This document shows, one piece after another, positions 1 to 64,000 of a stretch of 64,000 bases of DNA (position 1 is its first letter; every line of letters begins with the position of its first letter). The translations under genes were made by a program, and so were the position numbers. The stretch spans positions 86 through 64,085 of the forward strand of contig DATKCD010000093.1 in NCBI GenBank assembly GCA_035544735.1. The letters are read 5' to 3'. Source of the stretch: Thermoanaerobaculia bacterium. Its GTDB lineage: Bacteria; Acidobacteriota; Thermoanaerobaculia; Gp7-AA8. Below the pieces are notes generated by a model, which saw only the letters and a program-made list of their open reading frames with translations, was not told where the DNA came from and ran no database searches.

Positions 1-1387
1 CGGTCTGCTCCCGCGGCGTGAGGAGATTCTGCTTCAGGTATTCGACGAAGTTCTCCGTCGTGCGCGACTGGAACGCGTAGCGGTCGAACCAGCTTCGCAG
101 GAACCGATCGAACCGTTCGCGCCCGACCGTCTGCTCGATCAGCCGGAGGAAGAGCGATCCCTTGTCGTAGGCGACGCTGGTCATTCCCTCGTCGGGATCG
201 CGTCCCGCGAGATCGAGCTTGAGCCGCGTGTCGGGGCTCGTCTCGCCCAGCTCGACGATCTCGTCGTCGAGATCGCCGCGGCCCAGCGCGGCGAGCATGC
301 GCGCGAAGTCCTCCCCGTACACCTGCTCCATGATCCGGTTCTCGAAATACGTCGTGAATCCCTCGTTCAGCCAGAAGTCGTCCCACGTCGCGTTCGTGAC
401 GAGGTTGCCCGACCAGGAGTGCGCGAGCTCGTGCGCGACGAGCGAGACGAGCGAGCGGTCGCCTGCCAGGATCGTCGGCGTCGCGAACGTCAGGCGGGGG
501 TTCTCCATCCCCCCGAACGGAAAGCTCGGCGGAAGCACGAGAATGTCGTAGCGCCCCCACTGATACGGCCCGTACATCCGCTCGGCCGCCTCGATCATCT
601 GCGGCGTGTCGGCGAACTCCCACGCCGCCTTCTCGACGACCGACGGCTCGGCGTAGACGCCGGCGCGTTCGCCGATGGCACGGAACTCGAGATCACCCAC
701 CGCCAGCGCCATCAGATACGACGGGATCGGCTGCGGCATCCGGAAATCGTAGATTCCGTCCGGCTCGGCGGCCGTCGGGTTCTCGGCGCTCATCACCGCC
801 ATCAGCGGCGGCGGGACGCGGATCGTCGCAGCGTACGTGAAGCGGACCGCCGGCGTGTCCTGCAGCGGGATCCAGGTGCGGGCGAGGATCGCCTGCGACT
901 GAGTGAACAGGAACGGCCACCGTCCGCCGGCCGTCATCGACGGAGCGAGCCACTGCACCGCGGCCGCACCGGGTGTGGTCTCGTACTCGATGTTGACCCG
1001 GCGCGTGCCGGGCTCGATCTCGATCACGAGCGGGCGGCCGAGCACTCCCTCCGCCTCCCCGAGACGATGGCCGGTCGGACTCGCCTCGCCTCCGAGGGTC
1101 ACGTTCCGGATCACGAGGTCCCGGGTGTCGAGCCACAGCTCGGACCCGCCCGCCCGGTTGTTCACCACCAGCGAGGCCCTTCCGATGAGCTTCTTCCCGG
1201 GAAAGTCGACCGAAAGGTCGAGATCGAGGTGCTCGACGACGGCATCGTTCGGCTTCGAGAACGAATGAGGGTCGTCCGGATAGGTCGTCGCCCCGAGCGG
1301 GGCGACGGCCGCCGTCGGGACGCTCGTGCAGCCCGAGATCGCGATGGCGAGGATCGCCGCGAAGCAGGCGGCGTTTCGAAGTGTCAT
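1..1387 (-). CDS. M1-family zinc aminopeptidase (leukotriene A4 hydrolase-like), predicted lipoprotein; 3' end lies beyond window start
   Basis: Own minus-strand translation. ATG at 1387-1385 gives MTLRNAACFAAILAIAISGC (lipobox). The same frame reads YGPYQWGRYDILVLPPSFPFGGMENPRLTFATPTILAGDRSLVSLVAHELAHSW (GxMEN plus HExxH, HELAH encoded at 433-419), then WLNEGFTTY. The ORF is open to position 1, so it is absent from the ORF track. Confidence 0.9.
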   Translation of the reverse strand, partial: MTLRNAACFAAILAIAISGCTSVPTAAVAPLGATTYPDDPHSFSKPNDAVVEHLDLDLSVDFPGKKLIGRASLVVNNRAGGSELWLDTRDLVIRNVTLGGEASPTGHRLGEAEGVLGRPLVIEIEPGTRRVNIEYETTPGAAAVQWLAPSMTAGGRWPFLFTQSQAILARTWIPLQDTPAVRFTYAATIRVPPPLMAVMSAENPTAAEPDGIYDFRMPQPIPSYLMALAVGDLEFRAIGERAGVYAEPSVVEKAAWEFADTPQMIEAAERMYGPYQWGRYDILVLPPSFPFGGMENPRLTFATPTILAGDRSLVSLVAHELAHSWSGNLVTNATWDDFWLNEGFTTYFENRIMEQVYGEDFARMLAALGRGDLDDEIVELGETSPDTRLKLDLAGRDPDEGMTSVAYDKGSLFLRLIEQTVGRERFDRFLRSWFDRYAFQSRTTENFVEYLKQNLLTPREQT

Positions 1388-1511
1388 GGCTCCTCCCTGC
1401 TGGTCGTTTCGTGCGGCGCCGGAGGCGCCGTCGGCCCGGGGCCGCGATTCCGCTCCGGCCCGGAGAAACGGGAGTGTAGCAGCGCCTGTGCCCGCGGCCC
1501 ATCGCCGGCCA

Positions 1512-3623
1512 CTAGCCGAACGTCGCCGCCGGATGGAATCGCGGGCCGAGCCGCGACTCGAGCGCGCCCAGCCGCCTCCGGACGTCGGGAAGTCCCTCGC
1601 GCCGCGCCCAGGCGAACGGGCCGCCGCGAAAGGGAGGAAAGCCGAGCCCGAGGACCGCGCCGAGATCTCCGTCGTCTTCGGATTTCAGGATGTCGTCGTC
1701 GAGACACCACGCCGCCTCTCCGACCATCGCGAGCACGAGCCGCTCGACGATCTCGACGGCCGGGAGCTGAGCGGGCCCGGGCGAGCCGAGCGCGGCGAGG
1801 GCGTCCGGGTTCGGTCCGATCTTCCGGCCGTCGCGGTAGAGAAAGAAGCCACGGCCGCTCTTCCTTCCGAGGAGACCCGCCTCGGCGAGCGCGGCGAGGC
1901 CGAGCGAGGGCTCGTGCCCCCGCTCGGCGAACGCCTCGCCGATCTCGGCCGAGACGTGCGCCGCGACGTCGATCCCGACCTCGTCCAGCAGCGTGATCGG
2001 CCCGACGGGAAAGCCGAACTCGCGCAGCGCGGAATCGATCGCACCGGGGGCGACGCCTTCCTCGAGCAACATCATCGCCTCATTGAGATACGGCGCCAGA
2101 ATGCGCGTGGTGTAGAACCCCGGCCCGTCGCCGACGACGATCACCGCCTTTCCCTGCTGGACTCCGAGCGCGGCGGCCGCGGCGATCGCCCGATTCGACG
2201 CGCGCGAGGGGGCGACGATCTCGAGCAGCGGCATCTTCGGAACGGGAGAGAAATAGTGCATCCCGATCACCCGCTGCGGGTGCTGCAGGCCTCGCGCGAG
2301 CTGCGCGATCGGAATCGCCGAGGTGTTCGAGGCGAGGACCGCGTCGGGGCCGGCGATCCGCTCGAGCTCAGCGAGCAGGCGACGCTTGAGCGCGAGGTCC
2401 TCGAAGACCGCCTCGATGATCACGTCGCAGCCGGCGAGGCCCGAAAGATCGCTCGCCACCGCGAGGCGGGCGACGCGCTCGTCCCGCTGCGCCGCGCTCA
2501 GCGCGCCGGCGCGGACGCGCCGCTCCAGCGAGCTCTCGATCGACGCCCGGGCCTTCGCCGCCGTCTCGGAGCTCACGTCTTCGAGCACGACCTCGTACAC
2601 GTCGAGCGTGACCGAGGCGATCCCCTCCCCCATCAATCCCGCGCCGACCACCCCGACCCGCCCGATCGCCGGAGCATCGGCCGGCCGTTTCTTCCGCGCC
2701 GCCGTCAGCTCGAACAGGCGAATCAGCTCTTTCGCCTCCGCCGACGCGACGAGCCGGCCGAACGCCGCGATCTCGCTGCGCTGACCGGCGCGAAAGCCCT
2801 CGGCGAGCCCGCTCCGGACGGCCTCGAGGATCTCGAATGGAGCGGGATGGAGCCCGCGCGTCCTGCGCACGATCTGCGAGCGCGCCTTTCGAAGCAGCAG
2901 AGCGCGCATCGGAGCGGCCGCGAGGATGCGGTTCTGCAGCGGGCGCCGCCCGGCGGGAGTCCCGAGGCGAGGGCTCCAGGAGGCCGAGCTCCAGCGCGCG
3001 GCGGTCCGCCTGGAGGCGAGCTCGCGTGCGAGAGCGAGGGCGATCTCGACGGTCGACCCGGGAGGGGCGAGGCGATCGATCAGCCGCAGCTCGAGCGCCC
3101 GGCGCGCCCGCACGCGCGAGCCGGTCAGCAGCATCGGGAGCGCCTGCGGCAGACCGATCAGCCGCGGAAGCCGCTGCGTTCCTCCCGCGCCCGGCAACAG
3201 GCCGAGCGTCACCTCCGGAAGTGCGAGCACCGTCGCCGGATCGTCGCTCGCGACGCGGGCGTGGCAGGCGAGCGCGAGCTCGAGCCCTCCGCCGAGCGCC
3301 GCCCCTTCGATGGCGGCGACGAACGGCTTCGGCGACACGGCGATCCGATCGAACAGATCGTGCGCCCGGCGCGAGAGCCGTTCCGCCTCGCTCGCCTCCC
3401 GGATCGCCGAGAGCTCGCGAAGGTCGGCGCCCGCCACGAACGTTCCCGGCTTGCCGCTCGCGATCACCGCGGCCCGGTGATCGTCCTCGTGCTCGATCCG
3501 GTCGAGCATCGCCTCGAGCTCGTCGAACAGATCCGAGCGGAGAATGTTGAGGCGCGAGTCGGGTACGTCGATCCGGACGATCGCCACGCCGTCGCGAGTC
3601 TCGAGCGACAGAGCGCCGGCCAT
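1512..3623 (-). CDS. Bifunctional enoyl-CoA hydratase / 3-hydroxyacyl-CoA dehydrogenase (FadJ/FadB-type fatty-acid oxidation alpha subunit)
   Basis: 703-aa ORF. N-terminal crotonase fold (GKPGTFVAGADL, AAIEGAALGGGLELALACH) fused to an NAD Rossmann domain (VGVVGAGLMGEGIA) and C-terminal HCDH repeats. Confidence 0.9.
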   Translation of the reverse strand: MAGALSLETRDGVAIVRIDVPDSRLNILRSDLFDELEAMLDRIEHEDDHRAAVIASGKPGTFVAGADLRELSAIREASEAERLSRRAHDLFDRIAVSPKPFVAAIEGAALGGGLELALACHARVASDDPATVLALPEVTLGLLPGAGGTQRLPRLIGLPQALPMLLTGSRVRARRALELRLIDRLAPPGSTVEIALALARELASRRTAARWSSASWSPRLGTPAGRRPLQNRILAAAPMRALLLRKARSQIVRRTRGLHPAPFEILEAVRSGLAEGFRAGQRSEIAAFGRLVASAEAKELIRLFELTAARKKRPADAPAIGRVGVVGAGLMGEGIASVTLDVYEVVLEDVSSETAAKARASIESSLERRVRAGALSAAQRDERVARLAVASDLSGLAGCDVIIEAVFEDLALKRRLLAELERIAGPDAVLASNTSAIPIAQLARGLQHPQRVIGMHYFSPVPKMPLLEIVAPSRASNRAIAAAAALGVQQGKAVIVVGDGPGFYTTRILAPYLNEAMMLLEEGVAPGAIDSALREFGFPVGPITLLDEVGIDVAAHVSAEIGEAFAERGHEPSLGLAALAEAGLLGRKSGRGFFLYRDGRKIGPNPDALAALGSPGPAQLPAVEIVERLVLAMVGEAAWCLDDDILKSEDDGDLGAVLGLGFPPFRGGPFAWARREGLPDVRRRLGALESRLGPRFHPAATFG

Positions 3624-3642
3624 CCGTCCGATCCTCCGGCGG

Positions 3643-4533
3643 TCAGCGCCCGGTGCGCAGCGACTCGAGGAGCCTCTGATCCCGCTCTTCGGGCGAGGCC
3701 CCGGCGGTCAGCGCTCCCTCCCACGATCCGTACATCGGATTCGGCACCACGAACCACCGCGTCCCCCACCACGATTCGTACGGCCGGATCTTGTCGAGGC
3801 GCTCGTCACGGGAGACGCGGACGCCCGGAAGGAAGTCGCCGAGATCGTCGCCGATCATCAGCAGGACGCGGAATCCTCGGGCGACCGACCGGCGGCGATC
3901 GCTCTTTTCGGAAGTGGCCCACTCCGGCCGCTCGCCCCGCAGCAGGACCGTGTCGATCTCGGCGGAGAGCGGGAAGCCGGCGGATCTGAGGTTGTCGCGC
4001 GTGGCGGCTTCGTGCTCGGCGTCGCGGTTGCTCACGTAGAAGATCGTGACGCCCCGGCTCGCCGCGTGCCGCGCGAACTCCAGCGCTCCCGGGATCGCGG
4101 GGGCGTTCCTCTCGTCGACCCACGCGGTCCAGTTCTGCGCGTTGAAGCTGCCGCCGCTCAGGATCAAGCGAGCCTCGAACGGCGAGTTGTCGAGCATCGT
4201 CTCGTCGACGTCGACGATGACCGCCGGGGGCAGCGAGGTGTCGGGCGAGAGCTGCTCCGGCGCGGCGCTGATCGTCGGGTCGGCGAGGGCCCGGTCGAGG
4301 GCGGTCCGGGCCGAATTGAACGCCTGGAGCGCGAGCGCACGGTACTCCGCCGCGGTCTGGATCCAGAGAACGGCGTTCAGCAGGCGGTGATCGGCCGTCG
4401 AGCGGGCCGTCGCGGACGGCGTCGCGGCGGGCGCGACCGGCTCCGGGGCGGCCGACGGCGGCGGAGCCACCATGCCGGGCGTGCGGCATCCGACGGCGAG
4501 CAGAAGGACTGCGATCTGGACGGTTCTGCGCAT
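3643..4533 (-). CDS. Class C acid phosphatase / 5'-nucleotidase, lipoprotein e(P4) family (HAD superfamily)
   Basis: ORF 3643..4689 trimmed to the internal ATG at 4533, which is preceded by GGAGGA. Lipobox MRRTVQIAVLLLAVGC. HAD motifs VIVDVDETMLDNSP, YVSNR, MIGDDLGDF. Confidence 0.85.
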   Translation of the reverse strand: MRRTVQIAVLLLAVGCRTPGMVAPPPSAAPEPVAPAATPSATARSTADHRLLNAVLWIQTAAEYRALALQAFNSARTALDRALADPTISAAPEQLSPDTSLPPAVIVDVDETMLDNSPFEARLILSGGSFNAQNWTAWVDERNAPAIPGALEFARHAASRGVTIFYVSNRDAEHEAATRDNLRSAGFPLSAEIDTVLLRGERPEWATSEKSDRRRSVARGFRVLLMIGDDLGDFLPGVRVSRDERLDKIRPYESWWGTRWFVVPNPMYGSWEGALTAGASPEERDQRLLESLRTGR

Positions 4534-4622
4534 CGATCCTCCGGAAGGGTTGATGGGAGGGGGAGAGTATATCCTTGAACACGGCATGACTCGATCCGGC
4601 GGCGCCCGGTTACCATGGCGCG

Positions 4623-5723
4623 GTGAGCGCTTCCCGGCCGCAACTGGTCGTCGTGATCGGCGCCGGTCCCGCGGGGCTGGCTGCATCACACGAGCTGAAG
4701 CGGCGGGGGATCGAGCACCGCGTGCTCGAGCGCGGCGCCTCGGTCGGCACGAGCTGGCGCGGGCTCTACGACAGTCTCGTCCTCCACACCGGCAGGCATC
4801 TGTCCCATCTGCCGGGAATGAGATTTCCGCGGGGGACGCCGCTGTTCCCGCCGCGCGATGCGCTCGTGTCGTACCTGGAGCGTTACGCCGGGGGTTTGCC
4901 GGTGGAGACCCGCTGCGCGGTGCATCGGGTGACGCGGGTGAATCAGACGTGGCGGGTGCTCAGCTCGCGAGGGGAGATCCGCGCCGGGGCGATCGTCGTC
5001 GCGACGGGAATCATCTCGAATCCGCGGGTCCCCCGTCTGCCGGGGAGCGAGGAGTTCGGCGGGCCGATCCGACACAGCGTCGAGTACCTGCGAGCGGAGG
5101 CGTGCGAGCGGCGGCGCATCCTGATCGTCGGAACGGGGAACTCCGCCAACGAGATCGCGACCGAGCTCGCCGCGCACGGCGCGCGCGTGAGCGTCGCGGT
5201 CCGCTCCGGCGCCAACGTGGTTCCGAGAGAGATTCTCGGGATCCCGATCCAGTACCTCGCCGCCCTGGTCCGCCGGCTTCCCGCCCCCGTGCGCCGTTCC
5301 GTCGTCGGAGCGGTGGGGGCGGTGACCGAATGGAGGAACGGCCCCTCTCCGTTTCCCCGCCCGCCGTACGGTCCCCTCGATTCGATCCCGATGATCGGCA
5401 CGGGACTGGTGCGCGCGATCCGCGAAGGGCGCATCGCGCTTCGGGGCGGCATCGAGCGGCTGACCGGACGGGGTGCGCGCTTCGCCGACGGGACCGAAGA
5501 GGAGTTCGACGAGATCCTGCTCGCCACCGGATTCGATCCTGCGATCGAGATCCTCGGCGGTCTGGTACGGCTCGACGAGCGGCGATTCGCGCGCCGGCGC
5601 GACCGCGTCGTCAGCCTCGACCAGCCCAACCTCTACTTCATCGGACACAACTACGATTCAGCCGGCGCGCTCTGGAACATCAGGCGCGATGCGCCGCTGA
5701 TCGCCGAGCGATTGTCGAGGTAG
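4623..5723 (+). CDS. Flavin-containing monooxygenase-like FAD/NADPH oxidoreductase (class B)
   Basis: 366 aa with a GTG start. GAGPAGLA (FAD), FGGPIRHSVEY (FxGxxxHxxxY FMO motif), GTGNSANEIA (NADPH). Confidence 0.8.
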   Translation: MSASRPQLVVVIGAGPAGLAASHELKRRGIEHRVLERGASVGTSWRGLYDSLVLHTGRHLSHLPGMRFPRGTPLFPPRDALVSYLERYAGGLPVETRCAVHRVTRVNQTWRVLSSRGEIRAGAIVVATGIISNPRVPRLPGSEEFGGPIRHSVEYLRAEACERRRILIVGTGNSANEIATELAAHGARVSVAVRSGANVVPREILGIPIQYLAALVRRLPAPVRRSVVGAVGAVTEWRNGPSPFPRPPYGPLDSIPMIGTGLVRAIREGRIALRGGIERLTGRGARFADGTEEEFDEILLATGFDPAIEILGGLVRLDERRFARRRDRVVSLDQPNLYFIGHNYDSAGALWNIRRDAPLIAERLSR

Positions 5724-6011
5724 GACACTCGGGCTCGTCCCGGCCCATCCGCCCCGTTCACGCGACCGACACGCCCGCGAGTTGACCGCTTCGTCGCAGG
5801 AAGCACCGCCCGTACCCGCCTCGATCGCCGGCTTCCATCGCGCTCCTGCGTCGGAACGGTCACGGGCGGCCCGCAACGGCCGATCGACGTGACGAACGGG
5901 TGATTCCGCGCGGGCGGCGGCGACCGATCGTTGAGTGTTTGTTCGCGGATCGTCGAGAACCTTCACCGCGCGCGGCCGGACATTCGGTGAAACGCCGAAG
6001 GGAGTCCGCCG

Positions 6012-6632
6012 ATGCGACGAGTCTCGAAGACCGCAGCTCTGATTCTGTTCGTATTCGCACTGCCCGTGATCGCCGAACCGGCTTCGAGCCGAACAGAGGC
6101 GCCGCCGTTCGTGCGGCCAGCGGCGCCACCTCCCGCGACGTTGCGCGCCACTCCTCCCGAGCTCGAAACCCTACTCGACGATCCTCAGGTCGTCGCGCTC
6201 TTCCGCGACCTCTTTCTTCTCTCCGGCGCCGGAACGACCGACTTCGAGCGCGCCGCCTTTCTCGTCCGCGACGGCGGCCGCTGGAGCTGCCTGCTCTGGC
6301 CGATGAAGATGCGCTTCCGCAGCGAGGAGTTCGCCGGCGTCGTTCCCGCGGGTACTGTCGCGATCATCCACACCCATCCGAACGGCATCGTCCACGCCTC
6401 GAAACAGGATCGCGAATCGGCCCGAGCCACCAGGCTTCCCCTGTTCACGATCACCCAGGGCAGCATCACCGTCGTCGATCCCGTCACCGGCACCGAGCGG
6501 TGGGCCGTCCGTCACCAGGTCTGGACCAGGAGCGTCCCGGCCGCTCTGATCGAAACGTGCCGCTGCCGCGAGATCGGAGCTCCGAACCGTGCGCCGCTGC
6601 CCGGAGGTCTCCTCGCCGGCGCAGGTCAGTGA
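6012..6632 (+). CDS. Exported hypothetical protein with JAB/MPN+-like metal-site signature
   Basis: 206 aa; GAAGGGAG lies upstream of the ATG. Signal-peptide-like MRRVSKTAALILFVFALPVIAEP. IIHTHPNGIVHASKQD fits H-x-H-x7-S-x2-D. Confidence 0.6.
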   Translation: MRRVSKTAALILFVFALPVIAEPASSRTEAPPFVRPAAPPPATLRATPPELETLLDDPQVVALFRDLFLLSGAGTTDFERAAFLVRDGGRWSCLLWPMKMRFRSEEFAGVVPAGTVAIIHTHPNGIVHASKQDRESARATRLPLFTITQGSITVVDPVTGTERWAVRHQVWTRSVPAALIETCRCREIGAPNRAPLPGGLLAGAGQ

Positions 6633-6649
6633 GTAGCCACGAAACGCGC

Positions 6650-6678
6650 GGGAGCGCCGGCGGCCCGCCGGCGCTCCC
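6650..6678. terminator. Perfect 13-bp GC hairpin between convergent genes (possible bidirectional terminator)
   Basis: gggagcgccggcg-gcc-cgccggcgctccc, 18 nt after the 6632 stop and 39 nt after the csp stop. Only a weak U-tract (GTTT) on the minus side, so function is inferred. Confidence 0.4.
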
Positions 6679-6716
6679 GATCATGCGCGCCGGCCGATGG
6701 CCGGCAGTACTCCCGT

Positions 6717-6920
6717 TCAGACGGGGACGACGTTGGTCGCCTGCTTCCCTTTCGGTCCCTCGGTCAGATCGAACTCCACCTGCGCCCCTTCGGCCAGCGT
6801 CCGGAATCCCGATCCCTGGATCGCGCTGTAATGAACGAACACGTCTTCGCCGCTCTCCAGCGTGATGAAACCGAATCCCTTCGCATCGTTGAACCACTTC
6901 ACCGTGCCCTGACTCCTCAT
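6717..6920 (-). CDS. cspA: Cold-shock protein, CspA family
   Basis: Last 67 aa of ORF 6717..7130: [35 protein letters not shown]..., with RNP1 (KGFGFI) and RNP2 (VFVHY). Confidence 0.95.
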
Positions 6921-7045
6921 TCGATTCTCTCCCTCGATCTCACCTGAGCTCGTGGCGCTGCTCGGACACCTCGAAGGAACCGCCTCCTTCGCATCAGAAC
7001 CGCACAGCCTCACTGCGTGTAGGAGGAACGGGGAGATTACTACAA

Positions 7046-7074
7046 ATAATCCACAAAACCTCAGATTATGACAA
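7046..7074 (-). promoter_or_regulatory. Candidate sigma70-type promoter of csp (TTGTCA-N17-GATTAT), implying a ~120-nt leader
   Basis: In the locally AT-rich divergent intergenic region, the minus strand reads ggTTGTCAtaatctgaggttttgtgGATTATttgtag. Long 5' UTRs are typical of cspA-type genes. No experimental TSS. Confidence 0.35.
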
Positions 7075-7289
7075 CCGGCGCCGCCCGAGGCACGGGCGGA
7101 CGATCGACTCGTAAGTGGCATAGGACTCATAAATTCGACCTTGTTCGCCGGCGGACATCTGCCAGGACCCGACCGCCGGGCCGGATCCCGCTCGCGGCCG
7201 CCGGCGCGCTCGCCCGCTCCGCCCTGCGGTAGACTTCCCGCCGCGCCCCGGTCGGGGGCGCCATCTCCCTCCGGAAAGGACCCACGACG

Positions 7290-10200
7290 ATGCGACTGCT
7301 CCGTGCCCTCGTTCTGCTCACGTTCGTCACCGGCGCCCCGGCGGCGGCCCAGGAGCCGCTCCCGACCCCGCCGGAGCAGCAGGTCCCGCCCGACGCCGAC
7401 GAGCCGGAGGCCGAGGACACCTGGAGCGTCGACGATCCGCCGGGACCGTCCCGGCGCGCGTCGATCGACGTGGCCGAAGGGACGTGGATGAGCGTCGACG
7501 TGAGCCCGGATGGGACCGAGGTGATCTTTGATCTACTGGGCGACGTCTACGCCGTCCCGATCGGAGGAGGAGAAGCGCGGGCGCTGACGAGCGGCGTCGC
7601 CTGGGACATGCAGCCGCGATTCTCTCCCGACGGAAAATGGATCGCCTTCACCTCGGACCGCTCCGGGGGGGACAACATCTGGATCATGCGCCGCGACGGG
7701 AGCGATCCGCAGCAGGTGAGCAAGGAGAGCTTCCGGCTTCTGAACTCGCCGGCGTGGACGCCGGACGGACAGTATCTGGTGGCGCGGAAGCACTTCACGT
7801 CGCGGCGCTCGCTCGGTGCGGGAGAGATGTGGCTCTATCACCGCTCGGGGGGTGAGGGGGTTCAGCTCACCGAGAAGCCGAACGATCAGAAGGACGCGGG
7901 CGAGCCGGCCTTCTCGCCCGACGGGCGGTATCTCTACTACAGCCAGGACGTCACTCCGGGCGGGGTGTTCCAGTACAACAAGGACCCGAACGACGAGATC
8001 TACGTCATCCAGCGGTTCGACCGCGAGACGGGGAAGACCGAGCGGTTCATCACCGGGCCGGGGGGATCGATCCGCCCGACGCCTTCGCCCGACGGGAAGA
8101 AGCTGGCGTTCGTCCGCCGCGTGAGGCTCGACACGGTTCTCCACCTCGCCGATCTCGAGACCGGCGCGGAGACTCCGGTCTACGCGGGACTCGATCGCGA
8201 CATGCAGGAGACGTGGGCGGTCCACGGCGTCTATCCGGCGATGGCGTGGACGCCCGACAACCGGTCGATCGTCTTCTGGTCGGGCGGAAAGATCCGCCGG
8301 GTGGACGTCGCCTCGGGCGAGATCGGCGAGATCCCGTTCCGGGTGACCGGCGAGCGGGAAGTATTCGAGGCGCTGCGTTTTCCCGTCGAAGTGGCGCCGG
8401 AGACGTTTCCGGTGCGGATGCTCCGCTGGGTCGAAGTCGCACCGCGGGGCGACCAGGTGGTTTACTCCGCCATGGGGCACCTCTGGACCCGCGAGCTTCC
8501 GAACGGGACGCCGCGGCGGCTGACGCGACAGAACGAGCACTTCGAGTACTACCCCTCCTTCTCGCGAGACGGGCGGTCGATCGTGTACGTGAGCTGGGAC
8601 GACGAGGGCCTCGGGGCGATCCGCGTCGTGCCGGCGCGGGGGGGCGAGGGGCGCGTGGTGACGCGCCAGGCGGGACATTACGTCGAGCCGGCCTTCACGC
8701 CTGACGGCCGGCGGATCGTCTATCGCGCGAGCTCGGGCGGGGGGCTGCGCTCGCGGCTCCACTCTCGCGACAGGGGCCTCTACTCGATTTCCGCGTCGGG
8801 GGGCGAGCCGGTGCGCATCGTGGAGCGGGGGTTCCTCCCCCACTTCGGTTCGGAGGCGGATCGCGTGTACTTCATGACGTTCGGCGAGGAGGACAAACGC
8901 GAGCTCCGCTCGATCGAGCTCGACGGGAGCGACGAGCGGACCCACGCGACGAGCGAAGCGGCGACCGAGTTCCGAGTCTCGCCCGACGGGCGGTGGATCG
9001 CCTTCACCGAGCGGTTCAACGCGTGGATCGTCCCGCTGGTGGCCGCGGCGAAGCCGCTCGCCATCGGACCGAACATGAAGTCGGTCCCGGCGAAGCGGGT
9101 CTCGCGCGATGCAGGAGAGTACCTCCACTGGTCGGCCGACTCCGAGCGCCTCTACTGGTCGCTCGGACCGGAGCTGTTCTCGCGCGAGCTCGCCGAGGCG
9201 TTCGGGTGGATCGGGGAAGCGGACCAGGAGCTTCCCGAGCCGCCCGAGGAGGGGATCCACATCGGGTTCGACGCCGCGAGCGACGTTCCCTCGGGGCGGC
9301 TGGCGCTGGCCGGCGGGCGGATCGTGACGATGAGGGGCGACCAGGTCATCGAAGACGGCACGATCGTGATCGAGCGGAACCGCATCACGGCCGTCGGGCC
9401 GCGCGACGCGGTGCAGGTGCCCGCCGGCACGAGGGTGCTCGAGCTCGCAGGAGCGACCGTGATCCCCGGGCTGATCGACGTGCACTGGCACGGCTCGATG
9501 GGCGACGACGAGATCCTGCCGGAGCAGAGCTGGGTGAATCTCGCCTCGCTGGCGTTCGGAGTCACGACCATCCACGATCCGTCGAACGACACGAGCGAGA
9601 TCTTCACCGCGAGCGAGATGGTCCGGGCGGGCCGCGTCGTCGGCCCGCGGATCTATTCGACCGGAACGATCCTGTACGGGGCGAAGGCGCCGTTCACGGC
9701 CCACATCGACAGCCTCGAGGATGCGCTCTCGCACCTCCGCCGGATGAAGGCTGTCGGCGCGTTCAGCGTGAAGAGCTACAACCAGCCGCGGCGGGATCAG
9801 CGCCAGCAGGTCGTCGCCGCCGCGCGCGAGCTCGGCATGATGGTCGTCCCCGAGGGCGGCTCGCTGTTCCAGCACAACATGTCGATGGTCGTCGACGGCC
9901 ACACCGGAATCGAGCACTCCATCCCCGTCGCGAGAGTCTACGACGACGTCCTCCAGCTCTGGCCGCAGACCGACACGTGGTACACGCCGACGCTGGTCGT
10001 CGGCTACGGCGGAATCTGGGGTGAGAACTACTGGTATCAGACGACGAACGTCTGGGAGAACGAGCGGCTTCTGGCGTTCGTGCCGCGGCGAATCATCGAT
10101 GCGCGATCGCGCCGCAGAATGCTCGTGCCGGAAGACGACTTCAATCACTTCCGCAACGCGGAGGTGGCGGCCGCGCTCGCCGAGCGCGGAGTGCACGTGC

Positions 10201-10577
10201 AGATCGGCGCCCACGGACAGCGCGAAGGTCTCGCCGCACACTGGGAGCTCTGGATGTTCGTCCAGGGAGGAATGACCCCGCACGAGGCCCTCCGGGCCGC
10301 GACGCTCTGGGGCGCCGAGTACTTCGGCATGGAGCGCGACCTCGGCTCGATCGAGCCGGGAAAGCTCGCCGATCTGGTCGTCCTCGACGCCGATCCGCTC
10401 GAGGACATCCGCAACTCCGAATCGATCCGCTGGGTGATGGTCAACGGAAGGCTGTTCGACTCGATGACCATGAACGAGATCGGCAATCACCCCCGTACGA
10501 GACGGCCGCTGTTCTTCGAGCGCGAGGGAGAACCGGCCGTCGCGGCGACGAGCGGCGCGGCAGCGCACGGACATTGA
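7290..10577 (+). CDS. Secreted TolB-like beta-propeller / amidohydrolase fusion protein
   Basis: 1095 aa with a signal peptide. Repeated blades ([58 protein letters not shown]). C-terminal metal-dependent hydrolase domain ([10 protein letters not shown]). Confidence 0.85.
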
Positions 10578-10612
10578 GCCGGGCTTCGCGAAGCCAACCC
10601 CGGGATGCGTGA

Positions 10613-12031
10613 ATGCGGCAGAAGATCGGTCTGATTCTGGGTCCTCTCGCGTTCGCGACGATTCTGATGACGCCGGCGCCGGCCGGCGTGCCGCCCCTCG
10701 CGTGGAAGACGGCGGCGGCCGGCGTGCTGATGGCGGTGTGGTGGATCACCGAGGCGATTCCGATTCCGGCGACCGCGCTCCTTCCCCTCGCGCTGTTCCC
10801 CGCGCTCGGCGTGGCGACGATCGATCGCGCCGCCGCGCCGTACGCCAACCCGATCATCTTCCTGTTCCTGGGGGGGTTCATCCTCGCGATCGCGCTGGAG
10901 AACTCGGGACTGCATCGCCGCATCGCCTACCGCATCATGGCCGTGGTCGGGACCCGGCCGCGGAATCTGCTGTTCGGATTCATGCTCGCGACGGCCCTGC
11001 TGAGCGCAGCCGTGAGCAACACGGCGACGGTCGCGCTCATGCTGCCGATGGGGCTGTCCGTGATCGCACTGGTGAACGCGCGCACCGAAGGGGCCGAGTC
11101 GGAGGGATTCGCCACCGCGCTCATGCTCGGGCTGGCGTATGCCGCGACCATCGGCGGGCTCGCGACCCTCATCGGAACGCCGCCGAACGCGCTGCTCGCC
11201 GGCTATCTCGCGGAGAGCCACGGCCTCCGGATCGGATTCGCGCAGTGGATGCTCCTCGGCGTCCCGCTCGCCGCCGTCGCGCTGCCGGTCTGCTGGGCCA
11301 TTCTGCTCCGCCTCCACCGCCTCCCGGCCGGAGCGCTCGCGGGTGGAGCCGCCGCCCTCCGGGACCAGATCCGCTCGCTCGGCCCGATCGAGAGGAAGGA
11401 GCGTCTGGCCGCCGCCGTCACTCTCTTCATCGCATTGGCCTGGATTTTCCGCCCGCTCCTCGAGCGACGGATCCCGGGGCTCACCGACCCGGGGATCGCG
11501 ATCGCCGGCGCCGTGCTGCTGTTCGCCATCCCCGTCCGCTGGCGCCGCCCGGAGTTCGTCGTCCGCCTGGGCGATCTCGAGCGCGTCCCCTGGTCGGTGC
11601 TGCTCCTGTTCGGTGGAGGACTCTCGCTCGCCTCGGCGGTCGAGGCGAGCGGGCTCGCCCTCGCGATCGGCCGTGCCGTCGCGCTGCTGCACGGGGTCCC
11701 TCCCTGGGTCGCGGTCGTCGCCGTGACCACGCTCGTCATATTCCTCACCGAGATGACCAGCAATACCGCGACCGCCGCCGCGTTCCTTCCGATCGTCGGT
11801 TCCGCGGCTGCCGGCATCGGCACCGACCCGGCGCTGCTCGCCGTTCCGACGGCCCTCGCGGCGAGCTGTGCCTTCATGCTCCCGGTCGCCACCCCTCCCA
11901 ACGCCATCGTCTACGGCTCGGGACGCATCTCGGTCGTTCAGATGGTGCGCGCCGGCATCTGGCTCAACCTCGCCCTGATCGCCCTCATCACCGCCGCCAC
12001 GCTGCTGCTCGCGCGCTTCGTGGTCGAGTGA
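10613..12031 (+). CDS. SLC13/DASS family divalent anion:Na+ symporter
   Basis: 472-aa polytopic membrane protein. WWITEAIPIPATALLP and the duplicated SNTAT motif (VSNTATVALMLP, TSNTATAAAFLP). Confidence 0.9.
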   Translation: MRQKIGLILGPLAFATILMTPAPAGVPPLAWKTAAAGVLMAVWWITEAIPIPATALLPLALFPALGVATIDRAAAPYANPIIFLFLGGFILAIALENSGLHRRIAYRIMAVVGTRPRNLLFGFMLATALLSAAVSNTATVALMLPMGLSVIALVNARTEGAESEGFATALMLGLAYAATIGGLATLIGTPPNALLAGYLAESHGLRIGFAQWMLLGVPLAAVALPVCWAILLRLHRLPAGALAGGAAALRDQIRSLGPIERKERLAAAVTLFIALAWIFRPLLERRIPGLTDPGIAIAGAVLLFAIPVRWRRPEFVVRLGDLERVPWSVLLLFGGGLSLASAVEASGLALAIGRAVALLHGVPPWVAVVAVTTLVIFLTEMTSNTATAAAFLPIVGSAAAGIGTDPALLAVPTALAASCAFMLPVATPPNAIVYGSGRISVVQMVRAGIWLNLALIALITAATLLLARFVVE

Positions 12032-12058
12032 TTCGCGCGACTCCCGGCCCGCCGCCCG

Positions 12059-12301
12059 CTACAGGTACGACAGTCCGGCGAAGAGGAGCGAGAACAGCAG
12101 GAGCGCGGCGATGAGGGCGACCAGCAGCATCGCCGATCGGGAGGTGAAGCGCGCGGCCCCTTCCGCGTCTTCGCGGCGGAGGCTCTTCCAGAACGCCGTG
12201 AGGATCCCGGCCGACACGCCGAAGGCGAGAAGGCCGGTGACGGCGACCAGGATCACCATTTTATGAAACTCCGCCTCGCTGCCGGGGACCGCTGCCAGCA
12301 T
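12059..12301 (-). CDS. Small membrane protein, two predicted TM helices (hypothetical)
   Basis: 80-aa ORF with strong G/C third-position bias. Hydrophobic segments VILVAVTGLLAFGVSAGILTAF and MLLVALIAALLLFSLLFAGL. The start may instead be the internal ATG (MVIL...). Confidence 0.45.
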   Translation of the reverse strand: MLAAVPGSEAEFHKMVILVAVTGLLAFGVSAGILTAFWKSLRREDAEGAARFTSRSAMLLVALIAALLLFSLLFAGLSYL

Positions 12302-12405
12302 GCGGAGGAGAATATCAGAGCGTTCCCCTCGCTCCCGCCGGCGGCACGAAAACTCTCCGAGGCGCGGGCCGTATGAAGGGTCAGAAACGAGAACGGAGGT
12401 TCCCG

Positions 12406-13194
12406 ATGAAACGCGCCCGCATGCTACTCCCGCTCTTTCTTCTCGCGTTCGCGGCGATGGCGCCGGCCGATACGCTGGTGGAGAGATTCGAGGGGACCTG
12501 GCCGCTCCAGGGAGAGGAGTTCTCGCTGGACAACGTGAACGGATCGGTGAGCGTCACCGCGTGGGACCGCGACGAGGTCCGGATCGAGGCGGAAAAGCGG
12601 ATCCGTGCGCGGCGGCGGGACGCGGCGGCAGACGCGATGAAGGAACTGAGGATCGAGGTGACCCGGACCTCGAAGGGACTCGAGGTCCGGACGCGGTATC
12701 CCCGCGAGCGGAGAGGAGCGTTCGATCTGTTCGATCTGTTCTCGGGGTCCGATTTCAGCGCGAAGGTCGATTACCGGATCAAGCTGCCGCGCGGCGCGCG
12801 GCTGGTGATCGACACGGTCAACGCCGCGATCGAGGTGGACGGGGTCGAGGGGGGATTCGCGCTCGTGACCGTGAACGGCCGGATCGACGTGGTGCGGGGG
12901 GCGGGGAGTTTCGAGGCTTCGACCGTGAACGGTGCGATCGACGCTCAGCTCATGGGCTCGGATCCTTCGAAGGTGCGGATTTCGACGGTGAACGGAAAGG
13001 TCGCGCTCGCCCTCCCCGCGGACATCCGTGCGGACGTTGAGGTTTCGACGGTCAACGGACGCATCAGCTCCGAGCTTCCGCTGACGGCGAGCGAGATGGG
13101 ACGCCGTAAACTGCGGGGGACGATCAACGGCGGAGGGGGTGTTCCGATCCACATCTCGACGGTGAACGGCTCGATCCGGCTCGGTCCGAGCTGA
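12406..13194 (+). CDS. DUF4097-type beta-helix repeat protein (putative adhesin-like), secreted
   Basis: Signal peptide MKRARMLLPLFLLAFAAMAPA. Repeated xTVNGxIxV strands (DNVNGSVSV, VTVNGRIDV, STVNGAIDA, STVNGKVAL, STVNGRISS, STVNGSIRL). Confidence 0.7.
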   Translation: MKRARMLLPLFLLAFAAMAPADTLVERFEGTWPLQGEEFSLDNVNGSVSVTAWDRDEVRIEAEKRIRARRRDAAADAMKELRIEVTRTSKGLEVRTRYPRERRGAFDLFDLFSGSDFSAKVDYRIKLPRGARLVIDTVNAAIEVDGVEGGFALVTVNGRIDVVRGAGSFEASTVNGAIDAQLMGSDPSKVRISTVNGKVALALPADIRADVEVSTVNGRISSELPLTASEMGRRKLRGTINGGGGVPIHISTVNGSIRLGPS

Positions 13195-13198
13195 CGCG

Positions 13199-14389
13199 TC
13201 ACCTGCCGCCGACGCTCTCGCTCGATCGGATGGACGCGGCGGCGCGATCGAGGCGCATCCGTGTCGCCGGGACCTTGGCGGAATAGCGCTCGGTCTCGGG
13301 GAGCGACACGATCAGACCGCTGCGCATCCGCTTGACGTTGTGGCCGCCGCCGTTGTAGAGCGCGGCGGTGAGACGCTCGAGGCTCTCGTCGGGGGCGCCG
13401 AGGGCGCGGGCCTGGCCGAGCTTGGTGTCGACGTGCTGCACCAGGAAGCGGGCCATCGCCGGCGGCGAGAAGCGCTCGTCGAGCTCTGAAGCGAGGACGA
13501 CCCCCGCTTCGTACGCACGGCTCTTCGCGATCGCTTCCGGATCTCCGCCGAACCGCGCGCGCAGAACCGCGTCCCGCCGCGCGAGCAGGTCCCGCTGATA
13601 GCGCCTCCAGCTCGTCCGCTGCAGCTCGATCTCGCTCCGGTAGCCGCTCCGTGCACGCTCGTGGATCTCTTCGAGCTCGGGCCGCGGGGCGCCTCGACCG
13701 AGCACCGCTTCCAGATCGGTGAGCATCCGGAGGTTGCGCTGCTCGTCGCGCCGGATGGCCTCGAGCCACGCCTCGTCACCCCATCGCTCGAGCAACAGCA
13801 GCTCGTCCACCCCTTCCCTGCGGTAGCGGAACGCGTCGGCGAGCATCTCGGCGGCCTTCCCGCCGATGCGCTCGTCCGGGCCCGCTTCCAGCAGCATCGA
13901 CGCGATTCGCGCCACGTCGCCGAGCGGCTTCTTCATAATGTAGGCGCGGGACCCGCGGAGGTAATCGTCGGTGACGTGGAGCGGCCCGGTGAATCCCTCC
14001 GCGATGTAGGCGACCGGGGTCGCCTGCGCGAGGCCGACCGCTCCGGCTTCGGACACCAGCAGGATCCGACCGTTGGTCTCCGCGTGCGCGATGGCCAGAA
14101 GCAGCGTCAGACGGTCCGACCCTCCTTCCGCGGCGGCGCGCGAGAGCACGTGCACGAGCCTCCCCGCATCCCGGGTCCACAGCGTCGCGAGCTCCTCCGC
14201 GAGAGCGCGCTCGCGTACCGTCAGCGGATACTCCGGATCGTGCTCCGGAACCGTGAATACGACCGCCCGGGGGGCCGAGCGCTTCGATCGCTTCGCTCTC
14301 GCCGCCCCCTTCGCCGCGAGCGCTTCGAGCGCCCCGACGAACAGCAGGACGGCCACGGCCCCATACACCACTCCTCTGTCCGACCGCAT
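13199..14389 (-). CDS. Lytic transglycosylase (SLT)-like domain protein, membrane anchored
   Basis: ORF trimmed to MRSDRGVVYGAVAVLLFVGAL (TM). SLT-like motifs AIAHAETNG, GAVGLAQ and ALYNGGGHNV, separated by a long helical insert. Confidence 0.55.
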   Translation of the reverse strand: MRSDRGVVYGAVAVLLFVGALEALAAKGAARAKRSKRSAPRAVVFTVPEHDPEYPLTVRERALAEELATLWTRDAGRLVHVLSRAAAEGGSDRLTLLLAIAHAETNGRILLVSEAGAVGLAQATPVAYIAEGFTGPLHVTDDYLRGSRAYIMKKPLGDVARIASMLLEAGPDERIGGKAAEMLADAFRYRREGVDELLLLERWGDEAWLEAIRRDEQRNLRMLTDLEAVLGRGAPRPELEEIHERARSGYRSEIELQRTSWRRYQRDLLARRDAVLRARFGGDPEAIAKSRAYEAGVVLASELDERFSPPAMARFLVQHVDTKLGQARALGAPDESLERLTAALYNGGGHNVKRMRSGLIVSLPETERYSAKVPATRMRLDRAAASIRSSESVGGR

Positions 14390-14496
14390 CCCGCCGCACC
14401 TCCTCCACTTCCCTTCCCGGGCGGAGAAGGGATTGATCTTCGAGTCGAGTCCCAGTGTACCGGATCGGCTGGCCCTTTGGGATAATCGCTCCCCCG

Positions 14497-14868
14497 ATGC
14501 CCACCCGCGGCCGCCGCATCTCACCCGACGAGTTCGAGCGCCTCGTCGAAGAAGCCCTCGCGGGATTACCGGCCGAGTTCCGCGAGCTGCTCGAAAACGT
14601 CGCCATCGTCGTCGAGCAGGAGCCGACAGACGAGGACCTCGAGATCTCGGAGGGCGACGGCGAGCTGCTCGGGATCTTCCGCGGCGTCGCGCGCCCCGAT
14701 CGGAGCTGGAACCAGCTCCCCTCGCTGCCGAATCAGATCAGCATCTTCCGCGGGCCCATCCTCCGGGTCAGCCGCTCGCGAGCCGAGGTGGTCCACGAGA
14801 TTCGCGAGACCGTGGTCCACGAGCTCGGCCACTTCTTCGGGCTCGGCGATCACGAGATGCCGTTCTGA
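14497..14868 (+). CDS. Small zincin-like metallopeptidase family protein (DUF1025-type)
   Basis: C-terminal 123 aa of ORF 14455..14868, starting at the ATG for MPTRGRR. HExxH site VVHELGHFFG and terminal GDHEM. Confidence 0.8.
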   Translation: MPTRGRRISPDEFERLVEEALAGLPAEFRELLENVAIVVEQEPTDEDLEISEGDGELLGIFRGVARPDRSWNQLPSLPNQISIFRGPILRVSRSRAEVVHEIRETVVHELGHFFGLGDHEMPF

Positions 14869-14881
14869 TGCGTCGCCGGCG

Positions 14882-15376
14882 CTACTCGTCGATGACGAAC
14901 TCGAGAGTCTCGACCTCGGATCCGCCCATGGAGACGTCGACCTGATAGGTTCCGGGCGCCCAGTCCGCGGTCTGTTCGACGGTGAAGCGGATCCGTGTCG
15001 AGCCCGGCTCGACCTCGAGCCGCTGCCGCAGGAGGGTCTTCTCTCCGCGGCGCCAGACGGCGCTGGCCGCGGAGCCGGGAGGAGCCTGCTCGAGCTCGAG
15101 GATGAGATGGATCGGGGCGCCCGCGCGGAACCGCGCCGCGTCGGCTTCGAGAGAACCGTCGGGGCCGAGCCGGCCGCCGAGCCGGACTTCCCGAACCAGA
15201 GGGGGACCTCCGATCTCGATGGTGCGATCGACCTGCTCGCCGCCGAGGTCGGTCGGGGCAGCCGCGGCCGCGGGGGGCGGCGCGGAATCGCGCGCTGCGG
15301 CCTCGATCGACTCCTCCCGGCAGGCCGCGAGAGACAGAATGACGAGGCCGAAGAGTGCAACGCGTCGAGCGCTCAT
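14882..15376 (-). CDS. Lipoprotein, hypothetical
   Basis: Last 164 aa of ORF 14882..15934. MSARRVALFGLVILSLAAC lipobox, Ala/Pro linker, then a beta-rich domain. Confidence 0.6.
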   Translation of the reverse strand: MSARRVALFGLVILSLAACREESIEAAARDSAPPPAAAAAPTDLGGEQVDRTIEIGGPPLVREVRLGGRLGPDGSLEADAARFRAGAPIHLILELEQAPPGSAASAVWRRGEKTLLRQRLEVEPGSTRIRFTVEQTADWAPGTYQVDVSMGGSEVETLEFVIDE

Positions 15377-15426
15377 GAGCTCTCCCGATGAACTCAAGAA
15401 TGCGAATTCGGTCGGGACCGGGCGGA

Positions 15427-15693
15427 TCACCCTTTCCGCGCGGCCCTGGTGAGCATCGCCGTGGCGATCGCCAGAGTCGCCACACCCGCCGCGAGCCAGC
15501 CGCGATTCCGTCTCGCGTTCCTGGCGCCGCGCCGGACGCTCATCGCGGTCCGAAGCTGGGCGCGATCGAATTTCCGATCGACCTTCTGCGCGACCTTCCG
15601 TCCTCCCGCCGACGAGAGAAGATGGCTCACGCCCCAGATCGTCGCGATGGAGGCGGCGCGCCCCGCCATCTGTTTCGTGTCCCATCTCATCAT
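15427..15693 (-). CDS. Small basic protein with C-terminal hydrophobic helix (hypothetical)
   Basis: 88-aa reading from ATGATG at 15693 with high G/C third-position bias. Same direction as the downstream lipoprotein gene. No recognisable SD. Confidence 0.35.
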   Translation of the reverse strand: MMRWDTKQMAGRAASIATIWGVSHLLSSAGGRKVAQKVDRKFDRAQLRTAMSVRRGARNARRNRGWLAAGVATLAIATAMLTRAARKG

Positions 15694-15884
15694 CGATACC
15701 CCGGATGATGAAATGCAACGCCGCTGCCAGATCGGCCCGCTGGCGGATCGACGCCCTATCCCGCCCCGACTCCCCATTCAACGGGCCGGCCGACTCGAAG
15801 GAAAGAGCCCGCCGCCGGATCGGGTTACGCTTTCGTGAAGCGCCGCGTCGGCTGTGTGCTGCCGTGGTAGCCTCGTTTCCGATC

Positions 15885-17231
15885 ATGGCGCAACCACTCA
15901 GATTCTCCCGCGCGCTTCGAGCGATGATCAGCATCGCGTGCGGCGTGGCGCTGTTCGCGGGGTGCGGAGAAGGAGTGGATCAGACCGCGGCCGTGCGCCC
16001 GCCGGCGGTCGAAGCGGTCGAAGCGCGCGAAGGGGAGCTTCCGCTGAGCGAGCGCGTGAGCGGCCGGGTGCGCGCCGAGAACCAGGTTGCGATTCACGCG
16101 GAGATCGAAGCGCCGGTCGTCGAGGTGCTCGTTCGGAACGGAGAGCAGGTGCGCCGGGGACAGCCGCTGGTGCGGCTCGACGGGCGGGGGCTGCGGGAGC
16201 AGCTGCGGCAGGCGGAGGCGAGCGTACGTCTGGCCGAGGGATCGGCGGCGGAGGCGCGCGCTCGGGTCGCGGAGCTCGAAGCGGAGATGCGGCGGACGCG
16301 CGCGCTGGCGGCCGAGCAGCTCGTCAGCTCGCTCGAGCTGGAGACGCTGGAAGCCCGCGTGGCCGCGGCCAGCGCCTCGGCGGACCAGGCCGATTCCCGC
16401 ATCGAGCAGGCGCGCGCGACCGCCGACGAGCGACGCTCCGCCCTCGCCCGCACCGTCGTCCGCGCGCCGGTCGAGGGCCGCATCGGACAGCGCAACGCCG
16501 AAGTCGGCATGATCGCCTCTCCCGGCACCCTGCTCTTCCTGATCGGCGATTTCGACGAGCTCACCATCGAGATCCCCCTGACCCAGCAGATGCTCGAGCA
16601 CGTCCGCGAGGGCGATCCGGTCCGCATCTCCTCCCCCGCTCTCGGCGAGGCCGGAATCGACGCGACCCTTTCGCGCATTTCCCCGTTCCTCGGCCGAACC
16701 ACGTTCAGCACGACCGGCGAGATCGATCTCCGGAACGACGATCGCCGCCTCCGTCCCGGAATGTTCGTCACCGTGGACATTCTCTACGGCGAGAGTGGCC
16801 GCGCGACTCTGGTGCCGGCCAGCGCGATCTGGGAAGACCCGCGCACGCTGGAGATCGTGATTTTCGCCATCGATCTCCCGCCGGGCCCGCCGGGCGCGGC
16901 GGATGATCCCCCTTCGCCCACGGCTCACCCGGTGACTCGTCGTCCGGTCGAGGTGCTCGCCGAAGGCATGGGGACGGTCGGCGTGCGCGGGATCGAGCCG
17001 GGGGAGTGGGTCGTGGTCATGGGACAGCATCTGATCTCCGAGCGGGAGAGCGAGACCGCGCGAGCGCGGCGCGCGGGGTGGGAGCGGGTGCTCGCGCTCC
17101 AGGGGCTGCAGCGCGAAGACCTTCTGGCCGGATTCCTCGCCCGGCAGCAGCAGACCGCGAAAGCCGAGGGAATCGTGCCGCCTTCCAGCGAAGAGTACCT
17201 CGGCGGCGGAGCGGCCGCCGCAGGGCAGTGA
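15885..17231 (+). CDS. RND efflux periplasmic adaptor (membrane fusion protein, HlyD/AcrA family)
   Basis: Trimmed to MAQPLRF...ISIACGVALFAGC (lipobox). Coiled-coil hairpin (LRQAEASVRLAEG...VAELEAEMRR) and beta-barrel VRAPVEGRIGQRN. Confidence 0.85.
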   Translation: MAQPLRFSRALRAMISIACGVALFAGCGEGVDQTAAVRPPAVEAVEAREGELPLSERVSGRVRAENQVAIHAEIEAPVVEVLVRNGEQVRRGQPLVRLDGRGLREQLRQAEASVRLAEGSAAEARARVAELEAEMRRTRALAAEQLVSSLELETLEARVAAASASADQADSRIEQARATADERRSALARTVVRAPVEGRIGQRNAEVGMIASPGTLLFLIGDFDELTIEIPLTQQMLEHVREGDPVRISSPALGEAGIDATLSRISPFLGRTTFSTTGEIDLRNDDRRLRPGMFVTVDILYGESGRATLVPASAIWEDPRTLEIVIFAIDLPPGPPGAADDPPSPTAHPVTRRPVEVLAEGMGTVGVRGIEPGEWVVVMGQHLISERESETARARRAGWERVLALQGLQREDLLAGFLARQQQTAKAEGIVPPSSEEYLGGGAAAAGQ

Positions 17232-17243
17232 GGGCCGACTCGA

Positions 17244-20200
17244 ATGGCAGCCATCACGAACGCCTCGATCCGCCGCCCCGTCGCGACCTCGATGATCTAT
17301 CTGATGCTCATCGTGGTCGGAGTCGTCTCGTTCCGCGCCCTTCCCATCGACCTTCTGCCGGCGGTCGAGTTCACCCAGTTGACGGTCAGGGTCCGGTATC
17401 CCAACGTCGGTCCCGAAGAGATCGAGAGAATCATCACCGATCCGATCGAGAACGCGGTGTCGGGCCTGCCGAATCTCGAGCGGATGACCTCGGTCTCGGA
17501 AGAGGGATCGAGCCGCGTTCGGCTCGAGTTCGCTCGCGGGACGAACATCGATGAAGCGGCGAACGATCTGCGCGCCGCGCTCGACCGCCTTCGGGACGAG
17601 CTGCCCCTCGAAGCCGATCCCCCCGAGATCCTGAAGCTCGATCTCGACCGCATCGAGGTCGTCAGCATGTACGCGACCTCCTCGCACCCGCTGTCCGAGC
17701 TGACGCGGATCCTGGAGGAGGACCTGGCGCGGCGCTTCGAGCAGATCCCCGGCGTCGGCGCCATCCAGGTGAGGGGCGGGATCTACCGCGAGATCCGGGT
17801 CGAGCTCGATCGCGAGCGGCTCCAGGCTTCGGGCCTGACCGCGCTCGACGTGCAGGAGGCGATCGCGAGGGAAAACGTCACCCTTCCGGGCGGAAACGTC
17901 AAGAGCGGATTCAGCGACCTGTACGTGCGCACCTCGGGCGAGTACGTGTCGGTCGACCAGATCGCCTCGACGGTCATCACGACGATCGACGGGTTCCCCA
18001 TGCGCGTGGCCGACGTGGCCCGGGTGCGCGACGGACACGAGGACGTGCTGTATCTGGTCGAGGTGAACGGAGTCCCCTCGGTCAGCCTCGGGATCCAGAA
18101 GCAGAGCGGGGCGAACACGGTGGAGGTCGCCCAGGAAATCCGGCGCGAGGTCGCGAGGATCAACGCCGAGAGCGACGAGATCCACCTGACGATCTTCTCG
18201 GACCAGAGCGAGTTCATCCGGCAGTCGATCGCGAGCGTGCGCAACTCCGCGATCTGGGGCGGACTCCTCGCGATCGTGATTCTCTACGTCTTCCTGCGGA
18301 ACCGCTCGAGCACGTTCATCATCTCTCTGGCGATCCCCATCTCGGTGATCTCGACCTTCGGGCTGCTCTACTTCGGCGGAATGACGCTGAACCAGATGAC
18401 CTTCGGAGGTCTCGCGCTCGGGGTGGGGCTGATGGTGGACAACGCCATCGTCGTGATCGAGAGCATCGTGAGGAAGAGAGAGGAGACGGACGCGAGCTCG
18501 GTCGAAGCGGCCGCGGTGGGAACGCGCGAGGTGGCCGGAGCGATCGTGGCCTCCACGCTGACGAGCTGCGTGATCTTTCTTCCGGTCGTATTCACCCGCA
18601 CGACGAGCGGCGCTCTGTTCCAGGCGCTCGCGCTCGTGGTGGTCTTCGCCCTCGTCTGTTCGCTAATGGTCGCGCTGACCCTGGTCCCGATGCTCGCGGC
18701 GAGGCTGCACCGCTCGGGCCGCGCGAGAACGCGCCGTAACCTGTTCGCGCGCGCCGAGACGTGGTACACGGGAAGGCTGCGCCGCGCGGTCCAGCGGCGA
18801 GGCCTGGTGTTCGCCGCCACCGGAGGGCTGCTCCTGGCGGCCCTGCTGCTGTGGCCGCTCATCCCCGTCGAGCTCGCCCCTCAGACCGACGCCGACGAGA
18901 TCGACGTCGACATCGACATGGCGCAGGGGACCAACATCGCCGTGGTCGGGACCTACGTGCGCGAGCTGGAATCGCGCGTCCGACGGCTGCTCTCACCCGG
19001 CGACGTCGAGCTGGTGACGACCGAGGTCCGCGGCAGCCATGCCGAGGTCGAGCTCAAGCTCGCCCCGCAGGGAAGGCGCGCGGTCTCGGCCACGGAGATC
19101 GCCGACCGCCTCCGCTCCAGCCTCGAGGGTCAAATTCCGGGCGCCGAGATCCGCGTCGACGCGCAGCCCGGTCTCTGGATCCTGCGAAGGATCTTCAGCT
19201 CGGGCGGCGGAGAGGAAGCGATCGAGCTCGAGCTCCGGGAATGGGACCTCGATCGCGCCGACGAAACGGCCCGCGCCATGCTCAGGCGCATCGAGGGGAT
19301 CGCGGGCATCACGGACGTCCGGATCAGCCGGCGGGAGGGACAGCCGGAGGAAAACCTCGTGATCGACCGCGCCCGCATCGCCGAGGTGGGGCTCTCCGCG
19401 CGCGAGGTCGCGCGCACCCTGCAGGCGAATCTCGGAGGAATGGAAGCCGGCAGGCTCCGCCAGGGCGGCGAAGAGTATCCGATCGTGGTCCGGCTCCGTC
19501 CGGAGGACCGCCTTCTCGCGGAGGACCTGCGCAACGTCTCGCTCCGTACCTCGACGGGCGGCACCGTGCCGCTCTCGACGCTGGTCCGCCGGGAGCGGAG
19601 CCGAGGCCCGACCGCGATCGGCCGCGTCGACGGTCAGCGCGTCACCTACATCACCGCGAGCCTCGAGGGGGGCCTCGCCCTGGGCGAGGCGGTCGAGCGC
19701 ATCCGCGAGGCGCTCACCGAGGTCCCGCTGCCCGAGACCTCGTCGCTGCTGTTCGGCGGCGAGTACCAGGAGCAGCAGGAGGCGCGCCGCGATTTCCTCA
19801 TCGCGATCGCGATGGCGATCGCTCTCGTCTACATGCTCATGGCGGCGCAGTTCGAGCGTTTCCTCGACCCGCTCGTCGTCATGCTCTCGGTTCCCATGGC
19901 TCTGGTCGGCGTCGTGCCGGCGCTGCTGCTCACCGGAACGACGCTGAACATGCAGAGCATCATGGGGCTGATCATGCTCGTCGGCGTCGTCGTGAACAAC
20001 GCCATCGTCTTCGTCGAGACGATCAACCTGCTCCGCCGCGAACGCCACCTCGCCGCCCCCGAAGCCGTCGTCGAGGCAGGCCGCCTCCGCCTCAGACCCA
20101 TCCTGATGACCACCTCCACGACCGTGCTCGCGCTCCTTCCTCTCGCCATCGGGATCGGCGCGGGCGCCGAGATCCAGGCCGCGTTCGCGCGCGTCGTCAT

Positions 20201-20345
20201 CGGCGGCCTGATCGCATCGACGCTCGTCACCCTCGTGCTCATCCCGGTCGCCTACATCAGCGCCACCGGCACGGTCGCCCGCATCCGGGGGCGGATGTCG
20301 TGGAAGGCCCGCCCGCCGGCGGACGAAGATCGCGCAACGGCGTGA
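17244..20345 (+). CDS. RND efflux transporter permease (AcrB/HAE1-like)
   Basis: 1033 aa in a 12-TM layout with two large periplasmic loops. Typical start ITNASIRRPVATSMIYLMLIVVG. Starts 13 nt after the adaptor gene. Confidence 0.95.
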   Translation: MAAITNASIRRPVATSMIYLMLIVVGVVSFRALPIDLLPAVEFTQLTVRVRYPNVGPEEIERIITDPIENAVSGLPNLERMTSVSEEGSSRVRLEFARGTNIDEAANDLRAALDRLRDELPLEADPPEILKLDLDRIEVVSMYATSSHPLSELTRILEEDLARRFEQIPGVGAIQVRGGIYREIRVELDRERLQASGLTALDVQEAIARENVTLPGGNVKSGFSDLYVRTSGEYVSVDQIASTVITTIDGFPMRVADVARVRDGHEDVLYLVEVNGVPSVSLGIQKQSGANTVEVAQEIRREVARINAESDEIHLTIFSDQSEFIRQSIASVRNSAIWGGLLAIVILYVFLRNRSSTFIISLAIPISVISTFGLLYFGGMTLNQMTFGGLALGVGLMVDNAIVVIESIVRKREETDASSVEAAAVGTREVAGAIVASTLTSCVIFLPVVFTRTTSGALFQALALVVVFALVCSLMVALTLVPMLAARLHRSGRARTRRNLFARAETWYTGRLRRAVQRRGLVFAATGGLLLAALLLWPLIPVELAPQTDADEIDVDIDMAQGTNIAVVGTYVRELESRVRRLLSPGDVELVTTEVRGSHAEVELKLAPQGRRAVSATEIADRLRSSLEGQIPGAEIRVDAQPGLWILRRIFSSGGGEEAIELELREWDLDRADETARAMLRRIEGIAGITDVRISRREGQPEENLVIDRARIAEVGLSAREVARTLQANLGGMEAGRLRQGGEEYPIVVRLRPEDRLLAEDLRNVSLRTSTGGTVPLSTLVRRERSRGPTAIGRVDGQRVTYITASLEGGLALGEAVERIREALTEVPLPETSSLLFGGEYQEQQEARRDFLIAIAMAIALVYMLMAAQFERFLDPLVVMLSVPMALVGVVPALLLTGTTLNMQSIMGLIMLVGVVVNNAIVFVETINLLRRERHLAAPEAVVEAGRLRLRPILMTTSTTVLALLPLAIGIGAGAEIQAAFARVVIGGLIASTLVTLVLIPVAYISATGTVARIRGRMSWKARPPADEDRATA

Positions 20346-20348
20346 ACA

Positions 20349-20671
20349 AGGCATTGAAAAGCATTGAGGATCTATGATTGATGATTGCAAACCATTGATG
20401 ATCTATGATTGATGATTGATGATTGATGATTGAAAGGCATTGAGGATCTATGATTGATGATTGATGACTGATGGCCGAGGATGGTTGAGCGGCTACCGAT
20501 GGTCACCGATCACCGTCCCGCAGACTCGCATCGATCACGCGTACGAGCCCCCAACCATCAATCCTCAAATCATCAATGCTGTTCGATCATCAATCATCAA
20601 TCATCAATCATAGATCATCAATGTCTTTCAATGGTTTGCAATCATCAATCATCGATCATCGATCATCAATG
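20349..20671. repeat. AT-rich palindromic element made of inverted TGATTGA heptamer arrays (copy 1)
   Basis: Left arm 20349-20473 is (TGATTGA)n with GCATTGA/TTGCAAA punctuation. Right arm 20551-20671 is its reverse complement. Perfect inverted blocks: 20375-20398 with 20628-20651 (24 bp), and 20393-20430 with 20586-20623 (38 bp). The left arm is about 34% G+C by hand count. Confidence 0.9.
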
Positions 20672-21427
20672 GGGTTCGCGACGATCACGCTCAACCGTCC
20701 GGAGAAGCTGAATGCGTTCGCCGGGACGATGCGCGAGGAGCTGATCGCCGCGCTCGATCGCGCGCGGGACGAGCCGGGCGTCCGCTGCGTCGTGATCACC
20801 GGCGCCGGACGTGCGTTCTGCGCCGGAGGAGACGTGGAGGCGATGAGCCGCATGCGCCGGGAGGGAGACCTCGACGGCTTCATGCGGCTGCTCGATGCGG
20901 GAGCGAGGATCGTCACGGCGATCCGTGAGATGCCGAAGCTCGTGCTCGCCTCGATCAACGGAGTCGCCGCGGGAGCCGGCTGCAATCTCGCCCTCGCCGC
21001 CGACGTCAGGATCGCATCCTCGGAGGCGACGCTCGTCGAGAGCTTCGTCCGGATCGGCCTGCATCCCGACTGGGGAGGGACGTACTTCCTGCCGCGGCTG
21101 GTCGGGACTTCGCGGGCGATCGAGCTGATGGCGACGGGAAGAGTCGTCGGCGCCGCGGAGGCGCTCGAGATCGGGATGGTGGACCGGGTGGTGGAACCGG
21201 GGCGGCTTTCCGCGGAGACCACGGAGCTGGCGCGCGCGGTCGCGTCGGGCCCGCCGGGCGCGATCGCCGACCTCAAGCGCGCCGTTCTCGCCGCGGAGGG
21301 CGGCCGGCTCGCCGAACAGCTCGAGCTCGAGAAAGAGCACCAGCGACGGGCTTTCAACTCCGCCGATGCGGCCGAAGGGATCGCCGCCTTCCTCGAGAAG
21401 AGACCTCCCCGATTCGACGGCCGTTGA
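20669..21427 (+). CDS. Enoyl-CoA hydratase/isomerase (crotonase) family protein; start uncertain (20669, 20621 or 20576)
   Basis: FATITLNRPEKLNAF, VVITGAGRAFCAGGDV, ASINGVAAGAGCNLALAADVRI. The ORF is open upstream through the repeat arm. Confidence 0.85.
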   Translation: MGFATITLNRPEKLNAFAGTMREELIAALDRARDEPGVRCVVITGAGRAFCAGGDVEAMSRMRREGDLDGFMRLLDAGARIVTAIREMPKLVLASINGVAAGAGCNLALAADVRIASSEATLVESFVRIGLHPDWGGTYFLPRLVGTSRAIELMATGRVVGAAEALEIGMVDRVVEPGRLSAETTELARAVASGPPGAIADLKRAVLAAEGGRLAEQLELEKEHQRRAFNSADAAEGIAAFLEKRPPRFDGR

Positions 21428-21455
21428 GCGTCGAGGGGGCGAGTGAAGTGCCGCC

Positions 21456-23234
21456 TCAGACGCGCACGAGCACCAGGGTCTGGTCGTCGTGCTGGGGAGC
21501 CTCCCCGACGAAGCCTTCGAGATCCGACTCGATCGCGCGCCGGATGGCGGCGACCGTGTCGGAGCCGTGCGCGCGGAGCAGCGCTTCGAGCCGCTCGTTC
21601 CCGAACTCTTCCCCGGCGGCATTCTCCGCCTCGGTGATCCCGTCGCTGTAGAACACCAGAAGCGCTCCGGGGGGAAGGCCGCGGGTCTGCGCCGAGTAGC
21701 GGCTGTCGCTCATCATGCCGACCGGGAGGCCGTGGGAACGGAGGGGCTCGATCTCGCCGTCGAGGCCGACCACGTACGCGGGATTGTGGCCGGCGTTGAC
21801 GAAACGGATCATGCCGTGCTCGCGGTCGATGGTGGCGAGGATGAGGGTGATGAACTTGCTCTCCGAGGACCAGAGATGGATGTGGCGGTTGAGCTCGGTG
21901 GCGATCTCGCCGAGGTCGCGCCCTTCGTGAAACAGCAGATGGAGTGCGGCGTGGAGTGCGGAGACGAGGATGGCGGCGGGAAGGGACTTGCCGGATACGT
22001 CGGCGACGCAGAGAGAGAACCCGCCGTCGCGATCGATGAACGTGTAATAGTCGCCGCCGAGCTGGCGGGCGGGGCGGGCGAGGACTTCGATCCCGAGGCC
22101 CTCGACGCGTGGGACGGCGCGGGGGAGAATGTCGCGCTGGATGGTGGCGGCGAGCTCGAGCTCCCGCTCGATCGCCTGCTTCTCGAGCGCATCGCGGTGG
22201 AGGCGGGCGTTCTCGAGAGCGATGGCGGCCTGAGTGGCGAACTGGCGGACCAGGCGGACGTCGCTCTCGTCGAAGGGACCGACGCTGCCGTCGCGGTGCT
22301 CGCGGTCGGCGACGGCGAGGACGCCGACCATCTCGGTGGCGGTCGCGATCGGGAGGGCGAGCAGGCTGAGGCAGCCGGGGAAGAGGCAGTCGGCGCCCGA
22401 GCTCATGCGGATCGGGCGGCGCGAGGCCTTCAGCGCCTCGAGCTCTTCGGGCTGGATCTCGTCTTCGAGGAACTGTCCGCGCACCTCGCCGAACGAGCGG
22501 TGCAGCACGAAGCGTTCACCCTTCCGGAGATAGAGGGCGGCGCGGCGCGCGTTGAGCAGCGAGATCGTGCGGATCAGGATCTGCTCGGAGAGCTCGTCCT
22601 GGTCGAGTGTCGCGGCGATCGAGAGCCCGATGTCGTAGAGCGACTCGAGCTCCCAGAGGCGGACCTTGAGCTGGAAGTTTCCCTCCCGTACTTCATCCGC
22701 CATCCTCTTCGCGGTGAGCAGAGCCGTGACGAAGCTGGCGGCGGCCCGGAGCAGCTCGATCGTCCCTTCGAGCGGCTCCTCGCGCTCGCGCCGCAGGGCG
22801 ATCAGGCCGATCACCCGGTCGTGATGGCGCAGCGGGACGAGGGTGTGCGCGCCAGGGAGGTGAGCCGCGGCGGCCTCGAGCGATTCGGGATCGAACGTCC
22901 GCTCGACGATCTCGTCGGGGACCGCAGCGGAGAGGGTGGCGGCCGGTTCGATGCCCGGGCTGGCGGCGGCGAGCCGCAGCCCCTCGCCGGATGCGCACTC
23001 GAGCCAGACCGCGCCGTCGCAGTAACCGGCGTGGCGGATGAAGGCGCCGAGGATCGCTTCCCCCTGAGAGTGAGCGCCGAGCTCGCGCGAGGCGCCGTCG
23101 ATCCCCTGGAGATCGGCGACCAGGGCCGAGAACTTCTGAGCCGGGACGATCATCGGCGGTCTCGTTCGACGGCTCGACTCGGCGGAGGAGTCGGGCTCCA
23201 CCGGAACGCGCCGGGAGGGACGGTCGGCGGGCAT
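21456..23234 (-). CDS. GAF-domain-containing PP2C/SpoIIE-family serine phosphatase (RsbU-like)
   Basis: 592 aa. Two GAF-like regions, then PP2C motifs LGGDYYTF, CVADVSGKSLPAA, NAGHNP, FYSDGITEA, DDQTLVLVRV. Confidence 0.9.
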   Translation of the reverse strand: MPADRPSRRVPVEPDSSAESSRRTRPPMIVPAQKFSALVADLQGIDGASRELGAHSQGEAILGAFIRHAGYCDGAVWLECASGEGLRLAAASPGIEPAATLSAAVPDEIVERTFDPESLEAAAAHLPGAHTLVPLRHHDRVIGLIALRREREEPLEGTIELLRAAASFVTALLTAKRMADEVREGNFQLKVRLWELESLYDIGLSIAATLDQDELSEQILIRTISLLNARRAALYLRKGERFVLHRSFGEVRGQFLEDEIQPEELEALKASRRPIRMSSGADCLFPGCLSLLALPIATATEMVGVLAVADREHRDGSVGPFDESDVRLVRQFATQAAIALENARLHRDALEKQAIERELELAATIQRDILPRAVPRVEGLGIEVLARPARQLGGDYYTFIDRDGGFSLCVADVSGKSLPAAILVSALHAALHLLFHEGRDLGEIATELNRHIHLWSSESKFITLILATIDREHGMIRFVNAGHNPAYVVGLDGEIEPLRSHGLPVGMMSDSRYSAQTRGLPPGALLVFYSDGITEAENAAGEEFGNERLEALLRAHGSDTVAAIRRAIESDLEGFVGEAPQHDDQTLVLVRV

Positions 23235-23246
23235 GGCTCGGCGGGC

Positions 23247-23600
23247 CTAGAGTCCGAGCTCGCGGCGGGCGGACTCCTCGTCGGCGAAGATCGGCGCGTA
23301 CTGGGCCAGGCCCATGATCTGGAACGTCTTCTGGATGACCGGGGTGAGACAGCAGAAGCCGAGCCGGCCGCCCTTTTCGAGCATCTTCTCGATGATCTCG
23401 ATCAGGATCGAGATGCCGATCGAGTTCACGATCTTGGTCTCGCGCAGATTGAGCAGGAGCGTGTCGACGCCCGCGTCGATGAGCTCGTACGCCTGGCTCG
23501 CGATCTCCTCTCCGCCCACGTTGTTGATGTAGCCTCGGGTGAAGAGGATCGCGCCGTTGCCGCGACGCTCGACCGTCACTTTGAGCTCGTCCGTCATCAT
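23247..23600 (-). CDS. STAS-domain anti-sigma-factor antagonist (RsbV/SpoIIAA-like)
   Basis: Last 117 aa of ORF 23247..24251: MMTDELKVTVERRGNGAILFTRGYIN...LNLRETKIVNSIGISILIE. Overlaps the upstream kinase gene by 4 nt. Confidence 0.9.
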   Translation of the reverse strand: MMTDELKVTVERRGNGAILFTRGYINNVGGEEIASQAYELIDAGVDTLLLNLRETKIVNSIGISILIEIIEKMLEKGGRLGFCCLTPVIQKTFQIMGLAQYAPIFADEESARRELGL

Positions 23601-24037
23601 GATTTCCCGCCGCCGAATTTGACCATCCGGATCGTCGTGCCGTTGGGGCCGGTCTCGATCTCGACTTCGTCCATGTGAGCCTCCATGATCTGAAGGCCCC
23701 ACCCGCGTTTCTGAGGTCGCCCTGGTGTGGCTCGGTGCGAGCGCGCCCTTGCGGGGTCGAATCCACGCCCGTGATCGGTGATCCAGACCTCGACCCGCGG
23801 CCGCCCGTCGGAGTTGGCGGTTCCGACGAATCTTAGATAGATACGCTGGTCGACGCAACAGGAGTGCTCGCGGGCATTGATGCAGGCTTCGACGATCGCA
23901 TGGGCCATCTCGTCGATCGCCTGGGGATCCATCCCGAGCTGCCGGCCGAGATTGCCGGCGGCCTTCGCCGCGGCGATCTCCACGTCGGGCAGCATCGGGA
24001 GCGTGAGCTCCATCTGGCGCTCCGCGGTACGGGTCAT
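23597..24037 (-). CDS. Anti-sigma regulatory factor-type serine kinase (RsbW/SpoIIAB-like, HATPase_c)
   Basis: 146 aa. EACINAREHS (N-box), WITDHGRGFD (G1), GWGLQIM (G2). Confidence 0.85.
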   Translation of the reverse strand: MTRTAERQMELTLPMLPDVEIAAAKAAGNLGRQLGMDPQAIDEMAHAIVEACINAREHSCCVDQRIYLRFVGTANSDGRPRVEVWITDHGRGFDPARARSHRATPGRPQKRGWGLQIMEAHMDEVEIETGPNGTTIRMVKFGGGKS

Positions 24038-24052
24038 CGGGGGGCGACTCCC

Positions 24053-24217
24053 TCAGAACAGCAGCAGCAGGCTCGCAGTCGTCTTGATCCATCCGGGAAT
24101 CGCGTGGTTCGCGTCGAGGACCAGCAGGGCCAGCGTGTTGACCGCCAGCAGCAGCGGCAGTCCGAGAGAAAGGGGAAGGGCTTCGATTCTGGTCTTGACG
24201 TTCGCGAGCTGTTCCAT
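24053..24217 (-). CDS. 54-aa membrane peptide, first gene of the partner-switching operon (not in ORF track)
   Basis: Own translation: MEQLANVKTRIEALPLSLGLPLLLAVNTLALLVLDANHAIPGWIKTTASLLLLF. GGAGGG lies 5 nt upstream of the ATG. Stop is 15 nt before the kinase start. High G/C at third positions. Confidence 0.5.
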   Translation of the reverse strand: MEQLANVKTRIEALPLSLGLPLLLAVNTLALLVLDANHAIPGWIKTTASLLLLF

Positions 24218-24419
24218 GGCTGCCCTCCGGCGGTTCGTCCGCCCCTGCCATAGAGCAACGGGGGAGCCACGGTGCCAGCCTCGCGGTTCACACCTCGCAA
24301 ACTACTGATATGAGAGATCTTAGTCAAGGATCCTTCGGCACCTCGAGCCGATTCGAACTGGGGCATGATGGGACAGTCCAGGTTTCACGACACATGATCT
24401 TGGACTAAACAGCTTAGTT

Positions 24420-25958
24420 TCAGTTTGTTACGTCAGTATCCCAAAAAGGGGCGTTAGGGTCAAGAAGGGACAACTCGTCTCTCCGGCGGTAGAGCGTCTT
24501 GCGATCGATCCCGAGGATCCTTGCGGCGCGGCTGATGTTGCCGCCGGTCTGCTCGAGGACCCGGGCGATGTATCTCCGCTCGAGCTCGCGCAGCTCCGGC
24601 AGATCGGCGACGAGCTCGCTTCCGAGCGCTCCTCGCGGCTCCTCGGGGAGGAGCAGCGCGTCGGCCTCGATCACCGGATCGACGGTCACGGCGAGCGCCC
24701 CTTCGATGAGATTCTCGAGTTCGCGGACGTTTCCGGGAAAGGGATGGCGCATCAGCTTCTGGAGCGCCTGCTGCGAGATCCGGACGTTGCCGAGGCCTTC
24801 GCGGCGGCCGTACTTCTCGATGAAGTAGCGGACGAGTCTGGGAATGTCCTCCTTCCGGTCGCGCAGCGGAGGGAGGAAGATCTCGACCACGCGGAGCCTG
24901 TAGTAGAGATCCTGGCGGAACTCGCCGAGCTCGATCATCCGCTCGAGGGAGCGGTGGGTGGCGGCGAGGATGCGGACGTCGACCGGGATTCGGCGGCGGC
25001 CGCCGAGCTTCTCGATCTCGCGCTCCTGGAGCACGCGGAGGAGCTTGGCCTGGAGCGTGACGGGAATGTCGCCGATCTCGTCGAGGAAGACCGTGCCGCC
25101 GCTGGCGATCTCGAACTTGCCGGGGCGCGCCTCGACGCCGGTGGCGACCCCGCGCTCGATTCCGAACAGCTCGGACTCGAGCAGGGTCTCGGGAAGGGCG
25201 GCGCAGTTGATGGCGACGAAGGGCTTGTCGGCGCGCGGAGAGTTGCCGTGAATGAGGCGCGCGACCATTTCCTTCCCGGTTCCCGACTCGCCGCGGATCA
25301 GAACGTTGGCGTGGCTTCCGGCGACGCGGGCGACCAGGTCGATCACGCGCTGCATCTCCCGCGACTCGCCCACCATCAGGCGGTCGCTGTACTCGCGCAG
25401 CATCCGCTGTTTGAGAGAGCGGTTCTCGTCCTCGAGCGACTCCCGCACCATCTCCAGGCGATGGAAGTTGCGCGTGTTGTCGATGGCCGCTCCGCCGATC
25501 GCGGCGAGCGAGCCTAGGAAGCGCAGATCGTCCTCGTCGAACGTTCCACTCCTCGCGCCCCGCCTCTCCTTCCCCCCCACGGCCAGCGCCCCGATCACCT
25601 TCTCCCCCGCCACCATCGGCGCGATCAGGATCGCTCCCTCACGCCCCTCCACGAGCGGCCCCGCCTCCCCAGCCACCGCCGTCTTCATCGCGAGCGCGCG
25701 CCGCACCGGCTCTTCGCTCATCACGCTCGCGCTCAGCTCCTCCCGCTCCATCCCCACGGTGAACGACTGCTGGACTCCCAGACTCTCGTCGACCGCGACC
25801 GCGAACCCGAACGATGCATCGACCAGCGCGGTCGCGCGCAACAGCAGCTCCTCCAGCAACTCCTCTTCGCTCCGGAGCGTGTTCAGCGCACGCCCCACGT
25901 CGTAGAGTGCTTCGAGCTGAAGCAGCTTCCGCTTCTGTTCGAGGTTCATCCCGGCCAT
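24420..25958 (-). CDS. GAF-sensor, AAA+ sigma54-type enhancer-binding protein with Fis-type HTH (degenerate GAFTGA loop)
   Basis: GESGTGKE Walker A, VFLDEIGD Walker B, C-terminal HTH (ISRAARILGIDRKTLYRR). Start taken at MAGMNLEQ (25958 or 25949). Confidence 0.9.
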   Translation of the reverse strand: MAGMNLEQKRKLLQLEALYDVGRALNTLRSEEELLEELLLRATALVDASFGFAVAVDESLGVQQSFTVGMEREELSASVMSEEPVRRALAMKTAVAGEAGPLVEGREGAILIAPMVAGEKVIGALAVGGKERRGARSGTFDEDDLRFLGSLAAIGGAAIDNTRNFHRLEMVRESLEDENRSLKQRMLREYSDRLMVGESREMQRVIDLVARVAGSHANVLIRGESGTGKEMVARLIHGNSPRADKPFVAINCAALPETLLESELFGIERGVATGVEARPGKFEIASGGTVFLDEIGDIPVTLQAKLLRVLQEREIEKLGGRRRIPVDVRILAATHRSLERMIELGEFRQDLYYRLRVVEIFLPPLRDRKEDIPRLVRYFIEKYGRREGLGNVRISQQALQKLMRHPFPGNVRELENLIEGALAVTVDPVIEADALLLPEEPRGALGSELVADLPELRELERRYIARVLEQTGGNISRAARILGIDRKTLYRRRDELSLLDPNAPFWDTDVTN

Positions 25959-25980
25959 TGCCGTCCGTCCCGGAAACGCG

Positions 25981-26346
25981 TCAGTCGAGCCCGTCCGCCC
26001 GCCGCGCCTCCCCCAGCAGAAAATCACACCCCCACTCCCGATAGAACGCCGGCGAGAGCGAATGAATTTTGATCAGCTCCGCCGAAGCTTCCCCCGCCCG
26101 GCCGAGCTTCATCAGCGTCCGGGCCAGAAAGTAGCGCGCCTTGAGCGTCTCCGGCCGCGGCTCGTCCGCCTCCACGATCGCCCGGAAGCGCTCCGCCGCC
26201 CGCTCCAGCGATCCCTGGTGGTACTGGCAGAGCGCCGCCGCGTACTCCGGCAGCCCCCCCGAGCAGACCGCCCGAGGCTCTCCTCCCGCCAGCATCGCCG
26301 GAATCGCGACGCCGATCAGCGCGGCCGCAATCAGTGGATGGCGCAT
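25981..26346 (-). CDS. Small exported helical-repeat (TPR-like) protein, hypothetical
   Basis: Last 121 aa of ORF 25981..26868. MRHPLIAAALIGVAIPAMLAG signal-like helix and ARYFLARTLMKLGRAGEA. Confidence 0.45.
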   Translation of the reverse strand: MRHPLIAAALIGVAIPAMLAGGEPRAVCSGGLPEYAAALCQYHQGSLERAAERFRAIVEADEPRPETLKARYFLARTLMKLGRAGEASAELIKIHSLSPAFYREWGCDFLLGEARRADGLD

Positions 26347-26398
26347 CTCTCTTCCTCGGGACTCGTCGCCCCAGACGCTATGATACCGGGAACGTTCC

Positions 26399-27199
26399 AT
26401 GAAGCTGGGCATCGTCGGAGGCGGCCGCGCCGCCTGGGCTTTCGGAAGCGGCTGGCGCACCGCGGGCCGGCCGGTGAGCGGGATTGCGCTCCGCGAAGGA
26501 TCGAAGAGCGAGCTGCCCGAGCGGCTCCGTGCCTCACGGACGAGCCTCGACCAACTGGCGGCCGATTCGGACCTGATCCTGGTGGCGGTCTCCGATCCGG
26601 CCGTGGCGCAGGTGGCGCGCGATCTCGGGTCGCGGGTCGCCGGGGGGACGGTCCTGTTCCATGCGAGCGGCTCGCTCGGGAGCGAGGTGCTCGGGCTGGA
26701 AACGGCGTTCTCGCTCCACCCCCTCCGCTCGCTTCCTCCCGTCGGAACGCCGGTCGATCTGAGGGGAACGCTGCTGGTATTCGAGGGTCCTCCGGGCGCG
26801 AGGGAGCTGGCGCGCGAGATCGCCCGGACCCTCGGCGGCCGGTTCGACGAGATCGATCCGGCGGCCAAGGCGCTGTATCACGCCGCGGCCGTGATGGGGT
26901 CGAATCACGTCGCTGCGCTCGTCGAGGCGGCGGCCGACCTTCTCGCCCGGTGCGGGCTGGAGGAGAGCTCCTGCCGGCCGGCACTGGCGTCGCTCGCCGA
27001 GTCGGCGATCGCCAACTGGGCGGGCGCCGCCGCCCCCGAGAGGTTCACCGGGCCGGTCGCCCGCGGCGACGCCGCCACGGTCGAGCGCCACCTCGAAGCC
27101 CTCGAGGCGGCCGATCCCGCCCGGGCCGAGATCTACCGGAGACTTTCCGCCGAGCTGGCGTCGGCTGTGGAAAAGTCGGGCGGGGCGACGCGGAAGTGA
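26399..27199 (+). CDS. Rossmann-like / DUF2520 domain oxidoreductase-like protein
   Basis: MKLGIVGGGRAAWAF dinucleotide fold. C-terminal hallmark FTGPVARGDAATVERHLEAL. Confidence 0.8.
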   Translation: MKLGIVGGGRAAWAFGSGWRTAGRPVSGIALREGSKSELPERLRASRTSLDQLAADSDLILVAVSDPAVAQVARDLGSRVAGGTVLFHASGSLGSEVLGLETAFSLHPLRSLPPVGTPVDLRGTLLVFEGPPGARELAREIARTLGGRFDEIDPAAKALYHAAAVMGSNHVAALVEAAADLLARCGLEESSCRPALASLAESAIANWAGAAAPERFTGPVARGDAATVERHLEALEAADPARAEIYRRLSAELASAVEKSGGATRK

Positions 27200-27298
27200 C
27201 ACGAATTATTGACCTTCTGCGCCGACCGGCGGTTCCTTGACCCTCTGGAAAAGCGGATGCTACCATCGATCGCCTCAGCGCCAGGAGCCACGACCTCA

Positions 27299-28549
27299 AT
27301 GGTCTTCTTCAATTACGCGACGATGCAGATGGCCGCGAAGATCGTTTACTACGGTCCCGGTCTGTGCGGGAAGACCACGAATCTGCGCTACATCTACGAG
27401 AAGACTTCGCCGCAGAGCCGCGGCGAGATGGTCAGCCTCGAGACCGAGACCGACCGCACGCTGTTCTTCGACCTGCTCCCGCTGGACGTCGGCGTGATCG
27501 GCGGCTTCAAGACGCGGCTGCAGCTCTACACCGTACCGGGCCAGGTGTTCTACAACACCACGCGCAAGCTCGTGCTGAAGGGAGTGGACGGGATCGTATT
27601 CGTGGTCGATTCGCAGCGCGCCATGATCGATGCGAGCCGTGAGAGCTTCCGGAACCTGCGCGAGAATCTCGGCGAGATCGGCCTCCCCCTGGACGACATT
27701 CCACTCGTGATTCAGCTCAACAAACGCGACCTGCCGAACGTCGCCGAGCGCGAGAAGATCCTCGAGATGCTCGATCCGGAGGCGACGTACGAATGGATGG
27801 AATCGTCCGCGATGACCGGCGACGGCGTATTCGAAACGCTGAAGCTGATCTCGAAGCTGACGCTCCGGACCCTGCGGCGGCGGATGATGGGGGAGGAGAC
27901 GCTCAAACCAGCCGCGCCGGCGTCAAGGGGGGTGTTCCAGGTGCACGATGCATCGAAGAGCGCCCGCGCGGCGGCGCAGGGTGGAGGAAAGCCGGCGGCG
28001 GCGCGGGGGGGGAGAAAGGCGTCGCCGGCCGCGGCGGCATCGGCGGCACCGCTGCCGGTCGGCGTCGCCGATCGGACCGAATCGAGCGCCCCCTCCCGGC
28101 CGGGGCCGACCGCGGAAGAGATCCGGATGGCGGTCGCCGCGGAAGTCGACTCGGAGATCATCGCGGAAGCGCCGATCCCGGCGGGCGCGGAGCCGCCGGT
28201 CGCGGCACGCGGCGAAGGCGAGGCCGCCCCGGCGCCGGAGGGAGCGCCCGAAATTCGGCGCCTGAAGGTCCGCTCCTCGATCGACATCATGTCCGAGCTC
28301 GAGCAGTTGCGGAAGAAGGCGACCCAGACGGCGGCGGTCCGCAGGAAAGAGCCGGCCGAGCGGAAAGGCTCGGCGCGAACCGTCGCGCTCGACATCCCCC
28401 GCGAAGGGACCGCCGAGGCGAAGCGCCTCGAAGTCACCTTCTCGTTCCAGGACGCGAGCGGAAAGGTCGTGAAGCAGGAGCGACGCACCGTCGAGCTCGA
28501 CGACGCCTCCGAACTGCGCTCGCTCACGCTCGACCTCGGCGATCCCTGA
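27299..28549 (+). CDS. mglA: MglA-type Ras-like GTPase with ~220-aa C-terminal extension
   Basis: ATG at 27299 with AGGAG 12 nt upstream. MVFFNYATMQMAAKIVYYGPGLCGKTTNL...TETDRTLFFD...YTVPGQVFY...QLNKRDLP is colinear with Myxococcus MglA, which is about 195 aa. It is followed by an Ala/Pro-rich linker and a charged terminal module. Confidence 0.9.
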   Translation: MVFFNYATMQMAAKIVYYGPGLCGKTTNLRYIYEKTSPQSRGEMVSLETETDRTLFFDLLPLDVGVIGGFKTRLQLYTVPGQVFYNTTRKLVLKGVDGIVFVVDSQRAMIDASRESFRNLRENLGEIGLPLDDIPLVIQLNKRDLPNVAEREKILEMLDPEATYEWMESSAMTGDGVFETLKLISKLTLRTLRRRMMGEETLKPAAPASRGVFQVHDASKSARAAAQGGGKPAAARGGRKASPAAAASAAPLPVGVADRTESSAPSRPGPTAEEIRMAVAAEVDSEIIAEAPIPAGAEPPVAARGEGEAAPAPEGAPEIRRLKVRSSIDIMSELEQLRKKATQTAAVRRKEPAERKGSARTVALDIPREGTAEAKRLEVTFSFQDASGKVVKQERRTVELDDASELRSLTLDLGDP

Positions 28550-28562
28550 AATCGGACCGCCG

Positions 28563-29027
28563 AATCCCGGCTGCGACCGGCGACCTCACCCTGACGTCTC
28601 CCTCTCCCCGTCCGGGATCGCGCAGGTTTTTTGCGCGGGCGTTTCTTCGGGGAGAGGGTCGGGGTTGAGGGGTCGCTGCGAGCCCTCTCGATTCAGCAGC
28701 CACGAAGCGAGGCTCGCGCCGCGGATCGTGCAGAGCGGAGAGCTCGTGCAGCGGCTCCGCCATGATCATGATCTCCGGCTCGCGGCTTCGTTCTGGCGTC
28801 TGCACGCCACGCGACGCGAGCTCCGCGCTTCGGGTGGCGCGAATCGCGGCTGCGACCGGCGGCCCCTCACCCTGACCCTCTCCCCGAATCTCACTCGCAG
28901 CCGTTTCAGCGACATCCCGGCGGGGAGAGGGAAAACGCGGCTCCGCCATCATCATGATCTCCGGCTCGCGGCTTCGTTCTCGCGTCTGCACGCCACGCGA
29001 CGCGAGCTCCGCGCTTCGGGTGGCGCG
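28563..29027. repeat. Tandem duplication of a composite REP-like element (279 bp + 186 bp)
   Basis: Each unit starts aatcSCggctgcgaccggcg..cctcaccctgac..ctctcccc with a partner ggggagaggg. Each ends in a 91-bp core (28751-28841 and 28937-29027) with 89/91 identical bases. Confidence 0.85.
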
Positions 29028-29078
29028 GCGGCGGCCGCTCCCGCTCAGCCTCTTCCGGGTTCTGCGTTCTGCGTCCGT

Positions 29079-29132
29079 GACGCCCGAGACGCTCCAGACG
29101 CTCCAGACGCTCCAGACTCCCCGGACGCCGGG
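29079..29132. repeat. Nonamer tandem repeat (GACGCTCCA family), about 6 units, in the ileS upstream region
   Basis: gacgcccga gacgctcca x3 gactccccg gacgccggg. Same unit as the arrays at 59344-59588. Confidence 0.75.
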
Positions 29133-29195
29133 CCCGGAGATTGAAATCTCCGACCCCGGGTGCTAGTTTGCGCCTCCATCGGTGAGGGGTCGTCA

Positions 29196-31997
29196 ATGCC
29201 GGATCAGCCACGCAAGAAGGACTGGAAGAAGACGCTCAACCTGCCGCAGACGCCCTTCCCCATGAAGGCGAACCTGCCGCAGAACGAGCCGAAGCGGCTC
29301 GAGCAGTGGGAGGCGGCCGGCCTGTACGCGAAGATCCGGGAGCGCTCGGCCGGAAAGCCTCGGTTCGTCCTCCACGACGGTCCGCCGTACGCGAACGGCC
29401 ACATTCACATCGGCCACGCGCTCAACAAGATCCTGAAGGACCTCGTCGTCAAGTCGCGCACGATGATGGGATACGACTCTCCCTACGTTCCGGGATGGGA
29501 CTGCCACGGACTGCCGATCGAGCATCAGGTCGACAAGGAGCTCGGGCCGAAGAAGAAGGAGATGTCGGCGGCCGAGTTCCGCCGCGCGTGCCGCACGTTC
29601 GCCGCGAAGTTCATCGACGTGCAGCGCGAGGACTTCAGGCGCCTCGGCGTGTTCGGTGAATGGGACGGCCCGTATTCGACGATGTCGTACGACTACGAGG
29701 CGAGGATCGCCGGAGCGCTCGGCGAGTTCTTCGAGAAGGAGCTCGTCTACAGGGGACTCAAGCCGGTCCACTGGTGCACCCACTGCCGGACCGCGCTCGC
29801 CGAAGCCGAAGTCGAATACGAGGATCACACCTCGCCGTCGGTCTACGTGAAGTTCCGCCTGACGGACGACGCGGTGCAGGCGCTCGGGCTCCCGGTCGAG
29901 ATTCCGCACCATGCCGTGATCTGGACGACGACGCCCTGGACGCTTCCGGCGAACCTGGCGATCACCCTCCATCCCGAGCTCGAGTACGCCGTGGTCCGAG
30001 TGGGAGACGAGGCCTTCGTCGTCGCGAGAGAGCTGCTCGGCACGGTCGGCGCGAAGTTCGGATGGACCGGGCCGAAAGCGGAGAAGATCTTCCGCGGAGC
30101 GGCGTTCGAGCGGCTCGGCTACCGGCACGCCTTCCTTCCGCGCGAAGGAATCTTCGTTGTGGGCGACTACGTCACGCTCGAGGCGGGGACCGGGCTGGTG
30201 CACACCGCCCCGGGACACGGAGCCGACGACTTCCACACCGGCATGAAGTACGGGCTGCCGATCTATACGCCCGTCGATGCGCGGGGCGAGTTCACACCGG
30301 ACGTCCCGTGGGCCGGCACGCACGTGCTGAAGGCGAACCCCGAGATCGTCGAGCTGCTCCGCGAACGGGGGGCTCTGCTCGCATTCGAGCGCGTGACGCA
30401 CTCCTATCCGCACTGCTGGCGCTGCAAGAATCCGATCATCTTCCGCGCCACCGAGCAGTGGTTCATCGGCATGGACCGCGACCGGTTCCGCGAGCGCGCG
30501 CTCCGCGCCATCGCCGAGGTCGAGTGGATCCCGGCCTGGGGAGAAGAACGCATCGGCGGAATGGTCGAGAACCGCCCCGACTGGTGCATCTCGCGCCAGA
30601 GGCTCTGGGGCGTTCCCATCACCGTTCTCTTCTGCGAAGCGTGCAGCACCCCGCTCACCTCGAAGGAGTTCTTCGAAAGAGTCGTCGCGCTGTTCCGCAC
30701 CGATGGAGCCGACGCCTGGTACGACCATCCTCCGGAGGACTTCCTGCCCGACGGCGCGAGCTGCGCGCATTGCGGCGGCACCACCTTCCGGAAGGAGTTC
30801 GACATTCTCGACGTCTGGTTCGACTCCGGCTGTTCCCATCTGGCGGTCCTCGAGGAGCGCGCCGACCTCGGCTGGCCGGTCGCCGTCTACCTCGAGGGGC
30901 ACGATCAGCACCGCGGCTGGTTCCAGTCCTCCCTCCTGATCGGCGCCGCACTGCGCGGACGCGCCCCCTTCGAGCGCGTCGTGACCCACGGATTCGTCGT
31001 CGACGAACAGGGGCGGAAGATGTCGAAGTCGATCGGCAACGTCGTCTCCCCCCTCGACGTCCTGAAACAGCACGGCGCCGACATCCTCCGGCTCTGGGTC
31101 GCCATGGTCGATTACCGCGGCGACATCGCCATCGGCCCCGAGATCCTCACCCGCATCTCCGAGGCGTACCGGAAGATCCGGAACACAGCCCGGTTCCTGC
31201 TGGCGAACCTGAGCGATTTCGATCCGGCCCTCCACGCCGTCCCTCATGACCGGCTCGAGCCTCTCGACCGCTGGATCCTCGACCGCGCGGGCGAGGCCTT
31301 CGATCGATGCCGGAAGGCCTACGAACAGTTCGAGTACCACGTCGTCTACCACCGGATCCTGGAGCTCTGCACGGTCGACCTGTCGGCCGTCTACCTCGAC
31401 GTCGTGAAGGATCGTCTCTACGTCGAGGGGCCCGATTCGCCCACCCGGCGCGCGGCGCAGACCGCGACCTGGGAGATCCTCCGCGGCCTCGCCTCGATGC
31501 TCGCCCCGATCCTGAGCTTCACGGCCGAGGAGATCCACGAGCAGATGCCGGGACGAAGCGAGGTGTCGGTCCATCTGACGAGCTTCCCCGATTCGTCGGG
31601 GCAGACGATTCCCCGGGCCGAGGCGGCGGCATGGCAAAGGGTCTTCGCTCTTCGCGAAGCGGTCTCGCGGGTTCTCGAGAAGGCGCGTGGCCGGGGGGAG
31701 ATCGGCCAGTCGCTCGAGGCGGACATCGTGCTGCGCGGGCTCGACGAGGAGAAGCTGACCGGAGGGCTCGATCTCGACCTCTCGAAGATCTTCATCGTCT
31801 CACACGTTTTCGTGGAGCCGGGGGCCGAGGGCGAAGAGGGGGTCGAGGTGGAGGGGGTCGGGCGGGTCGGAATCGAGATGCGCCCCGCGGCAGGGCGGAA
31901 GTGCTCCCGCTGCTGGCACTACCGGGAGGAGGTTGCGTCCGGAGAGGGGCTCTGCGGGCGGTGTGATGCGGTCGTGGGCGCCCTTCCCGTCTCGTGA
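29196..31997 (+). CDS. ileS: Isoleucine--tRNA ligase (type 1, C-terminal zinc finger)
   Basis: [35 protein letters not shown] (HIGH), KMSKS, C-terminal CSRCWHY...CGRC. Confidence 0.97.
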
Positions 31998-32090
31998 TTT
32001 CAGTTCTCATTTTGCCGGATCGGTCTTACATTGGATCGGCGGATGCCCGGGGGCATCCACCCGATTTCAGGCGGGAGGAGGCAGCGCATC

Positions 32091-32483
32091 GTGGCGACAT
32101 TGAAGCGGAAGATTCAGAGGGCGGTCCGAAACTTGAAACGCACTGCTCTCGACAAAGGAGAAGATGCGATGGCTTCCATGGTGAAAACAGTCAGGAAGAA
32201 GGCGAAACCGATCGTGAAGGACGCGAAGAAGGCGGCGAAACGGCTCCGGAAGGACGCCGGAAAGGCCGCGAAGAAGGCGGCGAAGGACCTCCGGAAAGCC
32301 GCCCGTCCGAAGATCCGCGAGGCGAAGAAGGCGCTCGCGAAGACCTCGGCCAGAGTGACCGCGGCCGCCGCCTCCGAGGGAGGGAAGGCCGCCGCGAAGG
32401 CGAAGAAGGCGCTCTCGAAGCAGGCCGACGAGGCCCGCGGCGCGCTGAAGAAAGGTCTCAGGAAGGCGTCGAAGGCGCTGTGA
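32091..32483 (+). CDS. Lys/Ala-rich highly basic protein (histone H1-like / nucleoid-associated candidate); start uncertain
   Basis: GTG at 32091 lies 9 nt after GGGAGGAGG. Alternative ATG at 32169 lies after AAGGAG. Sequence KKAKPIVKDAKKAAKRLRKDAGKAAKKAAKDLRKAARPKIREAKKALAK. Confidence 0.55.
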   Translation: MATLKRKIQRAVRNLKRTALDKGEDAMASMVKTVRKKAKPIVKDAKKAAKRLRKDAGKAAKKAAKDLRKAARPKIREAKKALAKTSARVTAAAASEGGKAAAKAKKALSKQADEARGALKKGLRKASKAL

Positions 32484-32572
32484 CCTCGGGGGCAACCCGG
32501 GGTGGCGCGCGCCGGGCGTGATTCAGACGTCAGGCGCCCCGACCCGGCCGCGACGCCGAGGACGCACGACGG

Positions 32573-33400
32573 ATGGGATTCGCCGACCTTCACCTCCACA
32601 CCTTCCACTCGGATGGAATCCGGTCGCCGGCGGAGGTGGTGCGCCTGGCGGCCGAACACGGACTCGAGACGATCGCGATCACCGATCACGACAACCTCGC
32701 CGCGTTCCCCGAGGCGGAAGGGCTCGCGCGCGCGCAGGGGATCACGCTGATTCCGGGCGTGGAGCTCTCGATCACCTGGTCGGGAATCGACGTCCATCTG
32801 CTCGCATACGCCTTCGATCCCGGCAACGAGCGGCTCCGGGCGAAGCTCGAGGCCTGCCGCGATACGCGGGAGCGCCGCGGCGAGATCATGGTCGAGCGGC
32901 TGCGCGATCTCGGCATCCCGATCGATCTCGCGCGCGTCCGCGAGCTCTGCGGCGAGGGAGCGCTCGGCCGCCCCCACATCGCCCGCGCCCTGGTGGAGGC
33001 CGGCACGGTCTCGACCATCGACGAGGCCTTCGACCGATTCCTCTCCCCCGGCGGCGCCGGATGGGTGGAGAAAGAGAGGCTCGAGCTCGACGAGGCCATC
33101 GACATCGTCCGCCGGGCCGGGGGGCTCACCTCGCTGGCCCATCCCACCCTCTACCCCGACGGGGAGCAGGTGCTCCGCGCCCTCATCCCCCTCGGCATCG
33201 ACGGGGTCGAGATCCTCCACCCCGACGTCGGACCGGACGCCCGCGAAGCGTTCCGCGCCATCGCCGCCGAGCACGGGCTGATCGCCACCGGAGGCTCGGA
33301 CGATCACGGGTTCGACGGCGCGGCGACCTTCGGCAGCGTCAAGGTCCCGCTCGGCCTCGTCCAGCCGATCCTCGACCGCTGGCTCGGCCGCGCGCGATGA
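32573..33400 (+). CDS. PHP-domain metal-dependent phosphoesterase (TrpH/YciV-like)
   Basis: MGFADLHLHTFHSDG, IAITDHD, SLAHP, ATGGSDDHG. Confidence 0.9.
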   Translation: MGFADLHLHTFHSDGIRSPAEVVRLAAEHGLETIAITDHDNLAAFPEAEGLARAQGITLIPGVELSITWSGIDVHLLAYAFDPGNERLRAKLEACRDTRERRGEIMVERLRDLGIPIDLARVRELCGEGALGRPHIARALVEAGTVSTIDEAFDRFLSPGGAGWVEKERLELDEAIDIVRRAGGLTSLAHPTLYPDGEQVLRALIPLGIDGVEILHPDVGPDAREAFRAIAAEHGLIATGGSDDHGFDGAATFGSVKVPLGLVQPILDRWLGRAR

Positions 33401-34539
33401 AGGCCGTCTTCTTCATCCTCCTCCTGCTCGCTCTCTTCGGGAACGTCCGCATCGGGACGTTCATCCTCAACCGGTCCGTCTTCGGAAACCGCCGCGAGGA
33501 TGCGCTGATGCGGTGGATGTTGACGATCATCCCTCCCCTGATCCTGGGGATGAGCTCGCTCTATTGGTTCGCATGGCGCGAGACCACGGAGCAGCGGCTC
33601 AGCGCGGTCGGTCTGGCCGGCTGGGCGTGGCTGCTGATGACGGCGTCGGTCGGGCTCTACTGGATGGTCGACCGCGCCTTTCACAACTGGAACCCCGAAC
33701 GCGTTCCGGGCACGCGCGAGCTGGAGGGGGAGATCGTCCGCCTCCGGAAAGCGCACGTACCGTTCGCGCTTCTGCGCCGGCTCGGAGCCCACAACGATCT
33801 GTACGACCTCGAGATCACGCGCCACCAGGTAGTGATCGACGACCTTCCGCCCGCATTCGAGGGATATCGCGTGGCGTTTCTGACCGACACTCACGTCGCA
33901 TCGTTCATGCGGCGGGCGTTCTACCGCGAGTGCGTAGACCAGGTCCGGAGACGTCGCCCCGACCTGGTGCTGCTCGGAGGCGACTACGTCAGCTTCCGGC
34001 GGCACATCCCTCTGATGGCCGAGCTGCTGCTGACGGGGCTCGAGGCGCGCGACGGAGTCTGGGCGGTGCTGGGCAATCACGACTACTGGTCGGATCCTGA
34101 TGGGATCATCGCGGCGATGACCTCGCGCGGCGTGCGTTTTCTGGTCAATCGCTCGGTTCAGATCGAGCGTGGGGGATCGGTGATCGACGTGGTCGGCATC
34201 GACGAGATCTACCGGGGACGCCCCGATCCGGAGGCGGCATTCGCGAACGCCGACCGAAGGCGCCCGTGCCTGGCCGTATCGCATCATCCCGACGTCGTGG
34301 GGCGGCTGAGGAATCGGCGCGTCGACCTGCTCGTTTGCGGGCATACGCACGGAGGACAGATCCGCTTCCCGTTCTTCGGAGCGGTCGTCGTCCCGTCGAA
34401 GCACGAAGCGAGATATGCGGCGGGGTTTCATCTCGAGGAGGACGTGCGGATGTACGTGAGCCGGGGACTCGGCTCGATTCCTCCGATCCGGATCCTCTGC
34501 CGTCCGGAGATCGCCGTATTCGACCTCGTGCGCTCCTGA
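33397..34539 (+). CDS. Membrane-anchored metallophosphoesterase (calcineurin-like)
   Basis: ATGA overlap with the PHP gene. N-terminal TM helices. Motifs FLTDTHV, LGGDY, LGNHD, GHTHGG. Confidence 0.85.
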   Translation: MKAVFFILLLLALFGNVRIGTFILNRSVFGNRREDALMRWMLTIIPPLILGMSSLYWFAWRETTEQRLSAVGLAGWAWLLMTASVGLYWMVDRAFHNWNPERVPGTRELEGEIVRLRKAHVPFALLRRLGAHNDLYDLEITRHQVVIDDLPPAFEGYRVAFLTDTHVASFMRRAFYRECVDQVRRRRPDLVLLGGDYVSFRRHIPLMAELLLTGLEARDGVWAVLGNHDYWSDPDGIIAAMTSRGVRFLVNRSVQIERGGSVIDVVGIDEIYRGRPDPEAAFANADRRRPCLAVSHHPDVVGRLRNRRVDLLVCGHTHGGQIRFPFFGAVVVPSKHEARYAAGFHLEEDVRMYVSRGLGSIPPIRILCRPEIAVFDLVRS

Positions 34540-34542
34540 CCG

Positions 34543-35607
34543 ATGACCTCACTCTCGACCCTCTGGCCCGCGATCGAGCGAAGCGCCCGCGACGCGGGGG
34601 CGATCGGAGTCGGCGCCACCCCCCTGGGAGACGGACACGCCGGCGAATTCGAGGACTGGCTCGCCCGCGGACTCGAGGGATCGATGCTCTACCTCCGGAA
34701 GAACCTCGCCGTCCGCCGCGATCCGCACGGGCGCTTTCCGTGGGCGCGCTCGGCCGTCGCCGTCGCCGTTCCGTACGAGCCGGAGCGCCCCGCCGCCCCC
34801 CCCGGCTCGATCGCGCGCCACCTCGCCCGCTACGCCCTCGGCGACGACTACCACGAGGTTCTCGACTCGATCCTGCGCGGGCTCGAGGCCGTCATCCACG
34901 GCTCGGTCCCGGACGCCAGGAGCCGGCGTTACGTCGACACCGGTCCCCTCTCCGACCGCTCGATCGCCGCCGCGGCCGGCCTCGGCTGGATCGGCCGCAA
35001 CGGAATGCTCATCGATCCCGACCACGGCTCGTACTTCTTCATCGGCGTTCTCCTCACCTCCCTCGAGCTCGACCTCGAGCCGGCCGAGGTCGCCGACCGC
35101 TGCGGCTCGTGCACCCGCTGCATCGACGCCTGTCCGACCGAGGCGATCCTTCCCGGACGCCTCGTCGATGCGAACCTCTGCATCAGCCATGCGACCATCG
35201 AGCAGCGCGGTGCGATCTCCGAGGCCGTTCGGGACCGGCTCGAGGGAAACCTCTTCGGATGCGACGTCTGCCAGGAGGTCTGTCCCTGGAACGAGAGCGC
35301 TCCCCCCGGAAACTCCGCCTTCAGAGCGCGCGAGCGCTACGGTGCCACCCCCGTGACGGATCTGCTCCGAATCTCGCAGAGCGACTTTTCCTCGCTGTTC
35401 CGGAAGAGCGCGATCAAGCGGGCGAGGCGGGGGGGAATGATGCGGAACGCTGTTCTCGTGACGGCGGAGATCGAACCAGCCACACTCGCGAGCCTGCGCG
35501 AGGATCCCGACCCGGGGGTGCGCGATGCGGCGGAGTGGAGGGAGCGTGCGGGCGGCGATCGGCGGTCGAGAGGCGGGGCCGGGGAGTCGCGCGACCTCGA
35601 CGATTAG
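34543..35607 (+). CDS. queG: Epoxyqueuosine reductase
   Basis: 4Fe-4S motifs CGSCTRCIDACP and CDVCQEVCPWN. GWIGRNGMLI; C-terminal HEAT-like region. Confidence 0.9.
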   Translation: MTSLSTLWPAIERSARDAGAIGVGATPLGDGHAGEFEDWLARGLEGSMLYLRKNLAVRRDPHGRFPWARSAVAVAVPYEPERPAAPPGSIARHLARYALGDDYHEVLDSILRGLEAVIHGSVPDARSRRYVDTGPLSDRSIAAAAGLGWIGRNGMLIDPDHGSYFFIGVLLTSLELDLEPAEVADRCGSCTRCIDACPTEAILPGRLVDANLCISHATIEQRGAISEAVRDRLEGNLFGCDVCQEVCPWNESAPPGNSAFRARERYGATPVTDLLRISQSDFSSLFRKSAIKRARRGGMMRNAVLVTAEIEPATLASLREDPDPGVRDAAEWRERAGGDRRSRGGAGESRDLDD

Positions 35608-35628
35608 CCCGGCGCTCGATCTCCGGGA

Positions 35629-36714
35629 TCAGCGACGGAGCGCGGCCTCGTGGGCTTCGCGGCGTTTCATCGCCTGGCTGACGTGAATCGCGAGCTCGCT
35701 GAACGCGATCGCCGCCGTCGACTTCGGATCGGCGATCACGATGGGCTCCCCCCGGTCGCCGCCGACCACGACGTTCGGATCGATCGGGATCTCGCCCAGG
35801 AACGGGACGTCGAGGTTGGTCGCGGTGCGCCGGCCGCCGCCGTGCCCGAAGATCTCCTCCCGCTCCCCGCAGTGCCGGCAAACGAAATAGCTCATGTTCT
35901 CGACGATGCCGAGGACCGGGACGTTGACCTTTCGAAACATCGCGAGCCCCTTGCGGGCGTCGATCAGCGCGACGTCCTGAGGGGTCGTGACGATGATGGC
36001 GCCGTCGAGCGGAACGCGCTGGGTGAGGGTCAGTTGCGCGTCGCCGGTCCCGGGGGGAAGGTCGATGATCATGTAATCGAGCTCGCCCCAGCGGACGTCG
36101 CCGAGAAACTGCTCGAGCGCCTTCATCACCATGGGACCGCGCCAGATGACCGGAGTGTCGGGATCGGTGATCAGCCCGAGTGACATCGTCTTCACGCCGT
36201 GTCGCTCCATCGGGAGGATCTTCTGGTCGACCTCGTCGACCATCGGGCGCCCTTCGATGCCGAGCATCATCTGCTGCGAGGGGCCGTAGATGTCGGCGTC
36301 GAGCAGGCCGACCGTGTGCCCCATAGTCCGGAGCGCGACCGAGAGATTGTTCGCCACCGTCGACTTCCCGACCCCTCCCTTCCCCGAGGCGACGGCGATC
36401 TTGTATTTCACTCCGTCGAGCGAGCGGATCGGCGGCGAAGCGGCTCCGGGCCCGGCAGGCGCCGCCGTCCGCCCCCGCACCTCGGCGTTCACCTCCACCT
36501 CGCTCACTCCCCCGACCCCCCGCAGCGCGCTCTCAGCTTCCGCCTTCACCTGAGGCCCGATCGCCGGATTCTCGGTCTGAAACTGAAGCGCGACCGACAC
36601 TTTCCCTCCGTCGATCTTCACTCCCTTGACGAATCCGAACGAGACGATGTCGCGCGACAGTCCCGGAAACTTGACGCTCTTAAGGGCTTCGATGATTTCG
36701 GCTTCCGTGGGCAT
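35629..36714 (-). CDS. apbC: Mrp/NBP35 family Fe-S cluster carrier ATPase
   Basis: N-terminal DUF59-like region (IIEALKSVKFPG), deviant Walker A VASGKGGVGKST, CRHCG. Confidence 0.9.
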   Translation of the reverse strand: MPTEAEIIEALKSVKFPGLSRDIVSFGFVKGVKIDGGKVSVALQFQTENPAIGPQVKAEAESALRGVGGVSEVEVNAEVRGRTAAPAGPGAASPPIRSLDGVKYKIAVASGKGGVGKSTVANNLSVALRTMGHTVGLLDADIYGPSQQMMLGIEGRPMVDEVDQKILPMERHGVKTMSLGLITDPDTPVIWRGPMVMKALEQFLGDVRWGELDYMIIDLPPGTGDAQLTLTQRVPLDGAIIVTTPQDVALIDARKGLAMFRKVNVPVLGIVENMSYFVCRHCGEREEIFGHGGGRRTATNLDVPFLGEIPIDPNVVVGGDRGEPIVIADPKSTAAIAFSELAIHVSQAMKRREAHEAALRR

Positions 36715-37489
36715 TGGCTCTGTCCTTCTTGAACTGCTCGTAGACTTCGACGACGATCGGCAGCGCTTCTGCTCCCGAGCCGACCACTCGCGCGATCTCC
36801 ATGTCGGGCGGACTCAGCAGGCCATGCTCCAGCATCGTCCCCTTCATCCACTCGATCAGCCCTCCCCACATGTCTCCGACCAGTATCAACGGATGCTTCT
36901 TGATGTGCTTGACCTGGAGAAGCTGCCACACCAGAAACGTCTCGAGCGCGGTCCCGATCCCGCCCGGCATCACGATGAACGCCGAGGAGAGACGGACGAA
37001 ATGGTGAAGGCGTGAAAAGAACGTGCGGTGCCGGAAGATCTGATCGACGAACGGGTTCGCCTGTTCCTCGGTCGGCAGGTGAATCGGAAGGCCGAACGAG
37101 CGGGACCGGCTGTCGATCTGTCCCTCGACCGCACCGGCATTCGCCGCTTCCATCAGCCCCGGCCCTCCCCCCGTCACGATGTCAATCCCGAGCCGGGCCA
37201 GCTCGTAGCTCAGCTTCTTGACCTCGTCGTAAATCGGGTCGCCCCGCTTGATCCTCGAGCTGCCGAAGATCGACACCCGGAAGTGCTTGACCTGCTCCGG
37301 CTGGAGCTGCTCGAGGTCGTTGATCGTCTCCCAGAGCTGATAGACGGCTTTGTCGAGCACCCGGGCGGGATCGACGAACGAGCGCTTCCGTTCCTGGTGT
37401 TTCCGCAGAGTCTCGATTTCCGGGGTCGAGGTGCCCTTCCGGTCGGCCATACGGGGCCGATCATCATACCGCACCTCGCCCGGGTTCAC
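36680..37489 (-). CDS. LOG family protein (TIGR00730-type nucleotide phosphoribohydrolase)
   Basis: VTGGGPGLMEAAN and PGGIGTALE motifs. GTG start overlaps the SPOR gene stop (GTGA). The 3' end overlaps the apbC start by 35 nt. Confidence 0.85.
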   Translation of the reverse strand: MNPGEVRYDDRPRMADRKGTSTPEIETLRKHQERKRSFVDPARVLDKAVYQLWETINDLEQLQPEQVKHFRVSIFGSSRIKRGDPIYDEVKKLSYELARLGIDIVTGGGPGLMEAANAGAVEGQIDSRSRSFGLPIHLPTEEQANPFVDQIFRHRTFFSRLHHFVRLSSAFIVMPGGIGTALETFLVWQLLQVKHIKKHPLILVGDMWGGLIEWMKGTMLEHGLLSPPDMEIARVVGSGAEALPIVVEVYEQFKKDRANAHGSRNHRSP

Positions 37490-38064
37490 GGGCGCGTGAT
37501 GAGCACTTCGTCCGCGCCCGAGATCGCACGCAGCCGCGACTCCGCGGACCGCGCCGCCGCCTCGGTGGAGAACCGGACCCGAACCCGATGGATCATTCCG
37601 CGATCGGTCTGGACGCGCTCGACGTACGCACCGTCGAATCCCGCCTCGATCAGGCGGGCGGCGAGCGCCTCGGCTCGGGCCTGCTCCGAGCTGGCCAGCA
37701 CCTGGGCGAGCACCGGGCCTGCCCCGGCCGGCGACTCGATCTCCCGCGGAATCGCGGGAGGCGTCGGCGAGATCTCGTCGATGACGGCGGACGGAATCGG
37801 GCGCGGCGGCGCTTTCGGTTCCGCATCGACCGGTTCGGCCTCCACGATCCGCGAGCCGTCGCCGGGAGCCGGCCCCTCGGTGAGCACCGGCGGCTCGCTC
37901 CTGACGACCAGCCGCTCGTCGAGCTGGCCGCGCCCGACCAGCACGCCGAACGCGAAGGCCGCTCCGAGCGAGCAGAGAAGGAGTACGAAGGCGATGAAGG
38001 CCTGACCGGCCGTGAGCGAGATCTCGTAGTGGGACGAATCGTCAGGGATCGAATGCTCCGTCAT
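37486..38064 (-). CDS. SPOR-domain protein, single-pass membrane
   Basis: TM helix AFIAFVLLLCSLGAAFAFGVLV, Pro-rich linker, C-terminal SPOR-like VLAQVLASSEQARAEALAARLIEAGFDGAYVERV...HRVRV. Confidence 0.75.
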   Translation of the reverse strand: MTEHSIPDDSSHYEISLTAGQAFIAFVLLLCSLGAAFAFGVLVGRGQLDERLVVRSEPPVLTEGPAPGDGSRIVEAEPVDAEPKAPPRPIPSAVIDEISPTPPAIPREIESPAGAGPVLAQVLASSEQARAEALAARLIEAGFDGAYVERVQTDRGMIHRVRVRFSTEAAARSAESRLRAISGADEVLITRP

Positions 38065-38131
38065 GACTCCCTCCTCCCCTGCCGGCGCGCGGGCGGCCCG
38101 CCCTTCCGGCTCCCGGCCCCGGCCCTCCGGC

Positions 38132-38779
38132 TCAGGGCGTCGGCTGCGGCGCAGCCGCGTTCCAGTTCACATGGTAAACGATCCCGTCGTCGAAGTAGAC
38201 CGCGGCGGCTCCGCCGTCCTCCCGGGGGAAGATCCAGACCGAGTAGAGCCGATCGTCCTGGCGCGCGTGCTTGATCCAGTCCTCGCGGGGGGTCCCGAGG
38301 CGGGAGGCGACCTCGCGCTCGCTCATGCCGGCGCGAACCGAGGCGAAGTCGTCCATCGAGACGAACCTGCGCGACTGCGCCATGTTCAGACGTCTGCGGG
38401 CGTCGTCGTTGTCGGGATCGACCGCGAGAGCGGAGCGGTAGAGCTCGATCGCCCGCTCGTAGCGCGCGAGCAAGCTCATGTAGGCATCGCCGAGCCGGAT
38501 CCGCTCGTTCGCGAGAAGCCTCGCCGCGCGTGGATCACCGGTCCGGCCATGGTACTCGCGCAGCCGGCCGAGCAGGGGGGCGAGGGTCGGTTCGAGGCGC
38601 TGCTGGTTCCGCAGATGGATCTCCACGTGCTCGCTCCGCGAGGCGCCGGGCGGCGGCTGAGGCAGGACGCGCCGCAGCGACTCGACCGTCTGGTATTCAG
38701 CCCAGAGCGAGGTCCACTCCCGATCGTTCGGCCGCGTCGGGAGGGCCGTGGCACAGGCAGCCGAAAGCAGCAGAATCAT
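38132..38779 (-). CDS. Lipoprotein with TPR-like and SmpA/OmlA (BamE-like) segments; start uncertain
   Basis: MILLLSAAC lipobox at ATG 38779. LGDAYMSLLARYERAIELYRSALAVDPDN; FASVRAGMSEREVASRLGTP. The ORF stays open upstream through the repeat arm. Confidence 0.65.
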   Translation of the reverse strand: MILLLSAACATALPTRPNDREWTSLWAEYQTVESLRRVLPQPPPGASRSEHVEIHLRNQQRLEPTLAPLLGRLREYHGRTGDPRAARLLANERIRLGDAYMSLLARYERAIELYRSALAVDPDNDDARRRLNMAQSRRFVSMDDFASVRAGMSEREVASRLGTPREDWIKHARQDDRLYSVWIFPREDGGAAAVYFDDGIVYHVNWNAAAPQPTP

Positions 38780-38780
38780 T

Positions 38781-39160
38781 AAGGCATTGATGATTGAGGA
38801 TTGATGATTGATGATTGAAGGCATTGTTGATTGATGATTGATGATTGAGGATTGATGATTGAAAAGCATTGATCATGGATGACTGAAAGGCATTGAAGGT
38901 GATTGATGAATCGGGATCGATCCTCGGATCGGTGAGCTCCGCTCCGACTGCTGAATGTTGATTTCTGCCGGCTGATTGCGACGACGATCTCTACTACGCA
39001 TCGCTGCCTTTCAATCATCAATCATCAGGCTTTGCAATCATCAATCCTCAATCCTCAATCATCAATCCTCAATCATCAATGCTTTGCAATCATCAATCAT
39101 CAATCATCGATCATCAATGCCTTGCAATCATCAATCATCGATCATCAATGCTTTTCAATG
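38781..39160. repeat. AT-rich palindromic element made of inverted TGATTGA heptamer arrays (copy 2)
   Basis: Left arm 38781-38912 is (TGATTGA/GGATTGA)n. Right arm 39006-39160 is (TCAATCA/TCAATCC)n. A perfect 28-bp inverted block pairs 38784-38811 with 39055-39082. Same GCATTGA and TTGCAA(A/G) punctuation as copy 1. Confidence 0.9.
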
Positions 39161-40270
39161 TCTCTTGAGGCCGTCGACCACGGGGGCGATCCGATCCTCG
39201 AGGCGCGCGCCGAACTCGGCGCGGATCTCGAAGATCCATCCGTAGAGGAGCTCGTTCACTACCGAATTGACGATGTCGTTGCGATCGGTCGATCCCGACG
39301 AGATGAGGTTGTTGAGGAGCTGATCGAAGTCGACCCGTCCTTCGTTCATCAGGTTGATCCCGCTCAGGTAGGGGAGGACCTCGGGGGAGAGATGGAGGAC
39401 GACGCGATCGAGGAAGTCGTAGATGTGATCTCCGATTTCCTGATAGACGATGCCGAAGATGAGCTGGAAGGCGGAATTGTAGCTTTCGACGCGCGATTCG
39501 AGCTCCATTTCGCGCTCGAGCTCGCTGCGGCGGGCGTCGCGCCGGATGCCCTCTTCGTCCTCGACCAGGTTGACGGCGAGCAGGGCCCAGAGGGTGCGGC
39601 AGGTCTGGAAGTTCGACAGATAGCTGCGCGCGCAGATCGATCCGACCGACTGCGGCTCGGAGAGCAGCTCGAAGATGATCGTCTCGTCCTCGCGCAGATC
39701 GAGATGGTAGATCCGCGAGTCTCCGTCGGCGGCCTGCCGGAGGGTGCGTTCCATCTTTCCGACTCCGCGAGAGACGAGCGACCATTCGGTGATGCGTCCG
39801 ACTCCGTCGAGCAGAAGGCGCTCGGTCTGGATGGGAAGGCGCGGGATCTCGCGGTCGAAATCCGCGGTGAACTCGATCGTGTAGCTGCCCGAGCGGTAGG
39901 CAAGGGCGTGGATGACGACATCCGAGACCTGGCGCTCGAGCGCGCGGACCAGCTCCTCCGGCTTCAGGTAGCCGAGCTCGCAGAGGACCGAGCCGATTCG
40001 CTGGTGGCTCGTGGCGCTCTCGGTGGCGCGGATGTAGTCGTGAATCCCGATCTCTCCGTTGCGCAGGAGCACTTCCGCGAGCCCGAGGTCGGGATCGGAG
40101 GTGGCTGCGTAGACGATCTTGCCCCGGCGGAGATAGATGCTGTCGTGCCGGCCGATGGCTTCGAGCGTGACGACCGCCGTCTCGGCGCTCCGGATCAGGG
40201 ATCGGCAGAGATCGGGCACCGTCGTCTCGGCCAGCGTTCCCTGAATGGTCAGCTCTTCGCTCATCGGCAC
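39155..40270 (-). CDS. DUF4388 (PATAN-type) domain protein
   Basis: N-terminus LTIQGTLAETTVPDLCRSLIRSAETAVVTLEAIGRHDSIYLRRGKIVYA fits the DUF4388 pattern (G-L, hydrophobic block, G-x-L, G-x-iv-A). Starts 1 nt after the GGDEF gene stop. Confidence 0.75.
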   Translation of the reverse strand: MPMSEELTIQGTLAETTVPDLCRSLIRSAETAVVTLEAIGRHDSIYLRRGKIVYAATSDPDLGLAEVLLRNGEIGIHDYIRATESATSHQRIGSVLCELGYLKPEELVRALERQVSDVVIHALAYRSGSYTIEFTADFDREIPRLPIQTERLLLDGVGRITEWSLVSRGVGKMERTLRQAADGDSRIYHLDLREDETIIFELLSEPQSVGSICARSYLSNFQTCRTLWALLAVNLVEDEEGIRRDARRSELEREMELESRVESYNSAFQLIFGIVYQEIGDHIYDFLDRVVLHLSPEVLPYLSGINLMNEGRVDFDQLLNNLISSGSTDRNDIVNSVVNELLYGWIFEIRAEFGARLEDRIAPVVDGLKRH

Positions 40271-40271
40271 C

Positions 40272-41570
40272 TCACGCCTGACGGCGCGTCTGGCCGAGAA
40301 CTTCCGCCATGCCGACCGAGTTCTTGGTCGTCGACTTGACGCGGTACATCGCCGCGTCGGCCTGCCGGATCAGGTCCTCCTTCGTGGCGGCATGCACGGG
40401 GAAGGTGGCGATCCCGAAGCTGGCGGTGATGTCGACCTGGACGTCGGGCTCGATCCGGAAGGCGCTCTCGATGACCGATTTGCGGACGCGGTTCGCGACC
40501 GCCCGCGCCTGCTCCTGATCGGTCTGAGGCAGGATGATGCAGAACTCGTCGCCGCCGAAACGGACCACCTTGTCGATCGCGCGCACGGCCGACAGGATCC
40601 GCTTCGCCACCTCCTGCAGGGTCCGCGAACCGGCGAGATGTCCGTACAGATCGTTCACCCGCTTGAGCTCGTCCAGGTCGAGGAAGATGATCGAGAAGAA
40701 GGTGCCGTAGCGCCGCGAGCGCTCGATCTCCTCGTCCAGATACGACTCGAAGAAGCGGCGGTTGTACGCCTTCGTCAGGTCGTCCCGCATCGCGAGCTCG
40801 TTGCTGCGCGAGAGCTGATAGAGGTTGCCCAGTATCGCCGTCACCCCTTCGACGTAACGGATCGCCCGCCTCGCACGCGCAGGATCGAACCGCTCGCTCC
40901 GCCTCCCCATCACCCGCAGCAGCCCGATCAGATCCTGTCCCGCCTGGATCGGCGCGATCAGGATCGCCCGCCCATCCTCCGCCCCCTCCGCATACCCCGT
41001 CTCCGACGAGAGCGCCTCTTCCAGCATCTCGCTCGACACCCCCGGCACGAAGTCGCCGTCGTCGTGATATTCGGCGTCGTTCGTGAACGCCACCACGAAC
41101 CGCTCGATCCGCGGATCGTGCAGCAGCAGCGTCCCCGACTGCGCGTCGAGCAGGTGCAGCGCCGTGTTCGTGATCCGCTCCGACACCGCATCGAAGTTCG
41201 CGATCGCCACCAACTCCTGCAGATGCTGCGAGAACTCCAGCTCGCTCAACAACTGCGTCACCAGCGATCGCGCCTTCGCCAGATCCCGACACATCAGCAG
41301 CCCGGGCCGCGGATCCGACCAGAACGCCGACGCCTCCACCACCAGGTCGCCCACGTCGCGCTCCGCTTCCGGCCCCTCCCCACCGACGATGATCCGGCAC
41401 AGATACTTCCCCGTCGCCGACACCTCGGCGAGCTGATCGGGGTCGACCACCGCGATCACCGCCTCCGGAAGCAGCTCGGGCGCGCCGAAAACGAACCCCT
41501 CCCCCACGCGCTCGAGCTCACGGAGCAGCCCCTCGCGTCGACTGAGGACAGCGACCGCCACCTGTTCCAT
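40272..41570 (-). CDS. GAF-domain diguanylate cyclase (GGDEF)
   Basis: DDLTKAYNRRFF, FLDLDELKRVNDLYGH, RFGGDEF. A central GAF-like region precedes the cyclase domain. Confidence 0.9.
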   Translation of the reverse strand: MEQVAVAVLSRREGLLRELERVGEGFVFGAPELLPEAVIAVVDPDQLAEVSATGKYLCRIIVGGEGPEAERDVGDLVVEASAFWSDPRPGLLMCRDLAKARSLVTQLLSELEFSQHLQELVAIANFDAVSERITNTALHLLDAQSGTLLLHDPRIERFVVAFTNDAEYHDDGDFVPGVSSEMLEEALSSETGYAEGAEDGRAILIAPIQAGQDLIGLLRVMGRRSERFDPARARRAIRYVEGVTAILGNLYQLSRSNELAMRDDLTKAYNRRFFESYLDEEIERSRRYGTFFSIIFLDLDELKRVNDLYGHLAGSRTLQEVAKRILSAVRAIDKVVRFGGDEFCIILPQTDQEQARAVANRVRKSVIESAFRIEPDVQVDITASFGIATFPVHAATKEDLIRQADAAMYRVKSTTKNSVGMAEVLGQTRRQA

Positions 41571-41657
41571 ATCGCCTTCTGCCCGGCCATTTTACGACAT
41601 GCACGAGCCCGCACGAGGCTCGTGTCACAATGACCTCCGCAGGACCACTGGCCGCCG

Positions 41658-42494
41658 ATGATCGATCTCGCTCAGATCGTGCTCGAATCCGCTCCCCCAC
41701 GCCAGCGCCGCCTCGCCGAGCTCGACCGGACCACCCTCGGCCACTCGGCGCGCATCACCACCCTCCGACTCCGCCATGGACGCCTCCTGGACGGCGATTC
41801 GCTCCGCCGGAGCCTCGCCGCGGGGCTCCGGCGGAGCGGAGCCGGGGTCGCCCACGTCTACGCCTTCCCCACCATCCCTTCCCGGATCGCGCGGCAGATC
41901 GCGATTCCATTCGTCGCGCCCGGACCGACCGCCCCCGGCTGGCTCCCCTGGCCCTCCCCCCGCCAGCCGACCCGGATTCTCGGCGCTCTCGCCGCCGACG
42001 CGGTCGAGGAGGCGTGGTTCGCCGTCGATCCCCCTTCCGGGCCGGGCGTCCGCGTCGGGATCGTCGCGGCGAGCGAGTCGTCACGCCGGATGCTCGAGGC
42101 GACGCGCCTCCGCGTCGAGCGTTTCCGCGACGATCTTCGCTGGATCGTCTTCGATCGGATGCCGGGCCCGGAGGCGATGCGCGAGATCGACGTCTGGCTC
42201 GATCCTTCCGAGGAGCCGGAGGCGGATGGCGGAACCCCGGAGGCGATGGCCGCGGGGAAGATCGTGGTGGCGGCGGCGACGGAGGCGGGCCGGAGGAGGC
42301 TGGACCAGGGGCGCGCCGGGTTCCTCGTGCCGCCGGGCGATGCGAACGAGATGGCGCACGCGCTTCTGAATGCGCTGTTCAAGCCGGAGCTGGCGCGCCC
42401 GCGAGCGGAGCGGGGGCGCGCCGCCGCGGAAGCGTTTCACCCCTCGCGACGAGCCGAGCGCCTGCTCGAGATCTACCGCTCGGTGACGCCGTGA
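41658..42494 (+). CDS. Short glycosyltransferase family 1/4-like protein (divergent)
   Basis: C-terminal GT-B signature-like EAMAAGKIVVAAATEAGRRRLDQGRAGFLVPPGDANEMAHAL. The N-terminal half is poorly conserved. Confidence 0.5.
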   Translation: MIDLAQIVLESAPPRQRRLAELDRTTLGHSARITTLRLRHGRLLDGDSLRRSLAAGLRRSGAGVAHVYAFPTIPSRIARQIAIPFVAPGPTAPGWLPWPSPRQPTRILGALAADAVEEAWFAVDPPSGPGVRVGIVAASESSRRMLEATRLRVERFRDDLRWIVFDRMPGPEAMREIDVWLDPSEEPEADGGTPEAMAAGKIVVAAATEAGRRRLDQGRAGFLVPPGDANEMAHALLNALFKPELARPRAERGRAAAEAFHPSRRAERLLEIYRSVTP

Positions 42495-43720
42495 AGCCAA
42501 TCCTGGATCAGGCGAGCGAGCTCCAGCGGCGGGTGCTCGATCAGGCGGCGGGAATCGCGCGGGAGCAGCGGGTGCAGGCATGGATCGTCGGCGGTCCGGT
42601 CCGCGACGCCCTTCTGGGGCGGCGATTCGGCGACCTCGACTTCACGCTCGAGCGGGAGGCGGAGCCGTTCGCCGCGGAGCTCGCGCGCCGGCTCGGTGGG
42701 ACGGTGGCGACATTCCCGTCGTTTCTCACGGCGCGCGTGAGGCTGCCGGGCGGCGAGGAGGTGGACGTGGCGACCACGCGCGCCGAGAGCTACGGCCGGC
42801 CGGGCGCACTGCCGGCGGTCCGGCCGGGCGGGCTGGAAGACGACCTCCGCCGGCGCGACGTCACCGTGAACGCGATGGCGATCGATCTCGCATCCGGATC
42901 GGTGAGCGACCCGACCGGCGGCCGCGCAGACCTCGCCGCGGGTCTTCTCCGCGCCATTCATCGCCGTAGCTTCATCGACGATCCGACGCGGATCCTGCGG
43001 GTTTTGCGGCTCGGCGAGCGTCTCGGCTTCCGGCCCGAGCCCGAGACCGCGGGATGGATGGAGGACGCGATCGGGGGGAAGGCGCTGGAGACGGTCTCGC
43101 GGGAGCGGCGGTGGCGCGAGCTGCGCCTGGCGCTCGACGAGCCGCGCGCGGCCGCGGCGGTGGAAGCGATGGCGCGCGCCGCAGCGCTCGACTCGCTTCT
43201 CGGACGGCTGCGCGGCGAGAGGGAGCGCGCCGACCTTCTCGCGCGCGCGGAGCGGCTCTCACGCTCCGATCCTTCCCTCGATCGCGAGCTTCTCTTTCTC
43301 CACGCGCTGCTCGAGCCCCGCGACCCGATCCCCCCGCTCGAGGGCTCCGGGCTCTCGTCCGACCGGGCGGCACGCCTGGTGGAGCTGCTCGGCGCGGAGG
43401 CGGCCGCGGAGAGGCTCGAGGCCGAGGAGGAGGAGGCAGCGGCAGCTCTCCTCGAGCGCGCCTCGGGCGAGCTGCTCGCGCTCCTCGGCGAGCGGCCGGA
43501 GCTCGGCCCCGCGGTAGCCCTCGCGAGCCGGATCCGGCAGACCCGGCTTCCGTTCGGCGCCGACCAGCTCGGCGTGGCCCCGGGACCCCACGTCGGGCTG
43601 GCCCTGCGCGACACCCGCCGCGCTCTCGCCGCCGGCGCCCTTTCCCCCGACCTCGCCCTCGCTTTTGCGCGCGAGCGGGCCTTGGAGTATCTTCGTTCCG
43701 GGGAGGGGGCGAGGCGATGA
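42491..43720 (+). CDS. CCA-adding enzyme / poly(A) polymerase family nucleotidyltransferase
   Basis: GTG start overlapping the upstream stop (GTGA). IVGGPVRDALLGR..DLDF, RRDVTVNAMA, DPTRILRVLR. Confidence 0.8.
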   Translation: MKPILDQASELQRRVLDQAAGIAREQRVQAWIVGGPVRDALLGRRFGDLDFTLEREAEPFAAELARRLGGTVATFPSFLTARVRLPGGEEVDVATTRAESYGRPGALPAVRPGGLEDDLRRRDVTVNAMAIDLASGSVSDPTGGRADLAAGLLRAIHRRSFIDDPTRILRVLRLGERLGFRPEPETAGWMEDAIGGKALETVSRERRWRELRLALDEPRAAAAVEAMARAAALDSLLGRLRGERERADLLARAERLSRSDPSLDRELLFLHALLEPRDPIPPLEGSGLSSDRAARLVELLGAEAAAERLEAEEEEAAAALLERASGELLALLGERPELGPAVALASRIRQTRLPFGADQLGVAPGPHVGLALRDTRRALAAGALSPDLALAFARERALEYLRSGEGARR

Positions 43721-44478
43721 ATTCATCTTCAGTCCTGTGCGCGATCGCCTGCGGCGCCGTCGTCGCTTCGGCGGCCTTCGCGCAGGCGCCCCAGCCGGGA
43801 GACGCCATCAGCATTCCCATCCCCGACCTCGGCCGGCAGACCATCGAGTATCAGGTCGTCGAGCTCGCGGGCGCCCGGCCCGCCGACGAATCCCTCCTCG
43901 TCGATGGCCGGCTTCCCGCGGCCTTCGCCGACCTCGTCTCCGATCTCGGCTCGATCCACCAGAAGATCTCCCTGTTCGAGAACGGGCTCGTCTCGATCGA
44001 GCTCGCCGGAGCCGGAGGACGGATCCGGAAGCGCGTGATCATCCCCCCCGACGCAGTCCTCGCCTACCGGGAGTTCTTCACGCCGGACGATCTGGCCGAC
44101 TTCCGTCCGGTCGACTCGGGCGAGGCGGGGCGCGATCAGGTCGTGATGCGCATCGCCGCGAAGGATCAGCCGGCCGTCGAGCGGAAGTTCCGCGCGACCA
44201 TCGCCCTTCCCCATCGCGTCGAGCGTTACCGCCTCGTCCTGCAGGACCTGCTCCGCGCCCTCGCCGAGGACCGGGAGGTCACCAACCCGATCACCGGCTA
44301 CGAGCCGAAGATCGGCGACATGCTCATCTCCGACGAGCAGCGGGCCTACGAGCTCGTGAGGATCCTCCAGGGAGGCGAGCTGCTCGAGCTGCGGAGCACG
44401 AGCGAGCCGGTGCGGCGGTTCGTCCCGCGGAAGGACCTCCATCTGTACTTCATCGGTGTCCGCCCCGCCGTTCCCTGA
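43717..44478 (+). CDS. Secreted hypothetical protein
   Basis: ATGA overlap with the upstream gene. Signal peptide MNSSSVLCAIACGAVVASAAFAQA. No recognisable motifs. Confidence 0.55.
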   Translation: MNSSSVLCAIACGAVVASAAFAQAPQPGDAISIPIPDLGRQTIEYQVVELAGARPADESLLVDGRLPAAFADLVSDLGSIHQKISLFENGLVSIELAGAGGRIRKRVIIPPDAVLAYREFFTPDDLADFRPVDSGEAGRDQVVMRIAAKDQPAVERKFRATIALPHRVERYRLVLQDLLRALAEDREVTNPITGYEPKIGDMLISDEQRAYELVRILQGGELLELRSTSEPVRRFVPRKDLHLYFIGVRPAVP

Positions 44479-45044
44479 TGGGTGCCCTTCGAATCAGCGG
44501 AGGATCGCTGCGAGGGCGGAAGATCCCGCTGCCCGCGGGCGAGGTGCGAGCGACGTCGGCGCGGGCCCGCGAGGCCTACTTCAACGTCGTCGCTCCTTCG
44601 ATCGGGGGAGCGCGTTTCCTCGATCTGTACACCGGGAGCGGAATGTTCGCCCTCGAGGCGGCCTCGCGCGGCGCGGGGCGGATCGTGGCGGTCGATCGCT
44701 CACAGCGCGCCGTGAGCGCCCTGTCGGCTCTGGCACGGGAATGGAACCTTCCGATCGAAACCATGCGCGCCGATGCCATCCAGGCGATCGGGCGGCTCCA
44801 GCCCGCCGCCCCCTTCGACCTGGTCTATGTCGATCCTCCCTGGGACGATCCCGGGTACGCGGAGGTGATCGAGACGATCGACCGGCGCCTCCCACTCGAA
44901 GCGGGCGCGCTGGTCGCCGCCGAGCACCGCTCCGGAGCGCTCCCCTTCGTCGCGGAGCGCCTCGATCGCCTGCACGTCCGGAAGCGTTATCGATACGGCG
45001 CGGTCTCGATCACGATGCTGGAGGCGGAAGGAAGAGCGCGATGA
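44478..45044 (+). CDS. rsmD: 16S rRNA (guanine966-N2)-methyltransferase
   Basis: MGALRISGGSLRGRKIP, LDLYTGSGMFALEA (SAM site), VYVDPPW. Confidence 0.85.
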   Translation: MGALRISGGSLRGRKIPLPAGEVRATSARAREAYFNVVAPSIGGARFLDLYTGSGMFALEAASRGAGRIVAVDRSQRAVSALSALAREWNLPIETMRADAIQAIGRLQPAAPFDLVYVDPPWDDPGYAEVIETIDRRLPLEAGALVAAEHRSGALPFVAERLDRLHVRKRYRYGAVSITMLEAEGRAR

Positions 45045-45367
45045 CGGACCAGTCGCTCGAGATCACCCCCGCCCGGCTCGAGGCGATGCGCGATTCGGGC
45101 GAGGCGCTGCACCTGGTCGACGTCCGCGCCCCATGGGAGCACGAGATCGCCGCGATCGAAGGCGACGTCCTGATCCCGCTCGGAGAGCTGGAGGGGCGGA
45201 CGCACGAGCTCGAGCGCGGGCGGACGGTCGTCCTCTACTGTCACCACGGGGCGAGGTCGTGGGTCGCCGCCCGCGCACTCCGGGCGGCGGGGTGGGAGGC
45301 GGTCTCGCTCGCGGGCGGCATCGAGCGATGGGCGCTCGAGATCGATCGGTCGATGCGAAGATACTGA
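45041..45367 (+). CDS. Rhodanese-like domain protein
   Basis: ATGA overlap. LVDVRAPWEHE, active-site loop YCHHGARS. Confidence 0.85.
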   Translation: MTDQSLEITPARLEAMRDSGEALHLVDVRAPWEHEIAAIEGDVLIPLGELEGRTHELERGRTVVLYCHHGARSWVAARALRAAGWEAVSLAGGIERWALEIDRSMRRY

Positions 45368-45433
45368 CCGGCGAAATGGCCGGCCTCGCGCCGGCGTTCC
45401 GTGGTCGGAAGAGCGGAGGCTTCGACGAAGCGT

Positions 45434-46411
45434 ATGAATCTGACCGTCAGAGATCGGGACATCACGACCCTTTTCGGAGTTCAGGACGAGAACCTGCGCC
45501 TCATCGAAGACGCCTTCAAGGTCCGCATCGCGGCGCGCGGATCCGAGATCAGCGTCCAGGGCGCCCCCAACGACGTCGCCGTCGCCGAGAAGGTCCTCGG
45601 CGAGCTCCAGGAGCTCATCGAGCGAGGCTATCCGTTCAGGAAGGCCGATCTGCAGACCATGGTCCGCGTCCTGAAGGAGACGCCGCAGGCGAATCTGGTC
45701 GAGTTCTTCACCGACGAGACCCTCCAGAGCTCGCTCCGAAAGATCGTCACCCCCCGCAACCTCCGGCAGAAGGAGTACCTCCAGGCGATCCAGGACCACG
45801 ACATGACCTTCGCCATCGGGCCGGCCGGAACGGGGAAGACCTTTCTCGCCGTCGCGGTCGCGGCGGCCGCCCTCGCCGAGAAGCGGATCAAGCGCGTGGT
45901 CCTCTGCCGCCCCGCGGTCGAGGCGGGAGAGAAGCTCGGCTTCCTGCCGGGCGACCTGGCCGAAAAGATCAATCCATACCTCCGCCCGCTCTACGACTCG
46001 CTCTACGATCTGATCGGCTTCGAGAAGGTCGCGAAGCTGATCGAGCGGAGCGTCATCGAGATCGCGCCGCTCGCATTCATGCGCGGCCGCACGCTCGCCG
46101 ACGCGTTCATCATCCTCGACGAGGCTCAGAACACCACTCCCGAGCAGATGAAGATGTTCCTCACCCGCCTCGGGTTCGGCTCGAAGGCGGTGATCACCGG
46201 CGACATCACTCAGGTCGACCTCCCGGAGGGGAAGCGCTCGGGCCTGCGCGAGGCGCAGAGCATTCTGGGCGAGGTCGACGGCGTCAGCTTCTTCACCTTC
46301 ACCGAGCGCGACGTCGTCCGCCATCCCCTCGTCGGCAAGATCGTCCGCGCCTACGAGAGCCGCGAGCGCGAGATCGAAGCCTCCAAGGCCAGGCAGGAAG
46401 GCGGAGCGTAG
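45434..46411 (+). CDS. phoH: PhoH-family ATPase
   Basis: GPAGTGKTFLAV Walker A, FIILDEAQN Walker B, ITGDITQVDLP. The ORF begins at GTG 45401; ATG 45434 is preferred. Confidence 0.9.
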   Translation: MNLTVRDRDITTLFGVQDENLRLIEDAFKVRIAARGSEISVQGAPNDVAVAEKVLGELQELIERGYPFRKADLQTMVRVLKETPQANLVEFFTDETLQSSLRKIVTPRNLRQKEYLQAIQDHDMTFAIGPAGTGKTFLAVAVAAAALAEKRIKRVVLCRPAVEAGEKLGFLPGDLAEKINPYLRPLYDSLYDLIGFEKVAKLIERSVIEIAPLAFMRGRTLADAFIILDEAQNTTPEQMKMFLTRLGFGSKAVITGDITQVDLPEGKRSGLREAQSILGEVDGVSFFTFTERDVVRHPLVGKIVRAYESREREIEASKARQEGGA

Positions 46412-46480
46412 AGCCCGCGAGCCGTGGAGCGTTTCGGGATCGGGGAATCCGCGCCGTGCGGGGATGAAGGACGCCTCACC

Positions 46481-46930
46481 ATGAACGTCGAGATCAGCGG
46501 TCCCGCGGTTCCGCGATTTCCGCGCCGCGAGATGACGGCATTCGTGCGGAAGGCCGTCGGAGCGATCGAGCGTGCCGGGGCGGCGCCGTTCCGTCCGACC
46601 GAGGTCGCGATCGCCTTCGTCGACGACGCCGCGATGGCGGCGCTCAACCGCCGATTCCGCGGCAGGGGGGGAACCACCGACGTCCTCTCCTTCCCCGCCG
46701 GAGACGATCCCGAAGAGTCGGACCGACGCCTGGGCGACATCGCCATCTCCCTCGACCGCGCCCGCCGGCAGGCGCGCGAGCAGCACCACTCGCTCGCCAC
46801 CGAGGTCCGCTACCTCATCCTCCATGGGATCATCCACGCGTTCGGCTGGGACCACGAATCGGACGAGGGCGAGATGAATGCCCTCGAGATCCGGCTCCGG
46901 CCGAAGCTCGGCCTCATCGGCGACGAGTGA
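46481..46930 (+). CDS. ybeY: rRNA maturation endoribonuclease YbeY
   Basis: TDVLSFP and the zinc motif HGIIHAFGWDH. Sits downstream of phoH, as is typical. Confidence 0.9.
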   Translation: MNVEISGPAVPRFPRREMTAFVRKAVGAIERAGAAPFRPTEVAIAFVDDAAMAALNRRFRGRGGTTDVLSFPAGDDPEESDRRLGDIAISLDRARRQAREQHHSLATEVRYLILHGIIHAFGWDHESDEGEMNALEIRLRPKLGLIGDE

Positions 46931-47082
46931 TGACGCCGATGGCGAGTCGTTGACCAGAACGGGCGGTTGCAACGTTCTGCGCTCCGCGCTCGTGGCCGGG
47001 GATTTCATCCCCGGCGGGAGGTGGTGAAGCGAAGGTGAAACCGTCGCTCGCTCCCGGAGATCGAGCGCACGGGAGCTCGGAC

Positions 47083-48216
47083 CTATTTCAGGTCGACGAT
47101 CTGTTCCCGGACGAGCTTGTGGAAGATGAGGAGGGCGTCGATCTCGCGCATGGGGCTGATCTTGGTGATCGAGGCGACGTCCCACTGCGCGTTGATCCGC
47201 GAGAGGATGAATCCCTCGTTCGGGGTGAAGTTCATGCCGCTGAGCTCCTCGAGCGGGCGCCGCAGATGCGGCACCCTGTGGTCCGAGATCCCCTGGCGCT
47301 TGAGCTCCGAGAGGATGACGGACTCACCCCCCTTGAGAGCGGTGCGGACCTTCGCGCTCTCGGGATCGAGGTTCTGAGCCGCCTTGAGCAGCCGCAGCGC
47401 CTTCTCGAACTCCCCCTCCTTCAGCCCGCCCTGCGCGCGGGCGAGGAGAGACTCGATCTCGGAGTCGTCGGCGGAGAGCTCGGCCGGCGCGGCCGCCGGC
47501 TCCGGCGCGGCCGCCGCCGCTTTCTCTCCGAGCTTCATCTTTCCAGCCGAAACGAGCTCCGAGATCGTCCGCGACACGACGAAGGTCGACGATCGGCTCT
47601 CGAGCACGATCCCTTCGATCGTCCGCTCGCCGTCCACCAGCTCGACGATCCTCTTCTGCGCCTCGTTCAGCTTGCTCAGGTCGAGCTTCCCCTTCCGCGA
47701 CGGAACCAGGGCCGTACTCGTCACCACCTTGCGGGCGCGGTCCCACTCGTCGACCCGCCGCGAGCCCTCCATCACGACCCCGGTGACGTCGAGGTTCAGC
47801 GGCACCAGCTCCATCGCCGGCTTCTCGTCGTCGTGGAACTCGAACTCTCCGTCCGGCCAGAGAAAAACGTCGTAGATCTCCTCTTCCGCCTTCCGCTTCA
47901 TCAGTCGCTTGAGGTCGTCCTCGGTGATCGCCTCGATGATGACCAGGATCTTGCCGAGCAGGATCTTCGATTGCAGCTGGACCTCCATCGCCTTCTTCAG
48001 CTCGTCCTCCGAGATGTAGCCGTAGCTCATGAGGAACTGGCCGAGGTACTCCCGAGGATCGGTGGAGGCGGATGAGACGACTTTTCCCTTCTGAACGAAG
48101 ATGGTTTTTTCGACCGAGGTGTTCCGGACGACGAGGCGTCCGGTCTTCTGGCTGAAGCTCAGCCACTGGAACAGGTGGCCGGCGGCCATGGTGCGGAGGT
48201 GTCCGGAAACGCTCAT
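47083..48216 (-). CDS. DUF4388 (PATAN-type) domain protein with C-terminal TPR-like region
   Basis: MSVSGHLRTMAAGHLFQWLSFSQKTGRLVVRNTSVEKTIFVQKGKVVSSAS. Followed by LG-x-L-x-x-G-x-I-s-x-x-x-L repeats. Confidence 0.75.
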   Translation of the reverse strand: MSVSGHLRTMAAGHLFQWLSFSQKTGRLVVRNTSVEKTIFVQKGKVVSSASTDPREYLGQFLMSYGYISEDELKKAMEVQLQSKILLGKILVIIEAITEDDLKRLMKRKAEEEIYDVFLWPDGEFEFHDDEKPAMELVPLNLDVTGVVMEGSRRVDEWDRARKVVTSTALVPSRKGKLDLSKLNEAQKRIVELVDGERTIEGIVLESRSSTFVVSRTISELVSAGKMKLGEKAAAAAPEPAAAPAELSADDSEIESLLARAQGGLKEGEFEKALRLLKAAQNLDPESAKVRTALKGGESVILSELKRQGISDHRVPHLRRPLEELSGMNFTPNEGFILSRINAQWDVASITKISPMREIDALLIFHKLVREQIVDLK

Positions 48217-48312
48217 CGAGTGCGCCGCAGGTGAGGGCGGCACCCGCGCCCGCCGGCCGGGTGAAGGTAACAGACTTCCCCGGGCTTGTGAATCGAGCCG
48301 GCCCGCGGCGCC

Positions 48313-48318
48313 TATAAT
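48313..48318 (+). promoter_or_regulatory. Consensus -10 hexamer TATAAT 8 nt upstream of the mutase ATG (candidate leaderless promoter)
   Basis: cgccTATAATcgcggttgATG. No SD between the hexamer and the start. Same cTATAATCGC context as upstream of carA. Confidence 0.4.
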
Positions 48319-48326
48319 CGCGGTTG

Positions 48327-49958
48327 ATGACTCGAAGCAAGGAAAAGCGATCGGAGGGTGCGAGCCGGTCGACGAGCTCCGGAATCGAGCTGCCCGCCGC
48401 GTTCACGCCGGCGGATCTCGAGCGCGCCGGCTTCGACCCCGGGAAGGACCTCGGCCGCCCCGGCGAGTATCCATTCACTCGCGGACCTCAACCGACGATG
48501 TACCGGGGACGACTCTGGACGATGCGGCAGTACGCCGGCTTCTCGACCGCGGCGGAGTCGAACCGGCGCTACCGCTACCTGCTCGAGCGGGGAACGACCG
48601 GCCTTTCGATCGCATTCGACCTTCCGACTCAGATCGGGATGGACTCGGACGCCGCGCTGGCTCGGGGCGAGGTGGGAAAAGTCGGCGTCGCGATCGACTC
48701 GATCGAGGACGTGGAAGTCCTGCTCGACGGGATCCCGCTCGACGAAGTCTCGCTCTCGATGACGATCAACGCCCCGGCGGCGATCCTGCTGGCGATGCTG
48801 CTCGTCGTTGCGGAAAGACGGGGCATCCCCTGGAGCGCGCTCAGCGGCACGGTCCAGAACGACATCCTGAAGGAGTACGCGGCGCGAGGAACCTGGATCT
48901 TCCCCCCGCGCCCCTCGATGCGCCTGGTCACCGACGTGTTCGAGTTCTGCACCGAGCACGTGCCGCGCTGGAACACGATCTCGATCTCCGGATACCACAT
49001 CCGCGAAGCGGGATCGACGGCCGTGCAGGAGGTGGCGTTCACCCTGGCGAACGGGATCGAGTACGTGGGGAATGCGATCGCGCGGGGACTCGAAGTCGAC
49101 GCGTTCGCCCCCCGCCTGTCGTTCTTCTTCAATGCCCACAGCGATTTTCTCGAGGAGGTCGCGAAGTTCCGGGCGGCGCGCAAGGTGTGGGCCCGCGTGA
49201 TGCGGGAACGGTTCGGCGCCTCCGATCCCCGCTCCCTCGCCCTCCGCTTCCACGCGCAGACAGCCGGATCGACTCTCACCGGCCAGCAGCCCGAGAACAA
49301 TGTCGTCCGCGTCGCGTATCAGGCGATGGCCGCGGTCCTGGGGGGATGCCAGTCGCTCCACACCAACTCGCGCGACGAGGCGCTCGCGCTGCCGACCGAG
49401 GAGTCGGTGCAGATCGCACTGCGAACCCAGCAGGTCCTCGCCTTCGAGACCGGCGTGCCGGCGACCGCCGATCCGCTCGCCGGCTCGTACGCCATCGAGG
49501 CACTCACGCTCGAGATCGAGCGTCGCGCCCTCGAGCTGATCGGCAGGATCGAATCCATCGGCGGTGCTCTCGCCGCCATCGAGAGCGGCTGGATCCAGCG
49601 GGAGATCGCCGACAGCGCCTACCGGGCTCAACGGGCGCTCGAGGCGGGAGAGGCCGTCGTGGTCGGCGTCAACCGCTTCACCGACGATGCCGCTCCGCCG
49701 CTGCCGATCCTGAGCATCGACGAGTCCGTCGAGCGGGACCAGGTCTCCAGGCTCCAGGAGCGCCGGCGCGCGCGCGAAGCCGACCCGGAGCGGCGGCGGC
49801 GCCATCGCGACGCCCTCGCCGCCCTCGACGCCGCAGCCGGCTCGGACCGCAATTTGCTATCTCCGATCCTCGAGGCCGTGCGGAGCGGCGCCACCGTCGG
49901 CGAGATCGTCTCGACGATGTCGCGGACTTTCGGGTCGCACCGCGACCAGGCCTTCTGA
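48327..49958 (+). CDS. Methylmalonyl-CoA mutase family large (catalytic TIM-barrel) subunit, no fused B12-binding domain
   Basis: [56 protein letters not shown]. About 543 aa, ending before any B12 domain. Confidence 0.9.
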
Positions 49959-49962
49959 CGCC

Positions 49963-50337
49963 ATGAGGAAACACGCCGGAACCACGCTGCGGCTCGCCGC
50001 GGGCTTCGTCTTTCTGATCCTCGGAGTCGTGGGAGCCCTCCTTCCCGTCCTCCAGGGATGGATCTTCTTCCTGCTCGCGGCCCTGATGTTCTTTCCGAAC
50101 CACCCGCGGGCGGAAAAAGGGCTGCGCCGGCTCGAGCGGCGAATGCCCCGGCTGGTCCGGTGGCTCCGCCGCCTCGGCTTCGGAACGATCGAAGGGGAGA
50201 TCATCAACCTCGACATCGGCGAGCTCGTACATCATCACCACGACCACCCGCACGAGGAATCCGAACGGGAACGGCAGGCCGGACCCGGCGCCGAAGACGA
50301 CGAGCACTCCGGCGGGCGCGAGCGGAACGTGGTCTGA
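49963..50337 (+). CDS. Small membrane protein with His/acidic-rich C-terminal tail (hypothetical)
   Basis: Two TM helices (LRLAAGFVFLILGVVGALLPVLQGWIFFLLAALMFF), then ELVHHHHDHPHEESERE. Confidence 0.55.
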   Translation: MRKHAGTTLRLAAGFVFLILGVVGALLPVLQGWIFFLLAALMFFPNHPRAEKGLRRLERRMPRLVRWLRRLGFGTIEGEIINLDIGELVHHHHDHPHEESERERQAGPGAEDDEHSGGRERNVV

Positions 50338-50381
50338 TCGCGGCGCGAGGCGCGCCGGAATGCTCCCTCGATCGGGTCGCT

Positions 50382-50387
50382 TATAAT
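50382..50387 (+). promoter_or_regulatory. Consensus -10 hexamer TATAAT 9 nt upstream of the carA ATG (candidate leaderless promoter)
   Basis: gcTTATAATcgccgccggATG, with no SD. Confidence 0.4.
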
Positions 50388-50396
50388 CGCCGCCGG

Positions 50397-51473
50397 ATGC
50401 ACGCCCGCCTCGTTCTCGAAGATGGATCGGTGTTCGAAGGGGAGTCGTTCGGCTCCCCGGCGTCGTCGATCGGCGAAGTCGTCTTCAACACGTCGATGAC
50501 CGGCTATCAGGAGATCGCGACCGATCCGTCCTATCGGTTCCAGATCGTCGTGATGACGTACCCTCACATGGGGAACTACGGCGTGGAGTCGGCGGCCGAG
50601 CAGAGCCCGGCGCCGCAGGTGTCGGGGTTCGTGGTGAGGGAGCTGACGCTGGCGACGGCGCACCCCGACGCGAAGACCGGGCTCGACGAGTACTTCTCGC
50701 AGCATCGGATTCCGGCCATCCGCGGGATCGACACGCGCGCGGTGACGCGGAAGCTGCGCGTACACGGTTCGATGATGGGGATGATCACGACCGATGCGCG
50801 TTCTCTGGACGATATCGTGAGTGAGATCCGGTCGGCTCCGACGATGGCCGGGCTCGATCTGGTGGAGCGCGTCACGAGCGCCGAGCCGTGGAGCCTTCCG
50901 GCCGAGGGAGAGAAGCGGCGATCGATCGCGGTGTACGACTTCGGCGTCAAGCGCGACATTCTGCACAGGCTCCAGGCGGTCGGCTGCGAGGTGACGGTCT
51001 TTCCCGCGCGGACCCCCGCTTCCGAGATCCTCGCCCGGAAGTTCGACGGAGTCGTTCTCTCGAACGGCCCCGGCGATCCCGAGCCGGTCACCTACGCGCA
51101 GGAGAACATCCGGGGACTGATCGGCCGGATTCCGATGCTCGGGATCTGCCTCGGGCATCAGCTCCTCGGGATCGCGCTCGGCGGCCGGACCTACAAGCTC
51201 AAGTTCGGCCATCACGGCGGAAACCATCCCGTCAGGGAGATCAGTTCGGGCCGCGTCGAGATCACGGCCCAGAACCACGGATTCGCCGTCGAGGCGGACT
51301 CCCTCCCTTCGAGCGAGATCGAGTTCACGCACGTGAACCTCAACGACGGCACGATCGAAGGCTTCCGGTCGAAGAAAGACCCGATCATCGCCGTGCAGTA
51401 CCACCCGGAGGCCGCGCCCGGGCCTCACGATTCCTTTCACGTCTTCGAGGATTTCCTGAAGATGATCACGTGA
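50397..51473 (+). CDS. carA: Carbamoyl-phosphate synthase small (glutaminase) subunit
   Basis: MHARLVLEDGSVFEGESFG, FNTSMTGYQEI, GICLGHQLL (catalytic Cys), QYHPEA. Confidence 0.95.
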   Translation: MHARLVLEDGSVFEGESFGSPASSIGEVVFNTSMTGYQEIATDPSYRFQIVVMTYPHMGNYGVESAAEQSPAPQVSGFVVRELTLATAHPDAKTGLDEYFSQHRIPAIRGIDTRAVTRKLRVHGSMMGMITTDARSLDDIVSEIRSAPTMAGLDLVERVTSAEPWSLPAEGEKRRSIAVYDFGVKRDILHRLQAVGCEVTVFPARTPASEILARKFDGVVLSNGPGDPEPVTYAQENIRGLIGRIPMLGICLGHQLLGIALGGRTYKLKFGHHGGNHPVREISSGRVEITAQNHGFAVEADSLPSSEIEFTHVNLNDGTIEGFRSKKDPIIAVQYHPEAAPGPHDSFHVFEDFLKMIT

Positions 51474-51516
51474 ACCGGCCCCGGATGCCCGCAGCCCGAG
51501 GACCGAGCGCCGACTG

Positions 51517-52737
51517 ATGAACCTTCCGCTCCGGATCGCCTGGCGTTACCTCAAGAGGCCGACCGACAAGCTCGTCTCGGCGGTCGGCCTGGTCTCGGTC
51601 CTCGGCCTGGTGATCGGAGTGATGGCGCTCGTCATCTCGATGGCGCTGATGACGGGATACCGCGACGACCTCCAGGAGAAGCTGCTGGCCGGGAACGCCG
51701 AGATCTTCGTCTATTCGATCGACGGAAGCATCGACCGGACGCCGGAGCTGGCGACGCGGATCGAGGCAATTCCGGGCGTGCGCGAGGCCTCGCCCGTGGT
51801 CTTCCAGCAGGCGCTGATCACCTCGGAGGATCACGGCACCGGGGAGCAGGTGATGCTGAAGGGGATCGACCCGTCGCGCGCGGCATCCTCGCCGATGCTC
51901 GAGAGGATCGTCGGAGATCGGCGGTTCTCGGATCCGGAGGGAGAGCCGGGGGTCTCGATGGGCGTGTGGCTCGCCCGCAAGCTCGCCGTCGCGCCCGGTT
52001 CCGCCGTGACGGTGACCGTTCCGACGGAGAACTCGGGAAGCGTTCTGCCGCAGTCGGCGGCGTACGTCGTCACGAACGTGTTCGAGACCGGATTCTTCGA
52101 GTTCGACTCGCGCTGGATCTTCATGCCTCTCGCCGAGGCGCACGCCCTGCTCCGGACGGACGGGCGGTCCAACCTGATCGAGATCGGTCTCGACGACCCC
52201 GAGCAGCTCGACGCGGTTCTTCCGATGGTGATGGCGGTCGCCGGAGAGAGCTACGCCGTGACCGACTGGCGCGAGATGAACCGGCAGCTCTTTTCCCTGC
52301 TGAGGATCCAGCAGCTCGTCCTGTTCATCGTCATCGGGCTGATCGTCTTCGTCTCCACCTTCAACATCGTGTCGACGCTGATCATGACGGTGCACGAGAA
52401 GCGGAAGGAGATCGGGATCCTCATCTCCATGGGAAGCGAGCGGAGACTGATCCGGCGGATCTTCGTCTACTACGGCGTCCTGGTGGGACTGACGGGGACG
52501 GCCGCGGGAATCTTTCTCGGCGTGCTCGCGAACTGGACGATCACCGAATACGAGCTGATCTCGTTCGGCCCCGAGATCGCGGAGGTGTACTTCGTGTCGT
52601 CGATCCCGTTCCTCACGCGCTGGACCGACGTGGCCGTGATCGCCGCATTCGCGGTCGCCGTCTCGTTCCTCGCGACGCTCGTGCCATCCGCCCGTGCCGC
52701 CCGCATCTCCCCGGCGGATGCGGTGCGCTACGAGTGA
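51517..52737 (+). CDS. Lipoprotein-releasing system permease (LolC/LolE, FtsX-like)
   Basis: MNLPLRIAWRYLKRP, large periplasmic loop, C-terminal FtsX TM bundle, ARISPADAVRYE. Confidence 0.9.
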   Translation: MNLPLRIAWRYLKRPTDKLVSAVGLVSVLGLVIGVMALVISMALMTGYRDDLQEKLLAGNAEIFVYSIDGSIDRTPELATRIEAIPGVREASPVVFQQALITSEDHGTGEQVMLKGIDPSRAASSPMLERIVGDRRFSDPEGEPGVSMGVWLARKLAVAPGSAVTVTVPTENSGSVLPQSAAYVVTNVFETGFFEFDSRWIFMPLAEAHALLRTDGRSNLIEIGLDDPEQLDAVLPMVMAVAGESYAVTDWREMNRQLFSLLRIQQLVLFIVIGLIVFVSTFNIVSTLIMTVHEKRKEIGILISMGSERRLIRRIFVYYGVLVGLTGTAAGIFLGVLANWTITEYELISFGPEIAEVYFVSSIPFLTRWTDVAVIAAFAVAVSFLATLVPSARAARISPADAVRYE

Positions 52738-52753
52738 TCCGCGCCCTGATACG

Positions 52754-53110
52754 ATGGCACTCCCGATGGCACGGCGGAAACGCATCTTCAGCTACGAGAG
52801 GGCTCTCGCTCTTCTGCCGGAAGCGCGAAGGATCACCGGAGAAGCGGTCGACGAGCTCGAGCAGCTCCTCTCGGCCGAGACGGTGAGCGAGGAGCAGCTC
52901 GAAGTCCCCGCCGAGCTCGTGCCCGAATATCAGCGGATCGTCTCCGCCTGGGCCGAAGCGATTCTCGACATGGGAATCGAGGTCAAGGGACTCTGGCTCA
53001 TCGACTTCGACAGCGGCGCCGGCTATTACTGCTGGCGCTACCCCGAGGAGACCCTCGAGTGGTTCCACGGCTACGAAGAAGGATTTCCGGGGCGCATCAA
53101 GCTGAATTGA
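52754..53110 (+). CDS. DUF2203 domain protein
   Basis: FSYERALALLPEARRIT...GIEVKGLWLIDFDSGAGYYCWRYPEETLEWFH matches the family pattern from memory. Confidence 0.7.
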   Translation: MALPMARRKRIFSYERALALLPEARRITGEAVDELEQLLSAETVSEEQLEVPAELVPEYQRIVSAWAEAILDMGIEVKGLWLIDFDSGAGYYCWRYPEETLEWFHGYEEGFPGRIKLN

Positions 53111-53121
53111 TCGCGGGGCGC

Positions 53122-53307
53122 TAGGGAACCTCTGCACAAGTCGGAGGGGGTGTCGTTGCGGGCGCCGCCGAGGGCGAATGCGCGCCGCCGCGACGCAGGC
53201 GATGCGGGGCCATCGTCGAGGAGCGGCGGCGCGCAGTCGGCCCGGCGCCGCCCGCAACCCGGAGGGCTGATGGCGCCACCCCCTCCGACTTGTGCAGAGG
53301 TTCCCTA
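53122..53307. repeat. 186-bp GC-rich palindrome with perfect 31-bp terminal inverted repeats
   Basis: tagggaacctctgcacaagtcggagggggtg (53122-53152) is exactly complementary to 53277-53307. Inner complementary blocks are 53155-53170/53243-53258 (15 of 16) and 53180-53191/53223-53234 (12 of 12). Confidence 0.85.
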
Positions 53308-54000
53308 CGGCTCGTCCTGGTCCCCGTCCCCGCTGTCGCTCCATCTCGCCTTCACCCGTGCCAGCCACGACTCGAAATCGCGCCGGAGGCGGTCGGCATC
53401 GACGTCCTTCCCGGCGGCTCGGAGCTTCCGTTCCATCTCGTCGATGCGGTCGGCGATGCTCTGGAGGTTGTCCTGAAAGACCTCGTCGCCCGCGCGCTTC
53501 CACTCGGGGAGCTCGCGAGTCCACTCGTCGAGCCGCCCGCGAAGGTCCTCCACTCCGGCGAGCCGCGCCGCTTCGTCCCGAATGCGTGCGACCAGGGGCG
53601 CCCCCTTCTCCTCGATCCATCCGGCGATGGCCGACGGCCGCGCGTAGAGCACTTCGCCGTCACGGACGGGGCGGCCGAACGAGAACGTCGACGCCACTTC
53701 GACGCGCGCGCCCGGCCGTCGCCCTCCGATCGCGAACCGCGAGTCGATCCGCATCTCGTCCCGGTGCCCGGACTCGACGCGCACGCTGACGGCATCCTTC
53801 CCCTGGAGAGGCGTGATCGCCGTGATCTCACCGATGACCAGCGAGCCTGCCACCACGTGGTTGCCCGCCACCAGCTCGTCGGCCTCGTCGAAGATGATCG
53901 TCGCCTCGAGATCGTCGCGCGTCTCGAGCCAGCGTACGCCGAACCAGATCGCGGCACCCAGCCCGGCGAGGAAAAAGACGGCGAGGATCGTTCGGCCCAT
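53305..54000 (-). CDS. Membrane-anchored protein with MlaD/Mce-like beta region and coiled-coil tail (hypothetical)
   Basis: MGRTILAVFFLAGLGAAIWF TM helix. VAGNHVVAGSLVIGEITAITPLQGKDAVSVRVE; helical charged C-terminus. The functional call is weak. Confidence 0.5.
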   Translation of the reverse strand: MGRTILAVFFLAGLGAAIWFGVRWLETRDDLEATIIFDEADELVAGNHVVAGSLVIGEITAITPLQGKDAVSVRVESGHRDEMRIDSRFAIGGRRPGARVEVASTFSFGRPVRDGEVLYARPSAIAGWIEEKGAPLVARIRDEAARLAGVEDLRGRLDEWTRELPEWKRAGDEVFQDNLQSIADRIDEMERKLRAAGKDVDADRLRRDFESWLARVKARWSDSGDGDQDEP

Positions 54001-54135
54001 CGGAAAGCTCCCTGACGGCAAGGCGCCCTCTTCGCGTTCTCACATTGCCGTCCGATGCAAGATAGACGATCCGCCGGGGCTTGTGCTAAAAGGTCGAATT
54101 CACAAATCCGGCAACGCTGGAAAAGGAGTTACGGC

Positions 54136-54375
54136 ATGTCCGTAGAGGAGAGAGTCAAATCGATCATCGTGGAGCAGCTCGGTGTGGATGCCGAGGAGGT
54201 CACTCCGGAGGCGGCGTTCGTCGAGGATCTCGGGGCCGACTCGCTCGATACGGTCGAGCTCATCATGGCCTTCGAGGAAGAGTTCGGCGTCGAGATCTCC
54301 GATGAGGAAGCCGAAAAGATCAAGCGCGTCAAGGACGCCGTCGACTACATCGACAGCCACGCGAAAGCTCAGTAG
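54136..54375 (+). CDS. acpP: Acyl carrier protein
   Basis: [28 protein letters not shown]...[20 protein letters not shown] (DSLD phosphopantetheine site). Confidence 0.97.
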
Positions 54376-54459
54376 ATCACCACACCGCGCGCATCCGCGC
54401 CGCATCGAGCCGGAGGCCTCGATTCGTTCCTCCGCTCTCACGCCACAAAGAGGATCATT

Positions 54460-55704
54460 TTGGAAAAGCCTCGGGTCGTCATCACCGGCATCGGCATGAT
54501 CTCTCCCGTCGGGACCGGCACGGCGGTCACGTGGGAGAATCTGCTCGCCGGCCGCTCGGGGGTGGGGCGCATCACGCGCTTCGATCCCGGCGCGTACGAC
54601 TGCCAGATCGCCGGCGAGGTGCACGACTTTCAGCCCGAGCAGTGGATCGAGAAGAAAGAGCTGAAGAAGTCGGACCTGTTCATCCAGTTCGCGATCGCGG
54701 CGGCGCACATGGCGTGGGACGACTCCGGACTGGCCGTGGGAGACGCGGACCCGGAGCGCGTGGGCGTGGTGATCGGCTCCGGGATCGGCGGTCTTCCGGC
54801 GATCGAGGAGACGCACAAGAAGCTGCTCGAGCGGGGACCCGGGCGGATCTCGCCGTTCTTCATTCCGAGCCTGATCGTGAACCTGGCGGCCGGGCAGGTT
54901 TCGATCCGGCTGAAGGCGAAGGGACCGAACTCGGCGCCGGCGACCGCCTGCGCGACGGGAGCGCACGCGATCGGCGACTCGCTGGAGATCATCCGGCGCG
55001 GAGCCGCCGACGTGATGATCGCGGGGGGTGCCGAGGCGGTGATCACCCCGCTGGCGCTGGGGGGCTTCGCGGCGATGCGGGCCCTCTCCCGACGCAACGA
55101 CGACCCGGAGCACGCATCGCGTCCCTGGGACGCCGGCCGCGACGGGTTCATCATGGGCGAAGGAGCGGGGATCGTCATCCTCGAGGAGCGCGGGCGGGCG
55201 ATGCGCCGCGGCGCCCGCATCTACGCCGAGCTCGTCGGCTACGGCATGACCGCCGACGCCTACCACATCACCGCTCCCTCCGACGACGGCGACGGCATGA
55301 AACGCGTCATGAGCCGCGCCATCGAGGACGCCGGCCTCGCTCTCGAGGCCATCGAGTACATCAACGCCCACGGCACCTCGACTCCCATCGGCGACCGCGC
55401 CGAGACGATCGCCGTCAAGAACCTGTTCGGCGATCACGCGCGAGCCCTCGCGATCAGCTCCACCAAGTCGATGACCGGACACCTCCTCGGTGCCGCCGGC
55501 GGCCTCGAGGCCGGCATCACCGCGCTCGCCGTGCAGACCGGAAAGATCCCGCCGACCATCAATTACCAGAACCCCGACCCGGAGTGCGATCTCGACTACG
55601 TTCCGAACACGATGCGCGAGAAACCACTTCGCCACGCCATGTCGAATTCCTTCGGCTTCGGCGGCACCAACGCCACCCTCGTCTTCTCCCGCCACGAAGG
55701 CTGA
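54460..55704 (+). CDS. fabF: Beta-ketoacyl-ACP synthase II
   Basis: RVVITGIGMISPVG, active-site ATACATG, INAHGTSTP, GHLLGAAG, SNSFGFGGTNA. Confidence 0.97.
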   Translation: MEKPRVVITGIGMISPVGTGTAVTWENLLAGRSGVGRITRFDPGAYDCQIAGEVHDFQPEQWIEKKELKKSDLFIQFAIAAAHMAWDDSGLAVGDADPERVGVVIGSGIGGLPAIEETHKKLLERGPGRISPFFIPSLIVNLAAGQVSIRLKAKGPNSAPATACATGAHAIGDSLEIIRRGAADVMIAGGAEAVITPLALGGFAAMRALSRRNDDPEHASRPWDAGRDGFIMGEGAGIVILEERGRAMRRGARIYAELVGYGMTADAYHITAPSDDGDGMKRVMSRAIEDAGLALEAIEYINAHGTSTPIGDRAETIAVKNLFGDHARALAISSTKSMTGHLLGAAGGLEAGITALAVQTGKIPPTINYQNPDPECDLDYVPNTMREKPLRHAMSNSFGFGGTNATLVFSRHEG

Positions 55705-55786
55705 CTGCGATCTCCGGCGCGCAATAGTCACCCCATTCCGAGCTCCGCGGGTTTCGCTCCGCGGTCCGCCCGCCTTGCGCGCGAAG

Positions 55787-58561
55787 TTACGCCGCTTCGT
55801 CGCCGGAGGCCTCGCCGTCTTCGACCCCTTCATCGTCCGGGTCGTCGCGGCCGGGCGGCTCCTCGGGAGGCTCCTCCGGCGGCTCCTCCGGCGGCTCCTC
55901 GGGAGGAGGCGCCTTCGCGGGAGGCTCCACGGGCGGCGGCTCGGGCGGCTTCGGGCCAGCGGAGGGGGGCTCCTCGCGAGGCGGCTCCGGCTCGGGACGG
56001 CTCCCGGGTTCGGGGCGACCCTTCTCGTCCGGAAGCGGCGCGGGGAGTCGCACCGGAGGCTGAGTCGTCGTGACCGGCGGCGGTGGCGAAGTGCGCGTCG
56101 GGAAGTTTCCTCCTCCGAGGACCGGCTCCGGCCGCTCGCGAGTCTCGGTCGTAATGGGATCGGTGGTCGTGGGATAGGGATAGGGATAGGGATCGGGATA
56201 GGGATAGGGGTCGAGAGGATCGACGCCGAGCGGGAGGCCGTCGGGACCGAGGATCGGCATCCCGTAGGCGTCGACCAGGAAGGGCTCGCGGATCTGATGG
56301 ATGGGACAGGGGTGGCGCGGCTCGGTGCCCGCCTTGAACGCTTCGTCGACGAGCTGTCCGCGCGGACACTGAGGGGTCGACAGACCGCCGGTCGCCGCGT
56401 CGGTCTCGACGAAGACGATGCCGCGCGGCACGGGGAACTCGGAGCTCTCTTCCCGCTCCGTGATGTCGTTCATGAAGCGGGCCCAGATGGGGAGGGCTCC
56501 CTCCGAGCCGGAGACTCCGACCGGCGCGTTGTCGTCGAATCCGATCCAGGCGAGAGCGAGCGTGCGCGGCGTGAAGCCGACGAACCAGGAGTCGCGTTTC
56601 TCGTTGGTCGTTCCGGTCTTGCCAGCGGCCGTTTTGCGGAAGCCGAGGGAGCGGGCGCCGGCGCCGGTTCCGCGGTCCATGACGCCTTCCATCAGATGAA
56701 CGCCGAGGAAGACGTCGCGGGGGGGAAAGACCTGAACGGGAGTGATGTCGGTGTGGGAGACGGCGTCGCCGTTCTCGTCGCTGACCCAGCGGATCGCACG
56801 GAGCGGAAGGCGGGAGCCCATGCGGGCCATGGTGTTGTAGGCCTCGGCGATCTCGACGGGAGGGACTTCGACGGCGCCGAGGAGGATCGCCGGGTTGGCG
56901 TCGAGCTCGGAATCGATGCCGAGGGCGTTGGCGGTGCGGATCACGGACTCGACGCCGGTGGAAAGTCCCAGGCGGACGGAAGCGGAGTTCATCGACTTCT
57001 CGAGCGCCTGGCGGACCGTGACGACGCCGTAGTAACGCCCCTCGTAGTTTCCGGGCGACCAGTCCCTGGCGAAGCGGCGCTCGAGGACGAAGCGGGAGTC
57101 GTTGACCAGGGTTGCGGGGGTGATGTTCTGGTGGGAGAGGCTCGGCTCGAAGGCGGCGAGGTAGACGAAGGGCTTGAAGAGCGATCCGACCTGACGGCGG
57201 GCGCTCGTCGCGCGGTTGAACTGGCTGCGCTGATAGTCGCGCCCGCCGACGAGGGCGCGGATCTCTCCGGTGTCGACGTCGACGGCGATGATGGCGCCCT
57301 CGAGCGGCTGCTCCGCGCGGCGTAGCCGGCTCGAGGACTTCTCCAGGCGCGCGAGGCCATTCTCCAGTCGCCGCGCCGCCGCCGCCTGCCGGTCGAGGTC
57401 GATCGCCGTGTAGACGCTCAGCCCCCGCCCCTCGACCTCGTCGATCCCGTAGTCGCGCCGCAGCTCCTGCAGGACCCGATCGACGTAGAACGGGATCGAC
57501 CCGAGACCGCTCCCTCCGCGATCGGGCTTCTCCGGCAGCGGCTCTTCGAGCGCCGCCTCGAGCTCTTCGTCCGAGATCTTGTCCCGACGCGCCATCTGCT
57601 TGAGCACCGTGTCGCGCCGCTTCTTCGCCGCCTCCGGATCCTCGAACGGAGAAAAATTGTTCGGCGACGGGATCATCCCGGCGAGCAGCGCCGCCTCGGC
57701 GGCCGAGATCTCCGCAACCGGCTTGCCGAAATAGAACCTCGAGGCCTGCCCCACACCGAGAATCGAGATCGAACGATTCCTTCCGAGGTAGATGTCGTTC
57801 AGGTACGCTTCGAGGATCTCCTCCTTCGAGTATTTCGCGTCGAGAATCAGAGCCATGAACGCCTCGACGACCTTCCGCCGGAGCGTTCTCTCGTTGGTCA
57901 GGTAGTAGTTCTTGACCAGCTGCTGAGTCAGCGTCGATCCCCCCTCGGATGCGCTTCGGCTCCGCACGTTCCGGACCACGGCTCGGAGGACTCCGACCGG
58001 GTCGACGCCCGGATGCGAGAAGAAACGGGCGTCTTCCGCCGTCACCACCGCGTCGATCAGATGCTGCGGCACCGAGTCGAGCGCGACCGGGCTCCGGTTC
58101 TCGAGCTGCTCTCCCATGATCGAAGTGAGCAGCTCCGGCTCGAGCGACGCATCTCCCGCGCCCTCGGCCGAGCCGATCGACTCCCCCTCCATGACCAGCC
58201 GCACCACTTTCGCCTCCTGGTCCCCCGCCGGATGAGCGAAGGCGCGCAGGTGGATCTCCCATCCGTCGTCTCCCGTCCGGAACGTTCCCGGCCGGTCGAT
58301 CTCCTCCGACTCGCGGTAGCCGAGCCGGGCGAGCTTCTCGCGCAGCGCCTCACGCCCGATCGGCGACCCGGCCACCAGCGGAAGTCTGTCGGTGTAGATC
58401 CTGCTGGGAAGTGAGACCCGCCGGACCTCGAAGGTCCGAACCGCCTCGAGATAGACCCAGGCGGCCATCGCGATAATAGCGAGAGCGAGGATCAGGGTGC
58501 CGATGGCGACGGTCTGGAACACGCTTCTGCGGCTGGGGAGTCTCGGTGCGAAATCGGGCAT
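55787..58561 (-). CDS. Bifunctional penicillin-binding protein 1A family (GT51 transglycosylase + transpeptidase) with Pro-rich C-terminal tail
   Basis: EDARFFSHPGVD, GGSTLTQQL, RKVVEA (GT51). SLFKPF (SxxK), SMN, KTGTT (transpeptidase). Tail PYPYPDPYPYPYP...(EEPP)n. Confidence 0.95.
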   Translation of the reverse strand: MPDFAPRLPSRRSVFQTVAIGTLILALAIIAMAAWVYLEAVRTFEVRRVSLPSRIYTDRLPLVAGSPIGREALREKLARLGYRESEEIDRPGTFRTGDDGWEIHLRAFAHPAGDQEAKVVRLVMEGESIGSAEGAGDASLEPELLTSIMGEQLENRSPVALDSVPQHLIDAVVTAEDARFFSHPGVDPVGVLRAVVRNVRSRSASEGGSTLTQQLVKNYYLTNERTLRRKVVEAFMALILDAKYSKEEILEAYLNDIYLGRNRSISILGVGQASRFYFGKPVAEISAAEAALLAGMIPSPNNFSPFEDPEAAKKRRDTVLKQMARRDKISDEELEAALEEPLPEKPDRGGSGLGSIPFYVDRVLQELRRDYGIDEVEGRGLSVYTAIDLDRQAAAARRLENGLARLEKSSSRLRRAEQPLEGAIIAVDVDTGEIRALVGGRDYQRSQFNRATSARRQVGSLFKPFVYLAAFEPSLSHQNITPATLVNDSRFVLERRFARDWSPGNYEGRYYGVVTVRQALEKSMNSASVRLGLSTGVESVIRTANALGIDSELDANPAILLGAVEVPPVEIAEAYNTMARMGSRLPLRAIRWVSDENGDAVSHTDITPVQVFPPRDVFLGVHLMEGVMDRGTGAGARSLGFRKTAAGKTGTTNEKRDSWFVGFTPRTLALAWIGFDDNAPVGVSGSEGALPIWARFMNDITEREESSEFPVPRGIVFVETDAATGGLSTPQCPRGQLVDEAFKAGTEPRHPCPIHQIREPFLVDAYGMPILGPDGLPLGVDPLDPYPYPDPYPYPYPTTTDPITTETRERPEPVLGGGNFPTRTSPPPPVTTTQPPVRLPAPLPDEKGRPEPGSRPEPEPPREEPPSAGPKPPEPPPVEPPAKAPPPEEPPEEPPEEPPEEPPGRDDPDDEGVEDGEASGDEAA

Positions 58562-58594
58562 GGGTTCCCTTCTGTAGAGCCCGTGATCCGAAAT

Positions 58595-59446
58595 TCATGC
58601 CTGAACCGCGATCGCGAGGATCCGTCCCGCTCCGGCGCCGCTGCGACGATACGAATGGAAGATCGAGCCGTCACAGCGGGTGCAGAGGGCCGAATCGACG
58701 ATGTTCGCCCGATCGATCCCCCGCTGCTCCAGAATCCGGCGGGTCAGGCCCGCCAGGTCGAAATGGGGCCGCGGTCCGCGCGTTCGATCGACGAAAGGGT
58801 CCACCGAATCGTAACGGGCGGCAAAAGCCTCTACCACTTCGTCACCGACTTCGAAGCAGCAGGCACGGATCGCCGGACCGAGCCAGGCGCGGGCGCTCGC
58901 GGCGGAGAACGACGAAAGACGCTCGAGCTCGTCGAGTGTCCGCGGCACGACCCCCTGCGCGGCGCCTCTCCATCCCGAGTGGAGGTTCGCCAGAACGCGG
59001 TGCTCGGGATCGACCACGGTCACCGGAAGGCAGTCGGCGACCTTGATTCCGAGCGCCATGCCGGGACGATCGGTCCAGAGCGCGTCGCAGGTGCCGAGCT
59101 CCCGCCACCCGGTCGATGGACTCGCGGCAAAGACGAGCTCGGTCCCATGGACCTGCGTGCTGGTGACCAGTCCGATTCCAGCTCCCCACCGCCGCTGCAG
59201 GAACGTGGTCAGCGCGTCGAGGTCCTCCCCGGCGAGCCGACCGCTGAAATCGACCGAGGTGTAGAAGAGTCCGCATCGGTCGGGAAGCCGCGGGGCGAAC
59301 ACCACGCGCCCGAGGCCCGGAACCCTCTCGACGGACCACGGGGGCGTCTGGAGCGTCTGGAGCGTCTGGAGCGTCTGGAGCGTCTGGAGCGTCTTGGGCG
59401 TCTTGGGCGTCTTGGGCGTCTTGGGCGTCTCGGGCGTCTCAGGCAT
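58595..59446 (-). CDS. pgeF: Peptidoglycan editing factor PgeF (YfiH/DUF152, laccase-domain protein) with repeat-encoded N-terminal tail
   Basis: VHGTELV, ADCLPV, HSGWRG, CCFEVG, CTRC...FHSYRR. ATG at 59446 is preceded by AGGAGG 7 nt upstream. No other in-frame ATG occurs before the conserved core. Confidence 0.85.
   Translation of the reverse strand: MPETPETPKTPKTPKTPKTLQTLQTLQTLQTLQTPPWSVERVPGLGRVVFAPRLPDRCGLFYTSVDFSGRLAGEDLDALTTFLQRRWGAGIGLVTSTQVHGTELVFAASPSTGWRELGTCDALWTDRPGMALGIKVADCLPVTVVDPEHRVLANLHSGWRGAAQGVVPRTLDELERLSSFSAASARAWLGPAIRACCFEVGDEVVEAFAARYDSVDPFVDRTRGPRPHFDLAGLTRRILEQRGIDRANIVDSALCTRCDGSIFHSYRRSGAGAGRILAIAVQA
59344..59442. repeat. Nonamer array, 11 units (GCGTCTGGA x5, GCGTCTTGG x4, 2 variants), inside the pgeF 5' coding region
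   Basis: Read directly from the sequence. In frame it encodes PETPE(TPK)4(TLQ)5 on the minus strand. Confidence 0.9.
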
Positions 59447-59516
59447 CCGGGAGCCTCCTGGGTTCTGGGGCATCACATCACACATCGCACACGGCGTCCT
59501 GGGCCTCTACAGGTTG

Positions 59517-59588
59517 CAGACGCTCTGGACGCTCCAGACGCTCTGGACGCTCCAGACGCTCCAGACGCTCCAGACGCTCCAGACGCCC
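59517..59588. repeat. Nonamer array, 8 units (CAGACGCTC/TGGACGCTC), inverted relative to 59344-59442
   Basis: Abuts the stop codon (59589-59591) of the upstream DUF4388 gene. Positions 59546-59586 are perfectly complementary to the (GCGTCTGGA)5 run. Confidence 0.9.
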
Positions 59589-60413
59589 TCACGCCGTGCT
59601 GCGGAGCAGGGTGGCGATGTCGTTGCGGAGCTGCTCGGCGACGGCGGAGCCGCGGAGCAGGGCGGTGGTCTTTTCGAGCTCGCGGATCATCGCACGGATG
59701 GCGAGCGGACCGCTTCCCGAGCGGATCGCCTCGACGGCCGAGCCGAAATGCTTCTCGATCGATTTCGATCCGTTCGCGCCGATGTGCTGCTCGGCGACCC
59801 CGCGGATCTGCCGCGCCAGGTCGACCAGCGCTTCGACTTCGGTGTCGTCCGCTTCGGCGGGCGCCTCGTCGGCTTTCGAGCGCGTCAGCCCGACCAGCTC
59901 CGCGGTCAGCATTCCGTAGAGAATCTTCGCGGCCTCGAACGACGAGAGCTCGAGCGATTGCGCGATCCCGGCGACGCTCTGCTGCCCGTCGATGCGCGTC
60001 ACGAGCAGCCACTCTTGCGGATTGAGCGTGATCTGTTCGTGGCGGTTGTCGCGTGGGAGCAGGATCGGGATCATGTCGACCGAGGGGATCTTCCTCGACA
60101 ACACCTTCCATTCGTCGGCCCGCCGCGCAGCCTCCATCAGAAGGTTGGTGTTCGACCGGGTGATCGTCTGCTCGGTCGTCTCTTCGGTCTGGGCGAAGAC
60201 GAAGTCGCCCTCCTTCCAGATCGCCAGGGCGTAGACCGCTTCCTCCCCCGTCATCTCGCCGCTCTCGGCGTGAATGATCTGACCGTTGCGCAGGAAGATC
60301 AGCCCCTCTTCATCCCCTCGAGTCAGCGTGAACTTTCCGGTCTTGCCGGAAACGCTGACGAGCTGGATGATATCGGGAAGCGGAAGCTCCTTGAGCGAAC
60401 CCTGAAAGGACAT
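59589..60413 (-). CDS. DUF4388 (PATAN-type) domain protein
   Basis: MSFQGSLKELPLPDIIQLVSVSGKTGKFTLTRGDEEGLIFLRNGQIIHAESGEMTGEEAVYALAIWKEGDFVF, a textbook DUF4388 N-terminus. Start taken at ATG 60413. Confidence 0.8.
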   Translation of the reverse strand: MSFQGSLKELPLPDIIQLVSVSGKTGKFTLTRGDEEGLIFLRNGQIIHAESGEMTGEEAVYALAIWKEGDFVFAQTEETTEQTITRSNTNLLMEAARRADEWKVLSRKIPSVDMIPILLPRDNRHEQITLNPQEWLLVTRIDGQQSVAGIAQSLELSSFEAAKILYGMLTAELVGLTRSKADEAPAEADDTEVEALVDLARQIRGVAEQHIGANGSKSIEKHFGSAVEAIRSGSGPLAIRAMIRELEKTTALLRGSAVAEQLRNDIATLLRSTA

Positions 60414-60518
60414 TCGACTCCGTTGCATCGGGGCGGCTAATCCGCCCGATGTCGCTGAACCCAAACGATTTCCGAGCGACGACAACCTGAGGCAGCAAGC
60501 GTAGCGCATCCCCCCCCG

Positions 60519-60986
60519 TCAGTTCAAGACGAGCGGCTCCTGCTCGCGCGCGGCGTGCTCGATCCGATTGACGAGCCAGATCAGAGTCGCTGCGCCGGCG
60601 AGCAATCCGGTGCCGATGCGGAGCAGATTCGAGCTCTCCCGGAGCCCGGCCGCCTGCGAGACTCCGTCGAGTGCCATCGGGAGGACGGCGAGAAGGAGGG
60701 CGGCGGCGGGAATCGGGCGGCGGCGGAGCGGCGGGATCGCGAGCGCGAATGCGATTCCCGCGAGGCCGCCGAGGTAGAGGGCGAAACAGCGCGAGCAGAT
60801 CGGCATCACGACTCCCGCGAAGGGAAGCGAGCGCGAGTCGATGCCGTGACAGACGAGGCGGAAGGGAATCTCGATCCATTCCGGCGCTCCGGCGGCGCGG
60901 ACGAGCGTGGCCCCCACCGCCGCCGCCGGGACGATCCCGACGGCGAGCAGCAGAAGACCCGCAGCGATCCGCGTCGTCGCGCTCAT
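60519..60986 (-). CDS. DUF2085 family membrane protein
   Basis: Last 155 aa of ORF 60519..61463. Motifs CHGIDSRS and PICSRCFALYLG between TM helices. ATGA overlap with the upstream gene. Confidence 0.7.
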   Translation of the reverse strand: MSATTRIAAGLLLLAVGIVPAAAVGATLVRAAGAPEWIEIPFRLVCHGIDSRSLPFAGVVMPICSRCFALYLGGLAGIAFALAIPPLRRRPIPAAALLLAVLPMALDGVSQAAGLRESSNLLRIGTGLLAGAATLIWLVNRIEHAAREQEPLVLN

Positions 60987-61687
60987 CGCACTCTCGAGAA
61001 ACGGTACGTCTCCGCGAACGCGTACGCCGACACGAGCTGGCTCCAGAACGCCGTGAACACGACTCCGACGCAGAGAAGGATGATGCCGAACTGAGCGAGG
61101 AATCCGGCGACCAGGTAGATGACGATCGCCAGGACGTAGTTGACGGCGTTCTCGCGGACGTAGGCGAAGATCGTCGCGAACTCGAACGCGGCGCTGAAGC
61201 TCTGCCTCATCACCGCGAGCGTCAGCGCCGCCGGAAGGATCACGGCGATGACCAGGATGAGCCCGTACGTCAGGCACATCCCGAAGGTGAAGACCCCGCT
61301 CGCCAGCGCGCCCGCCGCATCGCTGTGCTCCGCCCCCGCCGCTCCGATGATCGCGGGGCCGACGATCATCACCATCATGATCAGGATGATCGGCGAGTAG
61401 TAGATCAGCATGATGGCGAAGAGCCTCACCCCCTCGCCGAAGTCCCTCCCCCACTGGTCCCACTCCGGCAGCGGGCGCGGCGCGCCCGCCGCGACGTTCC
61501 GCACGAAACGCGCGAGGTAGCCGAAGATGAAGAACATCCCGATGAGAACGAAGGCGAGCAGGTACATCACCCCGCCGATGAGAATCTTGCGGATCCAGTC
61601 GGGATCCTCGAACGTGAAGGAAAAGGGGCGGCCGAAATCGATGGTCTGGCGCGCGGCCGGAACCGGCGGCTGGTCGGTCATTGTCAC
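60983..61687 (-). CDS. DUF4013 family membrane protein
   Basis: FSFTFEDPDWIRKILIGGVMYLL...GYLARFVRNVAAG...LPEWDQWG, followed by multiple TM helices. Confidence 0.7.
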   Translation of the reverse strand: MTMTDQPPVPAARQTIDFGRPFSFTFEDPDWIRKILIGGVMYLLAFVLIGMFFIFGYLARFVRNVAAGAPRPLPEWDQWGRDFGEGVRLFAIMLIYYSPIILIMMVMIVGPAIIGAAGAEHSDAAGALASGVFTFGMCLTYGLILVIAVILPAALTLAVMRQSFSAAFEFATIFAYVRENAVNYVLAIVIYLVAGFLAQFGIILLCVGVVFTAFWSQLVSAYAFAETYRFSRVR

Positions 61688-61799
61688 CCTCCTGTGAAGC
61701 TCATTCTACAGGCACGTCGCGGGCGGCCGCTCTGGAACAAACCCTCATCGTGGAACCTTTACGCATCGAGAAGCGTCATTCCGTGCGGGGACTGCTCTG

Positions 61800-62750
61800 T
61801 TGGCCGGACCATTCCATTACCTCGAATCCGCCCCCGAGCCCGAGGGGACTGCCCTCGGCGTCGGCGTGTCGCTGACCCTCCACGTGGCGGCCCTTCTGTT
61901 CGTCTTCCTGCAGCTCACCGAGCAGCCGAAGGAGCAAGCCGAGCCGCTCCGCTTCGTGGAGCTCGTGCCTCCGGCGGCGATGGGGCCGGCCGCGATGGGA
62001 CTCCCGCGCTCGTTCGTCGAGGCGCCGGGGCCGGCGATCGAGGAGCCGGTCGCCCCCGGGGCTCCCCTTTCCGACGCGAACCGCCGCGCCTCCGCCCCCT
62101 CCGCGAGCGGACCCGAGCGCACGACCCGACCCGGCGACGGCTCGGGCAATCTCCACATCCCCGCCACCGGCGCCCCCGCCGCCCCCCGCCCCGCCGGCGA
62201 GACCGCGCGAGGCAACGGCCCGGTCGAGAATCTCGCGCCCGAGGAAGCGGGCGAGGCGCTGCAGTACCGGGTCGCCCCCGAGGGGGAAGGAGAATCGACC
62301 CGGCAGGTCGTCGCCGCCGGCCCGGACGTCGACTGGAACTCGGCGATCCGCGAAGCGGGCCGGGTCGTTCCCTCCGGCGAGGGAGGGCGGCTGGGGGGGG
62401 AGCTCGGGTTCGCCGAGAGCGGGCCGATCTCGTTCGAGTCGCAGTGGTACGACTGGGGTCCCTACGCCGCCCAGATGGTCGCGCGGATCCGCCTCCACTG
62501 GTACAACCACATGCCCGACATCATCCGAATGGGACTGAAGGGCGTCGTCGTGATCCGCTTCACGATCCAGCGCAACGGACAGATCACCGACATCGAGATG
62601 CTGCAGAGCTCCGGCGTCCCGCCGTACGATTTCGCCGCGAGGAAGGCGATCGAGCTCGCCTCCCCTCTCTCTCCTCTTCCGGCCGACTTCCCCCAGCCCT
62701 CCGAGCGCGTGACCGCCGGGTTCTACTACAACTCGACGCCTCCGCGTTGA
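61800..62750 (+). CDS. TonB-family energy transducer (C-terminal TonB domain)
   Basis: TTG start, so uncertain. TM helix LGVGVSLTLHVAALLFVF, Pro-rich spacer, C-terminal GVVVIRFTIQRNGQITDIEMLQSSGVPPYDFAARKAIE. Confidence 0.75.
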   Translation: MAGPFHYLESAPEPEGTALGVGVSLTLHVAALLFVFLQLTEQPKEQAEPLRFVELVPPAAMGPAAMGLPRSFVEAPGPAIEEPVAPGAPLSDANRRASAPSASGPERTTRPGDGSGNLHIPATGAPAAPRPAGETARGNGPVENLAPEEAGEALQYRVAPEGEGESTRQVVAAGPDVDWNSAIREAGRVVPSGEGGRLGGELGFAESGPISFESQWYDWGPYAAQMVARIRLHWYNHMPDIIRMGLKGVVVIRFTIQRNGQITDIEMLQSSGVPPYDFAARKAIELASPLSPLPADFPQPSERVTAGFYYNSTPPR

Positions 62751-62846
62751 TCCCTCCGAAATACGACTTCCGGCGCTCCGGTTCTTGACCCTGCAGAACG
62801 CGCAATGCTACGGTTCGCCGTCGCGTGACGCGCGCCGCAGATCCCC

Positions 62847-62922
62847 GGGGCCGTAGCTCAATTGGGAGAGCGCCTGAATGGCATTCAGGAGGTCGTCGGT
62901 TCGATCCCGATCGGCTCCACCA
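62847..62922 (+). tRNA. tRNA-Ala (anticodon GGC), CCA encoded
   Basis: Hand-folded cloverleaf. Acceptor GGGGCCG/CGGCTCC with the G3:U70 Ala identity pair. D arm gctc-aattggga-gagc. Anticodon arm cctga-atGGCat-tcagg. T arm gtcgg-ttcgatc-ccgat. 76 nt. Confidence 0.95.
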
Positions 62923-62940
62923 GCACCGCAACCTTCAATG

Positions 62941-62969
62941 AAAACGCCGGCGAGCCCGCCGGCGTTTTT
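62941..62969. terminator. Bidirectional intrinsic terminator
   Basis: aaaa-cgccggcg-agcc-cgccggcg-ttttt. Lies 19 nt after the tRNA and 25 nt after the stop of the convergent gene at 62994. Confidence 0.75.
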
Positions 62970-62993
62970 CACGTCGTGATCCCGGTTCGCACC

Positions 62994-63395
62994 TCATGCG
63001 GCCGGGCGGCCGCTGAGGGAGCTGGGGGCATCGGGGTTGGCGCCCCGGTCGACGCCGAGGCGGTTGACCAGCTCTCCACCGAGCCAGCCGGTCACCCCGG
63101 CGAGAAGGAATGCCGCGCCCGAGATCACGATCGCGATCGGGTTCGCGAGCTCGGGAGCGTCCCACCGGAGCAGCCAGCTCATCGCGAACAACACGAGCAC
63201 CACGACGTTTCCCGCACCGTGCAGCATCGCGACTCGCTTCGCCCGGGTGCGCGGCGGAATCGTGAAGTAATCCATCACCCCGAAGACCGCGGCCAGAAGG
63301 CCCGAGACGATCCCGGCCAGGATCATGTACCACGCCGCCAGGCTGAGCGCCGGCATTCCCGCGAACAGCGCGATCAGATCGAACAGGAACGACAT
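62994..63395 (-). CDS. DUF2231-like membrane protein
   Basis: Trimmed to MSFLFDLIALFAG. Four hydrophobic helices and MLHGAGNVVVLVLF. The family call is from memory of the pattern. Confidence 0.55.
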   Translation of the reverse strand: MSFLFDLIALFAGMPALSLAAWYMILAGIVSGLLAAVFGVMDYFTIPPRTRAKRVAMLHGAGNVVVLVLFAMSWLLRWDAPELANPIAIVISGAAFLLAGVTGWLGGELVNRLGVDRGANPDAPSSLSGRPAA

Positions 63396-63573
63396 CGCGA
63401 GCACTCCGGGGGCAGCGGGATGAGCATCTGATGGATCGGGTGTCCGAACAGCTTCATGGCTCCCTCCTGGCGGTGTGTCGTGCAACACGGGGGGCCGGGC
63501 AGATGAAGGTCAGACGCATCCGCTCCTCCCCGGGGGCCGATAACAATCTGCCCGATTTCGGCGTCCTGGAGCG

Positions 63574-64000
63574 ATGATGACCCTGGCAGTCATGGAAGCG
63601 ACGATTTCAGCCGATCCCGTCGGCGCCGCGAACGATCGCGGTCGGGCGCTGGTCGAGGCGGCGCGGCGCGGCGACCGGGCGGCGTTCGGCCGGCTCTACG
63701 AGCAGTTCGCGCCGCTGGTCCACGGCATCCTGATCGCCCACGTCCCGGGCGCCGCGGTCGACGACCTGGTCCAGGATGCGTTCGTCACGGCGATGAGGCG
63801 GCTCGGGACGCTCCGCGACGCCGGGGCATTCGGGCCGTGGATCGCGCGGATCGCCCGGAATCTCGCGAGGGACCACTACCGGACGGCCTCTCGCCGGCCG
63901 CGCGCCGCCGCCGAGCCGGTGGAGCTCGACCGGCTCGAATCGCCGCGCTCCTCCCCCGAAGCGGAGGGGCTCGCGATCCTCGCCGTTCTGTCGCGCCTTC
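63574..64000 (+). CDS. ECF-type RNA polymerase sigma factor (partial, continues beyond window end)
   Basis: Own translation: MMTLAVMEATISADP...RGDRAAFGRLYEQFAPLVHGILIAHVPGAAVDDLVQDAFVTAMRRLGTLRDAGAFGPWIARIARNLARDHYR (sigma-70 region 2). Confidence 0.85.
   Translation, partial: MMTLAVMEATISADPVGAANDRGRALVEAARRGDRAAFGRLYEQFAPLVHGILIAHVPGAAVDDLVQDAFVTAMRRLGTLRDAGAFGPWIARIARNLARDHYRTASRRPRAAAEPVELDRLESPRSSPEAEGLAILAVLSRL

Follow-up and report, generated by a model that had tools for sequence, protein, structure and literature searches.

The two AT-rich elements of the window (the whole 64-kb stretch of DNA that was analysed) are long palindromes, each of which, with arms and centre, makes up the entire spacer between two co-directional genes and adjoins the stop codon of the first gene and the start codon of the second (Table 1). 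They belong to a widespread class of bacterial intergenic heptamer repeats, present here as convergent inverted pairs. We propose that each element is co-transcribed as an intercistronic hairpin, which would mask the start codon of the downstream gene until a ribosome terminating on the upstream gene opens the base of the stem, a reading that we consider plausible while stopping short of calling it probable.

Table 1. Repeat elements of the window, their flanking genes and the adjoining stop and start codons.
Feature	Position	Strand	Remarks
RND efflux pump gene	17244-20345	+	Pfam ACR_tran and others
Pump stop codon TGA	20343-20345	+	pairs with 20676-20678 in the predicted fold
Copy 1, 5' arm	20349-20473	+	(TGATTGA)n punctuated by RRCATTGA / TTGCAAACCATTGA
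Copy 1, centre	20474-20550	+	65% G+C, non-repetitive
Copy 1, 3' arm	20551-20671	+	(TCAATCA)n/(TCGATCA)n
Crotonase gene	20669-21427	+	Pfam ECH_1, E = 6e-62; 252 aa
Solitary 9-nt-unit array	29079-29128	+	(GACGCTCCA)n; C-rich strand is sense
TPR-repeat gene	38132-38779	-	downstream of copy 2
TPR-repeat gene start codon ATG	38777-38779	-	pairs with CAU 39158-39160 in the predicted fold
Copy 2, 3' arm (gene sense)	38781-38915	-	G-poor (TCAATCM)n leader, ending 1 nt before the next ATG
Copy 2, centre	38916-39004	.	56% G+C
Copy 2, 5' arm (gene sense)	39005-39162	-	(TGATYGA)n with CAARGCATTGA punctuation
DUF4388 gene	39155-40270	-	upstream of copy 2
DUF4388 stop codon TGA	39155-39157	-	inside the terminal CATTGA of copy 2; pairs with 38780-38782 in the predicted fold
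Third palindrome	59341-59586	-	paired arrays; like design with a 9-nt unit

The original prediction had described copy 1 as inverted heptamer arrays that form one long palindrome, located directly after the stop codon of an RND pump gene and before a crotonase gene, and this description is correct with regard to the repeat, the stop codon at 20343-20345 and both genes, which match Pfam ACR_tran and ECH_1. The G+C content of the first arm, estimated earlier at about 34%, was measured as 0.344 (20349-20473), and the values for the second arm (20551-20671) and the centre of about 77 bp (20474-20550), rightly called GC-rich, were 0.355 and 0.649, respectively. The window has a G+C content of 0.681 overall, and the two loci are its only stretches with a 100-nt G+C below 0.40. 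The inverted blocks of 24 bp (20375-20398 and 20628-20651) and 38 bp (20393-20430 and 20586-20623) proved to be exact reverse complements, and the 27-nt direct repeat is present at 20361 and 20437. In the 5' arm of copy 1 the heptamers form higher-order units of 31-45 nt and C is rare (10 per 125 nt); the 3' arm is poor in G (11 per 121 nt) and terminates in TCAATG, of which the ATG (20669-20671) is the crotonase start codon. The claim that the forward arm places TGA in all three frames was borne out, the left arms carrying 6-9 stops per frame, whereas the claim that the reverse arm is free of stops holds for the right arm of copy 2 (0/0/0 stops per frame) and fails for that of copy 1, which contains one TAG (1/0/0).

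Inverted arrays around a GC-rich centre were also confirmed at 38781-39160, where a second copy of like design had been predicted, and on the plus strand the 5' arm of this copy reads as a G-poor array that is stop-free in three frames. Using Tandem Repeats Finder, period-7 arrays were located at 20394-20473 (11 copies) and 20552-20670 (15.6 copies) in copy 1 and at 38786-38862 (10.7 copies) and 39011-39149 (18.7 copies) in copy 2, with higher-order periods of 31-45 nt alongside, and all four arms consist of at least three head-to-tail 7-nt units (10.7-18.7 copies). The units are TGATTGA, TGATCGA and GGATTGA, 11-19 in number and lacking GGG. Opposing arms are 86-95% complementary, their arrays converging on opposite strands, and a search with TGATTGATGATTGA allowing at most two mismatches gave 34 matches in the window as compared to 0.07 expected, all of them within the two loci, on the plus strand in the left arms and on the minus strand in the right arms.

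Alignment revealed homology among the four arms that extends to the punctuation, shared over about 100 nt, and to the terminal RRCATTGA; the centres of the two copies are unrelated and cannot be aligned (46% column identity). The homology of arms and punctuation indicates a transfer of sequence between two loci separated by 18 kb, and the centres indicate that the palindrome was not transferred as a whole. Four homologous arms with a common terminus, a patchy presence among relatives and a crotonase 5' end that appears overwritten would fit a non-autonomous mobile element or arm module, MITE-like or foldback-like, that inserts at gene boundaries, and eukaryotic foldback transposons do carry long inverted arms built from short tandem repeats. 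However, direct reading identified no target-site duplication at any of the four ends (flanks AACA/GGGT in copy 1 and ATTA/TCTT in copy 2), the internal sequence is not common to both copies, and no transposase, integrase or Y1/REP-associated tyrosine transposase (RAYT) was present among the scanned ORFs of the 64-kb window, all of which distinguishes the elements from MITE and foldback elements. The heptamer repeats studied by Rehm et al. (2015; PMC4692102) likewise lacked an association with mobile elements. The suggestion of a mobile element, one of three roles proposed originally, is thus weakened, and we consider it quite improbable.

Both copies are predicted to fold as one long hairpin around the GC-rich centre, as had been anticipated for copy 1, with -172.5 kcal/mol (z -14.1) and 118 arm-to-arm pairs in copy 1, and -178.7 kcal/mol (z -11.6) and 117 pairs in copy 2, among which only 4 and 5, respectively, are G-U pairs. 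The opposite strands gave -169.3 and -179.5 kcal/mol; hence, strand asymmetry, taken as a test of selection at the RNA level, was absent from the window copies, both strands folding equally well. Among 15 co-directional relatives, two favoured the sense fold and three the antisense fold (median difference 0.7 kcal/mol), and the fold of locus L197 strongly favoured the sense strand. Since there is no sense-strand bias, complementarity could be kept at the DNA level. Furthermore, RNase III would be expected to act on an RNA duplex so nearly perfect and so long (about 118 bp), and the element could therefore reduce expression instead of coupling it.

In the predicted fold, the stem base brings the stop codon of the first gene opposite the start codon of the second. 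The minimum-energy fold of copy 1, whose first arm begins 4 nt past the pump TGA, pairs the crotonase ATG with CAU 20352-20354, located 7-9 nt past the pump stop, and in that of copy 2 the stop codon pairs with the three nucleotides immediately 5' of the downstream AUG, the CAU opposite this AUG being the last sense codon of the upstream DUF4388 gene. Direct reading found no Shine-Dalgarno motif within 20 nt upstream of either start, and promoter and terminator scans found no sigma-70-like promoter and no intrinsic terminator inside either element. The N-terminus of the crotonase is 7 aa shorter than that of most relatives listed (252 vs. 259 aa), and the array stands where the missing first seven codons would be.

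The original prediction had recognised the design in none of the repeat classes that it considered, but convergent inverted heptamer pairs beside stop and start codons are known from Xanthomonas, with intergenic GGGAATC repeats and 70-75 such pairs in each genome, and from Nostoc, with GGGGA(C/T)T repeats (Rehm et al., 2015; PMC4692102). The G-rich strand of these repeats lies on the coding strand 0-50 bp past or overlapping a stop codon, its complement being situated 0-50 bp ahead of start codons; the repeats prefer co-directional gene pairs, are mostly transcribed and vary in unit number between related strains (PMC4692102). Both window copies show the same placement of a stop-side and a start-side array within 50 bp, in the same coding-strand orientation, and thus resemble these repeats as non-coding 7-nt tandems in convergent pairs with a fixed relation to strand, stop and start. 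On the other hand, the TGATTGA unit has no G-tract, so that the G-quadruplex (or i-motif) proposed for the Xanthomonas and Nostoc repeats is impossible here (no run of at least three G per unit). The window arms of 120-160 nt, with 11-19 units, also differ from the preferred four units of Rehm et al. (2015), as do the higher-order punctuation of 31-45 nt, the stop and start codons in the stem and the acidobacterial host.

Marine Beggiatoaceae, Cyanobacteria and Bacteroidetes carry direct repeats of TAACTGA (MacGregor, 2015; PMC4679880). These are likewise scattered across phyla, contain TGA in the unit and lie a few nucleotides upstream of starts without a Shine-Dalgarno sequence, and a role in translation was proposed for them. 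Unlike in the window, where the stop-free complement precedes the start, it is the forward, stop-containing strand of TAACTGA that does so, and the 'Maribeggiatoa' genome has one indirect (inverted) set as compared to 169 direct ones (PMC4679880). According to an annotation of putative global regulatory sites in Geobacter metallireducens, each of the paired heptanucleotide sites carries five tandem MTYCTGA units and is drawn in a figure legend as lying across both strands with looping between them (PMC2700814); these are also tandem heptamers ending in TGA, but with five units only and another unit. As cited in PMC4679880 and PMC4692102, the work on long prokaryotic simple sequence repeats (Mrazek et al., 2007) and on cyanobacterial STRR heptamers (Mazel et al., 1990) places such repeats in intergenic DNA, names heptanucleotide units as their most abundant class in many genomes and proposes slippage as their origin; this work is of a general statistical kind and apparently does not cover a paired palindromic layout or a relation to stops and starts.

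Inverted (TGATTGA)n/(TCAATCA)n pairs, which the original prediction suggested to look for elsewhere, are present in many independent assemblies among the matches listed, and the scan of a genome collection placed KGATTGA arrays, among the matches listed, in many phyla including isolate genomes. The pattern used on metagenomes was permissive and matched pure arrays, with no further copies of the compound design of the window among the matches listed, and repeated GCATTGA punctuation occurred at 2 of the 243 loci listed. These occurrences bear on the possibility that a collapsed or chimeric inverted repeat arose in short-read metagenome assembly. The contig does come from an uncultured organism, and unit numbers of long arrays are hard to obtain from short reads. 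However, the arms are imperfect and irregular, are flanked by intact genes in the interior of a 114.6-kb contig and share their design at two separate loci, and inverted heptamer pairs are documented in finished Xanthomonas genomes (PMC4692102), which together with the isolate genomes and independent assemblies makes an artefact extremely improbable, although exact unit counts may well differ from those assembled.

Among the matches listed, 33 of 34 paired arrays begin with the C-poor arm (p = 4e-9), an orientation rule like that of the Xanthomonas and Nostoc heptamers (PMC4692102). Where both flanks could be called, 15 loci were co-directional, three convergent and one divergent; orientation was assigned by the rule GC3>GC1>GC2, checked on four Pfam-supported window genes, and an ORF-length classifier and a symmetric GC-position score were discarded because they misclassified known genes. 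Of the 15 co-directional high-GC hairpins, 12 had a stop codon at -25 to +10 nt relative to where the first arm starts, and 11 had a start codon at -10 to +25 nt relative to where the second arm ends. Hairpin stability is neutral on arm order, while avoidance of upstream AUG/UGA mini-frames favours the C-poor arm first, which suggests that the arrays are read by ribosomes. As 90 of 129 KGATTGA arrays (about 70%) in the genome sample were solitary among the matches listed, membership of the class does not require a hairpin.

Both strands of the elements are equally self-complementary, as for a DNA palindrome, and AT-rich islands in a genome of 68% G+C imply arrays that would melt easily. Hence, the elements could act as DNA, either as 7-bp iterons for a repeat-binding protein or as a cruciform affecting replication, supercoiling or the nucleoid. 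Ribbon-helix-helix proteins bind heptads, and the omega repressor of inc18 plasmids recognises heptad iterons that follow one another without spacers, both directly and inversely oriented, upstream of plasmid par or copy-control genes and near the gene of the binding protein, the omega-type consensus being WATCACW. The (A)ATCATC of the arrays matches this consensus at five of seven positions at best, and the elements are chromosomal and intercistronic. Pfam scanning of 48 of the 52 candidate ORFs of the window revealed no ribbon-helix-helix protein, ParB, plasmid match or other candidate, the lone 'ParA' match being of the Mrp/NUBPL iron-sulfur type; the partition-centromere iterons suggested originally thus find no par genes in the window, which is ordinary chromosomal DNA. 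Moreover, a binding or cruciform role predicts neither the 33:1 arm order nor the placement at stops and starts, and the occurrence of the unit in very distant phyla is hard to square with a lineage-specific regulator. We therefore give a role at the DNA level little probability.

Of the three roles put forward originally, the intercistronic RNA hairpin fits best, given the co-directional genes, the absence of a promoter or terminator in the scans and the codons at the base of the stem. The anatomy, the position, the orientation rule, the arm homology and the occurrence in other phyla are observed, and what we infer are transcription across the spacer, its folding in vivo and the coupling. In the mechanism we envisage, a convergent inverted pair of heptanucleotide simple sequence repeats between co-directional genes of a Thermoanaerobaculia chromosome would be transcribed together with both flanking genes. 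The C-poor (UGAUUGA)n arm, starting 0-4 nt past the upstream stop, would offer UGA in every frame, and the G-poor (UCAAUCA)n arm, nearly stop-free and with few starts, would form a leader without a Shine-Dalgarno sequence that runs into the downstream AUG or to within 1 nt of it. Pairing of the arms would give a stem of about 118 bp with the upstream stop opposite the downstream start at its base, so that the downstream start would be masked. A ribosome terminating at the upstream stop could then unwind the lowest 12-15 bp and expose the start, and translation of the two genes would thereby be coupled over a spacer of 320-380 nt. The arrays may have originated through 7-nt replication slippage combined with an inverted duplication or an exchange of arms between loci.

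The main rival to such a hairpin is that the arrays are a tolerated by-product, grown by slippage, inverted by template switching and persisting only where they are harmless, in which case stop-rich units would survive downstream of genes and, upstream of genes, units lacking both starts and stops. Period 7 accounted for 374 of 435 tandem arrays, with many different units, in 1.48 Mb of fetched loci, which fits the general 7-nt slippage bias attributed to Mrazek (2007) in PMC4679880, and in viral contigs (TGATTGA)3 was not enriched, with 22 loci as compared to 17 and 16 for two permuted units. Unit number differs in both arms between two loci with nearly identical flanks, L143 and L197; that pairing is kept there speaks for the hairpin. 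No strand folds preferentially, and an array in place of the first seven crotonase codons resembles damage and not design. Relatives of the pump (the closest listed being 76% identical) have other downstream genes without arrays, and the crotonase orthologue loci have different upstream genes, two of the three (L299 and L301) being without arrays and the third having a small hairpin from another heptamer; the element is therefore not needed for the crotonase gene. Against a by-product, the arms of the two copies share their punctuation over about 100 nt, which independent slippage at two loci would not yield. At four orthologous loci (L128, L211, L240 and L164) the G-poor leader array before the ATG has kept its sequence (82-100% identity) and unit number, as compared to 55-69% identity at third codon positions and a divergence of 31-45% at synonymous sites, although this conservation could reflect homogenisation by slippage and not selection. 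Finally, the 33:1 orientation bias and the fit to stops and starts at least demand selection on transcripts. On balance, a by-product is possible, if doubtful.

Returning to the proposed hairpin, the REP/BIME sequences of enterobacteria offer the nearest model of its possible action. These too are extragenic palindromes next to stop codons, in transcribed operon spacers, and the window copies agree with them in position and, as we infer, in transcription. REP/BIME sequences are reported to protect the 3' end of the upstream mRNA and, at a distance of up to about 15 nt from a stop codon, to interfere with termination (Newbury, 1987; Liang, Rudd and Deutscher, 2015). The stem described here may likewise protect the upstream message. 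The element is nevertheless no REP/BIME, since the arms are tandem heptamers without a REP-like imperfect palindrome of 20-40 nt and its conserved 5' tetranucleotide, and REP stems have about 10-15 bp as compared to about 118 bp. REP units also cluster in alternating orientation, number in the hundreds and are linked to RAYTs. The original exclusion of REP/BIME, ERIC, MITE and CRISPR was upheld; where a CRISPR array has direct repeats of 23-50 nt and unique spacers of similar length, the 7-mers are contiguous and inverted, and no cas domain is present in the window. Nor do the AT-rich stems of about 118 bp represent an intrinsic terminator, as no T run follows and no terminator-like site was found. 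No Rfam family matched the element at the gathering score, the only hit of the window to pass being a tRNA at 62847. A relaxed search gave C/D-box snoRNA matches of 17-21 bits, below the 36-45 bits needed, because UGAUGA resembles a C box, and a kink-turn C/D motif was rejected on these scores. CsrA-type sites were dismissed as GGA motifs are few in the window arms, and ISDra2-type TTGAT targets as neither TnpA nor TnpB is present. A search of the literature for the literal repeat yielded nothing beyond eukaryotic and viral papers on other subjects.

Among the long simple repeats of bacteria, tandem heptamers are the most frequent; they have been noted since 1990 and are not known to serve any function, and the sole detailed study explained them by G-quadruplexes. 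Like rules of position and orientation in a unit incapable of forming quadruplexes point to a different common cause, most simply one acting via translation. The new observations here are the KGATTGA arrays in many phyla, the quadruplex-incapable unit, the C-poor-first order, the homologous arms and, in the predicted fold, the stop and start codons at the stem base. We speculate, while considering it rather unlikely, that such heptamer 'zipper' spacers are a general ribosome-dependent device across phyla, in which a G-free (UCAAUCM)n leader replaces the Shine-Dalgarno sequence and is shut by its C-free complement. If so, a terminating ribosome would be handed to, or would unmask, the next start across hundreds of nucleotides, as a bacterial counterpart of hairpin-bypassing shunting, and the positional rules of the Xanthomonas and Nostoc repeats, of TGATTGA and of the 9-mers of the window would reflect one translational mechanism and not G-quadruplexes. 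The layout of facing stop and start codons could also explain coupled or set expression of neighbouring genes where initiation signals are poorly understood. One strand of the arrays is open in every frame, which invites wrong calls of start codons in annotation.

The window also contains two relatives with 9-nt units (Table 1). A third palindrome, in which (GGAGCGTCT/TGGGCGTCT)n at 59341-59439 stands opposite (CAGACGCTC)n at 59517-59586, lies between a second DUF4388 gene (stop codon 59589-59591) and a Cu-oxidase_4 gene, and the solitary array, of the same 9-nt unit, is located about 70 nt upstream of the start of an isoleucyl-tRNA synthetase gene.

A sliding scan of the whole window, which has a G+C of 0.681, found 100-nt G+C below 0.40 only at 20310-20721 and 38733-39202, where the two heptamer palindromes, copies 1 and 2, are located. 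The original prediction had described copy 1 correctly: its low G+C, the TGA stop codon preceding it, the perfect inverted blocks of 24 bp and 38 bp, and both copies of the 27-nt block (at 20361 and 20437) were all recovered. The claim that stop codons fall in every frame of the forward arm and in no frame of the reverse arm held for the left arms, with 6-9 stop codons per frame, and for the stop-free right arm of copy 2, but the right arm of copy 1 contains one TAG (1/0/0 per frame). In each of the four arms, Tandem Repeats Finder detected a period-7 array with 11 to 19 copies; it further reported higher-order periods of 31-45 nt, each arm being made of higher-order units in which 3-6 heptamers follow [C]AARGCATTGA. 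The 14-mer TGATTGATGATTGA, when up to 2 mismatches were allowed, gave 34 matches against 0.07 expected, all confined to the two palindromes, on the plus strand in left arms and on the minus strand in right arms. The four arms could be aligned over about 100 columns, including the punctuation and the terminal RRCATTGA, whereas the two centres could not be aligned, indicating that the arms at both loci share a common ancestry and that the palindromes were not copied whole. That the arms form a mobile module is nevertheless improbable: no target-site duplications are visible at either copy, and no transposase or integrase was found among the 48 of 52 candidate window ORFs scanned with Pfam, nor was a ribbon-helix-helix protein, ParB or Cas protein. 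The content was that of an ordinary chromosome, including isoleucyl-tRNA synthetase, methylmalonyl-CoA mutase, CarA, PhoH, YbeY and a class A penicillin-binding protein. No family was matched in an Rfam search of both elements.

Coordinates of the palindromes, other repeats and associated genes in the window
Feature	Position	Strand	Remark
Stop codon of RND pump gene	20343-20345	+	TGA
Copy 1	20349-20671		heptamer palindrome
Copy 1, left arm	20349-20473		G+C 0.344
Copy 1, centre	20474-20550		77 nt, G+C 0.649
Copy 1, right arm	20551-20671		G+C 0.355
Copy 2	38781-39160		heptamer palindrome
TPR gene, start ATG	38779-38777	minus	1 nt past other arm of copy 2
DUF4388 gene	39155-40270	minus	stop TGA is part of terminal CATTGA of copy 2
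DUF4388 gene	47083-48243	minus	
DUF4388 gene	59589-60509	minus	stop codon at 59589-59591
Third palindrome	59341-59586		9-nt unit
Solitary array	29079-29128		9-nt unit of third palindrome
Class A penicillin-binding-protein gene	55787-58561	minus	
Repeats in its 3' part	55852-55956, 56171-56209		12/24-nt and 6-nt (GGGATA) units
Low-GC stretch	24299-24505		minimum 0.44
Low-GC stretch	6974-7135		minimum 0.49
Called cold-shock ORF	6717-7130		
Tandem repeats	32201-32303		33 and 45 nt
ORF containing them	32031-32483		150 aa

The genes flanking copy 1, encoding the RND pump and the crotonase, both lie on the plus strand, with this layout repeated on the minus strand at copy 2; in gene sense, both loci read stop codon, (TGATTGA)n, centre, (TCAATCA)n and ATG. 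No Shine-Dalgarno motif could be read within 20 nt upstream of either downstream start, and a scan of both elements detected neither a sigma-70-like promoter nor an intrinsic terminator. Each locus is predicted to fold into one long hairpin (copy 1, -172.5 kcal/mol, z = -14.1; copy 2, -178.7 kcal/mol, z = -11.6) with 118 and 117 arm-to-arm pairs, respectively, of which only 4 and 5 are G-U. In the minimum-energy fold of copy 1, the AUG (20669-71) lies opposite CAU at 20352-54, 7-9 nt past the stop codon, and the stop codon is paired with crotonase codons 3-4. In that of copy 2, the partner of the stop codon is the triplet directly 5' of the AUG, and that of the AUG is the final sense codon of the preceding gene. 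In these folds, stop and start thus face each other at the stem base, because CATTGA/TCAATG holds TGA on one strand and ATG on its complement. We tentatively favour a functional intercistronic hairpin, giving it somewhat less than an even chance. The spacer would be transcribed together with both genes, pairing of the arms would mask the start codon of the downstream gene, and a ribosome terminating at the adjacent stop codon would unwind the lowest 12-15 bp, as estimated from ribosome footprint and helicase activity, and expose the start. A further effect of the stem may be to stabilise the upstream message in the manner of REP hairpins.

When one genome per species was searched for three KGATTGA-type units, at least 120 loci were returned, and the matches listed came from Acidobacteriota, Planctomycetota, Verrucomicrobiota, Bacteroidota, Beta- and Deltaproteobacteria, cyanobacteria and others, cultured isolates included. 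The pattern of a further metagenome scan was too permissive to be specific for the compound design of the window copies. The same layout on a small scale was seen at many of the fetched loci, e.g., L004, L078, L038, L107, L165, L221, and L161. The source contig of the window is 114.6 kb long, and the best relatives of the pump, 76% identical, are annotated as Thermoanaerobaculia (Acidobacteriota). That the palindromes arose in assembly is hardly credible. Among the matches listed, 90 of 129 were solitary arrays, and of the pairs, 33 had the order 5'-(KGATTGA)n...(TCAATCM)n-3' and a single one the opposite order (p = 4e-9). Arm order would not matter to a hairpin or a DNA palindrome. Of the indirect arguments that ribosomes encounter these sequences, this bias is the strongest; the observed order alone keeps AUG/UUG-UGA mini-frames and, in GGATTGA variants, GAGG motifs at a distance from the true start codon. 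A role at the DNA level, as a binding site or cruciform, would be indifferent to arm order and has a slim chance of being correct. At high-GC loci, flanking genes were called from G+C by codon position, a rule that was checked against four window genes with Pfam support. Both sides were callable for 19 elements (15 co-directional, 3 convergent, 1 divergent), and among the co-directional elements a stop codon lay -25 to +10 nt from the first-arm start in 12/15 and a start codon -10 to +25 nt from the second-arm end in 11/15. For solitary arrays, crude gene calls put the gene boundary at a median distance of 10 nt on the G-rich strand's 5' side, against 52 nt on its 3' side.

At four orthologous loci (L128, L211, L240, and L164), the leader ...AAATCATCAATCATCAATCATCGATCATCA-ATG is kept with 82-100% identity, compared to 55-69% at third codon positions of the downstream gene, and L164 retains the leader array behind a different upstream region. 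Two further loci with near-identical flanks, L143 and L197, differ by several units in both arms of an element upstream of ATGGAAC..., in which a first arm of (TTGAGGG/TTGAGAG)n faces (TCAATCA/TCGATCA)n. Since these arms pair mainly via G-U, the hairpin would form only in sense RNA, and its predicted fold is much better in the sense strand (-58.2 vs. -31.6 kcal/mol). However, such asymmetry does not hold in general: of the 15 co-directional elements, 2 preferred the sense strand and 3 the antisense strand, the rest being neutral, and the window copies fold as well in one strand as in the other. Folding without a sense-strand preference, together with the frequency of solitary arrays, counts against the functional hairpin and fits a tolerated by-product of slippage and template switching, an explanation that we regard as rather unlikely. 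Two points from the crotonase locus do likewise: the element is dispensable in relatives, and the 5' end of the gene appears overwritten. Crotonase orthologues (67-71% identity) have upstream neighbours other than those in the window, and two have no array upstream, showing that the element is not conserved at this locus. Upstream of a 71%-identical orthologue (L300, 2370-2450), a small hairpin built from another heptamer lies 55 nt before the ATG (arms TTGTCTG TTGTTCG TTGATCG TTGCCTG / CAGGCAA CAAGCAA CAGGCAA CAAACAA), with the G/T-rich arm first, as elsewhere. The window crotonase is 7 aa shorter at the N-terminus than most listed relatives (252 vs. 259 aa) and lacks their conserved MIxxETxDxI, the place of which is filled by the array; its Pfam domain is intact (residues 3-251, profile positions 6-250 of 251). 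In the region 20576-20690, in-frame ATGs inside the array at 20576 and 20621 would add 31 or 16 array-encoded residues, and such ATGs are a likely source of start-codon miscalls.

The heptamer palindromes are a real and striking feature of a described, still unexplained class, a membership missed in the original prediction. Rehm et al. reported heptameric GGGAATC repeats in Xanthomonas, with 70-75 convergent inverted pairs per genome, and GGGGA(C/T)T repeats in Nostoc, all intergenic (PMC4692102). On the coding strand these repeats overlap a stop codon or lie no more than 50 bp from one; on the non-coding strand they precede a start codon by at most 50 bp. They are under-represented between divergently oriented genes, the majority are transcribed, they show no association with mobile elements, and their function is unknown, the authors emphasising G-quadruplex formation (PMC4692102). 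The window elements share every positional feature of this class, but their units have no G-tract; what they have in addition is a compound higher-order structure, arms of far greater length, and a stem that incorporates stop and start codons. New in them are the different unit, from which no quadruplex can form, the compound architecture and the phylum; they argue against the quadruplex explanation and offer a precise, testable translational model. Translational regulation was also suggested by MacGregor for TAACTGA arrays just upstream of starts without Shine-Dalgarno motifs (PMC4679880), and paired MTYCTGA heptamer sites were described in the Geobacter metallireducens genome paper (PMC2700814). 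According to Mrazek 2007, as cited in PMC4679880, heptamers were the commonest long simple repeats, with polymerase slippage as their proposed origin. In the 1.48 Mb of fetched loci, period 7 accounted for 374 of 435 tandem repeats, with many other units among them. No TGATTGA array in a bacterial context was found in the literature searched.

The third palindrome of the window resembles copies 1 and 2 in design, with arms of (GGAGCGTCT/TGGGCGTCT)n vs. (CAGACGCTC)n and a centre of 77 nt between them. At one end, 2 nt separate it from the stop codon of the DUF4388 gene that precedes it; at the other, it extends into the 5' end of a Cu-oxidase_4 ORF, whose frame the array would share. The fold predicted for its plus strand is more stable, at -207.8 kcal/mol, than that of the gene-sense strand, at -177 kcal/mol. 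About 70 nt before the start of the isoleucyl-tRNA synthetase gene lies a solitary array of this 9-nt unit, (GACGCTCCA)n, with the C-rich strand in sense. At these two sites the 9-mers thus obey the heptamer orientation rule, C-rich before starts and G-rich after stops. Two of the three DUF4388 genes within 64 kb are directly followed by an array palindrome, one heptamer and one 9-mer; since the two proteins are only 21% identical, this link may be due to chance. The repeats of the penicillin-binding-protein gene presumably encode a low-complexity C-terminal tail. Neither of two milder low-GC stretches contains tandem arrays; one sits between a STAS-domain gene and a sigma-54 activator gene, and the other overlaps the upstream part of the called cold-shock ORF, in which the CSD domain covers only residues 74-136, so that the true start is probably further downstream. 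Finally, in an ORF without a Pfam match, the 33- and 45-nt tandem repeats (GGCGAAACC...GAAGGACGCC...) coincide with a local G+C down to 0.59.

Follow-up and report, generated by a model that had tools for sequence, protein, structure and literature searches.

Bacterial genomes harbor several kinds of short, non-coding intergenic palindromes, such as REP/BIME, REPIN, Correia and MITE sequences, which occur in many copies and often lie within operons or at 3' ends. REP-type palindromes are co-transcribed, and their hairpins can affect mRNA stability or processing. REPs and MITEs are conserved over the whole length of the unit; MITE insertion duplicates the target site, and a RAYT gene accompanies REPINs. 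The mycobacterial MIRUs are tandem intergenic repeats in operons, with ends that overlap the upstream stop and the downstream start codon. Period-7 tandem arrays were reportedly described by Mazel and colleagues in 1990 as cyanobacterial STRR heptamers.

As cited in PMC4692102 and PMC4679880, Mrazek et al. (2007) found heptanucleotides to be the most abundant class of prokaryotic long simple-sequence repeats (LSSRs), mainly intergenic and arising by polymerase slippage. In Xanthomonas campestris and X. axonopodis, intergenic GGGAATC repeats form 70-75 convergent array pairs capable of folding into stem-loops (Rehm et al. 2015, PMC4692102). Their G-rich strand is the coding strand just after stop codons, sometimes overlapping them, and the non-coding strand just before start codons; the repeats are under-represented between divergent genes and unlinked to mobile-element genes (PMC4692102). 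TAACTGA repeats are patchily distributed across phyla, including marine Beggiatoaceae, Cyanobacteria and Bacteroidetes (MacGregor 2015, PMC4679880). They carry two stop triplets per heptamer, are mostly intergenic and abut start codons. Almost all are direct (one indirect set in 170) and comprise 2-6 copies, and they have been proposed to act as translation-initiation elements (PMC4679880).

Here we describe a related locus at positions 38781-39160 of a 64-kb window, the whole stretch of Thermoanaerobaculia DNA that was analyzed. Homologues assign this chromosome to the Thermoanaerobaculia (Acidobacteriota), and an exact-protein look-up for the remainder of its genome returned no record. It belongs to the little-studied class of paired heptamer repeats known from other bacteria, a curiosity that represents no new kind of system, and it is neither a gene nor a classical transposon. 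The arm proximal to the downstream gene (38781-38912) reads (TGATTGA/GGATTGA)n on the forward strand and A/C-rich (TCAATCA/TCAATCC)n on the minus strand, where no frame contains a stop and TCAATGCCTT provides the punctuation. A unique center of 93 bp (38913-39005, GC 0.57) contains the palindrome GGATCGATCC (38914-38923). The arm proximal to the upstream gene (39006-39160) reads (TCAATCA/TCAATCC)n on the forward strand; its minus strand is G/T-rich, with about 19 heptamers arranged in CATTGA-headed modules of TGATTGA, TGATCGA and GGATTGA that close in TGATTGCAA(A/G). The arms have a GC content of 0.36-0.37 against 0.68 for the window. Over 28 nt, 38784-38811 (GCATTGATGATTGAGGATTGATGATTGA) and 39055-39082 are perfectly reverse-complementary, and a repeat search extends the inter-arm inverted block to 38 nt at 95% identity, variant units included. 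The first-pass annotation had described this arm-center-arm layout with its palindrome, the perfect 28-bp inverted block and modular arms with characteristic junctions; reading the sequence bears out all of these, and the junction strings gatgattgcaaggcattga, gatgattgcaaagcattga and gatgattgcaaaccattga are each present. TRF reports a period of 7 with 10.7 and 18.7 copies, as well as higher-order periods of 37-45, so that head-to-tail units occur beyond chance, as in heptamer LSSRs. The arms contain perfect (TGATTGA)4 runs, are imperfect copies of each other and differ in module number. With at most one mismatch, the 14-mer TGATTGATGATTGA matches 27 times in the window, always at 20375-20658 or 38791-39144, and never in 100 shuffles; no relics appear elsewhere in the 64 kb at up to three mismatches. 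Single TGATTGA seeds outside the loci number 1, against 1.5 expected. In the literature, the exact 14-mer is absent from bacterial papers.

Like the Xanthomonas GGGAATC pairs, 38781-39160 is a pair of arrays on opposite strands with G-rich strands facing each other, and its placement follows their 0-50 bp rule, with the stop codon contained in the first unit and the start codon located at the final one. Unlike GGGAATC, the unit is AT-rich, and because neither TGATTGA nor GGATTGA contains a run of three or more Gs, it has no G-quadruplex potential. Further differences are the arm length (17-19 units, against a preferred 4 in Xanthomonas), the punctuated 31-45-nt higher-order modules common to two loci, and the host phylum, Acidobacteriota. 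TGATTGA shares with TAACTGA the two stop triplets per heptamer, which give stops in all frames in one orientation and a translatable sequence in the other, whereas the inverted pair with long arms, its defining feature, is unlike TAACTGA. Inverted pairing, strict G/T-first polarity and rewritten gene ends also separate the locus from single arrays of the Mrazek and STRR kind, as these are summarized in the later papers. MIRUs differ in being direct 46-101-bp units that contain small ORFs.

The element fills the whole gap between two co-directional genes on the minus strand, within a conserved gene string (GGDEF, DUF4388, lipoprotein, SPOR, LOG and Mrp). Upstream, the stop codon TGA of a DUF4388 (PatA_N) gene (39155-39157, minus strand) lies within the terminal CATTGA of the element, an overlap already recognized in the first-pass annotation; DUF4388 orthologues end in ...GLKE* or ...GLRGK*. 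Downstream, the first lipoprotein codons are overrun. The ATG at 38777-38779 (minus strand) opens MILLLSAAC..., a truncated lipoprotein signal peptide without the n-region seen in orthologues (MRKF..., MPRA..., MTRL...), examples of which begin MRKFLIPLLALTLAC and MPRALFLLIALVLAAC. An alternative in-frame ATG at 38822-38824 (minus strand) sits in the arm punctuation, and its product would be MPSIINHQSSIINALMILLLSAAC. The earlier observation that the downstream ORF stays open across the arm holds for the reading frame; since (TCAATCA)n is stop-free in any frame, this openness is no proof of translation. At this locus, the element has taken the place of the original spacer and of the ends of both genes: the terminal CATTGA provides a new stop codon for the DUF4388 gene, and the stop-free A/C-rich arm, ending in ...TCAATG, provides a new start for the lipoprotein gene.

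Relatives with the same gene order have a DUF4388-to-lipoprotein spacer of 20 bp (L120) or 52 bp (L125), or, in two cases (L123 and L119), repeats unrelated to the TGATTGA element, the one in L123 being a different palindromic repeat. The element is therefore a lineage-specific gain. Protein identity to the closest relative is only 78%, so these comparisons stop short of strain level. Compared with the sites that lack the element, the native spacer and gene ends in the window are replaced, not merely interrupted. The L119 contig breaks off right at this intergenic site.

A second locus of the same type (copy 1) lies 18 kb away at 20349-20671 on the plus strand, with a G/T-rich arm (20349-20475), a unique center (20476-20545) and an A/C-rich arm (20546-20671). 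It is located at a synteny break between an AcrB-type gene (stop 20343-20345) and an enoyl-CoA hydratase gene, the ATG of which (20669-20671) is formed by the terminal TCAATG. About seven codons of the latter gene are overrun. Its product has 252 residues and starts MGFATITLNRP, with the Pfam match beginning at profile position 6; among the 120 matches listed, almost all orthologues have 259-261 residues, and six that were aligned begin MISSETNDYITTITLNRP or similar. The two loci differ in length (323 and 380 bp), and both follow the grammar xCATTGA-(TGATyGA)n-TGATTGCAAx, with punctuated modules of 30-38 nt in common. Exact strings of up to 25 nt, punctuation included, occur in both, as does a 16-nt terminus, CATTGAAAAGCATTGA, which faces the upstream gene in each and is oriented alike with respect to the neighboring genes. 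Other variants are private to one locus and found on both arms of it. The higher-order match between the loci, as first proposed, is thus real and exceeds the bare heptamer. Aligning arms and centers, a check suggested at that stage, gave a shared module grammar for the arms and unrelated centers. By alignment and blastn-short, the center resembles neither those of the other two palindromes in the window nor the rest of the window nor relatives, and a conserved cargo in the center was rejected.

The window contains further repeats. A 9-mer element at 59341-59586 has the same architecture, (GGAGCGTCT/TGGGCGTCT)x11, a 77-bp unique center and (CCAGACGCT)x7.8, and is likewise intergenic, between a second DUF4388 gene (stop 59589-59591) and a Cu-oxidase_4/YfiH-like gene. 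A solo array, (GACGCTCCA)x5.6, occupies 29079-29128 on the plus strand, just after GTTCTGC x2.3 (29059-29074), with its A/C-rich strand as the coding strand. The largest ORF beyond it begins at 29160; from the translated N-terminus, we place the true start of this class-I tRNA synthetase at the ATG near 29196, some 65 bp past the array.

Beyond the window, (TGATTGA)3 arrays occur at 118 or more loci in many phyla, often as convergent pairs. They are present in isolate genomes (Robiginitalea, Elizabethkingia, Chryseobacterium and Shewanella), and other genomes of high GC content (L090, L067 and L063) contain exactly the same AT-rich unit. Two other Acidobacteriota genomes (L042 and L079) carry convergent pairs on contigs of 386-896 kb and array heads resembling AAGGCATTG, so that an AAGGCAWT head is common to three genomes of the phylum. 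The module junction TGATTGCAARSCATTGAKGAT gave three matches in JGI metagenome contigs, all by chance; the head motif GAAGGCATTG followed by heptamers is possibly a better pattern for metagenomes. A search of a protein collection for array-encoded peptides returned one generic array and no wider family. Among the TRF results for the 118 unrelated loci, period 7 dominates (248 of 600 rows), and 115 of these rows involve other units. In viral contigs, TGATTGA is about as frequent as composition-matched control heptamers (22 versus 9-27), which weakens, for the viral contigs compared, the idea of TGATTGA as a uniquely favored universal motif.

The pairs show a pronounced polarity. TGATTGA pairs are convergent in 33 cases and divergent in 5, and the arm with more G than C comes first in pairs of other heptamers (37:2), of target-like heptamers (36:2) and of 8-9-mers (9:3). 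Across the inverted short-repeat pairs in all sequences examined, the G/T-rich arm precedes its partner in about 82 cases versus 7. Stop codons were rejected as the cause, since TAACTGA-type pairs carry the stop-rich arm second and GGGAATC has no stops; the polarity is better described as G/T-rich first. Across phyla, the neighboring open frame lies at a median of 9-10 bp from the 5' end of the G strand and 68-78 bp from its 3' end, and pairs are rare between divergent genes. These gene-context figures lend rough support, as they come from a crude ORF caller that is unreliable in high-GC DNA and assigned the wrong strand to the left neighbor of 38781-39160.

We also examined the fold and possible signals of the element. 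Rfam 15 covariance models gave no match at the gathering threshold; the sub-threshold matches were all C/D-box snoRNA models (E 0.28-0.56) caused by UGAUGA, and a known RNA family was rejected at both gathering and E-value thresholds. A scan revealed no promoter-like sites, and no terminator-like sites in 38600-39300, which led us to reject a promoter or terminator in the center. Fold prediction gives very stable structures (z -11.6 and -14.1). Their minimum free energies are equal on the two strands (-163.3 versus -164.5 and -177.9 versus -176.9 kcal/mol); in the 9-mer element, it is the antisense strand that folds better. As a test for G-U asymmetry, this comparison of strands showed none, and selection on a sense-strand RNA hairpin was rejected. 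In the predicted sense fold of 38781-39160, the lipoprotein AUG pairs with the CAU at 39158-39160, which is the last sense codon of the DUF4388 gene. Both copies are predicted to fold so that the upstream stop and downstream start meet at the base of the stem. A Gemmatales locus (L065) has the same layout, with a stop in the first heptamer and an ATG just past the last.

Taking these features together, we read 38781-39160 as a palindromic heptanucleotide simple-sequence repeat, produced by slippage and inter-arm template switching and tolerated by virtue of its fold, with a probability of roughly 55%. The same architecture is built from a 9-mer unit in the window, from many units elsewhere and from GGGAATC in Xanthomonas, and is therefore a general class of simple-sequence repeat. 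The element originated in this Thermoanaerobaculia lineage, in the short spacer of the conserved gene string. Its arrays would gain and lose units by replication slippage, for which 7-nt units appear to be the favored class in prokaryotes, while intrastrand template switching or gene conversion between the inverted repeats would keep the arms alike. The module type may then have reached, or been copied to, the second locus 18 kb away, and the repeat would be tolerated only with the G/T-rich arm on the 5' side. Pairing of the arms in the operon transcript is predicted to give a stem at least about 130 bp long, and at its base the stop codon of the upstream gene would lie opposite the start codon of the downstream gene. 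With the 380-nt insert folded away, termination-reinitiation coupling or simple read-through could persist. We infer these folding and coupling steps from predicted structures, and any function of the element, such as a putative RNase III site, 3'-end stabilizer or insulator, is unproven. Some features sit less easily with slippage. The unit has 29% GC in a 68% GC genome in which single TGATTGA seeds are rare, so a purely local origin is not obvious; the long modules and special terminus shared by two loci call for some mechanism of inter-locus copying; and because expansion only adds DNA and never deletes gene ends, a further step of deletion or replacement is needed. Slippage does not account for the strong G/T-first polarity, which may reflect selection for a function.

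The first-pass annotation had argued from the two loci for a genuine element family rather than local slippage. The family homology and the absence of the element from orthologous sites stand. The case against slippage is not supported, since the perfect (TGATTGA)4 runs and locus-private variants fit local slippage with concerted evolution of the arms, and with an architecture that forms a general class the choice itself is a false one. Nor does the element appear discrete, as a non-autonomous MITE- or REPIN-type sequence would be. Under that explanation, the arms would be terminal inverted repeats with multiple binding sites, moved in trans by a transposase or RAYT whose gene lies in another part of the genome, and the two loci independent insertions. 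The modules and equally oriented 16-nt terminus common to both loci, the orthologous sites without the element, the synteny break at copy 1, an AT-rich composition foreign to the host and the AAGGCAWT-headed arrays in two other Acidobacteriota genomes are all consistent with it, and the different palindromic repeat in L123 indicates that the site accepts insertions. We nevertheless consider it possible but unlikely. Read by eye, the flanks of both copies (caagg|...|gggtt for copy 1, aagaga|...|attctg for 38781-39160) show no target-site duplication, and the roughly 45 genes of the 64 kb include no transposase, integrase, RAYT or other mobile-element gene. The conservation over the whole length seen in REPs and MITEs is absent, as the arms alone align between copies of unequal length with wholly different centers; in place of a short palindrome of about 20-40 nt in many copies, there are tandem-heptamer arms of 130-155 nt and two copies in 64 kb. 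Native sequence is replaced rather than interrupted, the family junction is absent from the JGI metagenome contigs and the protein collection, and the ends bound by known transposases do not look like contiguous 7-bp units. An assembly artifact, in which low-complexity reads were joined as an inverted chimera, is highly improbable: this is a metagenome-type contig, low-complexity inverted repeats can be mis-assembled and the L119 contig ends at the same intergenic site, but the arms are imperfect with unequal module numbers, the center is unique, the flanking genes continue in frame into the element ends, one contig carries three such loci, and the same arrays occur in isolate genomes and, as convergent pairs, on the long contigs noted above.

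Two further explanations assign the repeat a function. A selected cis-acting RNA device would couple or gate downstream translation, the paired start codon at the stem base being opened by ribosomes that terminate at the upstream stop, and might also give the two cistrons independent stability, as a site of RNase III processing or a 3'-end stabilizer. The stable predicted folds, the predicted pairing of the start AUG with the CAU adjoining the upstream stop in both copies, the same layout in another phylum (L065) and a strict polarity that is hard to account for without selection all favor it, as does the rarity of pairs between divergent genes in our rough statistics and in Xanthomonas (PMC4692102). 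We regard it as unlikely, given that antisense strands fold as stably as sense strands or, for the 9-mer element, better, that the arms differ in module number, that a 20-52-bp spacer suffices in relatives and that the genes downstream have unrelated functions (lipoprotein, enoyl-CoA hydratase and YfiH-like). For the Xanthomonas repeats, Rehm et al. identified no role in gene regulation (PMC4692102). The arrays could instead be binding sites of a protein that polymerizes on 7-bp heptads, with a symmetric nucleoprotein complex that would regulate neighboring genes or organize the chromosome, or, on RNA, of single-strand binders such as Csp or S1. A strict 7-bp period with contiguous sites in both orientations and the recurrence of TGATTGA across many phyla would suit such a protein. 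The ribbon-helix-helix omega protein, for instance, binds WATCACW heptads on inc18 plasmids, and the unit AATCATC presumably resembles its heptad AATCAC(A/T), at five of seven positions. S1, Csp or CsrA binding has been proposed for TAACTGA repeats (MacGregor, PMC4679880). Dozens of other heptamer units share the architecture in the same genomes, along with the 9-mer version in the window, so no single binding specificity covers the class; composition-matched heptamers are about as common, and the arrays have no linked gene for a candidate binding protein. We therefore find this explanation improbable.

A bolder proposal, which we hold only as a speculative and rather unlikely one, is that inverted short-tandem-repeat palindromes of fixed polarity are an unrecognized, cross-phylum class of functional intergenic devices and not mutational debris. 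Such devices may carry a G/T-rich arm 5' and an A/C-rich arm 3' on both strands, with outer ends exactly on stop and start codons; the stem would join the two, keeping or gating termination-reinitiation over hundreds of nucleotides. Selection for the polarity could possibly ensure that the G-free, C-containing arm is never a free Rho-loading site before its partner is transcribed, or that no false start or Shine-Dalgarno sequence arises on the strand before the start. On this view, the recurrent TGATTGA unit and AAGGCAWT head would mark the spread of a functional module.

Such loci also matter for annotation and assembly. Because the repeats can supply new stop and start codons, annotation pipelines will mis-call N-termini, here producing spurious 'NHQSSII' extensions, and the end of the L119 contig would fit with assemblies being broken by repeats at sites of this kind. 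No class of long simple-sequence repeat is commoner in prokaryotes than the heptamers, yet no function for them is generally accepted. Their paired convergent form, once described in Xanthomonas, extends to Acidobacteriota and, for TGATTGA, to at least a dozen phyla, and one polarity rule is obeyed whatever the repeat unit. If this polarity and the juxtaposition of stop and start are selected, the pairs would offer a simple way to place long structured RNA in operons while leaving expression unbroken.

The repeat between the minus-strand DUF4388 (PatA_N) and lipoprotein genes (38781–39160, copy 2) comprises a (TGATTGA/GGATTGA)n arm at 38781–38912, a 93-bp centre at 38913–39005 and a (TCAATCA/TCAATCC)n arm at 39006–39160. 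The sequence bears out this layout, proposed with its coordinates in the first-pass annotation, as well as the palindrome GGATCGATCC in the centre (38914–38923) and the perfect inverted block pairing 38784–38811 with 39055–39082, which a repeat search extends to 38 nt at 95%. TRF reports period 7 with 10.7 and 18.7 copies, together with higher-order periods of 37–45 nt. GC content is 0.36–0.37 in the arms, 0.57 in the centre and 0.68 in the window. With at most one mismatch, the 14-mer TGATTGATGATTGA occurs 27 times in the window, always at copy 2 or at 20375–20658 within the related copy 1 (20349–20671), and never in 100 shuffles; the repeat at copy 2 is far above chance. No degenerate relics of the 14-mer were found elsewhere in the window.

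Copy 2 is not a simple insertion, since native sequence has been replaced. The upstream protein runs through a conserved ...GLK into aga CAT TGA, so that its stop codon sits within the terminal CATTGA of the element, confirming an overlap of arm and stop noted earlier. The lipoprotein N-terminus reads MILLLSAAC, compared with MRKFLIPLLALTLAC or MPRALFLLIALVLAAC in orthologues. This stop position and shortened N-terminus show that the element has taken the place of the native spacer together with the stop before it, the start after it and some five codons. At copy 1, between an AcrB-type gene and an enoyl-CoA hydratase gene, a gene end has been replaced likewise. Read from ATG 20669, the hydratase has 252 aa, the N-terminus MGFATITLNRP and a Pfam match from profile position 6, whereas almost all of the 120 orthologues listed have 259–261 aa, and six aligned ones begin with MISSETNDYITTITLNRP or similar. 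Copy 1 also marks a synteny break, the upstream gene being AcrB in the window and a Na/Ca exchanger in a relative's locus (L308). Since the native N-terminal codons are gone, the true starts of the genes at 20669–21427 and 38132–38869 are uncertain; ORF callers run both through the stop-free arm, and N-termini like MLFDHQSSIINHRSS... and MLFNHQSSIINHQS... are spurious results of this. The TGATTGA element is non-coding repeat DNA, and it redefines both gene ends.

Judged by DUF4388/PatA_N homologues, the window belongs to Thermoanaerobaculia (phylum Acidobacteriota). The 64 kb are ordinary chromosome, with genes for a class-I aminoacyl-tRNA synthetase, a transglycosylase/transpeptidase PBP, beta-ketoacyl synthase, methylmalonyl-CoA mutase and PhoH-YbeY, and contain no transposase, integrase or RAYT. 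Relatives keep the gene string GGDEF, DUF4388, lipoprotein, SPOR, LOG, Mrp, and in them the DUF4388-to-lipoprotein spacer is 20 bp and empty (L120), 52 bp with a small GC hairpin (L125), or 454 bp with a different palindromic repeat followed by short TTCATCG/TTCTGCG heptamers (L123); in L119, the contig stops 97 bp past the stop codon, inside another GC hairpin. Since these spacers are unlike that of the window, the TGATTGA element is a lineage-specific gain at a repeat-collecting site. The L123 repeat, a GC-rich palindrome of ~300 bp at the orthologous intergenic site (6105–6558; ggggtcattcagaggccgcacg ... cgtgcggcctctgaatgaccccc), suggests that this site is especially prone to acquire hairpin-forming repeats. 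Three DUF4388/PatA_N paralogues lie in the 64 kb (39155–40270, 47083–48243 and 59589–60509), and two of the three palindromes are directly downstream of one of these genes (post hoc chance ~0.01, for three such genes among ~45). Orthologues of the first lack a downstream repeat.

Copies 1 and 2 share an arm grammar of xCATTGA, two to six units of TGATTGA/TGATCGA/TGATCTA/GGATTGA, and TGATTGCAAx. Some 30–38-nt modules are near-identical between them, and on the side of the upstream gene both have the terminus CATTGAAAAGCATTGA. Locus-private variants (GATCTATGA and CCATTGA in copy 1, GAGGATTGA mainly in copy 2) are present on both arms, which indicates concerted evolution between the arms of one locus. 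The two centres showed no relation to each other or to any other sequence compared. The earlier proposal of a genuine element family rather than slippage holds in part, in that modules are homologous at two loci, but the contrast with slippage is unwarranted. A third locus, at 59341–59586 and bounded by a DUF4388 stop codon and the start of a Cu-oxidase_4/YfiH-like gene, has this architecture in a 9-mer version: (GGAGCGTCT/TGGGCGTCT)x11, a 77-bp centre and (CCAGACGCT)x7.8. A solo 9-mer array, (GACGCTCCA)x5.6 after GTTCTGC x2.3, lies at 29059–29128 upstream of the class-I tRNA synthetase gene; its TTCTGCG heptamer is also found in L123 (6508–6527), immediately before the lipoprotein start.

An exact 21-mer (TGATTGA)3 scan of species-representative genomes returned at least 118 stretches. 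Among the matches listed, hosts were Bacteroidota (~36), Planctomycetota (18), Acidobacteriota (14, eight from one Blastocatellia MAG), Verrucomicrobiota, Desulfobacterota, Chloroflexota, Cyanobacteria and others, including isolates (e.g. Robiginitalea, Elizabethkingia, Chryseobacterium and Shewanella). Roughly one in four of these listed loci holds a convergent pair as in the window; convergent to divergent pairs number 33:5, or 31:3 without the window pairs and two by-products (binomial p ~8e-7). Array punctuation varies by lineage. An AAGGCAWT array head is common to window modules (e.g. 38817–38839) and two Acidobacteriaceae MAG loci, whose arrays begin GAAGGCATTGTT... (L042, 1590–1720) and GAAAGGCAATTATGA... 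(L079, 7750–7890), hinting at a possible phylum-level repeat family. The full module junction of the window was not found in JGI metagenomes. An Ignavibacteriaceae locus carries three convergent TGATTGA pairs within 5.5 kb (1645–1811, 3065–3299 and 5247–5488), with other heptamers (AGTCATT type) as loops, and a 31-copy AACCCCC-class array at 3677–3893.

The inverted TGATTGA pair is a case of a general class and not of one motif. Period 7 leads the TRF output of the 118 loci listed, with 248 of 600 rows, of which 115 belong to other units. In viral contigs, exact 21-mers matched 22 loci for TGATTGA, 12 for TGATGTA, 9 for TTGAGTA, 27 for TGATTAG and 107 for TAACTGA, so TGATTGA is not uniquely favoured there.

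Copy 2 matches no known RNA family in Rfam, and no promoter-like or terminator-like site was found in it. For either strand a very large hairpin is predicted (−179 and −172 kcal/mol; z −11.6 and −14.1), with sense and antisense equally stable, and the antisense RNA of the 9-mer element is predicted to fold 32 kcal/mol better than the sense. By these predictions, the palindrome seems to have arisen at the DNA level and not through selection on an RNA. The arms were probably built and homogenised by slippage together with template switching between them. The structure would be tolerated because it folds away, with stop and start kept adjacent. At the predicted stem base of both copies, the downstream AUG pairs with the CAU beside the upstream stop; at a Gemmatales locus, the stop lies within the first heptamer and the ATG 2 nt past the last.

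The slippage and template-switching account leaves the polarity of the pairs unexplained. Across inverted short-unit pairs in 307 sequences, the arm with G>C comes first at 37:2 for other heptamers, 36:2 for target-like heptamers and 9:3 for 8–9-mers. TAACTGA-type pairs (G = C) place the TCAGTTA arm first, so the rule reads as the G/T-rich arm at the 5′ side. By crude gene calls, the 5′ end of the G strand adjoins the neighbouring open frame at a median of 9–10 bp, versus 68–78 bp at the 3′ end. This order may prevent a G-poor arm from lying free as a Rho-loading site, or may keep false starts out of the sequence ahead of the true one. Many of the 137 array heads examined are G-rich and Shine-Dalgarno-like on the G/T strand (GGAGATTGATGA, GGGAATTGATGA, AGGATTGATGA), each such head making an SD, an ATG and a 4-codon mini-ORF (ATG ATT GAT GAT TGA).

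Among long SSRs of prokaryotes, heptanucleotide repeats were reported to be the most abundant class, with slippage of the polymerase given as the cause (Mrazek 2007, as cited in PMC4679880 and PMC4692102). The GGGAATC repeats of Xanthomonas, with 70–75 convergent pairs, are under-represented between divergent genes and have no mobile-element link and no identified function (Rehm et al. 2015, PMC4692102); they are placed around stops and starts by the same rule as the TGATTGA-type pairs. TAACTGA direct repeats adjoin start codons, their stop-rich orientation being contrasted with a translatable one (MacGregor 2015, PMC4679880). A literature search found no paper on the TGATTGA 14-mer in a bacterial context. 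Copy 2 belongs to a known but unexplained kind of repeat, to which it adds an AT-rich unit, long arms, higher-order modules, a new phylum and rewritten gene ends.

Follow-up and report, generated by a model that had tools for sequence, protein, structure and literature searches.

Inverted nonamer arrays around the start of pgeF in a Thermoanaerobaculia bacterium: one member of a class of predicted tandem-repeat hairpins between genes

The tandem units of the STRRs (short tandemly repeated repetitive sequences) found in heterocystous cyanobacteria read CCCCAGT, TTGGTCA or CAACAGT. Lists of cyanobacterial STRR units have been published (PMC2408588), and for the STRR hairpins located between hupS and hupL in Nostoc, Anabaena and Lyngbya a role in transcript stability or translational coupling has been proposed (PMC2670836). 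Here we describe a pair of inverted nonamer arrays that surrounds the start of pgeF in a stretch of 64,000 nucleotides of acidobacterial DNA, hereafter the window. The pair resembles the STRRs in that short tandem units are dispersed over many intergenic sites of the genome (three nonamer arrays in 64 kb), and in that a hairpin can form between co-transcribed genes, which in our case follows from a predicted fold and an operon suggested by synteny. It differs from them in unit length (9 nt, with sibling elements of 6 and 7 nt, against 7 nt in the STRRs), in its host, which its best protein matches place close to Thermoanaerobaculia in the Acidobacteriota, and in unit sequences unrelated to those of the STRRs. 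In addition, the arms are long (70-140 nt), the elements run from stop to start, and one arm lies inside coding sequence.

A second precedent is the 5'-UTR of hmw1A in H. influenzae, where a heptamer SSR hairpin is cleaved by RNase III and its length tunes expression (PMC12721329). As predicted from sequence, a tandem-unit array also forms the arm of a long hairpin at pgeF, with a stem length set by unit number. The right arm of the hmw1A hairpin, however, is a G-rich non-repeat region, whereas both arms are arrays here; and hmw1A is a phase-variable adhesin gene with an untranslated array, whereas we are dealing with housekeeping genes and a coding array. The TAACTGA direct repeats of marine Beggiatoaceae, some cyanobacteria and Bacteroidetes are proposed to be post-transcriptional elements (PMC4679880). 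They too are heptamer arrays of fixed orientation, ending a few nucleotides ahead of the start codon and often lacking a Shine-Dalgarno (SD) sequence, but they consist of 2-6 direct copies, with one indirect repeat in 170 sets (PMC4679880), while in our elements a complementary array beside the upstream stop is the rule. Both STRRs and TAACTGA repeats have been known for decades and have no accepted function.

Correia hairpins are cleaved by RNase III, and the inverted arms of FB (foldback) transposons are built of tandem short repeats. With Correia/NEMIS, ERIC, REP/BIME and FB elements the arrays share the form of dispersed intergenic inverted repeats that would be transcribed with the flanking genes and give RNA hairpins. 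The nonamer copies differ from all of these in having no fixed length, target-site duplication or conserved internal sequence, and at pgeF no direct repeat flanks the arms, which border on the stop codon on one side and on CCCCCG-TGG on the other. Unlike the copies of a MITE or foldback mobile element, the elements are not shared whole at a defined length and carry no target-site duplication. Finally, tandem repeats are known to create intrinsically disordered protein regions, for example in Borg elements (PMC9879509). The near-perfect unit at pgeF, a multiple of 3 nt, likewise adds a low-complexity, probably disordered segment to a conserved protein; here, however, the coding repeat is the arm of an intergenic hairpin family and its unit is common to non-coding sites.

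The features of the locus and of its siblings are collected in Table 1. TRF finds a period of 9 with 11.0 copies (95% matches) at 59341-59439 and with 7.8 copies (86% matches) at 59517-59586, and together with the unit listing this agrees with the eleven units and eight inverted units described in a first-pass annotation of the window. On the plus strand the array at 59344-59442 reads GCGTCTGGA five times, GCGTCTTGG four times, GCGTCTCGG and GCGTCTCAG, and that at 59517-59588 reads CAGACGCTC/TGGACGCTC seven times plus CAGACGCCC. On the mRNA strand arm 1 reads GGGCGTCTGGA, GCGTCTGGA three times, GCGTCCAGA, GCGTCTGGA, GCGTCCAGA and GCGTCTG, and it begins directly 3' of the TGA of the upstream gene, as annotated before (stop at 59589-59591, array end at 59588). 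The two-unit 18-mer has 16 matches in the 64-kb window against 0.23 expected. The inverted arms measure 71 nt and show 90% complementarity; the final five units of arm 2 pair perfectly with arm 1, and the longest perfect complement (59342-59384 with 59546-59588) is 43 nt, slightly more than the 41 nt given earlier. A loop of ~150 nt, also given earlier, applies to the perfectly paired segments only, the gap being 74 nt between the full arrays and 105 nt between the 71-nt arms. Variant units are clustered in runs (GGA five times, TGG four times), and since identical variants occur in this way we infer that the arrays grew and turned over by replication slippage. Further inside the arms, the variant units of one array do not mirror those of the other.

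Table 1. Features in the window, with positions counted from its first letter, and repeat units at the corresponding junction in related loci
Feature	Position or locus	Strand	Remarks
Heptamer element, (ATTGATG)n, spacer, (CATCAAT)n	20353..20670	+	AcrB-like to crotonase-like gene
Third nonamer array (GACGCTCCA x5.6)	29079..29128	+	68 nt upstream of ileS ATG
Second heptamer element	38781..39149	-	Unit and polarity as in 20353..20670; between second DUF4388 gene and lipoprotein-like gene
Class A penicillin-binding protein gene, downstream	55787..58561	-	33 nt after pgeF
pgeF (Cu-oxidase_4/YfiH family, 283 aa)	58595..59446	-	Conserved fold from W37, right after array
Start-proximal arm (arm 2)	59344..59442	-	Eleven nonamer units; C-rich, G-poor on mRNA
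Spacer (hairpin loop), 74 nt	59443..59516	-	Holds Shine-Dalgarno AGGAGG (59454-59459) and pgeF ATG (59444-59446)
Stop-proximal arm (arm 1)	59517..59588	-	Eight nonamer units, G-rich
DUF4388/PatA_N domain protein gene, upstream	59589..60509	-	Stop 59589-59591 abuts arm 1
Junction unit ATCTGCA	L117 and L123/L124		
Junction unit TAGTCCC	L125		
Junction unit TCAACGA	L126		
Junction unit ACAACGA	L116		

Folding of 59320-59610 as minus-strand RNA gives -177 kcal/mol (z = -10.6), in line with the long mRNA stem that the first-pass annotation had proposed, and the predicted duplex of the pgeF element comprises ~70 bp at about -135 kcal/mol, including 43 perfect bp. Folding with and without the upstream array returned this stem and no effect on the accessibility of the initiation site: the probability of being unpaired is 0.38 with arm 1 vs 0.39 without it for the SD, and 0.59 vs 0.56 for the AUG. 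As accessibility is equal in the two cases, masking of the SD by the stem was rejected, so that a simple masking of initiation is not what the fold predicts at pgeF. The predicted fold is more stable for the antisense strand than for the mRNA strand, both in the pgeF element (-197 vs -165 kcal/mol) and in a related element in the locus L010 (-139 vs -110 kcal/mol). Because of this, and because the inner units are unmirrored, there is no evident sign that RNA pairing is selected for outside the outer 43 bp.

The order of the genes for DUF4013, DUF2085, PatA_N, pgeF and PBP1 is kept in five relatives, while PatA_N is absent in the locus L119, and the stop position of the DUF4388/PatA_N gene is conserved in relatives. 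Because gene order is conserved, DUF4388, pgeF and PBP1 likely form an operon, within which the element would be transcribed as part of a single mRNA. A promoter/terminator scan finds no promoter-like site in the pgeF element. An intrinsic terminator was rejected because the gene strand of the element has no terminator-like site, and an Rfam search matched only a tRNA.

Where does PgeF begin? The product matches the Pfam domain PF02578 (E = 3.7e-54), and its His/Cys/His site (H100, C139, H156) is invariant in 55 sequences. The in-frame starts at 59485, 59476, 59473 and 59446 are all located upstream of the array, the last of them with AGGAGG (59454-59459) 7 nt upstream, and an SD with an in-frame ATG arises by chance in ~0.1% of shuffled spacers. 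The only other in-frame starts are the GTG codons 59305 and 59302. A start downstream of the array was rejected because either of these would remove the invariant residues W37, G46 and R47. Judged from the reading frame, the array at 59344-59442 must be translated as part of PgeF, a claim of the first-pass annotation that has held, as all starts preserving the core are upstream. Arm 2 makes up codons 2-34 (PET twice, PKT four times, LQT five times; MPETPETPKTPKTPKTPKTLQTLQTLQTLQTLQTPPW). In an AF2 model of PgeF pLDDT is above 90 from residue 38 and 54-68 in the tail (residues 1-35). Homologues start 1-12 codons before the tryptophan equivalent to W37, so that the N-terminus varies in length at this point, and a search of 5.8 billion proteins returned no relative of the TPK/TLQ tail peptide, the one weak match being an unrelated low-GC ORF. 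The 33-residue tail is probably a tolerated by-product. A cut by RNase III in the pgeF stem would fall inside the pgeF ORF, which would be an odd design.

The nonamer is massively multi-copy in the soil metagenome from which the assembly derives: read depth over the arrays is 1,000-20,000 against 47 for the flanks, and 369 contigs were aligned. The Logan k-mer contigs of the source runs break at the arrays, and the reported "joints" are other copies of the repeat and not alleles of the pgeF locus. In the window, the array at 29079-29128 has no inverted partner; it is C-rich on the mRNA, the same polarity as at pgeF. A copy elsewhere is that of L010, an independent long-read Acidobacteriota MAG, where an inverted pair of the same nonamer fills the gap from the gyrB stop to the gyrA ATG exactly. 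The spacers of the two elements are unrelated (74 nt at pgeF vs ~37 nt in L010), and arm lengths differ too. L010 was the sole informative locus among the matches listed in a scan of a genome collection for GCGTCT-N3 x4, which hit at least 110 loci; nearly all matches listed were unrelated coding nonamer repeats (Streptomyces, Burkholderia and others). An exact 33-mer was found at 5 loci in a metagenome scan, with inverted architecture in 0/5; one of these (L115), in DNA of 72% GC, is a 13-unit array that stands alone between convergent genes. A viral scan gave two matches, both ordinary coding repeats, and a search of the literature, made both with the exact repeat strings and for repeats of Acidobacteria/Thermoanaerobaculia, yielded nothing.

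These data also bear on whether the pair could be a DNA-level element (protein sites or cruciforms) or an assembly artefact made of mis-assembled repeats, which we consider scarcely credible. The GCGTCT core recurs every 9 bp and could be a protein site, and repeats are error-prone in short-read assembly. However, in four independent runs the contigs end before the array boundaries or are interrupted at them, with X4 extending 11 nt into arm 1, and the architecture recurs in the long-read MAG and in five other assemblies. A conserved protein site does not fit with unit sequences that differ between genomes at the same site, nor would a symmetric DNA site be expected to show polarity relative to transcription.

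The window itself holds two sibling heptamer elements. One starts 7 nt after the stop of the AcrB-like gene and reaches the ATG of the crotonase-like gene, and the other lies between the stop of the second DUF4388 gene (39155-39157) and the ATG of the lipoprotein-like gene (about 38772). The parallel to these elements drawn in the first-pass annotation is real and reaches much further, to related loci and several unit families. At the PatA_N-pgeF junction, inverted tandem arrays are present in 5/6 related Thermoanaerobaculia loci from five distinct assemblies, and the five array-bearing loci use four different unit families (Table 1). The elements range from 51 to 342 nt, and the gap is 44-51 nt in relatives without a large element; the sole array-free site is L119, the one locus of the six without a PatA_N gene. 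In L126 a heptamer arm lies inside PgeF, a second case of a coding arm among the 5' ends compared. Two copies in L125 share inner-stem sequence. Most junction sites fold from stop to start, with z from -5 to -17 where the element is well developed and weaker folds (z about -2 to -3) in L116, L117 and L123.

Long, near-perfect arrays are slippage hotspots, and the pair might be a contingency (phase-variable) locus of the kind that SSRs form in pathogens, with PgeF activity or expression being switched or graded from cell to cell by changes in unit number; hmw1A would be a precedent (PMC12721329). That a 9-nt unit keeps the frame under slippage, as noted in the annotation, is true arithmetically, and expression would then be graded and not abolished. 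We regard such a locus as very unlikely. L123 and L124 are independent assemblies and carry identical arrays; a change in unit number shifts neither the frame nor promoter spacing, there being no promoter-like site in the element; pgeF, gyrA, ileS and the crotonase gene are housekeeping genes and not typical contingency genes; and such elements occur at many unrelated junctions.

Could the arms stay complementary without having any function? Slippage-prone arrays may simply pile up where they are harmless, between genes and at the N-terminus of PgeF, where a tail is tolerated, with no regulatory role, as neutral or selfish repeat DNA. They would possibly be spread by an unknown copy mechanism, and their complementarity would be due to template switching ("quasi-palindrome correction") and not to selection; slippage together with such correction of quasi-palindromes could keep arms complementary without function. 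We hold this to be possible, though less probable than a functional hairpin. It is consistent with the fast turnover of units at the same site among relatives, which is seen even inside the clade of L117, L123 and L126 (76-80% protein identity), and with spacers that are not conserved between copies. The unmirrored inner units, the better-folding antisense strand, the lack of an effect of arm 1 on SD and AUG, the tail peptide without relatives and the variable length of homologues before W37 point the same way. The hairpin, however, persists at the same operon junction in 5/6 related loci despite replacement of the unit. The start-proximal array, moreover, has G < C on the mRNA strand in 15/15 arrays, a polarity that a strand-symmetric neutral process does not predict and that speaks for a constraint connected with transcription or translation.

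Placement is precise as well. In all co-directional examples the distance from the stop to arm 1 is 0-7 nt, and in most of them 0-28 nt separate the end of arm 2 from the start; in three cases (L010 gyrA, position 20670 of the window, and L117) this second distance is 2 nt or less. That arrays are fitted so precisely between stop and start codons at many sites also speaks against neutral accumulation. Such placement would suit a hairpin that joins the upstream stop and the downstream initiation region at the base of a helix, where a terminating ribosome melts the base and frees the G-poor leader, so that downstream translation depends on upstream translation over a long gap. Most genes that follow an array have no SD, and coupling has been proposed for the hupS-hupL STRR hairpins (PMC2670836). 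At pgeF, however, both SD and ATG are placed in the loop at a distance of 100 nt from the base, with a predicted accessibility that arm 1 leaves unchanged. Such coupling could explain the class and not the pgeF copy, and as an account of the present locus we consider it improbable.

We favour, at about an even chance, the reading that the pgeF pair is a slippage-grown hairpin element, transcribed within its operon and acting in cis at the post-transcriptional level. The pair belongs to a class of intergenic elements, predicted to fold as hairpins, that is common in this Thermoanaerobaculia (Acidobacteriota) lineage. Members of this class consist of two inverted arrays with a unit of 6, 7 or 9 nt that fill a co-directional gap from stop to start, and a few unit families would be reused at many sites per genome. 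What the sequence shows is the anatomy of the pair, its family, the polarity, the enforced translation of the array and the predicted fold. Within the putative DUF4388-pgeF-PBP1 transcript, the G-rich stop-proximal arm would pair in the cell with the G-poor, C/A-rich start-proximal arm into an RNA duplex of ~70 bp. Its length would suffice for an RNase III substrate, and ribosomes would have to unwind it as a barrier. The duplex may set the expression of pgeF and of the downstream PBP relative to the upstream gene, with a strength depending on unit number and on melting of the base by ribosomes that terminate at the adjacent stop. A peculiarity of the pgeF locus is that a usable SD and ATG would lie in the loop and not at the base; because a 9-nt unit cannot shift the frame, the start-proximal arm could be absorbed into the pgeF ORF. 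By analogy, our best reading is that the pgeF hairpin works like the cyanobacterial STRR hairpins or like the RNase III-cleaved repeat hairpin of hmw1A.

A wider proposal can be made, which we regard as doubtful when taken as a whole: that Thermoanaerobaculia possess a lineage-wide system of tandem-unit "zipper" hairpins joining stop to start. In these, a G-rich anti-leader arm would reversibly sequester a G-poor leader arm, and over long gaps this would enforce RNase III-dependent processing or a coupling of translation. Evolution of the two arms would be concerted, the unit sequence being replaced while complementarity and polarity are retained, and the pgeF copy would show how an arm becomes incorporated in a protein.

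Such arrays have practical consequences, since gene callers run ORFs on through them or overlook the true start, and assemblies from short reads are broken up there. The Thermoanaerobaculia lineage offers clean material in the form of paired stop-to-start arrays of consistent polarity, with the same junction filled in relatives by different, still-pairing units and with two arms absorbed into a conserved enzyme. Because of this combination of stop-to-start arrays, polarity, unit replacement and coding arms, the choice between a functional hairpin and a mutational by-product is directly testable. If the zipper system should prove true, it would add a new and general form of control inside operons, and it would serve as a natural model for the concerted evolution of RNA stems.

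Two period-9 arrays flank the start of pgeF: arm 1 adjoins the TGA of the DUF4388/PatA_N gene (59589-59591) directly, while arm 2 lies behind the pgeF ATG at 59446, with AGGAGG (59454-59459) 7 nt upstream of that ATG. The window has a G+C content of 68%, and both genes are co-directional with the penicillin-binding protein gene that follows. On the plus strand, arm 2 consists of GCGTCTGGA (five units), GCGTCTTGG (four), GCGTCTCGG and GCGTCTCAG, and arm 1 of CAGACGCTC/TGGACGCTC (seven) and CAGACGCCC. The arrays are mutually inverted, with 71-nt arms of 90% complementarity and a longest perfect complement of 43 nt (59342-59384 with 59546-59588). A two-unit 18-mer of the nonamer matches the window 16 times, against 0.23 expected from shuffles. 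The first-pass annotation had described these inverted arrays; on rechecking they are real and correctly read, and its positions for arrays, stop, SD and ATG are all right.

Features of the window and PatA_N-pgeF junctions of related Thermoanaerobaculia loci
Feature	Position	Strand	Detail
DUF4388/PatA_N protein gene	59589-60509	minus	
pgeF, Cu-oxidase_4/YfiH-family protein	58595-59446	minus	Pfam E = 3.7e-54
Class A penicillin-binding protein gene	55787-58561	minus	
Period-9 array, arm 2	59341-59439		TRF: 11.0 copies, 95% matches
Period-9 array, arm 1	59517-59586		TRF: 7.8 copies
Third array of the nonamer	29079-29128		upstream of ileS
Heptamer element (ATTGATG)n - spacer - (CATCAAT)n	20353-20670		stop codon to next start codon
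Heptamer element (ATTGATG)n - spacer - (CATCAAT)n	38781-39149		stop codon to next start codon
Second DUF4388/PatA_N gene	39155-40270		
Junction, L123/L124			after PatA_N stop: GATTGCA x2; before pgeF: GCAATCT x3.9, ends 5 nt before ATG
Junction, L117			after PatA_N stop: 51-nt miniature of the L123/L124 unit, abuts pgeF ATG
Junction, L125			after PatA_N stop: GGGGCTA/GGGACTA x4; before pgeF: CCTAGTC x4.4
Junction, L126			directly after TAG: TCGTTGA x2-3; inside annotated PgeF N-terminus: AACGATC x4.7 (MTNDQRSTINDQRRHTW)
Junction, L116			after PatA_N stop: short GTTGTCG/TCGCTCG run; before pgeF: AACAACG x15
Junction, L119 (no PatA_N gene)			no array upstream, before or in pgeF

The PgeF frame is closed upstream by a stop ending at 59507, after which starts occur before arm 2 at ATG 59485, GTG 59476, ATG 59473 and ATG 59446. 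The only others available to the core, GTG 59305 and GTG 59302, lie beyond W37 (nearly invariant in an alignment of 19 sequences) and beyond G46 and R47 (invariant in 55 homologues). Homologues begin 1-12 residues ahead of W37, and any functional start must therefore read through the array. An SD correctly spaced before an in-frame ATG arises in about 0.1% of shuffled spacers. The earlier proposal that the array is translated is thus supported by the in-frame starts, the invariant residues and the rarity of such an SD-ATG pair. An AlphaFold model from the alignment of 55 sequences has pLDDT above 90 from residue 38, with the first strand at 38-42; residues 1-35 are uncertain (54-68). The closest PgeF relatives, from Thermoanaerobaculia MAGs (60-68% identity), lack the tail, for which no relative was found among 5.8 billion proteins. 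Arm 2 is, very probably, translated into a low-complexity tail that PgeF can dispense with. Coding tandem repeats also occur in the C-terminal portion of the penicillin-binding protein (55852-55956 and 56171-56209), where 12/15/24-nt units encode PEEPPEEP... and GGGATA x6.5 encodes DPYPYPYP. Such low-complexity tails are of the ordinary coding sort and have no relation to the inverted arrays.

The pgeF nonamer pair is a member of a family and not a one-off. Besides the third array upstream of ileS, the window holds two heptamer elements of the same stop-to-start layout. In a soil metagenome run, depth is 47 at the pgeF locus and 1,000-20,000 over its arrays, where 369 contigs with many different flanks align. 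In L010, an independent Acidobacteriota MAG from long reads, an inverted pair of this unit family fills the gap from the gyrB stop to the gyrA ATG: about six units of GCGTCT(AGG/GGA/AGA), a spacer of about 37 nt, and then some 15 units of (C/T)CAAGACGC, the last of them 2 nt short of the ATG.

Several further repeats were observed. A lone 13-unit array of the nonamer family (GACGCTCAA/GACGCTCCA) without inverted partner lies between convergent genes of a metagenome contig (MDSW01035042.1, 6699-6805), in 72% GC DNA adjoining an A/T-rich stretch. The 646-nt ileS leader (28550-29195; folding z = -7.4, no Rfam family match) contains a 91-nt segment twice (28751-28841 and 28937-29027; 98% identical, 186-nt spacing), long-range inverted repeats (28646-28665 with 28869-28888; 28599-28615 with 28916-28932) and a (GTTCTGC)x2 run before its lone nonamer array. 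Two of the three array hairpins of the window come directly after DUF4388/PatA_N genes, which may be coincidence. Mechanical ORFs at 20576-21427 (MLFDHQSSIINHRSS...) and 38132-38869 (MLFNHQSSIINHQST...) run through heptamer arms, and gene callers could place the crotonase-like and lipoprotein-like starts too far upstream, the true ATGs being at 20670 and about 38772, respectively. A 34-nt inverted repeat (53122-53155 and 53274-53307, TAGGGAACCTCTGCACAAGTCGGAGGGGGTGTCG and its complement; 97% complementary, 118 nt apart) lacks tandem units and belongs to another class of hairpin element than the arrays.

For the pgeF junction, seven related loci were drawn from six assemblies; as L124 duplicates L123, six were compared. 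The order DUF4013-DUF2085-PatA_N-pgeF-PBP1 is kept in five, L119 being without PatA_N, and a complementary array pair occupies the junction in five of the six, in four unit families. One unit is common to L117 and L123 but not to L126, of the same clade at 76-80% identity; the units follow phylogeny only in part. The junction units recur elsewhere on their own contigs (L125, 7858-8120; L116, 1148-1179), and AAGTAGC arrays occur at other junctions in L123, L126 and L010. L126 is a second example of an arm absorbed into PgeF. Its deposited annotation (P0014) contains the translated heptamer array (2408-2464, TNDQRSTINDQRR), whose four and a half units happen to preserve the frame; as the units are of 7 nt, slippage by one would break the gene there. 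The long PatA_N-pgeF gap of L116 also contains, at 3275-3345, the strong hairpins GGCCCGGGCGTCTCGCCCGGGCC and GGGACGGGCGAGACGCCCGTCCC, with the window nonamer's core, as GCGTCT and AGACGC, in their loops. In L123, two near-perfect palindromes (6261-6325 and 10579-10642, TAGGGACCGGCTGCGCCGGTCCG...CGGACCGCCGCAGGCGGTCCCTA; z = -7 to -8) exactly fill gaps between convergent genes, with the TAG stops of the two genes at the base of the stem; they represent a dispersed element resembling REPs or terminators.

Well-developed elements fold as long RNA hairpins (z -5 to -17; about -2 to -3 in L116, L117 and L123). The stem base lies 0-7 nt past the upstream stop codon and, in most, also 0-28 nt ahead of the downstream start, and genes with arrays upstream usually lack an SD. 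On the mRNA strand G is below C in all 15 start-proximal arrays examined (G 0-26%), and above C in 10 of 11 paired stop-proximal arms, the exception being the short arm 1 of L116. With about nine of the sites independent, this polarity is unlikely by chance. L117 also has an inverted hexamer pair (CGAGCC x5.3 at 1570-1601, CGGGCT x4.8 at 1669-1697) in a divergent TonB-DUF4013 gap and an inverted nonamer pair (CCACTAGGA / GTCCTAGTG, 407-483) downstream of the TonB gene, so array hairpins are not limited to co-directional junctions or to 7- and 9-nt units.

Could mutation alone keep the arms complementary? Slippage together with template-switch correction of quasi-palindromes, a mechanism established in E. 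coli, could do so. Such a neutral origin would fit the inner variant units, which are not mirrored (one arm has TGG x4, the other CCAGA), the antisense strand, whose predicted fold is more stable than that of the mRNA strand in both nonamer elements, and the spacers of the nonamer copies, which are unrelated to each other. A strand-symmetric DNA process does not, however, predict the polarity of the start-proximal arrays. Given this possible mutational route and these three features, we hold a functional RNA hairpin at pgeF to be about an even bet and the neutral origin to be rather unlikely.

If the pgeF element is a functional hairpin, how might it act? This copy departs from the others in having the SD and ATG within the loop, not at the stem base, and in having a coding start-proximal arm. 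The duplex between the arms is predicted at -135 kcal/mol, and in the partition function the four to five outermost units of each arm are paired almost without exception (P unpaired 0.00-0.04). Masking of initiation is not the predicted effect, since the SD and AUG are equally accessible with and without arm 1 (P unpaired 0.38 vs 0.39 and 0.59 vs 0.56, respectively). The long duplex, starting a few codons into the ORF, would instead be a barrier to elongation and, by its size, a candidate RNase III substrate.

Of the kinds already described, the cyanobacterial STRR comes closest: these are heptamer arrays dispersed intergenically, which form hairpins in the hupS-hupL gap and for which a role in the stability of transcripts or in translational coupling has been proposed (PMC2670836; PMC2408588); the pgeF element differs in unit length, unit sequence and host. 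The TAACTGA repeats of Beggiatoaceae likewise keep a fixed orientation immediately ahead of start codons but lack inverted partners (PMC4679880). Experimentally, the best analogue of the hairpin predicted here comes from Haemophilus influenzae: in the hmw1A leader, a heptamer SSR makes up one arm of a long hairpin, RNase III cleaves this hairpin, and expression varies with the number of repeats (PMC12721329). MITE-type elements do not fit, as conserved internal sequence and target-site duplication are lacking. Neither exact-string nor topic searches of the literature turned up an account of these repeats, or of elements of this type in Acidobacteria. The pgeF element is best described as a nonamer, acidobacterial, partly coding form of the known but unexplained "intergenic short-tandem-repeat hairpins". 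What makes the finding valuable is above all the broader pattern: arrays placed from stop to start, a polarity that is conserved, units exchanged at an orthologous junction while pairing is retained, and an arm absorbed into PgeF on two independent occasions.
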